Source: Schmidtea polychroa
Lineage: Eukaryota
DNA length: 60,000 nucleotides
NCBI GenBank assembly: GCA_044892525.1
Contig: CM097885.1
Location: 35,776,001-35,836,000 of the forward strand
Direction: 5' to 3'
Program-made: the position numbers and the translations under genes
Notes under the pieces: generated by a model
Told to the model about the DNA's origin: nothing
The model's database searches: none
The model's input: the letters and a program-made list of their open reading frames with translations, nothing else
Part shown: one piece after another, positions 1 through 60,000 of the stretch
Layout of the letters: every line of letters starts with the position of its first letter
Numbering within the stretch: position 1 is the stretch's first letter

Positions 1-1836
1 CAGGGATTAAGTATTGTTGATTAAAATGTTGACGTTTTCGATTTATGTAAAACTTTTAAACTACGTGTAAATGTAATCTAAACCAAATTGATTTGACTAC
101 AAACCAAATTGAATAGAAATTGATTTGAAAAAATATAAATAAAACCAAATTGATTTGAAAAAAAACCAAATAGACTTCAAAACCCTGTAAAGTAAGATGT
201 TAAAAGGCTTAATATGTCCAAGCTCTTGTCGTTCAATGACGATAGAATTTTAGTTGCGAATTTACCACATCCTGAGAAAACTCGTTCAGATTTCACACTA
301 GCAAACGGAATTGAATTCAAATCGTTGTAGCATCTTTCGAGATTTGGTTCCCACGTTCCCTTCATTAAGCCACGACTACAAAATGATTCACATGCCAATT
401 TTATAGGTTCAAGTGTTTCAATCAAATTACAAATTACTTTTAATTCATTCTCGTCAAATGACACAGTTGATCCAACATCGATTAATGATTTCAAAATACA
501 ATTCTTTACTTGATAAAATCGTTGCAACATAAAGAAAAGACTGTTCCAACATGTATTAACACCGAAGATTGAAGATCGCTGCCAAATTGTTCCTTGATTT
601 GTTTCTACAGAATTTCGTTTTTTGTCGGTGATTTTCGGAACAATTTTACTGCAGTTCTTATTTTTTGGACCAATGGATGCAAGTTATCCGCCAACTCCAG
701 CTCTTCTTCTTCACTAACATTTGAAATCCTTCATCTTCATCTCTATCCTCCCATTCACTGTCAGCATTATCTCCAGATACTTCCTTTGATGCAGATTTAG
801 GTTTTTGTAGAGCACATATAAGATTGCTAGGTGCACGGCATATTGACGTGATGACAACCATCACGCGCTATCATACGGGCCAGTACTGCTTCAAGAAAGT
901 TATCACGAATGACAATACTTTGCGATTGAGCGTTTTACTCATTGGATTTCCTAGATTGCTTCGCTTTGCTGGTGGTTCTGCATTTGCCGAGGGGGCCTCT
1001 TCATCTTTATATTGGAGTGCATTGATGACAAGTGCGTGTGAAAACAACTTGTTGATTTTACAGGTATCTTCAATATTTTGACATATTTTGCATTTGCTAA
1101 ACTCTCCTGACACTTCACGTAAGAAGTACTTCCAATTTGGTGTTTTTTCAATCGCAGTTTGCCTGCACTCATTAAAAATCAATTTTTTATTTTCAGATAT
1201 GGGTGTGAACTATAAATTTTAATTAAAAAAGTATTTTAATCGAATTTATATCAATTACTTTACCGATAATATGAATCTTCAATTGTACAACATTCGAAAT
1301 AATTCATTCAATTCAGTCCAAATTTGAAATTATGTTTGTAAATCCATTTTCTACTTGGGACGATATTTTTTATTAAAAACTGAGTTTGCAGAAGACTTAG
1401 CTGACATGCAACACATTTATTTTCACAACGAGCTAGATTGTTTGTAACATTAAACAGGTACATAAGTATTCATACATTTATTTATTTTACGGGTGTATGT
1501 AGTTGTGAAAAGTAAGTGAAAAATTATTTTTTTGACATCAGCTAAGATGAAAATAGAGACAGTCAAAAGGTAAAGAAATTAACAAAATATTTAGTAAGCC
1601 TCTATAAAGGAGTTACAAATATGATTCTATAATCAAGATCAAATTTAAATATTATTTAAAAAATTTTGAATTTTTATTCAATTATCTATGACGTTTTATT
1701 CTGAGCAATTGGGTGATAATAATAAATAATCGATACCAACACCGAAATACCGGGATTGTCAAAATCTCAATACCGGTATTAGGGTATTAGAAAAAAGTCC
1801 GAGATAATGGGATACCTGTGGGGATCGCAATCCCGG
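1..1836 (-). mobile_element. Degenerate hAT (Ac-like) DNA transposon with fragmented transposase
   Basis: Starts CAGGGATT and ends GCAATCCCGG (1827-1836), matching the CAGGGATTGC TIR family seen elsewhere in the window. AAACCAAATTG subterminal repeats at 80-170. Minus-strand fragments include a BED finger (WKYFLREVSGEFSKCKICQ) and a hAT dimerisation motif (SVKSERVFSGCG...SSLNDKSLD). The TSD cannot be checked at the window edge. Confidence 0.8.
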
Positions 1837-1849
1837 AGCCTTTTTTATC

Positions 1850-2640
1850 AGCGAGGTATTTCGGGATTGCTTTTTGTTGATCCCAGGATCCCGGGATTAA
1901 CCTAATAGAATTTTGTTATTATTTATTTGGAGAAACTGAAAAATTTTACAAAATTTAATTTTAAAATTTTTTTTATTTAGAAAAAAAGAAAAAGAAAACA
2001 TTACATATTAAATTCACAAAATTCATTATTTATTATTATTATATTTATTAAAAAAAGCTTGAAAACTATAAATCAGTAAATATATCGATATATTTACTGA
2101 TTTATAGTCTTCAAGCTCTTTAATAAATTCAATGGACAAAAAAATAAGTAGTGAAATTGGAAAAAAAGTTCTTATAATATTATTATATTATAGATATGGA
2201 AAACATGGCAAGAAAAAAATATTTTTTTTACCGACTTATAAAATGTTTATTTTAAATTAGTTTCTTTTTGACTGTTGGTGAAAAATTCCTCAAAGGAAAC
2301 ACAATAAATCGACAGTATCGTCATTTAGACGTGAACGAAACTTAGTGCATAAAATTCCCGCACCTGAATAAGCTCGCTCCGAATCTACACTTGTAGGTGG
2401 AGTGGTTAACAAAAAATTATATAGCATATTTAAATTAACACCGAGAGCACCTCCATTTTCATAAAGTGCCATCTCTCTTTTTAAAACTAGATTTAAGTTA
2501 TTTGCTGATGATACAGATGGCACTAGGGATTTTGCTAATCCTTTCTCAATTGCTAATTGTAGCTGATCTTGCATTGGTATTGTCGTATTAGTTTCTGGTG
2601 GATCATTCAAAATATCATTCAAAATAAAAAAAGATTATAA
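1850..2640 (-). mobile_element. Second hAT remnant: transposase C-terminal dimerisation domain plus subterminal repeats
   Basis: ORF 2290-2622 contains PPTSVDSERAYSGAGILCTKFRSRLNDDTVDLLCFL. CGGGATT/GATCCC repeats at 1860-1900. Confidence 0.8.
2056..2117. repeat. 62-bp loopless palindrome
   Basis: AGCTTGAAAACTATAAATCAGTAAATATATC|GATATATTTACTGATTTATAGTCTTCAAGCT, one mismatch, centre at 2086/2087. Confidence 0.9.
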
Positions 2641-3173
2641 AATACGTAAATTACGTAAACTGTCGAATTCTTTTTAAGTTGCTACATTTTCGTATGCTGC
2701 CTTAGTTGCTTAACTAAGTTAAATTTTTGTAGAATAACTTGAGATATGCGGTCGTGCCTTTTCATCAAGAATGTTAAAACTTTTTCAATTGACTAACGTT
2801 GCAGTTCTTGCAGCGTTTTATAGATTTCGTGTCCGTACTTAATTGTTGTAATGTTTTTACTGGATTTCATAATCAATAGTAGACCATTCCAGTTGTTGAT
2901 TACCGAAAATTTACAGTAAACCTTTTGACGCAACTTTAGGTTTAGAAAGTATTTTGGTGCTTCATTTTAGTTCAGTAATCGTTGTCACCCGAAATCTAAT
3001 TTTCATTATATGCCACAATGAAGATGAAGAATGAGTAGTTGGTGTACATAGCAGAGTTCATAATCGCGATTTTCTTTTATTCCAGTTCAGATCATAGAGA
3101 TCCATTTGAAACACGTTTATAAATAGCAATCACCATCTTATTCTTATATCGCTTTATTCGGTTTAAATTTCAG

Positions 3174-3600
3174 CCTATTTTAAATATTACCTCATCAATT
3201 GGAGAACTGAACAAAGCTATAAAAGATTGTAAACAACAGATATTAAAACTTATGGACAATGAAGAAGCAAAAAATCGCTATATCTTACAGTTAGTAGAAC
3301 TAAATCAAACATTACATACAGTGAAAGAAGCGAATAAAATTCAAAATGAATCCGACACAATCGAATATATTCAAAGATCTCCAGATATCGATACAAAACA
3401 AATTGTCATTGCTGGACATCAATTGAAAAAGTGTCGAAAAGGAATCGGTAAAAGGAAATATTGTGAAATATGCCAAGGTCCTATTCGAACTGGTACTTCA
3501 ATTTACAACTGTTTATCGTGCATTATCTATATCCATTCATCTAAATTATGTTTGCAAAGGCTCCAGCGTGTCTGTCCTGCTTCAAATCTTGGCCACCCTT
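3174..3600 (+). CDS. DEF8: DEF8-like protein, internal exon (helical region plus C1 domain)
   Basis: Acceptor TTTCAG ends 3173, donor GT at 3601. ELNKAIKDCKQQILKL resembles DEF8 QLRQAIEECKQVILEL, followed by a C1 finger H...CEIC...YNCLSC...H..C...CP. Confidence 0.8.
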
Positions 3601-4859
3601 GTTAGCTTTTCGTTTATTACTATAATAATATTAATAATATATTTTTGTAAAATCTACAATTTCAGCATGTAAGTTCACCTTTTTACCTTATTTATAATGG
3701 TTAGTAAAATATTTCGCTCGATATGCTCTATATTTAGATATATACATTTCTAACGGTGATTTTTATATTTCTTCAGGCACAAAATCAAATTCATTAAAAC
3801 AAAAAAATAAATATGGTGACCAATTAATTAAAACAAAAAATAAAATGGCGACAATTAAAACAACGTGTTATTAGTACACCAATCATGACTGATTATACAA
3901 TTATACGAGTTATACCAATCATTTGATTACGTAACCAAAGTGGCATATGAAGCCATATAATTACGCAATTAATATACTATATAAAGTATGATGATTATAC
4001 AATCGGATATGTGATTACATCACCATTAACTCTATTAGCACTTTCAATACGATTTTTTATTTTAATAATTCATGTAATATTTATAGCACAAAATATTTAT
4101 TGCTAATTTAGTTTGACAGGAAAACAAATATTTAAATAAATGACCTTATTATTTATTGATTATTGCAAAATAATAATTGGGACATATTGCCTCAATAGTA
4201 TTGGTGAGTGGGTCGTATGTGTCCCAAAATTTTATAGAAAATAAAAAAAGCAGATAGGTTTGGAATTGTTTACTAGCCTATGACGTACAGTACTAAAATC
4301 CCAGATCCCAAGCATTTAAATTATTTTAGTAATTATTAGAAATTCCCTACAGTATTGAAAGGGTTAACACACAAAATTTGAAAATGTTCTCTATTGTAAT
4401 ATTAGCGTTACTGACAACCTGCTATGATCAACCTGATTATTTTAAAGAAATTTATTGATATTTTGTCATCAAACAATATCAAAACCTATTTTTTGATCTA
4501 TGGTAAAAAATTAAATATTAATATGTACACTTATATGATCTTATTTAATGTCTGTTTTGATTACTGTTTTACATAATGACATTATTATTTTCAAAGGTCA
4601 TAACTAAGTTGTCAAGTGCTTTAATGGAATAAAATTTCGATATATGGTGGATATTGATTCACTCCCGAAACGCCATGCCCTATTCTGAGGCATACACTTT
4701 CTTTCCTAGAGTGGAAAACTCGTTTACTCAAAAAATTTCGTCAATTTTTGATACATCCTTACATTATATGATTTAGTAAAATCTTATAATTTCAGTGAAA
4801 TTATGGTTAATTTTATATAATTAGTTACAGATACACACACGCACACACACTGCATCAAG

Positions 4860-6040
<1,181 letters not shown>

Positions 6041-6049
6041 TTTATAATT

Positions 6050-6201
6050 TAATGAAATTACCTTCAATGTTAGACATTGTTTGGTAATATAATACGTTGA
6101 TTGAGAGAATACTTTATTAATATCCGGAACGACTATAGCGTCTTTCTAGACCATTTGTTTAGATTTCGAACCATTTATAAATTGTTCATTTATAATTATA
6201 A

Positions 6202-6268
<67 letters not shown>

Positions 6269-6598
6269 CTTATTGTCATCGCATTTCATCATGCTTCTAT
6301 AAATCGCCTCCTCACCACCATACGTAGTATGATCATGGATTAAATCACAGATCTGTGTAGCTAGTTGATCAACTGGAATTGGCTCTTGCAAAGTTGGCAA
6401 ATAACGGGAGTTTAATCTCCTCTGATCTGAAAAAATATTAACATCTAACGTAATTCGAGCCACTGCGCATGAAATATCCTTCGTAACCATTCCGAAATAA
6501 GTACCAGGACGACCCTCGGCTTCCACTGCTTATTCAAATGGATATAAACTATTGTACGGAGAAAAAATAGTTGTTCAATTATCATATCTTCGAGCCAT
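6050..6598 (-). pseudogene. PSMA4: Proteasome subunit alpha type-4 (alpha-3) pseudogene
   Basis: From ATG 6598 it reads MARRYDN*TTIFSPYNSLYPFE*AVEA...GTYFGMVTKD/ISCAVARITLDVNIF...QEPIPVDQLATQICD...TTYGG. Two in-frame stops, a deletion of roughly 30 codons and a (TA)n interruption. Confidence 0.9.
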
Positions 6599-7822
6599 CA
6601 TGACCATTTTAAAAGAAAACAAGAAAATCTTCAAAAAACTTCACCTAATAAATCACCCTTTAAATCAAAAAAATTTTTAACTCCAAGAAAATTAATAAAA
6701 GATAATTTCAATTTGACAATAATTAAAATTTAACACAAAACATCGACTCGCGTCTGTCTATAAAGCATGGTTTACGATACATTATTTGTATTTTAATTGG
6801 CTTAAAATTAAACTTAAATAATATAACATTCAATTCACGATATAAAACAGAGATGCCATCAACAACGATTCGGAATCGTTTTTTATTTGATTCCAAGTTA
6901 TTGTTAATATAATAAAGCTAAAAGATCACTACAATTTTTGTTCTAATTCAAAAAATAATATTGTCTGTAGAATCATATACTTCAATGACGTAGGATGGTT
7001 TTAAATTCATTTATAATATTGCTTGTGTTATCAATGGGATGCTCGTGTAAACCATTTACTTTCTCCAAATTCTGATTATTGGTAAAGCATGTGACTTTAC
7101 ACCCTAAAAATGTGCATATCCAATATTCGTTTTGATTGCCGCCTTTACCGTTTTTTAAACAAAAATTGGTGTCTTATTTTGGCACGAGTGTCTTCTTCTT
7201 ATTTTTTATCCAACTTATTGTGTGAGTTTTTAAGTTTTTATTAAAAATAAAATCGTCGATTATTTGATTTTATTATCTTTTAAACACCTTGTTTATATTT
7301 TCAATTTTATGAGAACTCCAGTTTAAGGGAATTCCACTTTACAGCTATGAGCCCTAAAAGTTAATATTAAATTCCATTCATTTTACATTCAAGAATGATA
7401 ATCCATCTTTATCAATATCAGTAAAATCCTTTATATCAATGGCATAAATATGTGTTACACTGGGAAAAATGACCTAAAGTTTTAATGAAAATAAATTAAA
7501 AGTTAAAAACATTCATCTTTAGTTAAACATTTGTTTATTAGACATTTGACTTCAGATAAAAAACAGTTAAATATGTTAGGTCTAAAAATGTAGGAAGTCA
7601 TTGAAATAATGAGATTCAGTAAATGTGGGGCATCCTTTTACTGAATGTCATTTAAATAATAGTTAAGAACAGATTTTAAAATACTGAGTTAAATTTTCCA
7701 TTTTTTACTACAAAGATATATTTTCGCATAATCACCATAATTCGTCGAATCTGTCCAATGTATAACATTTTTTGCTCTTTCACTTGATTCACAAACTAAT
7801 TGAAAATATTTTATGTTTTTAG

Positions 7823-8118
7823 CTTTATTTCAATCTCAAATTATCAATAGTCGTCGGTATTCGTCAGCCAACGATGATTTAACCATAAACATTGACAAAT
7901 TTCCATTATCAGGAAATTTATTATCCCAGAAATTCTTATGTGATGAATGCAGCTTTCCAATTATTCCATTTAACAATAAAAATGTCTCTAATCTATCAAG
8001 ATCGCGATCAGTATTTTGTAATTATTATCGAAAATTCTATTGCACTTCTTGCCATTGGGGCAATACATTCTACATTCCAGCGGTCTATTTTATATTGAAT
8101 ACTTGGATAAAATTACCT
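7823..8118 (+). CDS. DEF8: DEF8-like exon (start of Rubicon-homology domain)
   Basis: AG at 7821-7822 and GTAAGT at 8119; phase matches the previous exon. LLSQKFLCDEC...FCNYYRKFYCTSCHWGNTFYIPA...NTW resembles DEF8 LDSQDYRCAEC...[22 protein letters not shown]. Confidence 0.88.
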
Positions 8119-8231
8119 GTAAGTTATAAAATTCACTGAAAATTACTATTAGTTTTATTATTTAATCACAATAAACTGATCGCAAAGTTCATTCATTAAA
8201 GGACATTTAAAATTATCCAGTAATGATTTAG

Positions 8232-8271
<40 letters not shown>

Positions 8272-9060
8272 GTAGTAGTAGTAGTAGTAGTTTGATACGT
8301 TCGTACGCGCTACTGATGGGGTAAGTTAGTTTTGAATAAGTAATATGAAATATGTTTTTATGTTAATAAGTGCGTGCGTGTGGTGTGTAAGGAGATTTGA
8401 AGAGCCCGATAGAGTCTCCGATAAAAAAATAGGTGTTGGGACAATCGGGGTGTATGTGTGTACGTTTACGAAATATTACAAAATAACAGGTATTTAAAAT
8501 TACAAATTTATTAATAAAGAAAATGATACTTCGAGATACTTTCACGATAATAGGAAGGTGTATGGATCGATCCTTCTGTAATGCTTCGATTATATTTATA
8601 TTATAACTTGAAGTTGTTTATTCTAACGATAATATTTGGGGCGATTAGTTCTTAGACAAATTCAGTAACTTTAGTACTAGTCTTGTCCGGTTTTTCACTT
8701 TATTTTTTCTAGTTCTAGGATTACTTAATCCTTTAATTTATCTTCTTAAGATCTTTCTCAGAATTGGAATTTAATTTCGTTATCAATTGGCTTCTGGATC
8801 TCTTTTCCTTTCTCCTGTAATTCTATCTTATCTCTTCCTGTTTCTTTGATGATAATTTGGTAAGTGATTTTCAATATATTCTCAATCTAGTTTCGGTTAT
8901 GTCTTCAGTTAATTCGTTTATTCTAACTTTCGGTTAATTTTTCAACTTTTAATTCAGTTTATAGATTTTTAAATCTATTTTTCTAATTTTCAATTTTTTC
9001 TATAGTAAATTACTATAGTAAATTATCGCTATATATTATATATTTTTTTAATATCCTTCA

Positions 9061-9985
9061 CCCGGCGCTAAGACCAAAAGAAAACAAATCCTAATTGGAA
9101 TGACGTTGAAAACCACAATGACGGTTTTAAAACAACAATTTATTACATAACTTCCCCCTTTAAAACAGGAGGTTAACATGGGTCAATAAAAAGTAACATA
9201 ATACAAATAACATTCAATAACGTTTTTTATTTTTCTTTGTATGTTTTTATATGTTTTTTGTTTCTGTTTTTTTCTATATATATACAACCTGGATAAAACA
9301 AAAAATTTACAACCAGTTACGTTAATACAAATATATAAATAAAACTGTACAATTAGTATTGTTTGTGCGTGTGTTTTGTTTTTTTATGTTTCTATTTTAT
9401 TTAAGGGAATCGCTGTATCGTTTTTTGTATTGGGGTGGGTAGATGTCTGACTGTTATTTTGTTCAGTATTCTGTAATCACTACAAGCTCTCCATTCGCCA
9501 TTAGCTTTTGGTTTTAGCATCAGTGCTGAAGACCATTCAGGTTTTGAATGCCTGACTATGTTGTTTTCCAATAGTTCGTTGAAAATGTATTTTGTGATTT
9601 CTATTTTTTTGGGATCCAGTGGCCTTACTTTTGCATGTACTGTATTTCCATTTGTCAGTATTGCGTGTTCGGTAGTTTGTTCTGATTTGTCGTCAAATTG
9701 GACTGGTTCCATTAGTTCTTTTTTAATTTCTGGAAATCTGCTCCTATTATTGCTTGTTGAACGTCAGCTATTGTGAATGTCCAGTTGTAGTTTTTTTTGT
9801 TTATATTCAGATTTAGTGTTTGTTGTTTTGATGCTTGTTCCGTTGGCTGCTGTTAACGGTTTATCTGCAGTTTTTGTATTTTTATACATGTAATGTGGCA
9901 GTAATGAGATCACTGAATTTATTAATTTATTATTTACCCACGAATTTTCGGCACTGCCTTTGTCAAGTGAATATTCAACAAACAT
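9061..9985 (-). mobile_element. Gypsy LTR retrotransposon remnant (protease and RT N-terminus, PPT)
   Basis: ELLENNIVRHSKPEWSSALMLKPKANGEWRACSDYRILNKIT is the Gypsy RT N-terminal motif. Degenerate protease site LDKGSAENS. Minus-strand AAAGGGGGAAG PPT near 9151-9161 precedes TGTAA. Confidence 0.85.
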
Positions 9986-10045
9986 CGATATATTACTGAT
10001 TTATAGTCTTCAAACTCTCTTTTTATTGAATTATTATTATTATTA

Positions 10046-10113
<68 letters not shown>

Positions 10114-10163
10114 ATTATTTTTATTATATTATAATTATTATTATCATTATCATTATTACTCAG

Positions 10164-10331
10164 GTTTGTCGAAGTGCCTATATCAAACTTAAATTTGCTT
10201 GGAATTTAATACTTTTCAGAATACCTCAATTTTGGGAACAAAACAACATATATGCCAAAGAAATATTAATGATGCGAATGAAAATGTTTCGACTAAGACC
10301 TTTTATACGTGAGTGCAGCGCTTTGAAAAAT
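10164..10331 (+). CDS. DEF8: DEF8-like exon
   Basis: CAG acceptor ends 10163. Open frame VCRSAYIKLKFAWNLILFRI...EILMMRMKMFRLRPFIREC. Donor at 10332, followed by a 47-nt intron. Not in the ORF track. Confidence 0.8.
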
Positions 10332-10378
10332 GTAAATTTATTCATAATAATTTCAAGATCCAGCGTTTTATTTTCTAG

Positions 10379-10522
10379 TTAATTCGGCATTATGATGATT
10401 GGTTAATCGAGCAACCTTATTTATTAACCATGCGGTTTGTGCATAATATAAGCAATGGATCAGCAGTAAAAACAATTCAGTTTTTACACAGTAATATACT
10501 CGATCACATTCCTGACTGCGAG
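10379..10522 (+). CDS. DEF8: DEF8-like exon
   Basis: TTTTCTAG acceptor. LIRHYDDWLIEQPYLLTM...LDHIPDCE resembles DEF8 ...AKHIKLDCE. Donor GTATT at 10523. Confidence 0.8.
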
Positions 10523-10849
10523 GTATTATTCAATATTTAATCATCATTGTTGTACTGATAGTTGTCTATTTCCCCATAATCCCCTCCATTCCTCCCTGAG
10601 GCAATAAATGTCAATATGAATAGTAGGATGTGTGCCCCCCCATTCTGAGGAAAAAAATATTAAGATAAAATTTTGATTAATATTTTTTTGTAGATCAACT
10701 AATACTTTCATGTAGGTCAACCCAATTTCAATGATTTTCATGAAATTTCTCAAAATGTTTATGTAGGTCACTCTTATAAAAACTTGTCCCCCCCCCAGGA
10801 CAATCGATATATAGTTATATAGATTTCATAAATAAATAGATTTATAGAT

Positions 10850-11620
10850 TTAATTTATATAGATTTAATATATAAGTAAGTCATATAGATTTAATAAATA
10901 AGTAGGTCATGTAGATTTAATAAATAAGTAAGACATATTTAATAAATAAGTAGGTCATATAAATCTAATAAGTAGGTGATATAGATTTAATAAATAAGTA
11001 GGTCATGTAGATTTAATAAATAAGTAAGACATATTTAATAAATAAGTGAGTCATATAAATCTAATAAGTAGGTGATATAGATTTCATAAATAAGTAGGTC
11101 ATATAGATTTAATAAATAAGTAGGTCATGTAGATTTAATAAATAAGTAAGACATATTTAATAAATAAGTGGGTCATATAAATCTAATAAGTAGGTGATAT
11201 AGATTTCATAAATAAGTAGGTCATATAGATTTAATAAATAAGTAGGTCATGTAGATTTAATAAATAAGTAAGACATATTTAATAAATAAGTGAGTCATAT
11301 AAATCTAATAAGTAGGTGATATAGATTTCATAAATAATTAGAACATATAGATTTAATAAATAAGTAGGTCATGTAGATTTAATAAATAAGTAAGACATAT
11401 TTAATAAATAAGTGGGTCATATAAATCTAATAAGTAGGTGATATAGATTTCATAAATAAGTAGGTCATATAGATTTAATAAATAAGTAGGTCATGTAGAT
11501 TTAATAAATAAGTAAGACATATTTAATAAATAAGTGAGTCATATAAATCTAATAAGTAGGTGATATAGATTTCATAAATAAGTAGGTCATATAGATTTAA
11601 TAAATAATTAGAACATAATA
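10850..11620. repeat. Intronic minisatellite, 122-bp period built from ~22-26-bp subunits
   Basis: ATAGATTTAATAAATAA recurs in register at 10981, 11103, 11225, 11347, 11469 and 11591. Confidence 0.95.
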
Positions 11621-12213
11621 TATAGTTTCCATAAATATTCTGACATAAAATCGGTCAAAGAAGACAAATATATATTGGAGGTAGTAAAACTAGTTGTGTG
11701 TGTGTGCGTGTAATGGGCAATAAATAAGGGATAGTCAAAAACTTTTAAGACAAAAAAATTTTTTGCGAAAAATGATGTAGTTCAAATCGATTTTAAAAGC
11801 AGGGGCACGCTAACTCAACATTGATTATTGAAAGTCTCTCACTTTGTATTTCGGTTATCAGTAACTCATTTCGAAGGGTTTCTCTCAGGCTAACAATCTC
11901 TCAGCAAACCATCATATACCCAAATAAAATCACCACGCGGAAGATTTAAAACAATATATAATAATTCTGTATCATCAGAAGCAACAACGTATTGTTTGTT
12001 AATAAATGTCAACTCCATCATAGAAATTGTACATTTTCATATCTTGTAGATTCTATGGGTTCCTTTAATGTGATGTGTGCTGAGGCCCATGACATTTCCG
12101 GAATACCATAGAACAAGTATTTTTGGATTCTATTATTATACTTATATATAACAAATCATTAATGAACTTTATAAATAGAAAATATCAGTATATTATTAAA
12201 TATTTCATTTTAG

Positions 12214-12330
12214 ATCTGTAAAAATCTATGTTCATCTTGTTCTCTATGTACGGATAAACAGATAATATATCCTAGACCGGGAGTTTCATGGTCATGCTCA
12301 AAATGTTGTTTTTCAAATGTCCATGAGTAA
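12214..12330 (+). CDS. DEF8: DEF8-like exon (C-terminal zinc ligands)
   Basis: TTTTAG acceptor ends 12213. ICKNLCSSCSLCTDKQIIYP...CSKCCFSNVHE resembles DEF8 RCQAKGFVCELC...LFP...CADCSAVFH. It ends either at TAA 12328-12330 or at a GT donor at 12327. Confidence 0.78.
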   Translation: MCKNLCSSCSLCTDKQIIYPRPGVSWSCSKCCFSNVHE

Positions 12331-12357
12331 TATTCATATTATTTTTATATCAGCTCA

Positions 12358-13372
<1,015 letters not shown>

Positions 13373-13785
13373 TATATCATTTCATTGTTGATGAATTACT
13401 TGCATTAGTATTTGTAATAACAGGAAACTTTATTTAAATACTAAAATAATTAATAACACTCAAAAACAAATTTCTATACGCATAATTAAACATTATGAAA
13501 TGTTATTTGAAAAATTAATCAATAAAGATCTCGTAAAGCACTTCTGTTTTTCAAGAAATTTAAACAATCATCGCTGAGATATTTTGTAATTTCCTGCAAA
13601 ATGAATTCTAATTTTTTGAAATGAGCGAAATATTATAACAAATTTCATAACTCACACCACGCTTGTGCTAGGAACTGGATTATTGGTCAGTGAATTAGAA
13701 AGCTAACCTAATAACTTGACTTAAAAATTTTAGTAAATTTTCGCTTTCGAGAATGCCAAATTTCCACAATGCTCACATTACATTG

Positions 13786-13831
<46 letters not shown>

Positions 13832-14886
13832 CGGATATTATAACAAATATTATATCAAATATTATAACCACCCTAATAGTAACACAATTCATTAATCTAA
13901 ATTTATCAATATCTCATTGTGAGAAGCGGCATTTAATATAGCATTCAATAAAAAAGTTATTGAACACATGGGACAAGGAAACTGTTGATGAGAGTAGTTG
14001 GGAGTGGGAGATACACATCGCTTAGTTCTCACGAGTAGATTCTGGTGAATGAAATATTTCAGCTCAGAATAATGAAAATAAAGGTTACAAGGACTTTTAT
14101 ATCTGGTGGTCTTTCCTCGGCTGAGCAGAATAACAAAAGCATAATGGCACGAAATGACCTATAAACGGACCTATAATCTTGCAGTGCTGAAATCCTAGAT
14201 CCCCAATACATCTCTAGTATATATCAGAACTCCTTTGGGACAATGTGTTAACGAAACCCAAATAATAATGCACATTTTGGATTATTCATCGAATAGTCGA
14301 ACTTTCTTAAATTTTAGCAATTTAGATCGTGCGGATTAAAGAATTTCAAAACAGAATCAGATTTTATTTGCCTAAACTGTTTGAAAATATAACCGAACAG
14401 TTTTGAGTTATTTTTTAAAATTTAATTATTTTGATTTTTCTATCATTCGATTTTTAAAAAATTTTTATTTTGTATTACGCAATTTCGCCGTATGATGTTA
14501 AATACAAAAATTCTTATTTGTGTAAATTTACCAAATTATTATATATTTGTTATTATATACTATGTTAGATTATATATTTTTATTGGAAATTTTAATTTTA
14601 CCACTTTATTTAACTCTGTGTTTGCACAAATGATAAAATTAGATTTGGCATATTTAGCGTATTAAAGTTTTTAATCAGATTTGGTAGTCATAATTGAACT
14701 ATCGATTATAATTATTATTGACAATAAATGCACATATATATATATTGCATTAATTGATTTTAACCTTGATTTTAAAAATTTATTTTCAATGACGTATTTC
14801 TGATGAAATTCTGTTTTTCATTTCTTTGACATTTATATCATTGCTTGATAAGCTCAATTTTGTAAATTTCCACTCCAGATTCGGTA

Positions 14887-15279
14887 TTCATATCAAATGA
14901 GGTTAAGAAAATTCACACATGCACGCGTGAAACTAATTGTTTAAATGGAACGATTAATAGGTCTGATGACTAGCACTATATGAAAGATGGGAAATTCAAA
15001 AAATCAGTCCCCATTTTAGTATGAAAAAATTTAGAGTAATCCTGAGAATAATTATGTAAACAAAAGAAGTTGAGTATTATGGAAACATTCTAAATAATCA
15101 AAATATATTGGGTTGATCTCTGAGTTGCTATTATGTTAATAAACATCATGTGTCATACACTGAGTTGCAATTGATAAAATTAGTCTTTGATATTAGAAAC
15201 ATAATCAATAAATTATATTATAAGATACATACAAACTCGCATGTGTGCTAAAAATTCATTCATATATACCACAGTCCCT
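14887..15279 (+). repeat. Third copy of the flank segment (direct repeat of 25664-26056, inverted repeat of ~15452-15844)
   Basis: Base-by-base comparison shows 7 substitutions within 14902-15032, then identity up to ACAGTCCCT at 15279. Confidence 0.95.
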
Positions 15280-15944
15280 CAAGAGTACAAAAGGCTGGTT
15301 TTAATCTGGAAAAGTTGATCATGACGTGGTTGTTGTCAATATCGAGTTTCGCTGTATTTTTGTACAGCTTTATGATGCGAAACGGACCTTTGAATCTGGG
15401 TTTGAGGTTTGAAGAGTCGATAGTTCTCACCCATGTGTGAGTTGCGAGGAAAGGGACTGTGGTATATATGAATGAATTTTTAGCACACATGCGAGTTTGT
15501 ATGTATCTTATAATATAATTTATTGATTATGTTTCTAATATCAAAGACTAATTTTATCAATTGCAACTCAGTGTATGACACATGATGTTTATTAACATAA
15601 TAGCAACTCAGAGATCAACCCAATATATTTTGATTATTTAGAATGTTTCCATAATACTCAACTTCTTTTGTTTACATAATTATTCTCAGGATTACTCTTA
15701 ATTTTTTCATACTATAATGGGGACTGATTTTTTGAATTTCCCATCTTTCATATAGTGCTAGTTATCAGACTTATTAATCGTTCCATTTAAACAATTAGTT
15801 TCACCCGTGCAAGTGTGAATTTTCTTAAACTCATTTGATATGAAGTAGGTAGATAGTAGCTCCCCGCAGCAATGACCCCCCCCCACGGGGGGGGGGGGGG
15901 GGGTTCTGCTGCCGTAATTTTTTTGCTGCAACTTTTGATTACGC

Positions 15945-16620
15945 AATTTTTCAGACTATAGTGAGGGGGTCTCGATGGTCCTGGGATTTTCAATACAAAA
16001 AATTTTTTTCAATACAAAATCCGACTACCACTAAAAAAGCCAAGGATTATTCACACTATAGTGAGGTGGGTCTCGATGGTCCTGGGATTTTCAATACAAA
16101 TAAAATTTTTTCTATACAAAAATCCAACTACCAATAAAAAAGCATGGAATTTTCAGACTATAGTGAGGGGGTCTCGATGGTCCTGTGATTTTCAATACAA
16201 AAAATTTTTTTCTATACAAAAATTCGACTACCACTAAAAAAGCCAAGGATTTTTCAGACTATAGTGAGAGGGTCTCGATGGTCCTGGGATTTTCAATACA
16301 AATAAAATTTTTTCAATAGAAAATTCGACTATCAATAAAAAAGCATGGATTTTTCTAGTTCAATTAAGGTGGGTCTCCTTGGTCCTGAGAAAAAGGTGGT
16401 CTACACTAAAAAACGTGGTCCTGAGAATTTCAATACAAAAAGGCAGTATACACTAAAAAAGAGTGGCAATTTAAGGTCTCAGGATATTTTCAATACAAAA
16501 ATCCGACTACCACTAAAAAGCATGGATTTTTCTAGGCCAATTAATGCGGGTCTCCTTGGTCCTGAGAATTTCAATAGAAAAAGGTGGTCTACACTAAAAA
16601 AGCGTGGTAAATTTTTAAAA
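15945..16620. repeat. ~101-bp tandem repeat (mirrored at ~24890-25565)
   Basis: ACTATAGTGAG..GGTCTCGATGGTCCTG recurs near 15955, 16055, 16157 and 16258, followed by degenerate copies. Confidence 0.95.
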
Positions 16621-17620
16621 TAAAGTAAATAATGGTCCTAAAAATTAAATTACAGTAAATGATGGTCAAAATTTATGAATTACAGTAAATTATGGTCAAA
16701 ATTTTTCAAATACAGTAAAATAAGGTCCAATTTTTCAATTAAAGTAAATAATGGTCCTAAAAAATTAAAGTAAATAATGGTCCAAATTTTTGAATTAAAG
16801 TAAATTATGGTCCTAAAATTAAATTAAAGTAAATTAAGGTTCTAAAAACTTAAATTACAGTAAATTATGGTTCTTAAAAATTTAATTACAGTAAATAATG
16901 GTCCAAATTTTTGAATTAAAGTAAATTATGGTTCAAATTTTTCAATTAAAGTAATGAATGGGCTCAAATAACTAAATTAAGGTTCTAAAAAATTAAATTA
17001 AAGTAAATTAAGGTTCAAATTTTTCAATTAAAGTAAATTATGGTCCAAATTTTTGAATTACAGTAAATAATGGTCCAAATTTTTGAATTACAGTAAATAA
17101 TGGTTCTAAAAATTGAATTACAGTAAATTATGGTTCTAAAAAATTAAATTAAGGTTCTTAAAAATTAAATTACAGTAAATAATGGTCCAAATTTTTCAAT
17201 TACAGTTAATTATGGTTCTAAAAAATTAAATTAAAGTAAATTAAGGTTCAAATTTTTCAATTAAAGTAAATAATGGTCCAAATTTTTTAATTAAAGTAAA
17301 TTATGGTTCAAATTTTTAAATTAAAGTAATGAATGGGCTCAAATAACTAAATTAAGGTTCTAAAAAATTAAATTAAAGTTAATTAAGGTCCAAATTTTAA
17401 AATTAAGTAATCAATGGTCAAAAATTTTAAATTAAAGTAATGAATGGGCTCAAATAACTAAATTAAGGTTCTAAAAAATTAAATTAAAGTTAATTAAGGT
17501 CCAAATTTTAAAATTAAGTAATCAATGGTCAAAAATTTTAAATTAAAGTTAAATAAGTAAATTAAAGTAATAATTTTTAAATAAGTAATGTAATAAGTAA
17601 ATTAAAGTAAGATTTTAAAA
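16620..17620. repeat. ~29-30-bp tandem repeat array (mirrored at ~23890-24890)
   Basis: Consensus AATTA(A/C)AGTAAATTATGGT(C/T)CAAATTTTT, roughly 30 copies. Confidence 0.95.
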
Positions 17621-17869
17621 TTTATTAACAAAAAGTTGAAATAATAGAAGGTGTTTGAGAATTGAAATTTTTTAATGAAAATTTTTATGAAATAATTTTT
17701 TAAGTAATTTTTAATAGAAATTTTTATGGAATAATTTTTTAAGTTAATTTTTAATGGAAATTTTTATGAAATATTTTTCAATGATAATTTTAGATGGAAA
17801 TTTTTAAGATAATTTTTAATGAAAATTTCTATGAAATATTTTTCAAAGACAAATTTTAATAATAATTCA

Positions 17870-18900
17870 ACAACAAACCAACAACTTAGTACCAACAACC
17901 AGTAACTTATGAACATGTATTAACAATCAGATACCTACAACTAGTTACTAACAACCTGCTACCAAGTACTTACAATCAGTTACCTGCTACCAAATACTTT
18001 CAACATGATACCACGTACTAAATAACTCTCAAACAACCAGATACTTACAACCAATTACCAGATACCAAGTACCTACAACTAGTTACTAACAACTAGTTAC
18101 CTGATACTAAGTACCTACAACCATCTAACAAGTACTTACAACCAAAAACAAGCAACCAACTAGGTACCAAGTACTAACAACCGACAACAACCAGCTAACA
18201 ACTAACTACAACCTACCAAGTACCTACAACTAGATACTAACAACTAGTTACCAGATACCAACTACTCACAGACGTCAACAACCAGGTACTAAGCATTATT
18301 AACCAACTACTAAGTACCAACAACAACTAACTACCAACTACTAAGTACCTACAACCACCTACCTATTAACTAGCTACAACCACCTACTAACTAGCTACCA
18401 CCTACCCATTAACTAGTTACAACCAGCTAACTAGGTACTAGATACCAAGTACTAACAACCAGTTACCTGCTACTAAGTACCAACAACCACCTACCAAGTA
18501 CATACAACCAACATCAACCAGGTACTAAGCATTAATTACCAACTACTAAGTACCTACAATCACCTACCCATTAACTAGTTACTAAGTACTATCAACCAAC
18601 TAGGTACTAGATACCAAGTACTAACAACCAACAACAACCAGGTACTAATCATTAATTACCAATTACTAAGTACCTACAACCATCTACCAAGTACATACAA
18701 CCAAGTACTAAGCATTATTAACCAACTACTAAGTACCTACAACCGACTAGCTACCACCTACCAAGTACCACCAACAACGAGATACCTACAACTAGATACT
18801 AACAACTAGTTACCAGATACCTACTACTCACAGCCGTCAACAACCAGGTACTAAGCATCATCAACCAAGTAATAACAACTAGATACCTAGTACTTACGAC
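17870..18900. repeat. Strand-asymmetric C/A-rich degenerate repeat (mirrored at ~22610-23645)
   Basis: Shuffled units ACTAAGTACCTACAACC, CCAAGTAC and AACTAG. Confidence 0.9.
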
Positions 18901-19395
18901 CAGATGACCACATGAAATTATTGGTTAAATAAGTAAATTAATGTCTAATTTTTAAATTAAGTAATCAATGGTCTAAAATATTAAAGTTAAAGTTAATTTA
19001 AGATGAAGATTTTCTGGGATTTCCAATGTTAATTTTAGATGCAAATCTTCGTCAATTAATCAATGACCACATGAAATTATTAGTTAAATATGAAAATAAG
19101 GGTTATAATTAGTTGTTTAGTAAATTATGGTGTAAAATTAAGAAATAAAGAATAATTAGGTAAATTAAGGATAAATTAAGGAAAATTAAGGTTCAAAATT
19201 TAAAATTAAGTAACCAATGGTTCAAATTTTAAATTAAAGCTAAATAAGTAAATTAAAGTAAGATTTTTAAATTTATTATCAAAAGATTGAATAACCACCA
19301 ACTTTTTTGAGAAATGTAATTTTTAATGAAAATTTAAATGGAAATTTTTTTTAAGTTAATTTTAAATGTAAAATTTTTTAATGGAAATTTTAATG

Positions 19396-19480
<85 letters not shown>

Positions 19481-21412
19481 TCAACAGTTCCCAACAATCG
19501 GTTACTAAATATTTTTAACTAGATGCTAACAAATACTTTGAACATGATACCACGTACTAACTAACTCTCAAACAACCAGATACCTACAACTAGTTACTAA
19601 CAACCAACTAAGTATTCTTTATTGTATTTTATGAAATGTTTTTAAATTAATTTTTTATCTGTCTTTAAAAATATGTTTAATTACAATCAATCGAAAACCT
19701 TTTCAAAATGTCTAAATTTAACAAACATGTTGACTTTCATCAAAAAACCACAACTCAATCACTTTAAAACACCACGTGAAATTCAAAATAATTTAAATTA
19801 CAATGAAATACTAATGAATTCTAATTTACAAAAACATCTTCTTTTAAATGATAACTTATTATTGCATCGTAAAATCACATTCAATAAATACTTATTGTTG
19901 ATCAGTTTTATTATATATACTCTGAGTTTATCCGACAGGATGTTTTGACCCCCTAAGGGTACAGGTCGTAAGGGTACTGGTCGTAAGGGTATTAGTCGTA
20001 AAGGTACTAGTCGTAAGGATATTGCTAACTCTCAACCCCCACCTACCCATTAACTAGCTACTAAGTACTAACAACCAGTTACCTGATACCAAGTACATAC
20101 AACCAACATCAACCTGTTACTAAGCATTATCAACCTACAACTATATAAATATGGATAAATTTAATCTTTCTATGCAACTACTCAGTTATATTGTACAGTC
20201 AAATTTCAAGCAATATTTATTTTTAATTTCGAGTACAGTGATTAACAAAAATTTAATTATAACCGGTTTTATCATTAGATTTTATAAATTATTTAGAGTT
20301 AATGATTTTACCTGTTTTATAGGGAAATATTTGTGATAATACGAATTAAAGTTAGAATTATAGTCATTTAAAGGGGATTTTAAGGAATCTTATTAGTCTG
20401 AGGTAAATATATAACCTTTTAAGGATATTTATCGATAAAATACTAATCTTTAAAGATAGAGTTATTTTTGGGAAATTTGATGCTTTTTAGATGATTTTAT
20501 TGAATTATTTGTAATAATATTGATTAAGGGTAGAAATATAGTCTTTTAAGGGATTTTAAGGAATCTTGTTAGTTTGAGGTGAATATATGATATTTAACAA
20601 GTACTTATCGATAAGATACTAATCTTTAAAAATAGAGATATTTCAGGCGAAATGATTCTTTTTAGATGATTTTATTAGAGAATTCGCTTGAATATACCAA
20701 TTATTGTCATTTGAATGAATTTTCTGGTTTGTTAGTTTTCTAGTCTCTTTTGGAATTTAATGATAATTATTTTTATTGTAGATTGATGACATTGATAATT
20801 TTAATGAATTTATACTGATTTTTGAATATTTTGAGCATTCAGTCAATCAATTTGAGTACATGTATTATTTTTAAAAAAAAATAATTAAAATTAATTTTAT
20901 TTCAATTAATTTATTCAATCTAAATCAATTATCTACTAAATCTTATCTTATTAATTTATTATCTTAGTTGATTCAACTTGAATGATCAGTATTTTTTTAT
21001 TTACTGGATGATTAATGAATAGAATTCTTTCTTGTCTATTAATTAAATTTTTATGATATTTATTTTGAGTAAATTTAAATTTTTGCAATTATTTAATCAA
21101 TTTTTACCAAGTTATTGATGTCTTGAGTTCAATTAATTTTCCATCTAATTTTTCAAGTGATGAGTATTTTTCTTTTAAAGATCAATTTGTTAGTACATAG
21201 TTGTTGGTTGTAGGTAGTTGGTTGTTAGTACTTGGTAGTTGGTAGTTGGTATCTGATTGACTTTTTAGATTTTGATAAAAAGATAGTGTATGTGATGAAG
21301 AATATTTTGTATTTAATTGCTATTATTTTTATGTGTGGTTAGTTGATTGTTGGTATCTAGTTGTTGGTATCTTGTATTTAATAGTTGGTAGAGTGTTGTT
21401 TACTGATTGTTG

Positions 21413-22082
21413 TTATATAGTTGTAGGTTGATAATGCTTAGTAACAGGTTGATGTTGGTTGTATGTACTTGGTATCAGGTAACTGGTTGTTAGTACTTAG
21501 TAGCTAGTTAATGGGTAGGTGGGGGTTGAGAGTTAGCAATATCCTTACGACTAGTACCTTTACGACTAATACCCTTACGACCAGTACCCTTTTTGGACCA
21601 TTATTTACTTTAATTTTTTAGTACCTGTTATTTATTTGGACCATTATTTACTTTAATTTTTTAGTACCTGTTATTTATTGAATGTGATTTTTACTTTGCA
21701 ATAATAAGTTATCATTTAAAAGAAGATGTTTTTGTAAATTAGAATTCATTAGTATTTCATTGTAATTTAAATTATTTTGAATTTCACGTGGTGTTTTAAA
21801 GTGATTGAGTTGTGGTTTTTTGATGAAAGTCAACATGTTTGTTAAATTTAGACATTTTGAAAAGGTTTTCTATTGATTGTAATTAAACATATTTTTAAAG
21901 ACAGATAAAAAATTAATTTAAAAACATTTCATAAAATACAATAAAGAATACTTAGTTGGTTGTTAGTAACTAGTTGTAGGTATCTGGTTGTTTGAGAGTT
22001 AGTTAGTACGTGGTATCATGTTCAAAGTATTTGTTAGCATCTAGTTAAAAATATTTAGTAACCGATTGTTGGGAACTGTTGA

Positions 22083-22116
<34 letters not shown>

Positions 22117-25100
22117 CATTAAAATTTCCATTAAAAAATTTTACATTTAAAATTAACTTAAAAAAAATTTCCATTTAAATTTTCATTAAAAATTACATTT
22201 CTCAAAAAAGTTGGTGGTTATTCAATCTTTTGATAATAAATTTAAAAATCTTACTATAATTTACTTATTTAGCTTTAATTTAAAATTTGAACCATTGGTT
22301 ACTTAATTTTAAATTTTGAACCTTAATTTTCCTTAATTTATCCTTAATTTACCTAATTATTCTTTATTTCTTAATTTTACACCATAATTTACTAAACAAC
22401 TAATTATAACCCTTATTTTCATATTTAACTAATAATTTCATGTGGTCATTGATTAATTGACGAAGATTTGCATCTAAAATTAACATTGGAAATCCCAGAA
22501 AATCTTCATCTTAAATTAACTTTAACTTTAATATTTTAGACCATTGATTACTTAATTTAAAAATTAGACATTAATTTACTTATTTAACCAATAATTTCAT
22601 GTGGTCATCTGGTCGTAAGTACTAGGTATCTAGTTGTTATTACTTGGTTGATGATGCTTAGTACCTGGTTGTTGACGGCTGTGAGTAGTAGGTATCTGGT
22701 AACTAGTTGTTAGTATCTAGTTGTAGGTATCTCGTTGTTGGTGGTACTTGGTAGGTGGTAGCTAGTCGGTTGTAGGTACTTAGTAGTTGGTTAATAATGC
22801 TTAGTACTTGGTTGTATGTACTTGGTAGATGGTTGTAGGTACTTAGTAATTGGTAATTAATGATTAGTACCTGGTTGTTGTTGGTTGTTAGTACTTGGTA
22901 TCTAGTACCTAGTTGGTTGATAGTACTTAGTAACTAGTTAATGGGTAGGTGATTGTAGGTACTTAGTAGTTGGTAATTAATGCTTAGTACCTGGTTGATG
23001 TTGGTTGTATGTACTTGGTAGGTGGTTGTTGGTACTTAGTAGCAGGTAACTGGTTGTTAGTACTTGGTATCTAGTACCTAGTTAGCTGGTTGTAACTAGT
23101 TAATGGGTAGGTGGTAGCTAGTTAGTAGGTGGTTGTAGCTAGTTAATAGGTAGGTGGTTGTAGGTACTTAGTAGTTGGTAGTTAGTTGTTGTTGGTACTT
23201 AGTAGTTGGTTAATAATGCTTAGTACCTGGTTGTTGACGTCTGTGAGTAGTTGGTATCTGGTAACTAGTTGTTAGTATCTAGTTGTAGGTACTTGGTAGG
23301 TTGTAGTTAGTTGTTAGCTGGTTGTTGTCGGTTGTTAGTACTTGGTACCTAGTTGGTTGCTTGTTTTTGGTTGTAAGTACTTGTTAGATGGTTGTAGGTA
23401 CTTAGTATCAGGTAACTAGTTGTTAGTAACTAGTTGTAGGTACTTGGTATCTGGTAATTGGTTGTAAGTATCTGGTTGTTTGAGAGTTATTTAGTACGTG
23501 GTATCATGTTGAAAGTATTTGGTAGCAGGTAACTGATTGTAAGTACTTGGTAGCAGGTTGTTAGTAACTAGTTGTAGGTATCTGATTGTTAATACATGTT
23601 CATAAGTTACTGGTTGTTGGTACTAAGTTGTTGGTTTGTTGTTGAATTATTATTAAAATTTGTCTTTGAAAAATATTTCATAGAAATTTTCATTAAAAAT
23701 TATCTTAAAAATTTCCATCTAAAATTATCATTGAAAAATATTTCATAAAAATTTCCATTAAAAATTAACTTAAAAAATTATTCCATAAAAATTTCTATTA
23801 AAAATTACTTAAAAAATTATTTCATAAAAATTTTCATTAAAAAATTTCAATTCTCAAACACCTTCTATTATTTCAACTTTTTGTTAATAAATTTTAAAAT
23901 CTTACTTTAATTTACTTATTACATTACTTATTTAAAAATTATTACTTTAATTTACTTATTTAACTTTAATTTAAAATTTTTGACCATTGATTACTTAATT
24001 TTAAAATTTGGACCTTAATTAACTTTAATTTAATTTTTTAGAACCTTAATTTAGTTATTTGAGCCCATTCATTACTTTAATTTAAAATTTTTGACCATTG
24101 ATTACTTAATTTTAAAATTTGGACCTTAATTAACTTTAATTTAATTTTTTAGAACCTTAATTTAGTTATTTGAGCCCATTCATTACTTTAATTTAAAAAT
24201 TTGAACCATAATTTACTTTAATTAAAAAATTTGGACCATTATTTACTTTAATTGAAAAATTTGAACCTTAATTTACTTTAATTTAATTTTTTAGAACCAT
24301 AATTAACTGTAATTGAAAAATTTGGACCATTATTTACTGTAATTTAATTTTTAAGAACCTTAATTTAATTTTTTAGAACCATAATTTACTGTAATTCAAT
24401 TTTTAGAACCATTATTTACTGTAATTCAAAAATTTGGACCATTATTTACTGTAATTCAAAAATTTGGACCATAATTTACTTTAATTGAAAAATTTGAACC
24501 TTAATTTACTTTAATTTAATTTTTTAGAACCTTAATTTAGTTATTTGAGCCCATTCATTACTTTAATTGAAAAATTTGAACCATAATTTACTTTAATTCA
24601 AAAATTTGGACCATTATTTACTGTAATTAAATTTTTAAGAACCATAATTTACTGTAATTTAAGTTTTTAGAACCTTAATTTACTTTAATTTAATTTTAGG
24701 ACCATAATTTACTTTAATTCAAAAATTTGGACCATTATTTACTTTAATTTTTTAGGACCATTATTTACTTTAATTGAAAAATTGGACCTTATTTTACTGT
24801 ATTTGAAAAATTTTGACCATAATTTACTGTAATTCATAAATTTTGACCATCATTTACTGTAATTTAATTTTTAGGACCATTATTTACTTTATTTTAAAAA
24901 TTTACCACGCTTTTTTAGTGTAGACCACCTTTTTCTATTGAAATTCTCAGGACCAAGGAGACCCGCATTAATTGGCCTAGAAAAATCCATGCTTTTTAGT
25001 GGTAGTCGGATTTTTGTATTGAAAATATCCTGAGACCTTAAATTGCCACTCTTTTTTAGTGTATACTGCCTTTTTGTATTGAAATTCTCAGGACCACGTT

Positions 25101-26229
25101 TTTTAGTGTAGACCACCTTTTTCTCAGGACCAAGGAGACCCACCTTAATTGAACTAGAAAAATCCATGCTTTTTTATTGATAGTCGAATTTTCTATTGAA
25201 AAAATTTTATTTGTATTGAAAATCCCAGGACCATCGAGACCCTCTCACTATAGTCTGAAAAATCCTTGGCTTTTTTAGTGGTAGTCGAATTTTTGTATAG
25301 AAAAAAATTTTTTGTATTGAAAATCACAGGACCATCGAGACCCCCTCACTATAGTCTGAAAATTCCATGCTTTTTTATTGGTAGTTGGATTTTTGTATAG
25401 AAAAAATTTTATTTGTATTGAAAATCCCAGGACCATCGAGACCCACCTCACTATAGTGTGAATAATCCTTGGCTTTTTTAGTGGTAGTCGGATTTTGTAT
25501 TGAAAAAAATTTTTTGTATTGAAAATCCCAGGACCATCGAGACCCCCTCACTATAGTCTGAAAAATTGCGTAATCAAAAGTTGCAGCAAAAAAATTACGG
25601 CAGCAGAACCCCCCCCCCCCCGTGGGGGGGGGTCATTGCTGCGGGGAGCTACTATCTACCTACTTCATATCAAATGAGTTTAAGAAAATTCACACTTGCA
25701 CGGGTGAAACTAATTGTTTAAATGGAACGATTAATAAGTCTGATAACTAGCACTATATGAAAGATGGGAAATTCAAAAAATCAGTCCCCATTATAGTATG
25801 AAAAAATTAAGAGTAATCCTGAGAATAATTATGTAAACAAAAGAAGTTGAGTATTATGGAAACATTCTAAATAATCAAAATATATTGGGTTGATCTCTGA
25901 GTTGCTATTATGTTAATAAACATCATGTGTCATACACTGAGTTGCAATTGATAAAATTAGTCTTTGATATTAGAAACATAATCAATAAATTATATTATAA
26001 GATACATACAAACTCGCATGTGTGCTAAAAATTCATTCATATATACCACAGTCCCTTTCCTCGCAACTCACACATGGGTGAGAACTATCGACTCTTCAAA
26101 CCTCAAACCCAGATTCAAAGGTCCGTTTCGCATCATAAAGCTGTACAAAAATACAGCGAAACTCGATATTGACAACAACCACGTCATGATCAACTTTTCC
26201 AGATTAAAACCAGCCTTTTGTACTCTTGA
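21413..26229. repeat. Right arm of giant inverted repeat
   Basis: Reverse complement of 15279-20148. It differs by a shorter (ATT)n tract, G/C-run lengths, a few substitutions near the centre and a replaced ~85-bp segment at 21591-21677. Confidence 0.97.
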
Positions 26230-26875
26230 ATACGACGAAATCCCAAACAACCATATCACAAAAGACTATAACATAAACGAAGACATATTAGAAGACATGG
26301 AACAACCTACAACACTAGCAGACACACCAAATATTTAACTCCTTCAAAACAATCCGTCATTAGCCTCCAGGCGAACACGTAAACTCCCTCAATACCTCTC
26401 GAATTATGATATTCAGGGACTGCTTCCACCATTATCGTTGTCTTTATCTTTTGATACGCTCCGCGTACTTCGGCGGGGACTTTGTAGTGCCTCTGACTAG
26501 CACTTTTATCAATTTAATAATTGAATTAAAAATATATTATTAAATTAATTAAATTAAAATAAAATTAAAATGATTGTTTAAATAATCCTGTCTTTTTCCA
26601 AATAAATCATCAAATTCAATTTAAAAAGAAACAATGAATTAATTAACTTCGCAATAATCAAATCGAGTCAAAATCAATAAATCAAATATGCCAGAAATTC
26701 AAGAACCAGAAACGTTCGTCTTATTAGCAATGACCTCTATTATGATTGTCAAGATCTTCAACAATCTCCATGTAATCTCCAGATCAAGTGTTCGTGTTTT
26801 CGTCGGTATAAACTTTTATTGATTAACACAATTGAATATCAATATAAAGTTAAATAAATAATTAAATATTACAAC
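26056..26875 (+). mobile_element. Gypsy 3' remnant: integrase C-terminal GPF/Y domain, PPT-like tract and probable LTR
   Basis: LKPRFKGPFRIIKLYKNTAKLDIDNNHVMINFSRLKPAF. GGCGGGGA followed by TGTAGTG at ~26483; candidate end TTACAACA near 26875. Confidence 0.7.
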
Positions 26876-27726
26876 AATGACTTGATTGCTAATTGCAAAC
26901 TTTCGGGAAGACTATATTCTTCCGTCAAACATAGCGCCTAGACGTTATGTGTCAATACTGCGCCTACCGGGCGTTTTATTCGAACATAACGCCTAGGCGT
27001 TATATTTGAATAAAACGTGTGAAAACTTTAAATATGACACACAATCAAGTTTTTTAATGTGTCATATGACACATTTGCTTGTTGGGTACTTTACATTAAA
27101 AAATAAAACTTATATATGAAATTCCAATCTGTTGCGATTCAGATTTCCTGATTACATTTTTTTGGTTATATTTTTTTATAATTTTCGTAGTATGCAATGA
27201 CAATTCAAAATATCATGTTTTTATTACATCGACTTTTACTGAGAAATATATGTTTACGATTTGACAGCACATGAATAAATGTTACTTTATGAAAAAATTT
27301 CAAGTTTATTTTCAAGCACAACTTCTTCAAACTTTAAACAATCAATCCGTGCAAATAAAAGTTACACGAAATTACTTGGTGGTGGACGAAAATTGGAATT
27401 TCCTGAAATTGAAAATGAAGTATTGCAATGGGTAGTACTTGATAGAAATTCTAAGGGCTAAGGGTCAAAGATAAGTACATTCAATTAAAATCACTAGAAG
27501 TTTGTGAACGTTTGAAAATGATAGATAATGAAAACAATTCCAAGTGGATTAATTTCAAACATGAATCAAGGTGGTGTTAACGATTTAAAAATCGCCATAA
27601 GTTAGTATCTCGACGTCAAACTACAACAAAAAATCCCTGAAAATGTTAATGCTATTGTAAGCAATTTTTTAAAAATAATTCATGCCAAAATTGAGGAACA
27701 ACAAATAAAAATGTGCTATATCATTG

Positions 27727-28408
27727 TGTTGGGCTAGAACTTATTTTTAAACCCAAACTTAGGAATGGGACGAAATTTGCATACCCAGCATTAAGTTTAC
27801 TTAAATAAATATATCTAAAAACACCAAGTAAACAATGATAATAGAGAGATAATTCACCTAAAAATAAAACATCTGAACTAAAAATAAAACACGAGCAAGA
27901 AGTGTTACACGAAAACTTACTCAAATATAACTGAAAGACATAAAACAACAAAAACAAATTCGAATTAAGGCGATTAGAAAAAATTTTAAAAAAAATTAAA
28001 GAAAATCTCCATAAAATCTTACGTAAAGAAAATATTATCAAAATTTTGAATAAAAATCCAGGACAATTCATTAAAATGGCGAAATCCATCATGAACGCCA
28101 AACGAACCAATTGAATTTATAAAAAATAAATATTTAAGTTTAAAATATAAAAAGTTTAGAAAAGAAATCATAAAAAAACAATTTAAAAATAAGAAATAGA
28201 TTAAATTTAGCATGGAATCTTTTGGAAATGCTGAAATCCATCAAGGAGGCAAATTTAATAAAAAATAATTCAAAAATAAAAACAAAAATTCTTACTGAAA
28301 AATCGCCATCAAAATCGATAAAAATTAAAAATCGAATGTTCGAGAATTAAAATAATCAAAATTTGTTTTACTGCATCAATGCACGCATGTATACTTACAC
28401 ACCAAACA
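27727..28408. mobile_element. Solo-LTR-like repeat (related copy at 43158-43901)
   Basis: TGTTGG...CCAAACA ends. Shares GAAATCCATCATG, GGAGGCAAATTTAATAAAAAATAATT and TTTGTTTTACTG...ATGCACGCA in the same order with 43158-43901. Confidence 0.65.
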
Positions 28409-29279
28409 GCGGCTATATAAACTAACATATTTCGTCACTTTTCAATGCTTACTCTTACGCCAAATTTTTGATTTTTCTGAGATTGTAAGTAAGGACGATT
28501 TCATTGTGAATTATAAATTATTATTATTGAAACCTTGTTTTCATTATTTCTATTTAACTATAGAAATGTAGGTTTGAGTGAGATAGTCGGTTATCATTGA
28601 TTTTGAAGCGAGATCCCAGCCAACCTTGCACCTATGCACTCTATCATTGATGGGCACACACTGCCTGACACGCACTTATCAATATTATAACTTCTTTTTG
28701 TTGTTCGTCAGCGGAGGTTGCACCATTTCATGGTTCTGTCATGGAGTTGAGTCGATAAACTCCCTCCGTTTGACTATATTTAAATATTATCCGTCAGCAG
28801 TACATTGTTGACTATACTTAAAAGTAAGGCTTGCCGTAGCGGACACAGTGTGGCCGTGTAAACAAGCAATCTTCCCGACATTCTATACATGAATAACTTA
28901 TATAGTTAAAATCTAAAAACAAAATCATCACAATACAATACACTAAGGTTAATAAACGGAGTAGATCTCAGACCTAAACTAATCACAAGAATGCAATTCA
29001 TGATTAATGTAGACGGTTATCCATAACCTAATAAGTAATGAACTCTACCTACACGTACGTCGAACCTAAAGTCCTAAATAACCTATTAAATAATAGTGCA
29101 AAGGAAAGATTTTTCCATATGATGTTATTAATGGTAATAGTATTCATAAAGGCATTCGACATACGTATCGGTAAGACTTAACTTATAAGTTGAATAGGCA
29201 ATTGAATTAACTATATGAAGTATAAATCTGATTTCATAAAAATATAATTTATAAGTAGCATGATAGCATAGATCATAAA

Positions 29280-30990
29280 TTTAACTCCCTAAAAATATAA
29301 ATTGTGAACCTATACTGATATAAATTACAACTCTAAAATAGTTTTATATAAATTATAAACTTATACTGATCATAAAGATATCAATTATAAATCCAAAATA
29401 GTTATATATAAATCATAAACTTGTACTGATTATATGAATATAAATTACACGTCCAAAATAGTTATATATAAATTATAAATTTGTACTGACTATAAAAGTA
29501 TAGATTATAAATTTAAAATATAAATTATAGGTTCATGTTGACTACAGAAGCATAAATTACAAATCTAAATGAGTTATAAAAATATATATTATAATTTCGA
29601 AGTGTGAGTTTGCTTTCATAGAATATAAGTCATGATTAGTTGTAAAAGAATAAATTACAAATTAATTTCATAAAATATAATTAGGAACTTATATTACCCC
29701 TAAATTATAAATTATAACTTAGAACTATCTATAAAAACATAAATTATAAGTTTATATTATCCCTACAAAATATAAACTTGAAACTTTGATTATCTATAAA
29801 AATATAAATTATAATTAGTTATAAAAGTATAAATTTAATTTCATAAAAAATATGAATAAGCTATAAAAGTATAAATTACGAACTTGATTTCATGAAAATA
29901 TAAATTATAATTAGTTATAAAAGTATAAAGTATAAATTTAACTTCATAAAAATATAAATTTTAAATTTATATTAGCTGTAAGAGTATAAATTATAATCTT
30001 AATTTGGTCATAAAAGTATAAAATATAAACTACGTTAGCGATAAAAATATAATCTATATATAATAATTTGTAAATATTTTATAAACAACCCCCCCCCCCA
30101 AGTTACGTATCGTCGAAACAAATGTTCAGATTCATAATCTAACTTATATATGTATATTTGAAACTTATAAAAGTATAACTTACATAACCCCCCTCAAACT
30201 ATATACATTAATCGAGAACAATATATAACATATTAACATATATATTAACATATATATGTACAGTTATCAAATTTAATAACCCCTCAGATCACATAACCAT
30301 TAATTATTATCTAAATGCATTTACATGTATATTTAACTTACATTACCTTTACACTATAAATTTAGAAATTTTTTCATAAATAACCCTCTTAATTCCTATA
30401 ACCATTAACCGCTACCTAAAAGCATTAATTTAGACTATTTTATATATATACTTAACTTAGATTACCTTTAAAATTATAATTGAAAATTTTTCATAAATGA
30501 CCCCCTCAAATCATATAGTCATTAATTATTACCCAAAAGTACTAATTTAGCTTATTTTCAGATATATTTAATTTAGATCACCGGTAAAATTATAGTGGAA
30601 AATCTTTCATCAAAGACCCCCCATAAACCATATAGTCATCAACTACAACCTAAATATACTAAATTAGCTTATCTTAATATACATTTAACTTATATTATAT
30701 TTAAAAATATAAATTGTAAATTTTCATAAATGACCCCCTCAGACCATATAGTCATTAAGGATTACCCAAAAGTACTAATTTAATTTGTTTTCAGATATAT
30801 TTAACTTATATTACCTTTAAAAATATAACTTGTATTTTTCGTAACCGACATCCTCAAATCATGTTGCCGTTAGCTATTCCTTAGGTAAAATGAATTAGAT
30901 CATATTCATATAGAGTTAAATCATACTTCATGTAAAAATATAATTTCATAATTTTTCGTAAATGACCCGCCCCCAAGCTGTATACATGTG
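29280..30990. repeat. Degenerate tandem arrays of ~60-bp (29290-29560), ~30-bp and ~116-bp (30265-30990) units
   Basis: AAAATAGTTATATATAAAT-like units at 60-bp spacing. AAATGACCCCCTC-like motif near 30380, 30496, 30612, 30728, 30844 and 30960. Confidence 0.85.
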
Positions 30991-31439
30991 GTAATCTTAT
31001 AAAAAATATAAATTTACATTTATCATTATTATTATTATTATTATTATTACATTTTTTTATATATTCATTATTTTACACCAAGTCGCTCCCACTAACTTTA
31101 ATATATTATTAAAATAATTATCTTTATTTTATAAAAATAAAATTATAACAAAATTATTGATTTTGGGATTCCCCTATCTCTAAATTCAGCTCCAACGGCC
31201 CTATCTTCCAATAAAATTATCGAAAACCACTAAAATCTATTTTTAGTAACACCCCGCCCCCTCAGAAAACGACGTCAATATTACTAATTTAAATTATATG
31301 TATATATGTATAAGTATGTGTATATGTATGTGTGTATGTATATGTATAATAACAAGAATTAATGTTATTGCTAATCGTCCTATAATCCTATAAAATTATA
31401 AATTTACATTTATTATTATTATTCTCATTATTACCCTTA

Positions 31440-31705
<266 letters not shown>

Positions 31706-32119
31706 AAAAATTTCTTATAGAATAATAATTTTAATGATTAAGGGATTCCCCGCAGAGCTACTTTTAGGAACATCTCTTCTATCCCTCCAATTGTTACACT
31801 CTATACCCCCCTAACAATCCACCATGGAGTCGTAAATAGAATAAGAAATCATAAGAATGAATAAATGAAAAAATAAATAAATAAACAAAATAAGAACTTT
31901 TATTGTGCAAATTGTTATACTAAATGTGACAACCCAATCAATATAAGTACAACCGGAACAACGCCGATTTTCACCGAATTGAAGTTCGAAGACTCTTTCG
32001 ATAATAGAGTAGACTGATTTTGATTTTGACACTGATTTTGAGACAACTACAACGGTCACATTATATCTTGCTTGGCAACGCGCTCACTTTTTTTTTTGGT
32101 CCATTGTATCAAAGACAAG

Positions 32120-32784
32120 GATACACAGAAAGAAATAAAGATGAGAGATGCGATGAGCGTCGACGAAATAAAAGGAGTGATAAAGAAGGTCGATGATATA
32201 AACATTGAAGTATCCGGAATTTCTGTTTTAAATAGAAGAATGAAATGTTTGCGAGTATTGTCAAGGCAGGAAAAGGATTTGCATAGAACCAAAGCAAACA
32301 TTTTTCAAATTCACAACGGAGTGAACAAAGATATGATCCAACACCGAGGATGAAAGCTGAAAGATCAGTTATTACATGTTGGAATTGTCAGGAGGTGGGT
32401 CATATGAGTCGAAAATGTCGGGAACCAAGGGTTCAGAAATGCTTCCAATGTGGAAAAGAAGGGCACCAATCCAGAGAGTGCAATCAGAGAGCACAGAATG
32501 CAGAGATGAGATGTTTTGCGTGTAAAGATATTGGACACAACAGAAGAGAATGCCCATCAATATCGTGCTCAGGATGCGGTAGAAGAGGTCACTTACGATT
32601 TCAATGCTGGAATCAGGCAGACAGAAGAAGATACGCAGACGAGCGTGGACCACCGAGACAGACGCAAGTAGCCGCGTTTCAGACTGATCAAGCCGAGAAC
32701 GACGAAAAGATCTCATGTCAAGATGAAGACTACCCAAACCAAGAAGCTCCATCGTTAGGCGAGATGATCGGAGCAATGAATTAA
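32120..32784 (+). pseudogene. Retrotransposon gag C-terminus with four CCHC zinc knuckles
   Basis: CWNCQEVGHMSRKC, CFQCGKEGHQSREC, CFACKDIGHNRREC and CSGCGRRGHLRFQC. PBS-like TGGCAAC at 32072; frame break near 32350. Confidence 0.9.
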
Positions 32785-33189
32785 TGGGTAATAATGACGA
32801 TTGTGCATGCCAGTATAATTGTATAAGTAGATATAAATATATTAATAGTATTAGTAGTAAAGTGAATAGTATAATTCCTTTTGTAAATAATGTATATAAT
32901 ATAGAAAATATTAATAATAATGTGAATAGTATAAATCCTTTCGTAGATAATTTAAATAAAGTAAATAATAAAATGTTGGATGAGAATAATGTAATTAGAA
33001 ATAATTGTAGCAGTAGAATTGTAGGAAATATCGATATAGTTGAAAAAATAATGAACTGGAAACAAATTTTAAAAAAGCGAATCAATGTGAAATAATAGAA
33101 AATGTAAAAACTAAAAAGTCGGTAAAAAATAAAGTTACGGATATTCATGATGTAATTATTTTAAATATGCCGAATGTGCAAAAATTGAT

Positions 33190-33864
33190 CATTACACTAA
33201 ATACATATTTCTAACTTCTATTAGAAAGCAAGATGAAAATACAATAAAGCCAGTTTTGTTAAATAATTGGATATTGAAATTTGGAGCCCCTAAGGAACTA
33301 CGTGTTGATTGTGAAAAGAATTTCGAAGCAAATAGTATTAAAGAACTAGCAAAGGCAGCAGGAATTGAGTTGATATTTTCGAGTCCGTATCATCATAATA
33401 CTAATGGTGTAATTGAAAGACGATTTCGTACTATAAGAGACTATATTAACGCGTCACTCAGAGAAGGAGTTAAAAAAAGCTGGGCAGAAGTAATACCTGA
33501 TATAGAATACGTGTTAAATGCAACAGCTCAGAAAATTACTGGAGTGAGTCCAGCAGAAATTATATTTGGGAAAAAGATTAATAGATCGCAATGGCATAGT
33601 AATAATGAAGTGGATAGAAATGAAATCATGCGGAAATTAGAGGCTAAAAGACAGCAAGCGAAATAAATTGGCACAACTAAGAACTTAGAAGTGGGGTCAA
33701 AGTATTGGTGAAACAAGAAATTAGAAACAAAGATCACGAGAGATATGAAGGACCATACACAGTAATAAAACGAAATCATGAAAGAAGTTACTTATTAACA
33801 GACGAAAACGGGAGAAAAATAACGAGGAATATAGAAAAGTTAAAGCATTTTAAAGAAGGGGGGA
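33190..33864 (+). pseudogene. Truncated Gypsy integrase ending in a PPT
   Basis: KFGAPKELRVD...FSSPYHHNTNGVIERRFRTI and a frameshifted YEGPY motif. PPT AAAGAAGGGGGGA at 33852-33864. Confidence 0.9.
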
Positions 33865-34144
33865 TGTAAGGAGTTAGTAAACCCCTATATAAAATTATTA
33901 TGGTTAAATGGTAGAAGGGAGATCAGTTAGTAGAAATAATTATTACTGTTAAATTTTTATATATTAAATTATATCATATTATATTAAATTATATTAAATT
34001 AAATCAATTAAATGTATGACCCGTAATTACATTAATATTAATAATTATCACGCCTCGGTGTTTAAATACGCTAGTAAACGAAGTTTTGAAGTTGATATAA
34101 AAAATAAATGCTTGAAGAAGATTTGAATTTAATTGCGTCTAACA
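33865..34144 (+). repeat. LTR-like segment between PPT and PBS
   Basis: Starts TGTAA directly after the PPT and ends TAACA directly before TTGGCAATGACC. Confidence 0.7.
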
Positions 34145-34166
34145 TTGGCAATGACCTCTACTAAAC

Positions 34167-35294
34167 ATGGATTACAATGGCAAAAAAGGTAATGAAGAGA
34201 TAGAACATATGAGAAAAGCAATAGATAAACATGAGACTACGAGATTTAAAATCAACGAAGATTTAATTTTAACAAGAGAAAATAAAATTTGGATCCCAAA
34301 AGAAAATAAAATAGAATTTGTCAAAGACATGTACAAAATGCTGTGTCACGCTGGATGTAAGAAGGTAATCGATTATATAAAAGTTAATTACGATATGGAG
34401 GAATTAAATACAATCGCGAATCAATATATACAAAGTTGTGAAATATGTCAGAAACGAAAAACAGTGACAACAAAAACAAAAGAACTAATTGTAAAAACAC
34501 AAGTGGCGGAACCGTTTGAGGTTATAGCGATAGATTTTTGTGGACCTTTGCAGGCAAACATTCATGGAAAGAAATATATTCTGGGAATTATAGATGTGTG
34601 TAGTCGATACATTTTATTGACAGCAGTAGCAAAGGAGGACGAAAAAACTACAGCGAATACTATTGTGAAATTCTGGATATTAAAATACGGGGTACCGAGA
34701 ATTATTTATGTTGATTGTGGAAAAACATTCGAATCTAACTTGATAAAAGAGTTGGCTAAGAATCACAATATACAGCTACAATTTTCTAGCCCTTATCATC
34801 ATAACACTTATGGTTTGATTGAAAGACAATTTCGAACAATACGAGATTTTATCAGTACATCATTAAGAGATAAAGTTAAGAGAAATTTGGTTGAAGTGTT
34901 ACCTGAAATTGAGTTTACTTTAAATGCTACTATCCAAAGCACAACTGGAAAGAGTCCATCAGAAGCAGTATTTGGTTTTCGGATATCTAGAAAATGGAAC
35001 AATAATAAAAGAATATACAACGATAGAAGTAAAATAGTGGAGGAAGTGCAATCAAAACAACGAAATTTAAATTATAAAAATGAGAACCGGATACACCAAG
35101 AATTCGATATAAATGAAAAAGTTTTAGTTAGAGTAGATTTAAGAAAGAAAGAAGACCGATATACAGGATTTTTTGTCGTTGTTAGAAAGATCCATGCAAA
35201 TAGTTATAAATTACGAGACAGAGATGGAAAAATTATAGTTCGCAACGTTGAATGGTTAAAACCTTTTAAACAGGGAGATGTTAGGGATATTTAA
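34167..35294 (+). CDS. Uninterrupted 375-aa Gypsy-type integrase with no RT, RNase H or protease
   Basis: Zinc-binding region (CHAG...CEIC), catalytic core AIDFCGP / YVDCGKTF / GLIERQFRT, and C-terminal RYTGFF...RNVEWLKPF. Confidence 0.9.
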   Translation: MDYNGKKGNEEIEHMRKAIDKHETTRFKINEDLILTRENKIWIPKENKIEFVKDMYKMLCHAGCKKVIDYIKVNYDMEELNTIANQYIQSCEICQKRKTVTTKTKELIVKTQVAEPFEVIAIDFCGPLQANIHGKKYILGIIDVCSRYILLTAVAKEDEKTTANTIVKFWILKYGVPRIIYVDCGKTFESNLIKELAKNHNIQLQFSSPYHHNTYGLIERQFRTIRDFISTSLRDKVKRNLVEVLPEIEFTLNATIQSTTGKSPSEAVFGFRISRKWNNNKRIYNDRSKIVEEVQSKQRNLNYKNENRIHQEFDINEKVLVRVDLRKKEDRYTGFFVVVRKIHANSYKLRDRDGKIIVRNVEWLKPFKQGDVRDI

Positions 35295-35532
35295 ATAATT
35301 AATTTATAAATAAAATGTATATTGTATTATAAGTATCAAATACTATTATATAGTAAAAGTATAATAAGTATAATAAAAGTATAATAAGTATAAAGGCTGG
35401 CAGACATAGTTATCATTATTATTAAATTAATTAAGTCGTCATTTAAATCGGTAGTTTTAATAATAACAGATTTAGGCAACAATTTGTATTTTAATTATAT
35501 ATTTTTAGATAATTGAGTTTTTATTATTAACA
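35279..35532 (+). repeat. 3' LTR
   Basis: TGTTA...TAACA, preceded by the purine-rich tract AAACAGGGAGA and followed by the TSD. Confidence 0.8.
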
Positions 35533-37252
35533 ATCATTAATTTCGACCAAGTACCCGCTGTTTCGAATCTGAACCAAAAACGACTATAACCCAGAAGTGA
35601 TGCAGAGAAGTTTTAATGAGAAAAGCCGTAACATCACATAAAAGTTTCCCAACCACATTATGTATAACTTTGGAGGGTAAATTTTTAAAACCACACACTG
35701 TGTTCTCGAATTTAAATAAAAAACCAATTGTAAACAAAAAGTGTCTTGTAGATGTGAATAGAACTGGAATGTTTAACGATGACATCTTGAAACAATATAT
35801 TAAAGAAATTATTTTGTGTAGGCCACAAACCAGTTAAGCTCGTGATCCAGTATTGCTGATAATGGATTCTTACGAAAGCCATGTAAAATTACATGAATCT
35901 AAATATCTGGAAAAATTCAATATTTTTGTTGTGCTAGTGCCTCAAAATTTGACAGGTCTCCTGCAACCCTTAGACGTTGCAGTAAATCGTAGTTTTCAAG
36001 CATATAATAATACACGGTATAATAAATATATATCAGAAGCACCCAAAAATTCAGAAATGCAAACTCGACAAGGAAATGCTAAAATTCCTAACTATAAAAT
36101 AGTTAGCGACTGGGTTATGGACTATATATCGACAAAGGATTCTAGTTTTATAGTAAAAGCATTTAAATGTTGCGGAATTGTACCTAAAATAGATTTTAAT
36201 ATTGATGCACTCCATACTACTTAACAAAAAATTTGCAACCTACTTTTAATTACGATGATTGGATTCATGAAAATGAAGATTTAATTGCTGAAAATTCGAA
36301 TTTTTATGACAATGAAGATTGTGAGGATTGGTTTTATCCAGAGGAAGTGTCAACAAGTTTTTTAGATGTGTTCATCAGATAAAAGATAAAAACCGTTCTT
36401 TTTCAGTTGTTATGAATAATTACATGCCACAAATAATTTCATGTATAAAAAGTAATCCAGATACATCTGACATTTTAGATGGGCATAACGAAGAATTTAT
36501 AAGTAGTGGCGAAAATTCTTCTTCATATGCCGAAATTTATGCTACTACCTTAAAAGAAAAATTGTGCATAAAAGTAGTAGAAGTGGACGAAAATTGTGTT
36601 CAAGTTGAAAACTTTACGTATGAAGTAGTTTCTTCATATTTACTTAATTTTATTTCATTAAATATATATATATATATATATTTATGTGAAAAGTAATGTT
36701 TAGTTCCTATTTAATATTTTTATTTTTATTTAATATACACACATATAGGAGTTAATAATCCTAAAATGGTGTTATACTGTTGCCAACCCGTATATTTATG
36801 TGAATTCTGAAGTTATGTGTAGGTTATTTTTTTTATTAATATAACTTAATTTCATAAAAAATCTTTTATTTCAAATATAGTGCCTAGGCGTTCTACTACG
36901 CTAGGTGTTCTAAACGGAAAAAATGCGAAAAATTTTAAACCGGAATAAAAAGCTTTCCCGAATATAGCGCCTAGACGCTATGTTCGACGGAAAACTGTAG
37001 CATATTTACAATACAACTTGGATTTCACAACCACTGACTACTGTTTCTGAATTCGATGATTCAAATCACTATTATTATAATTAATATTAAAATGCCGTAT
37101 CTAAAAGATAAAATTGATCTATATATTCTACTTTCGGCATTTTCAAATATCCTATTCACAGAAAATTAATTAAAGCTAAATTTATTTAAAATTAAAAATA
37201 TAAAAGTAATATAACGTTCAAAACATCTAATTAAAAGAATTATTATTCAAAA

Positions 37253-37630
37253 TCAAATTTTTGAAACCTTAAAAGAAATAATTGGCGACTTTTTGAGCTG
37301 CAAAATATTTCCTGGAATATCGAAGTTCTGCGAATCATGAAGCTCCTTAAATTCACAGGTTTTTTCGATTGGTTGCCCAATTTGCAAGCCTTTTAAAAAA
37401 CAAATAAACCTAAATTCAATACGAAAACTCAATGGAAATTCAGAAAATTGAGAAATATTTTTATTATATCCATCATTGACTAGGACCATTTGAAGTTTTG
37501 GAAATTCTCCTTCGTCTTGTGGAGATAATTTAATGTTAAACGTATATTTGAAGGCTCCGAATTCATTCGGAAGTAGTACTGGTGGGCTCATTATCCAGCC
37601 AGGTTTATTATCATCAAACTTGGTCCAAAT
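37253..37630 (-). CDS. Orphan gene, terminal exon
   Basis: Acceptor CATAG, then IWTKFDDNKPGWIMSPPVLL...VSKI*. Preceded by a 42-nt GT-AG intron at 37631-37672. Confidence 0.7.
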   Translation of the reverse strand: MWTKFDDNKPGWIMSPPVLLPNEFGAFKYTFNIKLSPQDEGEFPKLQMVLVNDGYNKNISQFSEFPLSFRIEFRFICFLKGLQIGQPIEKTCEFKELHDSQNFDIPGNILQLKKSPIISFKVSKI

Positions 37631-37672
37631 CTATGAATTATTTCATGAAAGTTAAATCTTAAAATTAAATAC

Positions 37673-37815
37673 CTCCTCAACTTTTGATTTGAAAGTCAAA
37701 GATTGCAAACACGTATTCCAGGACCAATAGCCATCTGGACTGAATAATTGCACGGGTAAAAAATTTTTTTCCCAACTTGAAAATTTTTTAGCTAATCCAA
37801 ATTCTTTCCATCGAA
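37673..37815 (-). CDS. Orphan gene, exon 3
   Basis: TTTCAG acceptor; open frame RWKEFGLAKKFSSWEKNFLPVQLFSPDGYWSWNTCLQSLTFKSKVEE; phases fit on both sides. Confidence 0.7.
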
Positions 37816-38418
37816 CTGAAATAATTTTGAATTTGCAATTTTAATATGGTTTCTGGTTTATGTTTTTTGTTAATTTTTAATCAATTGCAACAAAATGATA
37901 AAAAAAATAAAAAGTGTAATTTAATTTTGTTCGTAGGCCCTAATTTTGTACTGTGCAAGTGCTCAAATTAAAAATTTATGTTTTAAAAAATCTAGTGTTA
38001 ATATGTTTATTTTAACATTGCAAAATTTTTTTCAATTACTCTATTACAAACAGTTTTTTAATTTTATTATACCGCACTTGAAATAGGCTTCTAAAATTAT
38101 ATTTGAAGAAGGCAAAACAAATCAATTCCATCAAGACAGATTTCCAACTAAAAATTGAGTAAAATTTTTTTTAATTATTAATTACAAAATTTTTCCTTAT
38201 TACAAAAATTTAACTGGTTCTGACAAAAAGAAAAATTAAATGAAACAAATAAATATTTATTTTTTGAAATTAATTTTCATATGTAAAAAAATTTTTTGTC
38301 ACTGCTCTTAAATAATTTCATTTTAATAATGCGCTACTTATAAGTCACTATAAAAGTTGTGCCGAAACATTGTGTTACGTAAGAAAATATACTTTTGATC
38401 TATAATCAACGACTATAG

Positions 38419-38775
38419 AGTACTTCCGTGTTATCTTACCCCCAAAAATTAAATTAAAAAAGAACACATATAATTATTATATTTATTTTCTAAATCACAG
38501 TTACATACTCAGCAAATGTTTGTAAAGAGTTTGTAAATGGTCATCCAGGTAGCCAGAAAACCACAATGTCGTTGAGAATAGTGTTGAACACATCTGCACT
38601 GTTGCTTAGAACACGTTTGCGCCACATAAACTCATATAATCACATAAATCACAGATAGCCTTAATAAATTCATGTTCAATAACGTCATCAATAATGTATT
38701 CTCTCATTTTTTATATTGTTATTTTAATTGTATTTTATAATTTAATTTTTGGGGGTAAGATAACACGGAAGTACC
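38419..38775 (-). mobile_element. Non-autonomous Merlin (IS1595-like) element
   Basis: ~38-bp TIR (A/G)GTACTTCCGTGTTATCTTACCCCCAAAAATTAAATTA. 9-bp TSD CGACTATAG at 38410-38418 and 38776-38784. Internal minus-strand LYEFMWRKR motif. Confidence 0.85.
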
Positions 38776-38869
38776 CGACTATAGTTAAAAATGGAATAAA
38801 ATACGTTTTATGTATGAAATATAAGAGTAATTAGAAAAATTTTCAAAAAGGACAATAATATTAGTTATT

Positions 38870-39040
38870 AAATGTTAAAGCTAAACAGATCAATTTTGAA
38901 CAAAACAAATAAACTCGATATAGAAACAATTCTAAAGAAGCTAGTATAAAAGAACTAATCAACACAGGAGGAGTAAAATCAGTGTTTTCAAATTTATGTT
39001 ACCACAACACAAATGGTTTCATTAAAGATCAGTTTCAAGC
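38870..39040 (+). pseudogene. Small Gypsy integrase fragment
   Basis: EASIKELINTGGVKSVFSNLCYHNTNGFIKDQF aligns by eye with EANSIKELAKAAGIELIFSSPYHHNTNGVIERRF in ORF 33256. Confidence 0.65.
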
Positions 39041-42000
39041 AGTGGTGGAATTCGGCTGGAAAGTATAGGTTCGGGTAAATCGGTTGTTATTATTATTTAT
39101 CGCTTGAACTATTTATTTATTTGAGAGCAAATAATACCCATAATGGATTAATTTTTAATATATATCTACTATATAAAATTAAATAATTGTTATTTCATGT
39201 GACAATCTATTCGTGAAGCATTCAAGTTCACAAGTCCATCATAATCCTTTAGTTAGCGATGTTATGATAAAATACTCCATGTGATCAAATCGGTGTTTAC
39301 AATTTTTGAATTCCGTTATTGGATACAGTTGATCACATAAAAATGGAGATAAAGAAAGTTGAAGGAATTAATACTATCAATAATGCATATGTTCCAGAGA
39401 AAGACCAATGTCTCGAGAAAAGATTATAAAAATAAAAAACTAAAATTATCTTAAATTCTTTTCCTAACTAAAATTTATTTATGTAAAATTTTTTACCGAT
39501 GTCTAACATTTGAATAATATAAACATTACAAGCTTTGTGATACCCAATGCAAATCCCAATAGTAGACTAATTTCGAGCTTTTGGCTCTCATCGGTACAAT
39601 ACAGAAGACGCGAAGTTTTCTCTTCGCGCCAGGTAAGTATACAATATTGCTGATTCAACTCTATTGCATACTTTTCCTGCTACACTTGCAAATTAGCTAA
39701 TTAACAGAAAAAATCTGTAAACTTGTAAACATGGAGTATGAAAAATCATATTCACCTCTGGAGACCAAAAAAATAGTCTATACACAGAAACTGTTTACAA
39801 GTGCATCCATATACCTTTAGCATTTTTAACTTATAATGGTGTAAAAAAATTAATTTGTTGTTCATGCACAGTGTTCAAAAACTTCACCAAATGGAAAAGA
39901 TTTTCCAACAGCAAGTGCAATGGAAGTTTTTTAATATTTGTGTGAATTTTATTTTTATCACTTGGTTTTACTTTTGATTTTCTTTTAATTATTTTTGAAT
40001 TTCATAAATAATTAATTTTCTTAATCGATTTGGTTTCGTGGACAATAAAATAATTTTTTTTAATTTTCATTTTACTCTCAATAATAAAACATAATTTATA
40101 ACATTTATGGTCACATTTTAATTAAGATTTTCAAGAGAGTACAGTTTATTATTTTAAATATGAAATACTATATTTTAACAATTTTTTAAAAATATTTTAA
40201 TGATTTATGTTTTAATTAATATAAAAACAATATTTGCTTGACACTAATTTTCTCAGTGCGCACCGATATCCTTTATGGATGTCATGAAAACTACTTCGAC
40301 AACAATATACCGAAAAATATTTGAAAATGTCATATGCTTTTCTGATTTATATAGCAATAAAGACAATTTTAACCTACATCATTTTCAAATTGAATCTGCT
40401 ATAAACAAATAATTGGGCCATAATATTCACGTTACGTTTTTCGTGGTTGCATAGAAATTACACTAATATTTAATTAACTCAAAATTTTTTGCTCATGTTT
40501 TATAACGATGTTCGTTGATAGAGTCAGACGTATTTCGCTCTTGTCTCCTGATTTTATTGTACACCTTGATAAGTGCGTGTGCATTCATCTACATTTTTCT
40601 GCTTACACCAAATTGAATTTGGAAATGGTGTAAAATCTATTTAAATCTCATATTTGATTTCAATATTTTATTTACAAAAAGTAATAAGTCTAGAAATTCG
40701 GTTAAACGCAAAATTGAACCATAGAATACTAGAAACCATAATTGTAAAAGGAATAATGAAAGCAAATGGGAATTGTGAAGGTGAACTAAATAAAATGAAT
40801 GGTAAAATTGTTCAACAAACAGTTGTTCTAGAATATCTCACAGAGTTAAGAAAGTTTGAAGGAGTTTTCGAGGATGATACGGGAAAATTACAAACAACCC
40901 CATTCTGTAATAAAACAAACTAATTGCGAGGAGATCGATTCTTGTTTATAATGTCAAAACAAATAAGTGTAATTTTGCGCACTTAAAAACTATTAACTTC
41001 AAAGAACAGTAGAACAGTTTAGAGATAGACCGGATAGTTTCATTACGAATTATAGACAAAATAATACTATTAAATCAACCCCAGTATGGACAAAACAAAT
41101 TGGAACAGCTTTAATGTCAACATTACCAGCAGATGACATGCGATTCATAAAAAACGACGTCACCAACAAATGTGGCCGAATGGTATATGTAACAAATTAC
41201 AAAGGCGTCTATGTATCTAGAAATGTTGTGGAAAAGGCGAAAATTAAAATTCACAGAGATGATATTAAACTTACTCATTATTTTAATAATAAAATTGATT
41301 TTTTTTGTTTCATTTTAGTCAAAACATCATGGAAAATGTAAAAAGGGAAATGATTCTAAACGATTGTAAATTAAATAAAGAGATTCTTCTTGTGTCTTTT
41401 TGGTATGTACATCATTGAGCAACTACAAGGAATCTCTCGATCTGAAAAATGGGAAATTAATATAAGGACATCAAGTAGTCAGACAGTGGTACCGACTAGA
41501 ACATAATACCCAACAAATTGTTTAAAATGATTTTTAAAATATTTAGATCTACAAAACCTTTAAGGTTATATCTTTAATGGTAATATCCTAAATGGTTTCG
41601 GAGAATCGTCTTTTAAAAATATTATTAAAAAACCTTCCGGCAGAATTTTAGCATTTTCTCATGAAGACACCTTGAGTACTTTTCCCAAAAAGTTCACATA
41701 TTATTTATTTTTGTCTGGAGTTTGTTCATTGAGTCGAGTTTGATAGGTTTCGTGATTTTTACCAAAAAAATTATATCGAACTTTAGACAAGGAAATTTCT
41801 AAATGTGTTTTCGACACCCAAGAACCACTTTCAAATAAACAACGTAGACAGTCAGAATACAAATAATTTGTTATTGAAGGATTCCTAAGCTGCGGTTTTA
41901 GAGAAGCAAATATGATCAAAAACTTATTGAGATTGACGGGATAGATAATGTTGAGTAAGTAGGGTTTGATTTAATGAGTAGTTATTTAAGAAAACTAATA

Positions 42001-42524
42001 CCAAATACATTATACCAAATATATTTTTTTGAATTTTATCTGATAAAACAATGTTTTCACAAACTCTATACATATGCTCAATAAGTTTTAAAAATTTAAT
42101 TAAAAAACAACTTCAAATAAATAAAATAATTTTTACATTGTTCTCTCTTCATAATTTTGTCATCTTGACATTCATTTACTAAAATATAGGAAAAAAATAT
42201 TAATGCAAAATAAATTAATTACAAAATTATTAAAAATAATAATTAAAAATTATATTTCAAAGATCATATTTAATAATAATTGAAACTTTCATACAAATAA
42301 ACGGAATGGTGTGAATAAAATGACAAAAATAATTTGGGATTCACAAATAATAAGATGTGACACATTAAACTAAAATATTAATTCATACCCTACAAAATGC
42401 TGAAGCCATAGGGTGCAATTCTAGTATCAAAATGTGCTAACCAAGGTTTTATTTTTGTGTAATGGATAATAGTGAACAGTGTTATATGATAAAATCTGGA
42501 GTTTAGTGTGATAAATATACTTAC

Positions 42525-42836
42525 TGTTTCGCTTTAAACAAATAAATATCGTTGCCTGATGGTTCTCTGATTTCTCGTATTCTAAATAAGAATAACAAAG
42601 TCCATCTAGTATATTATGGAATTCAACCTCTTGTAACCAAATATCGAGACTTTTTACAGTGCAATGAGAACATTCACCCTCAATAAATACATAACAAAAA
42701 ATTCTAACCTCTTCTTCGGAACTTACTGTCAGTTTTCTTTTATCTATTTTCTGTTTGTGACTGAAAGTCAAACTCATAATTTTGATTTTGTGTGGGTTTA
42801 TAGACTGTTTCAGAATGATAAAATTTCGCTTAGACT
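42525..42836 (-). CDS. Orphan gene, exon 2
   Basis: CCTAG acceptor, open frame of about 104 codons, GTAAGT donor at 42524. The phase-1 junction joins exon 3 as LKRN-I-RWKEF. Confidence 0.65.
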
Positions 42837-42865
42837 CTAGGTGATTTTATATTTAGGAAAATAAC

Positions 42866-42914
42866 CCAACAAATAACTAGATACACATTCTGAATAATCT
42901 GATACAAATTTCAT
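42866..42914 (-). CDS. Orphan gene, candidate first exon (MKFVSDYSECVSSYLL)
   Basis: ATG at 42914. Requires a 29-nt GT-AG intron at 42837-42865; phase is compatible. Confidence 0.4.
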
Positions 42915-43157
42915 CGTGATTTTACTCGAAAATTGTGCTATAAAAGTAAAATAACGAATTATTTACTAAAATCAAAATATTTGAAATTATGAAATTTCGA
43001 TTTTCAAACATTTGTTACATTTTTCTCTGCTAAGCAATGAATCGGTATGGTGTCTTAATTTGGCAACCGTAACTTAAAACTCGGTTGGCTCTTTGTAAAC
43101 TAGGTTGGGTATTATTTATGTCCATGGAAAGTTGTTGGAATTGCTTTTAGAGATTAA

Positions 43158-43901
43158 TGTTAGGCAAAAACTGACTTTAGGTGGAGGCATAAGCAACGTG
43201 ACGAAATGCGTCGGAATATAACACGCAAACATAACATCAAGTCGAGTCAAATTCAAACAGCCTCAAACAACAACTAAATAATTAAACAGAATTCACTTAA
43301 CACCAAAATAATAAACCCAAAAGTAAAACTAATATGAAACAAAAACAAGAAGTAACACATTAAATGAACTCCAACACGACATAGATACATACCAGAAGTA
43401 AGCAAATTTGAATTACTGTCGACAAGTAGATGTAGGAATGGAAATTAGAAAGATTTCCACAAAATAACATAAAAAATGAATTAAAGATAAAATAAGAATA
43501 AAATAGATAAAAAAGATAAAATAAACAGAAAAACTAGAATATCCCGTAAAAATGTAGAAATCCATCATGGCCGCCAAGTAATTTAGCAAAGTTAACTAAA
43601 AAATAAACATTTATTAATTAAATTAGCAAAAAGCAAAAGGAAATAACATAAGAATAACAAGAAAATGAGAATTATAAATTAAAATATCTGAAACAACATA
43701 GAATATTCTGGAAAACGCCCATATTCATCCTGGAGGCAAATTTAATAAAAAATAATTAAAATATAAAATTTAAAAAAAAATTAATCATAATTTATAAGAA
43801 ATCACCATCAACATTGACAAAAATTAGAATTCAAAATTATATAGAATTCAAATAATTTTGTTTTACTGAATAAATGCACGCACACAAACTCGCACACCAA
43901 A
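43158..43901. mobile_element. Solo-LTR-like repeat, diverged relative of 27727-28408
   Basis: Starts TGTTAGGC; shares colinear blocks with 27727-28408. Confidence 0.6.
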
Positions 43902-43905
43902 ATTA

Positions 43906-44121
<216 letters not shown>

Positions 44122-45329
44122 TTCAGTCACAAAACACATGATATTATACCAACAATGTTGTCAGGAAATTGACAAGTATGGGTAACTTTTATTTATGTGT
44201 CATTTCATGAATTGTTACTTATTATGGTATTTTGAGAATATAGGGTTGAGCATAATCATTGTTTTGGTTTTCAATTTTTTTTGAACAAGCGAAATTGTTT
44301 TCAACACTAAATTACTTATTTTTCAGACCCACAGCCAACCACTTATATAAGTTAATAAAATGAATACCAACCAGGAATGATAGTTGTACTGTGACGTGTA
44401 TACGGAGCAATTTTACCAACCTGTTTATTAGGAACTTCTTGGTGAAATGTGTGGATAATGATCAGCATTGACCTTGTCTACATGTGGTGTCAATGTAAAT
44501 AATTAAATCGACCGAGACCATGTCAAACATTTAGTTCGTGCGTAGCTCCAAGGTCTTGACATAACACTAAGAGTTTAACGTATCCGAGTCCAGTGGACCG
44601 GTGCGATGGACAATTTTATTAACTAATGCAACAGACTCATAGCGCATAACGACCTCACACCAAAATCACATTTAAATACAATAATAATAAGACACTAAGT
44701 GTTCGCTTCTCAAACGTCCAGTGGGCTGAGAGAAAGAGCATTCTAACAAAAATTAACGCAAAATCATCACCACATACAATGAAGATTAGAATTGTTTCAA
44801 CATTAATGAATAATTGCAGATTATCATGCTTTAATAAACAAAAATAATGACAGATCCCTATCAAAAATCTTTAAACCCTCAATTTTAACTTTGATTTTGC
44901 GACATGTGTTCAGGAAATAAGAACGGAACTAGATAGACTAGAGAGCTTCCGACAATTTGGGAAGGAGGAACACAAGTCGAATATGCGGTGGAAACCTTAA
45001 ATAGTTTACCGATAACAAAAGCAGTATTTACGGGAACAATACAGGATTCTTAAGGTATTTCCTTACAATTTCGCCAAAAGCCTTGAAGTTCTGCAAGAGA
45101 CTAGAGAGCTTCCAACAATTTGGGAAGGAGGGACACAAGTCGAATATGATAAAGCAGTCAACATATAGTCCAAAACCGGATGTGAAGCACTTTTTGGTTA
45201 CATGATGGTATATCTGAAATTGGGCATATATCTGTTGACAGATTACTTTCAACAATTCAAAAGGAAAATATTAGCACATAATAGATTGGAACCATTGTAT
45301 TTTTTTCGAAATTCCAATAATGTTGTAGG

Positions 45330-46270
45330 CATCTTCATTGAAGTCTTTGGATAGACCCATTGAATTGATACGGGACAATGAGATGCACAATTATTATGAA
45401 GCTGGAATTTCATTAACAAAAATTAAATAAAGTGAGGTGAAAATGCAGAATTATTATATATCGATATAAATAATCTGTATGGATGGCCGCTTTGTCATAG
45501 TTTGCCATATGAACATTTTCAATGGATGCATGAAAATTTGGAAAATATATTACAAAAATGTAAGTAAGCAGATCTAGAGAATCATGAATAGGGATATACG
45601 TCGGAAGTTTACATGACTATTCCAGATTAAGTTCATGATTTAACTGTTGCACCGGAAAAATTGTGTCCAGAAGGAACAAAGGTAAAGAAGTTTTTACTGA
45701 CACATCACCCGAAGAAAAACTATACAATTTATTGGAGATTATTGAAAATTTATATGATTTTGGGTGTGGAAGTAACAAATATACATCAGGCAATCAAATT
45801 TAAACTGTCAACAATTTTCAAGGAATATCTGGAAATCAACTCTAAATTCAAGAAATCAATCAAGATCCGAATTGTAAAAAGGATATTATAAGTTATTAAA
45901 CAATAACTAATATGGCAAAACGATTGAGAATATAAAGAAGATGAAAATTTTGAGATTATACAATTCTCAACGGAAAATGGTAACATTCTCCTCAAAACTA
46001 ACCTTCAGGAGAAGCATAAAGATTGCGGAAAATTCAATAGTTGCAATTAAGAACCAGGAATGTGTATATTTTAATAGACCATCATATATTGGGCAAGCAG
46101 TTATAGACCTATCCAAACGAATAATGTACGAGCTCCAATATATAGAACTTCGAAAGTATCGGGAACAGTTCAATAGTGAAATTAACATAGCAGCTGGAGG
46201 AACCAACTCATTCTTTTTGGAAATTAATAATCTCAAACTGGAAACATTATTAGAGACTATGATCGCGGGC
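45330..46270 (+). pseudogene. Decayed Polinton/Maverick (adintovirus-type) protein-primed family B DNA polymerase
   Basis: PIELIRDNEMHNYYEAGI, YIDINNLYGW...SLPYEHFQW, YKLLNNN*YGKTIENI and FNRPSYIGQAVIDLSKRIMYE correspond to the pPolB motifs DxNNLYG, KxxxNxxYGK and KPIYVG..ILDLSK. Many stops and frameshifts. Confidence 0.88.
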
Positions 46271-47852
46271 AAGCAGTATCTAATTCGAGGTCAAAAGGTA
46301 GTCAAGTTGGAGCTGTTTGGGCGACTGCCCAATTGAAAGTCGCTTTCTTTTAGTAGGACTTAGATGTTGATTTATAACATAGACCCTTGATGTATGATCT
46401 TAGAGGGATACCCAACTACCTCTCGGTCTAGTAGTGATTTTGAGAAGATTGAGGTAGTTATAAAATACTGCGTCATAAAAGATGAGAACAAGTTAAATGT
46501 AGGGGAATCAGTCAAATCACGCCACTTATTCTTTTTCGGAATAAAGCTAACGAAAACGAATAATTAGACTCCAAGCATTATCCAGCAGCGGGGAAGCTGA
46601 TCTATATAAGATATGAAATGAATTCCACGATATCCCTGATCACTAGTTAAATTCAGCCACGTTTTAGACTAATAAAGTTAAATTTTCGGTGACAGGATGA
46701 TGGTCTTAAGCCAGGCGGCACCATTAATTAAACAAACAATTTGAAGACCAAAGTCTCTGACGATTTGAATAACAAATTATGTCGATGCCACTCTCACACA
46801 TGTCAAGATAAGTGATTTTACTTTCTAAAAGAAATGGGTGATCGAAATTTTAATTTATTAAATTGTATTTTCGTAATTACATTATCTAAGGACTCGTTGT
46901 CAATTTAAAATTATTATATTCATCTTTAACATTCCATTTGCTAAATTTTCATTTGAAGAAAATTATTTTTTAAATTCCAAAAATTTCTTTAATTAATTTT
47001 TGTACTTAGATTTTCAAATCGATTCTACATTTAAATTTTATTTAACTAGTCTTTCATTTAAAAATCTTATATTTACAATGTCCTTCGAAAATTAGGATTC
47101 ACCTATATTTAATTTGAAATTCTCTTTTTAAAATGCATTTATCTTAATTTCTCAATAATAACTCTTTACGAAGTACTTTATTTACATCTGTTCTGCCTCT
47201 AAGTTATTTTTAAAATTTTTATTTCAAAGATTAAGTAATTATTGATTTTCTGTGTGAAAATATAAATAAATTAATTAATTAAATAAATAAAAGTAATATA
47301 AAATATTAAACGATGTATGTTGTAGATTAATGTGGTATGCAAATTCCTTATACTTAAATTACTCGACTTTGAATAAAAATCCTCGTGAAGATTTGTTTAA
47401 AATTTGTAAACAATTGCATTGTTTTGAATTTAATAAATATTAGTATTTGATTATGGCTGTAACTGCACAATTTTGTTTTTCTGATACTATTTTGATACAA
47501 TTCCTTGATATTAACAATGACTCAAATTTTTTCTGTCTTTAATTTATTTCAAATAACTATAGTGATAAAAATGATGTTTTTAACTTTTTGTGTAAAATAT
47601 TTTGAATTGTTTATTATGTAAAAATTATAAATGGTAGCCATAAAGTTTCAAAGATAAATTTAAAATATAATTAAGAAAAAATGAATAGAATAAAGAATAA
47701 TTTTTACATTGATCTCCAATCTCTTCATTCTGACCTCTTTTTAAAATATAACAAAAATAAATGTAATTGTAAAATCAATAAATTATAAATATATATATAT
47801 ATATAATTAACGTTAATCATGAATTAAAGGGTTAAAAAATATTAATGTAACC

Positions 47853-48065
47853 TTAATTACCTGATTCGATATTCAAATTCAAAGCTTTTATTAAGATATT
47901 TTTGTCAGATTCCGATAAATTAGATTTATTGATAACTTGTATAGACAAAAAGGGTAACATATCCACTGAATCATAATTTGCAGTTATCAAGTAGATTTTT
48001 ATACTATTCGGAATTTCATTTTGGACAATCCACTTCTCAAATCTTATTTTAGGGTCAGCAGACAT
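47853..48065 (-). CDS. 70-aa single-exon ORF, SAM-domain-like
   Basis: FEKWIVQNEI...YLITANYDSVDMLPFLSIQVINKSNLSESDKNILIKAL follows SAM helix spacing. CCAAT and TATA-like elements lie upstream. Confidence 0.5.
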   Translation of the reverse strand: MSADPKIRFEKWIVQNEIPNSIKIYLITANYDSVDMLPFLSIQVINKSNLSESDKNILIKALNLNIESGN

Positions 48066-48106
48066 TGAATAAAGTAAAATTAATAATCAGGACAATTTTA
48101 ACTTAC

Positions 48107-48132
48107 TATAAATATAAAGAATTTGATTGGCT
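48107..48132 (-). promoter_or_regulatory. CCAAT box (AGCCAATCA) and TATA-like element upstream of the SAM-like ORF
   Basis: Minus strand reads AGCCAATCAAATTCTTTATATTTATAG, about 40-65 bp before the ATG. Confidence 0.3.
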
Positions 48133-48304
48133 AATAGTTATTGATTGTGGATACAGTTATCATGGTTATTAATTAATGTCTATTTATGCAATATAATTGC
48201 AGTTGTAGACAGGTTTTCAATTCATTAAATTATTAACAATATAATAACAATATTTTTATTTTCTTATTTTATTAGAATTGAATTAATTCAACTGTGCTCA
48301 ATAG

Positions 48305-48785
48305 CAGTGCTTTCCAACCTTTTCATGCTTGTGACACGCTTTTTAGACTTCCATCATTTCGCGACACAGCAAATCAGTTTTACCAGAAAACCAGACGTCA
48401 TACAACTTACGCCATATGGTAAACCGTTATACAAGAGACAATAAAACATTTAAATATAAATATCGAAATAAATGGCAGAAAAGGATAGTTCATGACTGAA
48501 AACAAGATTTAATGTGGATGGTATAAGTAAAAATATGTAATTAATTAAGAATTAAAAAATTTGAATAACGCCAATATATATTTACAATTTTTATGAGATA
48601 TTTGAGCTGGATGGGAAGAACACAACCTTTGAATATTTGATGGAATGAGACTCGCATTTCGTCATCAAGCATTTTTAAGCTTTAATCGTTAGAAAGGTTA
48701 TAAAATTAAGGGACCCTGTGGCTTTTCATTATGTTCACGCGACACACCTATGCAGCGCTGCCGACACACCAGTTGGAAAGCTCTG
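48305..48785 (-). mobile_element. Non-autonomous hAT-Charlie/Buster element
   Basis: TIR CAGTGCTTTCCAAC / GTTGGAAAGCTCTG. Flanks CTCAATAG and ATCTATAG match at 6 of 8 positions. Internal remnant DDEMRVS...IQRLCSSHPAQISH. Confidence 0.85.
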
Positions 48786-48819
48786 ATCTATAGTAATAAA
48801 CAAACAAATTTTATAAACA

Positions 48820-49260
48820 TATACCTGCTTATTTGCAAATATTGTAATTATGTCACAATTTAACTCCTTGGATAACACGGATTCGGTAGCTAAAGTATCG
48901 AAGATATTTAAACGATTTTGGCACAGTAGATCTCAATACATGTTCACTGTTACCAATATGCTAAATGATCGTTCCGCTTGAGCTACGTTAACGGGTATCT
49001 TGCAAATATTCTTAACGCAATGCAGATATTTGGCAACATTGTTTCTATTCGTACTTCTTTAATTTTGTTTATTAAATTTATAGAAAACAACTGATTTTCA
49101 CGAAATGTGGCTTGGTATATGCTTTTAAAATGTTTGAGCTGATGTATATTTATTACACAAGTCATTACCATTTTGTATTAAAGCGTCAACATGAATTCTT
49201 AGGTAATTCCACAAAAATTCGAATGAACAACATATTTCATACCAATAACAAAAGCTTTTG
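48820..49260 (-). mobile_element. hAT-Tip100/Zaphod-type transposase C-terminal remnant
   Basis: LPNICIALRIF and, after a frameshift, IPVNVAQAERSFSIL...LRST. Confidence 0.75.
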
Positions 49261-49722
49261 TAAGTAGAGATTGTGCTCTAGAATTTGCATTATTTTGGAT
49301 TTCTCATTCTCGAGAATTGTTATTTTCGAGACTCTGATTTCTCGAGAATTCTTTTAAAATTCACACAAACATAATTAGCTGTAATTATACACAACAAAAT
49401 CATTCAAAAATGTGGTAATTTCGAGTTTTTTTAAAAAAATAGTCCCATAATGAACACAGAGAAATTACAATAAAAACTTTAATAATTTTATTCAACAACT
49501 AGAAAACAAAGAGTTTATACGGAATTTGTTTCTTTTCGTTTTGACTGACATAATACATTTGAATTTTGTGATTTTGGGTTGGGGTGTCGGACACTAGAAA
49601 TTTATTTCAAAATATAGATTTGCAATATTTTAGTTTCCTGGGAATATTTCCTGTGATATTTGAAATATTATTATTCTATAAATCTCAATTTGTTATTTTT
49701 ATTAATTTGATGTACCAGTTAA

Positions 49723-49951
49723 CACTAGATTTACGGAACCCGTCAATTTGACGGATTTAATTTTTAAAATTAAAAATACAAGAGAAATATTATTATTTCC
49801 AAATTTTTTACGTTGCTTATTAATGATACAATGATAGACGAATATATCACTATCTTTTTTGTCGCCCTTTTAGTTTAGCGTGAAATGTGTTGTATATACC
49901 TATTTTTACGGACACCCGTCAAATTGTCATTTAATGTCAGTAAATCTAGTG
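49723..49951. mobile_element. piggyBac-like MITE, 229 bp
   Basis: TTAA on both sides, TIR CACTAGATTTAC, subterminal CCGTCAA(T/A)TTG motifs. Confidence 0.85.
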
Positions 49952-52900
49952 TTAACCGATATTGCAATCCCTGGCCGTGTCATGAAAAAGGATGTCAACA
50001 TTGCATAAGAATTAATCAAAATTTATTTGATTAAATTAGAGATAGAAAATCAATAAATTGTTGGAGAAAAGAGATGTACCAACGGCCATGAATAAGAAGA
50101 AAATTCGAATAACTTTTATAGAACAGGTGTCACATAAAAACTCATAAAAACGCAATTAATTATTTGATTAATTAATTAAGTTAAAAATTATTAATTATCA
50201 AAGTTTGATAAAAAAATTTGTTGTGACAATTGTTCTAAATTTTAATTTAATTATTAAGGAAAACCTCAGTACCCTAATGACTTTTTATCATGGGTCGGGA
50301 GTTTGCTTACATAAACTCACGTGCAGTTGTTTTGAAAAAAGTTTCAATTATTGAGTCTGTTGGGTTTTTGCTAATTCAAGTCGGTAACCTCTGACTCCTC
50401 GTGTCCTTTAAATCAAAACAAACTACCCAACGTATATTTGAATCACAAAAATATATATTTCTCTCAACAATAAATAATCCATAACCAAAGTTCACGTTTG
50501 ACCGCTCGGTGTTGATGCTTTGTTAAAAGATAATATTCACCTTTTTATTTCTTAGTTTCTCTAGACCAACATTTTCCTTTTCTATTTGATTTGATTCTTT
50601 TTCAATCTTTCGTATCTCCTATTCTATATTTTCTTTTTCCCTAATCTCATTAATTCGTCTTTATCGTTTGCTTATTCTCGTTTTCTTCTAACCCTAACTG
50701 AGGAAAAATGCCGATTATTTTGAATTTTGACTTTGCTTTTTTACTAGCATAAATACTTTCATTAATCGGTTTTTGACCTGATTGCTCCTTTCTGCCAATG
50801 GTTTGACAACCGGCTATTTGAACATTGTTTGCACCATATCCTGATTAATTGGTTCTCTTTGTTATTCCTTCATAATAGTCCTGTCATAATAATAGCCTTC
50901 CGAGTTTCTCATTTTGTTTACTTTTCATGTTAATCGATCTCCGGTTTATTCATCTCTGGGGTTCTCCATTGGCTCGGGTTTTCTATTAGTCAATTAATTA
51001 ATTAATTAACGATTTTCTGTTTTAACACATTTGAGTGCTTTTCGACCCTTTCTAACCATTTTCTGATAAATCCCTAATCATCATCTTGTTGACCATTAGC
51101 TAATCTATACCTGTCCCGTTTTCCCATTTCAATTTCGATAACTTTACAATTTATTGATTTTTTTCGGATTTCCGGATTCTTGCTTTTCGCAACTGCTTTT
51201 GCCATTTCCTAATACTGCTTCCATTTTACTATCAATTCTGTGTGTGATCACGCTTTTATTTGTCTTTTTCCTTCACCTACTTTTTATTTAATTTTTCAAC
51301 CTAAATTTATTTAAATTTATTTTAATTTATTGACCTCAACAAAGTCTAAGTATTGTAATAGTTATGACGAAGAGCCAAATTTTCAAATATGCTACAGAAA
51401 ACTTTATAATACCCAAAATTTTATATAATTTCATTAAGATTTCCTTGGCAAACAATATGAACTTAAGAAACGACACAACTGTGCAAGGAAAATAAATACT
51501 TAATAGGCATTAATTTTTCCTACATGAGTCTAACAATGTAAATATTGGAAAATGTACATAAGAAGGATTAAAATCAAGAGGATTTTTAATAGTGAAAAAT
51601 TATAAACACAAAAAATAATTTGATTTATATACAATTTTAAATGATTTTCAAAATTTGATCCATATTTTAAGGTTTCTGAGCTGCCAATACGCGTTACCAA
51701 TGAAGATATGGTTGATTAATTATAAAGTTTTTGATTAAATGGTTAAAATTGTTAACTACATTAAAAAGGTTTAATAAATTATCATATATTCAATACAGTT
51801 TTCCAAGAAATGACTGGTGTAAAGTAATTGTGATGGGATATTCGATCTAGATTTATATATTGTAACCACTTAAATTATTATGTATGAAAGGCTTACAAGA
51901 TTGCTTGACGAAAATTAAAAGGCTAACTGTAAATTAATCCCAATCCCAAACAGTGGGAATGAAAGAAAAACATATGTATATATAAATAATGCGTTGTTAG
52001 CATACAGAAACAAACAAACCTTCTAGTGTGGGAAAATTATTTAGTTAACTTCTAGAAATTTTATGGACGCGTATCATTAGGTATTTCATGTGGGTATGTT
52101 TCCATGACCAACTGTTTTTTATGTTTCTACATTTTTAGTAGTAAAATTCTTTGACTTTCGGTGGATTTATAAACTCAGAAGTTTTATCAAAGTGTTTTGT
52201 CTTAGCTTTTTTAAGGCAATATTTTTTAATGTGTGTTTAATTTGAGCCAAATATTTTAAAATTTTTTTGTGGGTGTATTCTTATCAAAAAAGATTGTTAG
52301 AGAATTACAAAGTTAATTAAAGTTAGTTGTCTTATTAATAATTTGCTTAAAAAGTCCTTAAACGAAAACTTGTCCATAAAACCATTGCACCAGCTGACAT
52401 GCCTATAAATTACGCGTGCACTAGTTAAGACCTTGCTGATTTATTTTTTGACTTACAGCAATTGCACGTATAAATTTTTTCTACGCATTAGAAGAAATCG
52501 ATAATTTTCTATTCTAGCCACACTTGACGATGTAAAAAAATAATTTAAATGTCATTAATATTCAGGGCCGGTCCTAGTGAAGGGTTAAAACGTTTGATAA
52601 TATATGTTAATATATGTTAAATATACGTGGGTGGCTAATTTCTAGAGGCGGCCGATTCAATAAAATTTTAATTTCCAATAACAATTTAGTATGTGTTTGA
52701 ATACTGTCTGTGAATCTGCGATGGAAACAAGTCATGAACTGTTTTTTTCTGATTGCATATTGTGGTATTATATGATTTTTTAATTTTAAGATTAGCGTTT
52801 TTAATGCATTTTTATTTTTTGATCGCATGTTGCGTGTGGGGTTAGAAAAACAAAATAAAACTATATAGCGATAATTTACAATAATTACTGTAAATTATCG

Positions 52901-53673
52901 CTATAGAAAAATTGAATAATTAAAAAGTAGCCAATATAAAAAGTCAATAATAAAACTAAAAGAATCCTCAAAAGAAATCTGTAATAAAAATTAAAGAAAA
53001 TCAAAGAAGACAAACATTCACACTTGGTATAATTGGAATTTGGATCTTTTATTATATTTATGAACAATTTGAACGATTGTGTCTTTATATTAGAGTTTAT
53101 TAAGTGATTCAATCTCGTTATTGTTATTTTTTTCTATTATATACCCTACAAACAAGCACCCCAACTTTCCCGAGACAGTATTCTTTTACAGGTGACTCGG
53201 TTTGGTTCAACAAATTTCTATACAGTAACAACGATACATAATAACAATATTCAATTTTAATATATAAACTAAGACAAAGAAAAATATCTAGCTAGACATA
53301 TCACTTAACATATATTATTATTGGCTATGCATTACAAAAAGAAGCTGATATTTGATATTATTATCTTCTTTTCTATGATGGTTGAGTCACCTAGAAATAG
53401 TTCCTGTTTACAAGTTGCAAGAAATTCGAATGATCGCCTAATCGCAATGCCGTTTTAACTTTCTTATAGATTTAGGTAAAAAACAGATGTGTAAAATTAA
53501 TTTGTTTTGGTAGTTGTATTTCATTCTTTTTTTCGGAAGCAACGTCGTGCAGTGCTGAATACCTTATATGAAATATGAGTATTTTTGTATTTTTTAGAAA
53601 TTATTTAAGCGAAATTAGATGGCGGTGAAAAGTTGGCTTACTACAAACGGTCAGGTACACATGATAATATTAA

Positions 53674-53744
53674 CACATTGACGGACAGATGGAAAATTAT
53701 ATATGGCTATATGACGGCTCTGGACGCAAGTGTCCGTCAATGTG
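53674..53744. mobile_element. Minimal piggyBac-like MITE, 71 bp
   Basis: TTAA-CACATTGACGGACA...TGTCCGTCAATGTG-TTAA. Confidence 0.8.
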
Positions 53745-54006
53745 TTAATAATACTAGATAATGATCGATCTGTAATAAAAATATTTCAGAACACAATAAT
53801 TTTCAAAAAATTGAATCAAACATCGAAAATTTGCTATAAACTTTACTTTATTGAAATTCTAATTAAATTCTATCTATTTTTTGTAATTAATTATTAGAAA
53901 ATTATTTTACTATATATTTAAAACAACTTGTTTAAATCATTTTTTAGTAGCTGTATCAATTTTAAATATATAGCAACTGATTTTTTTAATTTATACGACT
54001 TATTTT

Positions 54007-54156
54007 ATGACTTCAACAACGAGTGATTATTTTATAAATAACAATCAAAAAACCCATAAAAATAATTTGAATGGTTTCAAATATACAATGGACCAAGATT
54101 CTCTATCACAGGATTTACATTTCAAGATGTCAAAGAAAATCGCCCAATTGACGAAA
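54007..54156 (+). CDS. FAM184A: FAM184-like coiled-coil protein, exon 1
   Basis: SQDLHFKMSKKIAQLTK matches the FAM184 N-terminal motif QDLHLKMSKKIAQLTKVIYALNT. Donor at 54157. The A versus B paralogue assignment cannot be resolved. Confidence 0.88.
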
Positions 54157-54212
54157 GTAATTAAAAACACTTACGGAAAAATTCGAAGATTATTATATTT
54201 ATCTATTAACAG

Positions 54213-54434
54213 GTTATTTATGCATTGAATACTAAAAATGATGACAACGAAATGGTAGTAGGCGTGTTGAAACAGCAGCACAGTAAGGAAATACAACAAA
54301 TTCTTGATGAAACTAATAACAGAGTCGAGTTGTTGCAGAATAAAATGAAATCAACTAATATTAATACACAACAAATTCAAGAATTAAAGCAAACAATCGT
54401 TTCATATAAGGATTTATTAACAGAAACAAAGCAG
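54213..54434 (+). CDS. FAM184A: FAM184-like exon 2
   Basis: After a 56-nt intron it reads VIYALNTKNDDNEMVVGVLKQQHSKEIQQILDET; CAG|GT donor at 54435. Confidence 0.88.
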
Positions 54435-55319
54435 GTTAACATTTATATTATTGTAATTATTCATTTGAAAAATTTTGATATAAAATAAATCTTATTCCTA
54501 ATAAATCGCAAACTTACATGAACCGCCTAATTTTGAATCCTGTCACTGATAAACACATGTTTACTTTCAAATTTACAGGGCATCCTTCAGTTTCACCTTC
54601 CCAGAATTGATAGATTAGTTGGAGTTTCTCAGCAGTAGAGCGCAATTGTAAATTCAGAAAAGGAAATCTAAAATTGAAAAATAGAGAAGCGAGAAAATAA
54701 TGATGAAGAATCTTAAGAAACATGGAGCTTTGAGTTGCATATGCAAGCTTCAAGTCTATTAAAACATAAATGAACATTTTCGACTGTGAAATTTTATAAT
54801 AAATTATTTAATTTTATGAAATGTTAAAACTCAAAGCCATAAATTAAAGCCTGTCACTTCTCCTAATTCTGCAAAGGCTTCAATAAAACTTAATAATCCC
54901 AAAAAGCTTTCAAATAATTCCAAAATGTTTACAAAACTCATCACAAAGCTTCAATGAATAACCTCCAAAATACCGCTCTATGTTTTAAATTTATATACTT
55001 TGTTGTTATGATTTAATTAAATGAAAGATGTCACTTGCTTTCTCTTTGGAATTGACTGTCAGTTATCAGTATTTGCTAGGGATTGGCATTTTAAGCCTAA
55101 AATCGTTGTCGCTATTTGCAATATATATACATATATATATATATATAATAATGTACTAAATGCTATATAGTACACAAACCACTTGTTTAAATAATCAGAG
55201 AGAAAATAGGCACGTTTGAAAAAAAGAGAAAGAAGAATATAAGACGGAGATGAAGCTTACCAATAAAATTTGCAGTAACAATTTAGAAAAAACTTTTCAT
55301 CCAGAACTAGTATCGCAGC

Positions 55320-58226
55320 TAGGGAATGCAAATTTTGAGGAAAATAAAAAAATCGGAATTCGAAATTCGCAAGTTAAATATTTCGGAATTCGATCGAATT
55401 CCGAAATATAGTTAATTTTTTAAAGTCTATACAAATAATAAAAATAACTTATTTGAGATAATTTATTGTTATTTATTGCATAATATTACTTTTTTAAAAA
55501 TAAAAATGGAACATAAAATTATATCATTCAAAATGAAATATAAACATAAATGTATTGTACACAAATTCAATTATTACATAACAATATAATATTAGTTAAA
55601 AATTATATTATTTAAAATGTTATATAAACCTAAAATTATTGTACAAAAATTCAATTAGTACAGAAACATTCTAATATGGCATATCATTTAATAAAAAAAA
55701 ATATAAAATTATTCTTGTGTTTGCCTAAAATATGCTTTAAGGAAGCAGAGATCACTTAAAGACGTGTCTCCGAGTCTCGATCGAACTTTTGTACAAATGT
55801 TACCTGCAATTGATAAGGCTCGCTCGGACTCCATGCTCGATGGCGGAATCAAAAATGAGTAGACAGACTCTAATATTTTGCCAAGAACGCCGTTTTCTTC
55901 AAAGAATTTCATTTCAGATTTAATTTTTGAAATTAAGCTCCGGATTGTTATTTGTTGAGTTTTGCTGGAAGGTATGTTAGACGATAAATTCAATTGAATT
56001 TTGTTCTTCAACTTTTGCATTAACGACTGGGGATTGGTTTGTTCTTCCGACATCACTTCTTCCACATCTTCAGCTTCTGACTGCTCGCCTGAGGAAGTTT
56101 CCATGTTAAATATCAATCTTTGTGCAAAGCTTTCAATAACTTTGGCTATTGTATTTTTAATGGTCTAGTAAAAGATTCGTGAATCTCACTTTTTCTGTCA
56201 TTGTGTAAATACTGAAGAGTTTCAGACACATTTGTTCGCCTTTGGGTTATTCGGTTTTCTAATTCTTTCTTCAATTTTAGTGAAAGTTCATCAGATCCAA
56301 AATTCTCAAGCATAAAAGACGCCGCATCAGCAGAAAGCAGATTTGCATCTTCTTGACAAAGGGCGTCAACAGTAAGCTTCACTGGGAGAAGTGCAGAGAT
56401 CATGTTGTTAATCGAGAAAATTTCAGCATCTAGAATAACGATATCAGACGCAATGTCAATCAATGCCTTTCTAACGCAGCTTTATAGTTGGTTAAATCTT
56501 TCAAGCATTTCGACTAAGCTATTCTATCTAGTTCTAGTGTCCATAATAAGTTTCAACTCTTTTCCAAATTCTTGTTTCACGTATACTTGAAGGATATCAT
56601 TCGATGTTCTCGAAAAACGAAATTTCTTTACAATCGAACGAATTTTTTTGATGAGAAAATCAAATCCAAATTCTTCAGTCTCAACATGCTCAGCTTTAAT
56701 ATAAATTTGTTCAATCAAGCCAACACTTTCATCCTCAATGTATTCCTCATCCTCTGATTTCTCGAAGTCATTTCCTTGTTCTTCTACACTAACATTTTCT
56801 TTATCTGTGTGAGCCACCAATTCATCATTTGTATTCGAATTATTATACAGAACATTAACTACAGCTAAATGTATCGCGTGTGCAAAGCACAACTGCTGAT
56901 TACATGGTAAAAGCCGCTCAACCTTTTGCATCACAGCTGCCCCATCAGTTGTTATGAATGTAATATCTTTATCGATATTTAGATTTTTGTCTTGCAATGT
57001 GGTTTTCAGGGCCATAATGCATTTCTCTGCAGGGAAACGTCCTTCAACACGAACTAAACCTAAATTCCAAAATTGTTTCTTGCCATGGACATTCACATTT
57101 AAATAACATCGGTTTCTTGAAGATGTCCATTCATCTATAGTTAAGCAAAATCGTGTTCCATCTTCTTTGAAATTAATTAAATCCTGCATCATTTTAGCAC
57201 GCATTTTTTGTGCGTATTCTAAAACCATTTTGCGAATTGAGTTAGGTGATTTTGGTAGTACATAATCTCGAGCGACTCTAGCCAAAAATAAATTTCTAGA
57301 CGTACAAAAAACTTTGAATGGCATATTATCCAAGGCACACATTCGTGATACAATTGCAGAAAGTTGGTCATCTTTTTTGTTGACTAAATAATTTGTAATC
57401 ATCATTTTTGATGAGCTGCTTTCTGGAACTTTATCTTGCACGAAATCACGTTTTAATACATTAATATTGTGTATTGTTCTTAAATGCGTGTGCTGAGGTG
57501 TTGTCGTTGAACCAGAAGTTTTTACTATTTCATTACATATTTTACATTTTGCAGTTAGTTTTTTTGATCCTCTCAAAAAATGAATCTAAACAGAATTTTG
57601 ATTTTTATATTCCGAATAAATTTCTTTTGATGACATTTTGGGATATACTAATAAAAATAATTTGATTATTAAATTAAAACTGCTATTATTTACTTACCTA
57701 TTTAAAAAATATTGATGATTGTACAGAAAACAAAGTCTAAATATTTCAATATACACTATACTCGATTAAACAAATCTAAACACTTTTGCAAATTGTAAAT
57801 ATAAGACACGAACACGAAGTTATACGAAATATAAAATGTTGTGTGAAATTTTATGCTACATTATATAATGTAATAAATGTAATTTACATAATGTAATTAC
57901 ATAATGTAATTTACATTTATTATTATTACATATGGATATGAAATGAAGAAATGAAACCGTTTAAATTTTTAGCTGCAATTTAGAAATGTTTACTCTATGC
58001 CTACTTGTATTATGTAGAATAACTGTAATTTTGCATTGTCTTCTTTATGTCTTCTTATAGAATATAGAATATTAATATGTACAGAACGAAAACACAATTT
58101 ACAAGTTGGAGTTAGTACGAAAAAATAAATTTTAAATTCGGAATTCGCTGGGAAATTTTCGAAATTCGAAACTATATTTATGAAAACGAATTACGGAATT
58201 CTCGAATTTCGAATATGCAATCCCTG
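55320..58226 (-). mobile_element. Full-length hAT transposon (2907 bp) in a FAM184-like intron
   Basis: TIRs TAGGGAATGCA / TGCAATCCCTG. Perfect 8-bp TSD ATCGCAGC at 55312-55319 and 58227-58234. CGGAATT/TTCGAA subterminal repeats. Confidence 0.97.
55709..57636 (-). pseudogene. hAT transposase with stops and frameshifts
   Basis: BED finger (SV*IHF...KCKIC...HLRTIH), DEWTS, TDGAAVM, CFAHAIHL, TR*NS and PPSSMESERALS motifs. Confidence 0.93.
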
Positions 58227-58482
58227 ATCGCAGCCAAATCATTATCACCTTCATATGGGATTCAGATACCGAAGTCGCAATTTTATAATTAATAAATTTT
58301 TGGAGTTATTGATTATAATGTTAATCATAGTTGCTATAGATTGTTTTTTGTACTTGAACGATTTTTATAAATTTATATTAATATATTTGCAATAAATTTT
58401 AAAATAACTTTTTATTACTGTATTACTGTATTACTGTATATATACACTTACTTATTGAATGACATAATAAATATATTTGCAG

Positions 58483-58741
58483 AAATTTGAATTGTTTCAA
58501 AAAGAAAGTAACGAAAAGACTAAAGAAAAAGATATAAAAAATACCGAACAAATTCAGGTACTCAATCAAAACATAAAAGACCTAAAATCATCATATGAGC
58601 AACTTCTTGATGATTATTACACTTTAAATACCAATATGGAATCTGAGAAAAGGCTGAAAATAGAAAATCTTAAAGTTGATTACGAAAACGAAATCCATCG
58701 AATTACTGAAGAATGGAAAAATAAAGAAAAACAATTAAAAG
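58483..58741 (+). CDS. FAM184A: FAM184-like exon 3 (coiled coil)
   Basis: TTTGCAG acceptor, phase 0 matching exon 2, E/K/Q-rich heptads, G|GTAAAA donor at 58742. Confidence 0.75.
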
Positions 58742-60000
58742 GTAAAAATCAAATATTCCATTTATTTCCGATTTTTTCTAACACAATTATCAATAGTTAC
58801 CCTTTGTATCCAGGTGCGCATTAATCCATGACTTTGAGCTTCTTTGAAAACTTTGATATTAATCAGCAATTTTTCGCGCTCTTAAATGAAATAAAACACG
58901 TTAGGGAAAATTTGCAAAATATAATAAAAATGCACTTTATAAGGATCATGTTCCATTAACACAAAGATTTTGTTAACTTAATATTGAAGCTAAGTTCAGC
59001 ACTAGTCAAGAGCAAACTGTACTGTATTGAAAAAGACATACTTTCATATAAAAAATGATTATGTGGTTATGGTTATCTAGGTAAGCATATTTGGAGTTTA
59101 AAATTTAAGGTTTCATTCTCTCATAGTCAGGAAAAGATTTCGAATGACCATGATAAATCAAATTTCCATAATTAACAAAAAGCGATAGTAAACACAATGA
59201 TCGAAGCTTTTATTAAAAGTCATAAATATTATCAGTAGATTTAAAGACCCTCATTTATTAATATTTTATATATTTCTGTTTCATTCTATTAGTATTTTCT
59301 TTGTATTATCAAATCCAGAAGAACAACGGAAAGACCTGTTTTCTTCACTCATGAATTTAATGTTGTGACGCGGATCATCCATATTCTTCTATAATATTAA
59401 TGTTCAGAATTAGTTCTGATTAGTCTGATATTACCGTTTAGTGGAATAAGGTTGTAGCATTAAATATCGCAAAAACTGAATAATTTTTAATATATCTTAT
59501 TAACTGGAATTTAAGACGAGTTTCCCCTAGAAATATCATTAAAAAACAAGAGTTGTCTAGTATTTGGACCATTCGATTGTTGGGCATTTACGTGCATGAT
59601 TAGACACAGAATAAGGATTAATAAATAAACTTATCAAAATTTATGATTTGATTATTAATATTAAAATTATTTTTCAGTAGCACTTGTAATTATTTAAACG
59701 ATCTCTTATAAAAAATCATAACTATAATTAATTAAAATGGTTTCTATAAATAATAAATAATATCTGTAAATAATGTCCTAACCCTAACACCAATCTTTAT
59801 TGTAGTTGACCTGGTTGAACACATATCGTCTTTCTTGCTTTTGTTAGACGTCCACCGCTTTGTTTCTGTCCACTTGGTGAGGTTTTAGTCTCGTTTTGTA
59901 TGGAAATAAAAAATCGTGCATCTATTTCACCAGGTGCTTTAGAGTTTTGTTGATTTTTTGTTGACACTACCAAAGGTAAAAGATCTGTCAAATGTCTTGC

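Follow-up and report, generated by a model that had tools for sequence, protein, structure and literature searches.

A probable inverted triplication of less than a kilobase beside a gene-less foldback element of Polinton type

We analysed a stretch of 60,000 nucleotides of Schmidtea polychroa DNA (hereafter the window), AT-rich and eukaryotic in character, in which a gene-less foldback element of Polinton type is accompanied by three copies of one flanking segment, the middle copy being inverted. The arrangement is probably a real inverted triplication of less than a kilobase, seeded by the arms of the element and completed on a template that lacked it; its junction is known here from the assembled sequence. 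We tentatively prefer, with confidence somewhat short of even, a young and one-off rearrangement in an animal that was heterozygous for the insertion, in which the final step took place on the empty allele of the homologue and not on a paralogue.

The order along the window, obtained by comparison of the assembled sequence with itself, is X-A1-B'A2-element-A3-B-C, i.e. X-A-B'A'-element-A-B-C (Table 1). It comprises an inverted repeat of 393 bp (14887-15279 and 15452-15844; 98% identity, loop of 172 bp) and a mirror pair formed by 15279-15899 and 25609-26229. The insert made up of B'A' and the element (10,385 bp) is flanked by the direct repeats of 392 bp, and the resulting copy numbers are two for B, three for A and one for the element (2-3-1). 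The inverted copy A2 and the original A3 are equal at all 393 sites compared and B' and B at all 173, which amounts to zero differences in 565 bp. The first copy, A1, differs from the other two at 7 of the 393 sites (14902, 14919, 14926, 14960, 14968, 15016 and 15032) and by no indels; its local divergence is thus 4.8% over 145 bp, followed by 0 in 247. The seven sites are more clustered than expected under a uniform distribution (p = 0.001, one-sided), and a substitution-free gap of at least 247 bp anywhere in the segment is likewise rare (p = 0.007; 200,000 draws). The first-pass annotation of this DNA had described the three copies of A with a mirrored B, the 393-bp stem with its 172-bp loop, and the seven differing sites followed by some 247 identical base pairs, and we recovered all of these with one correction: the first base of its 'A' belongs to the terminal AG...CT of the element, which leaves 392 bp for A and 15844-25664 for the element.

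Table 1. Features of the rearranged region, in window positions
Feature	Positions	Strand	Remarks
X, unique left flank	13830..14887	.	direct join to A1, no element sequence; no second copy in window
A1, first A copy, 392 bp	14888..15279	+	direct repeat of A3
Seven substitutions private to A1	14902..15032	+	within opening 145 bp; 247 identical bp after
Junction A1/B', derived	15279..15279	.	1 bp microhomology
B', B in inverted orientation, 173 bp with the shared base	15279..15451	-	identical to 26057-26229
A2, inverted copy of A	15452..15843	-	identical to A3
Left arm (TIR)	15844..19870	+	AG terminus intact and Polinton-like; tandem arrays of 101-bp and 30-bp units; C9/G17 hairpin
Core, 1.8 kb	19871..21690	.	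inner 179-bp inverted repeat; no ORF of at least 100 aa inside
Right arm (TIR)	21691..25664	-	differs from left arm in G-run, AAT run and 4 substitutions
A3, original right flank	25665..26056	+	recognisable retrotransposon integrase in last ~20 bp only
B	26057..26229	+	integrase C-terminal (SH3-like) part of 5'-truncated Ty3/gypsy remnant
C (start)	26230..26482	+	same retrotransposon frame as B continues; purine-rich tract 26472-26482 at its end

The join between X and A1 is an uninterrupted insertion site (an 'empty-site' copy) without any remnant of the element, because A1 starts with the six bases that follow directly after the element's right end. No direct repeat was found around this copy of the element at offsets of -3 to +3, the left flank having been replaced by the mirror, and the long duplication of 392 bp stands in for a short target site duplication (TSD). 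The absence of a short TSD, which the earlier annotation had attributed to the rearrangement, is indeed explained by the topology of the inverted triplication.

The element itself (9.8 kb, gene-less, arms of about 4 kb) has both ends intact, and the mirror passes its end without a seam. After the one-base shift of the boundary the mirrored ends begin with AGTAGG, a short tandem-like terminus; AG...CT termini are the rule for Polintons. The search for genes inside the element yielded a single ORF of 100 aa without a Pfam match, and genes for pPolB and integrase are absent, which makes it at most a non-autonomous derivative of the Polinton/Maverick group. A motif built from the element's end gave no matches in metagenome contigs or in viral contigs. 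The arms differ in the length of a G-run (17 on the left, 13 on the right), in an AAT run (28 and 11 units) and by four substitutions, all of which lie at or inside 19256 or the mirror position on the right arm. No substitution has accumulated in the 3,977 bp that the outer arm and the flank, including B'A', make up together (at most 0.075% per site, as an upper bound), which means that the event is young or that the copies were homogenised recently. Both isolated substitutions fall within the inner 611 of the 4,023 bp of arm (p = 0.023, post hoc), a clustering that is too weak for placing a template switch.

Several smaller repeats were seen within the element. A C9-AC-G13/17 hairpin lies near each end (15868-15910 and 25598-25640), the length of its G-run varying between the arms. 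Two tandem units of 43 bp occupy the border of core and right arm (21592-21679), each with 30-31 bp identical to the 30-bp satellite of the arm (16757-16787 and its mirror), i.e. a templated patch inside the element. The core further contains a perfect inner inverted repeat of 179 bp (19970-20148 and 21413-21591), separated from the arms by unrelated spacers of about 100 bp. Outside the element, 5042-5142 matches its 13-bp array (17673-17773 and mirror) at 77% and is possibly an older fragment of a related element.

We then considered which of the joins in the flank is original, using the retrotransposon remnant that runs through it. The ORF in B gave a weak match to SH3_Tf2-1; an initial homologue search with this ORF retained none of 77 candidates, and the frame of B has ten relatives at E-values up to 0.001, with an integrase core in three of the six that were scanned. 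The homology to integrase spans the B/C boundary (to 26239 in relative P0001 and to 26287 in relative P0003) and reaches about 20 bp back into A when the frame is read with an X residue at one break. Because the retrotransposon homology crosses both A/B and B/C on the right, these are the native joins and A1/B' is the derived one. The purine-rich tract at the end of C is followed at 26483 by TGTAG, and by the usual features of the family we take the two to be a PPT and an LTR-like start.

On the left side the same approach was less informative. Against a profile of 121 proteins, A1 scored 26.6 (shuffle mean 25.5; control A3+B 147.9) and the proximal 438 bp of X showed no integrase homology (24.1; mean of 40 shuffles 25.4). 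Of the ten stop-free pieces of A, five were compared with Pfam and none gave a match; overall the comparison covered 9 of 22 stop-free pieces, again with no match. The idea that X and A form one continuous decayed integrase, suggested by a weak single-sequence match in X (39, against 26-31 in six shuffles), failed with the 121-protein profile. Protein homology, as far as these comparisons indicate, does not establish colinearity of X and A, or X as the original neighbour of A. An exact look-up of the ORF products (the junction-spanning and the normal one) found neither of the two in the protein collection, and it is uninformative on the junction because the normal product is absent as well.

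Other remnants were noted throughout the window. A decayed frame at 45000-46336 has one relative, a 1,227-aa protein that carries an endonuclease VII domain, and gave no Pfam match to a polymerase; a motif in this frame is presumably that of a family-B DNA polymerase, and the frame possibly a Polinton remnant. LTR-retrotransposon remnants (32287-35294) comprise a zinc-knuckle gag and two integrase frames, a reverse-transcriptase fragment on the minus strand (9401-9763) is matched by relative P0002, and hAT-like transposase remnants occur at 177-683, 2290-2634 and 55709-57585, two of them with a match to the C-terminal dimerisation domain. AT-rich tandem arrays (10749-11738 and 29318-30968, with units of 122 bp and 117 bp) each lie near a C8-11 run and are possibly further ends of foldback-like elements. 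Finally, a dispersed repeat of about 370 bp, 70% identical, is found at 28073-28419 and 43549-43914.

The sequence itself shows what was produced, that the element's ends are intact, which join is derived, that X meets A1 at an empty site and that divergence changes in a step; the timing and the enzymes in the following scheme are a reconstruction. At the left arm or within it, a break or a stalled fork would have produced a free 3' end. The 4-kb arms would then have formed a panhandle in which this 3' end was extended, first along the right arm and thereafter along the right flank, by which A and B (565 nt, seen in the product) would have been added to the left end. The extended end would have been joined, with an overlap of 1 bp, to the end of an A in opposite orientation, a junction that is seen and whose chemistry could have been end-joining or a brief fold-back. 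The chromosome would finally have been completed on its homologue, the allele of which would have lacked the element and differed by the seven substitutions. The homologue as final template is a single assumption that explains both the empty X/A1 join and the seven substitutions. Precedents exist in the available text of the papers concerned for rearrangements of which the first junction lies in a pair of inverted repeats and the other has 0-4 bp of microhomology (PMC10766186, Table 1; PMC11293582), for a SNP ratio of 2:1 when a homologue takes part (PMC10766186), and for fold-back priming in single-stranded DNA by widely spaced inverted repeats (PMC10164571).

One step of this scheme is shared by every natural model, namely pairing of the right arm with a 3' end that lies within the left arm or at it, followed by synthesis through 565 nt of flank; the natural models part over the origin of X-A1. 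The first-pass annotation had likewise proposed synthesis primed in the TIR that ran 565 bp past the element's end, and this part of its reading is supported. It had added a fold-back and noted 1 bp of microhomology at 15279. That overlap is indeed 1 bp, but it carries no signal, as 1 bp or more is also found in 48% of 100,000 inverted joins drawn at random within the right flank: the microhomology at A1/B' is at chance level and no sign of pairing. Inverted pairs of 8 bp near the junction are equally unremarkable (3 observed, 1.5 expected as the mean of 300 shuffles, p = 0.2), and end-joining fits the junction equally well. At human fold-back junctions the homology was 2-8 bp long and the spacers measured 766 bp to 70 kb, so that a self-primed hairpin at 15279 is less attractive than end-joining.

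Several observations count against completion on the homologue. The pattern of 7 differences in 145 bp and then none in 247 is unlikely under evenly spread allele differences (p between 0.001 and 0.007), so that an additional homologous switch, gene conversion or uneven polymorphism is needed in this model. A local difference of 4.8% between alleles is high, the junction lacks a pairing signal where human fold-back junctions have 2-8 bp (in the portion of PMC3907307 available), and the outer-arm G-run (17 and 13) is explained by a fresh copy only via slippage or consensus error.

The strongest competitor, although a rather doubtful one, begins with integration and not with repair. A Polinton integrase would have joined the right end only; the free left 3' end would have paired with the right arm and copied A and B, and recombination or joining with the A of the same target molecule would have left a target duplication of 392 bp where 6 bp would be expected. 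The empty X/A join is explained in this way without a homologue, and so is the perfectly intact left end. Half-integrated proviruses provide a parallel, in which host or viral DNA close by is used for priming by the free 3' end, and recombination then leaves duplications of the flank that are hundreds to thousands of bp long (PMC5041404, in part), and Polintons have the retroviral-like integrase and a proposed racket-like intermediate (PMC4196379, in part). But A1 and A3 should then be identical, and the seven substitutions call for a second, independent event on the left side alone, which must moreover fit into the short time indicated by 0 substitutions in 3,977 bp. This event would be a crossover or conversion with the empty allele, or bleeding of that allele into the consensus. 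For a later crossover within the 247 bp the chance is at most a few tenths, under assumed rates of 2e-8 crossovers and 3e-9 mutations per bp per generation. Allele bleed from the other haplotype is a live alternative for the divergence step, since the last variant in A1 lies 145 bp from the unique DNA of X, about one short read, and this position fits the integration model. A direct precedent for one-ended integration of a Polinton was not found in the literature searched, which covered few subscription papers.

An unlikely explanation is an artefact of library or assembly, in which an inverted chimera (from whole-genome amplification, or from fold-back reads at the giant palindrome) and an empty haplotype were collapsed into one consensus. 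Amplification produces inverted chimeras that reach long-read assemblies and are a source of false palindromes (PMC6218980, in the part available), and the mirrored 565 bp are 100% identical here. We compared the left stretch with public runs by means of 164 sampled words, and seven runs from two studies had shares of 0.83-0.84 (four runs), 0.54 (two) and 0.20 (one); these shares are not resolved by position, and the run at 0.20 counts as no evidence. The best runs are near the 0.88 expected if the X/A, variant and junction words were missing, but with shares that lack position resolution, and with contigs of this type dropping rare or bubble alleles, a real structure fits too. The artefact would furthermore need two chimeric jumps, including one to the other haplotype. 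The arms are not pure mirrors (AAT runs of 28 and 11 units, four substitutions), and the differences in A1 are substitutions without indels; both count against an artefact.

Still less probable, in our view quite improbable, is a final switch into an A at another locus (a segmental duplicate or a repeat copy), with loss of the original left flank; the junction would then join two loci through a deletion, inversion or translocation. This resolution in a paralogous A was the one proposed in the first-pass annotation. Ectopic recombination usually leaves a chimeric repeat in which identity changes in a step, and this was counted in its favour, as were the 4.8% divergence over 145 bp, which suits a recent duplicate, and the richness of the window in mobile remnants. 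But the 60-kb window holds no other A or X, most of A is unrecognisable as a mobile-element gene by the profile and Pfam comparisons given above, and the start of A1 at precisely the insertion point is explained more simply by an empty allele of the same locus than by a paralogue.

Three further candidates were rejected or disfavoured. Error-prone repair synthesis as a source of the seven substitutions would have to reach 4.8%, far above the rates of MMBIR; single-crossover integration of an inverted circle into the homologue is disfavoured, as it leads to the expectation of leftover allele differences in A3 and B, which show none in 565 bp; and in alternative transposition through hybrid elements or composite insertion (Ac/Ds type) new target junctions form at the element ends together with a new TSD, whereas the sole new junction here is 565 bp from the element's end and X/A1 is without element sequence. 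Maize composite insertions reportedly have element ends at the target junctions, unlike the present case.

The structure is a single, unreplicated event in repeat-rich junk DNA and therefore of modest weight; alone it changes little. It has the look of a small, single repair accident, such as are known from human and yeast chromosomes. If it is real, giant foldback elements rearrange their own neighbourhood, and the frequency of a mirrored flank with a long duplication, relative to that of a short TSD, among copies would provide a handle on Polinton-type integration. It is possible, if doubtful, that we see the fossil of a half-finished Polinton integration in which the integrase joined one end and panhandle self-priming on the element's own TIR rescued the other. 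That the TIRs grew in this manner by 565 bp of host DNA and a target duplication of 392 bp was left behind is to be regarded with the same reserve. Were the half-integration true, the long-proposed racket intermediate would act on chromosome-attached elements, and giant foldback Polintons could take up host flank into their arms, with inverted triplications arising locally.

With the Polinton/Maverick elements the present element shares long TIRs and short, tandem-repeat-like AG...CT termini. It has no genes and its TIRs of about 4 kb exceed the 100-1,500 bp given, along with TSDs of 5-8 bp, in the available part of bioRxiv 2023.08.22.554363. For Polintons, 6-bp TSDs, long TIRs, terminal tandem repeats of 1-3 bp, a retroviral-like integrase and a proposed racket-shaped single-stranded intermediate have been described (PMC4196379), and the mechanism of their excision was called unknown (PMC2836005), both as far as these texts were available. 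Polintons or Mavericks with a mirrored flank or a one-ended insertion were not found in the literature searched, which covered few subscription papers.

Aberrant one-ended retroviral integration (PMC5041404, in the available part) is comparable in having one normal junction of element and host and another end that is extended by nearby templated sequence, and in a long flank duplication that replaces the short TSD, here seen as a clean right end and direct repeats of 392 bp. It differs in that our terminal repeats are inverted and not direct, which makes the appended flank inverted, that the free end is untruncated, and that the duplicated flank copies, expected to be identical at birth, differ by seven substitutions, which could be secondary. 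Fold-back inverted duplications share the inverted copy that is separated from its partner by a spacer, but in the human set (PMC3907307, as available) this spacer is 766 bp to 70 kb, against 172 bp here, and the microhomology 2-8 bp, against 1 bp; moreover, there is no terminal deletion here and the spacer B is present twice. The ODIRA inverted triplication (PMC10766186, in part) has the same order of segments and a 2:1 SNP ratio upon integration with a homologue; its inverted repeats of 5-6 bp at 40-80 nt contrast with our 1 bp and spacer of 172 nt.

The likeness to DUP-TRP/INV-DUP rearrangements, raised in the earlier annotation, holds for the topology and not for the copy numbers. Viewed from C, the segments run B', A', element, A, B, A', X'; this corresponds to conformer 3, with inversion of both the triplication and the initial duplication (PMC11293582, available part). 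The profile 1-2-3-2-1 is incomplete here: DNA that lies between the inverted repeats is expected in two copies and the element is present once, the final duplication being missing (2-3-1 and not 2-3-2), which would follow if the third A came from an element-free template. Of the two junctions of such rearrangements, the first, in a long and near-identical pair of inverted repeats, may have its counterpart in the arms, where the mirror is seamless across the element end and a switch inside the arm is indistinguishable from priming at the very end of the element; the second, blunt or with short microhomology, corresponds to our 1-bp junction. DUP-TRP/INV-DUP events measure kilobases to megabases, whereas the present one is sub-kilobase and its inverted repeats are the TIRs of a transposon. 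With a triplicated segment of which the middle copy is inverted (A1 +, A2 -, A3 +), the structure is a small-scale version of the inverted triplications that underlie human genomic disorders, here probably seeded by the transposon's own arms.

Follow-up and report, generated by a model that had tools for sequence, protein, structure and literature searches.

A gene-less 9.8-kb palindrome with Maverick-like ends and a mirrored host flank in Schmidtea polychroa

A palindrome in the Schmidtea polychroa genome consists almost wholly of two long inverted arms, and the questions it raises are what kind of unit it represents and why its symmetry runs on into host DNA. The window analysed, a stretch of 60,000 nucleotides, is gap-free (0 N). 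Its inverted arms (15279-20148 and 21413-26229, mirrored flank included) are 97.8% identical across 4877 alignment columns and 100% identical over 3550 nt. The palindrome with near-identical arms and a 1264-bp core that an earlier note had described is therefore present. The size of about 11 kb given there is wrong, and the arms do not begin at an AG terminus as it had supposed, since the outer 565 bp on each side are mirrored host DNA. The element itself measures 9821 bp, of which the arms make up 87% (Table 1).

Table 1. Coordinates of the palindromic element, its modules, the flank copies and the polymerase relic in the window.
Feature	Position	Strand	Remarks
Third flank copy, uninterrupted by the element (putative empty-site allele)	14887..15279	+	7 differences in 393 bp, 98.2%
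Fold-back junction	15279..15280	.	forward empty allele to inverted strand 172 bp downstream; 1-bp microhomology
Mirror copy of right flank	15279..15843	-	100% identical; in place of true left flank
Element proper	15844..25664	.	9821 bp, 26.9% GC, AGT...ACT ends, gene-free
Left arm (TIR)	15844..20148	+	4305 bp; apart from G-run, outer 3412 bp equal to right arm
Subterminal GC hairpin (C-run/G-run)	15866..15912	+	mirror copy near 25600-25642
101-bp repeats x4.1	15946..16355	+	degenerate copies on to about 16608
~30-bp repeats x32.6	16614..17556	+	
AT module, then C/A-rich repeats, degenerate duplicate, (AAT)28	17561..19480	+	
15-bp repeats x4.3	19954..20018	+	left arm; right arm x3.3 at 21543-21591
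Unique core	20149..21412	.	1264 bp, 22.5% GC, non-coding
Right arm (TIR)	21413..25664	-	4252 bp
43-bp x2 block	21592-21679		right arm; occupies the place of left-arm 19867-19969
Native right flank	25665..26229	+	373 bp host DNA ending in high-copy repeat, then 192 bp gypsy integrase sequence
Protein-primed DNA polymerase B relic, broken, Polinton type	45055..46333	+	

The modules of each arm follow one another in the order claimed in the earlier note: AG end, GC hairpin, 101-bp repeats, 30-bp repeats, AT module, C/A-rich repeats, (AAT)n and 15-bp repeats. The hairpin region (15844-15945) folded at -22.1 kcal/mol (z -2.4), a stability equalled in 4 of 200 shuffles. An older, degenerate duplicate of the 30-bp and AT modules lies at 18925-19398, and the core contains an internal tandem duplication of about 180 bp (20306-20676, 81% identity) together with inverted remnants of the C/A module (21187-21400). 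Within the window, exact matches to the 16-bp terminus occur only at 15844 and at 25649-25664. AG...CT ends by themselves are not exclusive to Mavericks. The end motifs given for Maverick/Polinton elements are 5'-(AGT)2//(ACT)2-3' or (AG)3//(CT)3, and the ends found here, AGTAGG...CCTACT, agree with the former at 5/6 bases (PMC8097293).

The longest ATG open reading frame in the element encodes 92 aa, none of the three longest frames matched Pfam, and Rfam gave no match in the element and hence no structured RNA family. No transposase sequence was found in the element, and neither were integrase, polymerase, ATPase, protease or capsid genes, as judged from open reading frames and Pfam, with the polymerase alone used as a tblastn query. 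That query, a Polinton-type polymerase of 1227 aa, found nothing inside the element and matched the window only at 45055-46225, within the polymerase relic that the earlier note had placed elsewhere in the window and that is indeed present near 45-46 kb. No element ends were found near this relic, and it is not linked to the palindrome. DDE transposase relics are likewise present in the window (DDE_1 at 35838-36224).

The two arms differ in a G-run (17 vs 13), two substitutions, the (AAT)n array (28 copies left, 11 right) and one replaced stretch of some 100 bp. The G-run is the sole difference across the outer 3.98 kb of the arms, flank included, and all other differences fall within the inner 0.9 kb. 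The outer 3412 bp carry no substitution, whereas the inner 893 bp carry two as well as the block swap; counting only the substitutions, the contrast has p 0.043, with the boundary picked post hoc. The arms thus comprise two time layers, an identical outer one and a diverged inner one, and the near-identity described previously holds overall without being uniform along their length.

We next consider the host DNA. In the assembly the flank is present three times, forward at 14887-15279, inverted at 15452-15844 and forward again at 25664-26056. The gypsy integrase sequence of the right flank continues to a stop at 26338, and its profile match to SH3_Tf2-1 (E 0.0037) was below cut-off. Four of the seven letters that set the first copy apart recur in sequencing run X1 or X15 and three were seen in no run; because of this recurrence in independent runs, we read 14887-15279 as a natural empty allele. 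The allele type changes precisely at the fold-back junction. A 6-bp target-site duplication is absent at this copy, where the flanks are inverted and not direct, and none is visible because the mirror flank replaces the true left flank. We also considered the flank as a small TIR element of its own with ends at 15279 and 15452. This was rejected: the 19 bp up to 15470 were assigned to gypsy sequence because gypsy-variant contigs run through them and loose ends begin at 15471.

Assembled contigs of four out of 18 public sequencing runs, possibly from other individuals, were compared with the window; run X6 gave no matching contig. In X15, one contig of depth 172 extends from the flank 29 letters into the terminus, which is 2 letters under the 31-letter bridging rule, with 18 further letters lying inside a skipped repeat. 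A second allele in the same run, of depth 104, bears two of the empty-copy letters, and the resulting filled-to-empty ratio of 1.66 is closer to 2:1 than to 1:1, a weak hint. In X1, a 668-nt contig departs from the window exactly at 15843, as expected of an empty site. The site thus appears polymorphic, with filled and empty alleles among the public contigs. The terminal bin was far deeper than the adjoining flank bin both in X15 (92,837 vs 285, or 325x) and in X1 (299 vs 43, or 7x). These values are summed contig depths and not copy numbers, and the two ratios lie 45-fold apart; the excess nevertheless hints at many copies. The earlier note's idea would have been refuted had the terminus occurred nowhere else, and it is instead found on very deep public-run contigs. 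Taken with the ends, the short reading frames (92 aa at most) and the apparent filled/empty polymorphism, this supports that note's description of an element that has no genes, consists almost entirely of TIR and ends like a Polinton. No contig spanning the left fold-back junction was found in the four runs, which neither confirms nor excludes it, and the bin at 15240-15263, just left of it, had depth 0 in 4/4 runs, a hole that proves nothing. Among the records listed, 11 loose ends fall at 15279 (10 in X15, 1 in X3), all with an ordinary gypsy continuation, and they were weighed neither way.

The explanation we favor, to which we would give an even chance, is that the 9.8-kb unit is a non-autonomous, helper-dependent Maverick/Polinton satellite, and that its mirrored flank arose in a later arm-templated repair event as an inverted triplication. 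For replication and insertion the element would likely depend on an autonomous Maverick that supplies polymerase and integrase, the helper integrase placing it between 14887 and 14888 and leaving a 6-bp duplication. The arms could then pair as a panhandle, which would keep the ends alike and let the arms lengthen inward by module copying. Later, the arms would have let a broken strand change template; synthesis along the right arm would have proceeded outward, beyond its terminus and through 565 bp of the right flank, before the strand was joined to the empty homologue through 1-bp microhomology. The proposed switch through the arms onto the homologue would account for both the forward-inverted-forward flank and the loss of the left flank, and the expected outcome is a DUP-TRP/INV-DUP pattern with alleles at 1:2 and the true left flank erased. 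Several observations count against this satellite-plus-repair explanation: no target-site duplication is visible at this copy, neither a second copy nor a helper was retrieved in the searches described below, the end motif is imperfect, with one of its six bases off, the arms far exceed known Maverick TIRs, the X15 and X1 depth ratios disagree, and three empty-copy letters were seen in no run. In addition, the 172-bp fold-back spacer lies inside the 200-bp range by which fold-back read artefacts are defined (PMC12870357), and a haplotype mis-join would equally place the allele change at that junction.

A serious rival, which we consider somewhat unlikely, is that the satellite is a true Maverick-type one whose left flank and 6-bp duplication are ordinary in the animal, and that its empty and filled haplotypes were mis-joined; the mirrored flank and fold-back junction would then be assembly errors, caused by a fold-back read together with the identity of the outer arms. 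The change from empty to filled allele falls exactly at the junction, as this would predict, and only the G-run distinguishes the outer 3.98 kb of the arms. G-run length differences are typical of sequencing error. Such an origin would nevertheless need a chimeric read and, independently of it, an erroneous overlap within the arms, both in a window that contains no N, and the X15 depth ratio leans weakly the other way. Fold-back artefacts, defined within 200 bp, reach about 0.6% of Nanopore genomic reads, in keeping with a mis-join; they are virtually absent from HiFi data in the same source (PMC12870357), which would speak against a mis-join were this a HiFi assembly.

That mirror symmetry continues 565 bp beyond the termini, that no target-site duplication is present and that a second two-armed copy was not retrieved would all fit a one-off chromosomal inverted duplication of one truncated element end with its flank, in which the core would be a mere spacer and the arms would not represent the TIRs of a mobile element. 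This is very unlikely in our judgment: a single event predicts uniform age, but divergence and a block swap are found in the inner arms alongside identical outer parts, and the core holds older inverted C/A-module remnants. We regard as highly improbable a non-autonomous Foldback/Galileo-like element that is mobilized by cut and paste through a DDE transposase recognizing its internal tandem repeats, and whose Polinton-like ends are coincidental. The tandem-repeat modules, their unequal copy number between arms and growth by recruitment of inner sequence are Galileo-like (PMC3573991), and DDE transposase relics occur in the window; against it, the longest Galileo TIRs in that account are about 1.26 kb, the ends agree with the Maverick motif at all but one of six bases, and the element has neither transposase sequence nor, at this copy, a target duplication.

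Comparison with characterized systems points in several directions. The palindrome resembles Mavericks/Polintons in its AGT...ACT ends with short terminal repetition, its TIRs and its size near 10-20 kb (PMC8097293, PMC6431247), and the same window contains a polymerase relic of Polinton type. In contrast to them it lacks the integrase, polymerase, ATPase, protease and capsid genes, is 87% arm, has no target-site duplication at this copy, and has arms of 4.3 kb compared to TIRs of 46-1447 bp in the intact vertebrate Mavericks described in PMC8097293, three times the longest of these. Galileo, a Drosophila element of Foldback type, likewise has long, internally repetitive TIRs with unequal repeat number and recruitment of inner sequence, whereas the arms here are 3-4 times longer, end in Maverick fashion and carry no transposase remnant (PMC3573991). 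Described inverted triplications have one junction at inverted repeats and the other at microhomology, and homologue switching is known among them (PMC6480824, PMC10766186). The assembly matches these DUP-TRP/INV-DUP events in its forward-inverted-forward copies, its junctions at a long inverted repeat and at microhomology, and its 2:1 homologue alleles; it differs in that only 0.4-0.6 kb is multiplied, the inverted repeats are mobile-element arms and the junction is known from the assembly alone. Polinton TIRs have also been implicated in local inversions and duplications at C. elegans eri-6/7, where several coding Polinton remnants recombine through their 744-bp TIRs (bioRxiv 10.1101/2024.01.15.575659), while in the present case a single palindrome without genes appears to have templated the copying of its own flank.

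Searches for relatives with the exact terminus and repeat patterns gave 0 loci in viral contigs and 0 in metagenome contigs. A 17-bp seed gave four viral loci, all mid-contig and with 5-13 of 43 further letters agreeing, which we judged to be chance matches. Neither the polymerase piece nor P0001, used as queries in scans for related loci, led to a confirmed locus; no second copy of the element, and no helper sharing its ends, was retrieved from viral contigs, metagenome contigs or these scans. No published description of such an element was found in the literature searched.

What sets this copy apart is its mirrored host flank alone, a feature that the earlier note had missed, as it had the third flank copy. 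The copy makes a poor type specimen for a family because it has no target-site duplication. Maverick replication via a folded single strand is a model that rests on sequence alone. An element stripped down to its ends, a hairpin and two very long arms delimits the minimal set of cis signals and offers a handle on this model, for a group in which virions have not been observed according to PMC8097293. If the mirrored flank is real, it would be a direct footprint of arm-templated synthesis, with host DNA rearranged between homologues; if it is a mis-join, such palindromes corrupt assemblies without leaving a gap. A broader proposal, which we think unlikely, is that giant gene-less palindromes are Maverick snap-back satellites, replicated as panhandles like defective-interfering genomes and existing partly as free linear DNA. 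This copy would then record synthesis that overran the terminus, entered host DNA and moved to the homologue, and the family would repeatedly give rise to inverted triplications and allele swaps in this genome.

The palindrome reported in the earlier note was borne out: its inverted arms, taken out into the flanks (15279-20148 and 21413-26229), are 97.8% identical over 4877 columns, with a stretch of 3550 nt at 100% identity, and surround a 1264-bp core. A tandem-repeat scan and hairpin prediction confirmed the order of arm modules read by eye. The note's arms of an ~11-kb element, beginning at an AG terminus, held for the AG ends, which are the sole two exact matches of the terminus in the window, but not for the size; the element is 9821 bp, 87% of it arm, and the outer 565 bp assigned to each arm is host DNA.

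The arms consist of modules duplicated in nested fashion; within the core lie inverted C/A-module remnants and a tandem duplication of 180 bp. Differences between the arms comprise G-run length (17 versus 13), (AAT)n copy number (28 versus 11), a ~100-bp block whose right-arm version is a 43-bp unit present twice, and two substitutions (19256 and 19692). The outer 3412 bp has none of the substitutions and the inner 893 bp has both (p 0.043, or 0.009 including the block swap, for a boundary picked afterwards and with the G-run excluded). The arms show two time layers, and identical outer and diverged inner arms are compatible with recent copying, panhandle repair or assembler reuse of right-arm reads.

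The element is non-coding. Its longest ATG ORF is 92 aa, the three longest distinct ORFs had no Pfam match at E up to 1, an Rfam search of the element found no match, and a 1227-aa Polinton-type polymerase used as query aligned at 45055-46225 only and nowhere within the element. That protein, which has an endonuclease VII match, aligns there across a frame change and was the one among 374 candidates to match the relic piece at 45911-46333 (31% identity); one atlas set at 0.91 had DNA_pol_B_2 in 16% of members, and we take motifs in the relic to be those of a polymerase. The relic bears out the earlier suggestion that Polintons occur in this genome, but it gives no link to the palindrome, as a search near the relic found no element ends.

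Features of the window (the element spans 15844-25664)
Feature	Coordinates	Strand or orientation	Remarks
Third flank copy	14887-15279	forward	393 bp, element absent, 7 differences
Left flank copy	15279-15843	inverted	565 bp
Left arm	15844-20148
Core	20149-21412
Right arm	21413-25664
Right flank copy	25665-26229	native
3' end of gypsy integrase frame	25982-26338		SH3_Tf2-1 match, E 0.0037, below cut-off
Gypsy integrase 3' end	26038-26900		then purine tract ~26470, TG start of possible LTR ~26484
High-copy repeat fragment	15471-15534; 15197-15260; 25974-26037		short, loose ends both sides
Piece 77-82% similar to arm AT module (17671-17803)	5042-5149		100 bp; possibly low-complexity chance or old fragment
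Polymerase relic, Polinton-type	45055-46333		broken by stops and a frame change
Direct repeat upstream of relic	44935-44985; 45098-45148		51 bp, 96%
Tandem array	10814-11617		122 bp x6.2, 94% matches
Tandem array	29318-30052
Tandem array	30320-30862		117 bp x4.6
Compound (AAT)n array	12357-13370		~1 kb, variant blocks repeated
Gypsy relic	32287-35294		zinc-knuckle gag; two related integrase frames (33303-33569, 34709-34975; 69%)
Broken transposase-like frames	55709-57585; 177-1209; 2290-2634	-	longest without Pfam match

The window, an AT-rich region of animal DNA crowded with transposons, contains no N, and matches among the 14 ORFs scanned included gypsy integrase, DDE_1 and FAM184. The broken transposase-like frames are presumably hAT-like, as judged by eye. 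Gypsy variants are plentiful in public runs, and the high-copy repeat fragment at 15471-15534 reached a summed depth of up to 249,000 in X15, one of these runs; its missing 5' part starts with TC, resembling Helitron ends.

The right flank continues into the gypsy integrase frame, and the identical 565 bp on the left is inverted, so that a direct target-site duplication is absent; no 6-bp duplication was found at this copy. In the assembly the third flank copy meets the inverted one at a fold-back junction, where the spacer is 172 bp long and the microhomology a single base, and the three copies carry alleles 1:2. An assembly mis-join is a serious rival explanation for this mirrored flank: fold-back read artefacts, defined within 200 bp, make up ~0.6% of Nanopore genomic reads, whereas HiFi reads have almost none, according to the sections consulted of PMC12870357. 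The mirrored flank is the feature specific to this copy, and it may stem from biology or from assembly.

Among the matches listed, 18 public runs from 5 studies shared sequence words with 15240-21412, seven of them at least half, and contigs from 4 of the 18 were compared with 15240-15945. One X15 contig (depth 172) crosses from the flank 29 aligned letters into the terminus, 2 letters short of the 31-letter bridging rule, with 18 more letters in a skipped repeat. A second X15 allele (depth 104) shares two letters with the third copy. In the run X1, a 668-nt contig that departs from the stretch at 15843, with 564 unaligned letters on that side, represents an empty site. Of the seven variant letters in the third copy, four recur in X1 or X15 and three in no run aligned; together with the empty-site contig, this indicates that the site is polymorphic and the third copy a naturally occurring empty allele. 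The contigs of these four runs gave no confirmation of the fold-back junction, nor evidence against it. The terminal bin exceeds the flank bin 325x in X15 and 7x in X1 (summed contig depth, not copy number) and is 0 in X3 and X6, which hints at many termini, the ratios of X15 and X1 differing 45-fold. Scans of viral and metagenome contigs found no relative. Four 20-23 Mb sediment metagenome assemblies from one sample (X6-X9) contain 0.32-0.35 of arm words; despite this share, no X6 contig aligned on the outer 706 bp.

The element ends agree with the vertebrate Maverick motif (AGT)2//(ACT)2 in five of its six bases. In vertebrates, intact Mavericks carry seven or eight genes, TIRs of 46-1447 bp and 6-bp duplications (PMC8097293, in part), and the element fails the tests for an autonomous Maverick. 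A one-off duplication and a Galileo-like element (PMC3573991, in part) are weaker alternatives than the mis-join; the Galileo paper also mentions expansion of Polinton inverted repeats. Among the titles and abstracts of openly available papers listed, our literature search turned up none that deals with Mavericks lacking genes and made almost entirely of a palindrome. Repbase contains non-autonomous Polintons.

We propose that a helper Maverick would provide integrase and polymerase, and that the arms would pair into a panhandle. Later, a broken strand may have switched template via the arms and been extended outward along the right arm and a further 565 bp, before its end was joined to the empty homologue. 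The proposed event has the form of DUP-TRP/INV-DUP, in which one junction may sit at long inverted repeats and the other at microhomology, and both homologues may contribute (portions of PMC6480824 and PMC10766186); in C. elegans, local rearrangements have been linked to Polinton TIRs (10.1101/2024.01.15.575659, in part). Judged from its sequence, the element probably works like a non-autonomous Maverick. A coral survey limited its TIR search to 2500 bp and made a long loop obligatory (PMC11131425), so screens of that kind would miss a palindrome of this build.
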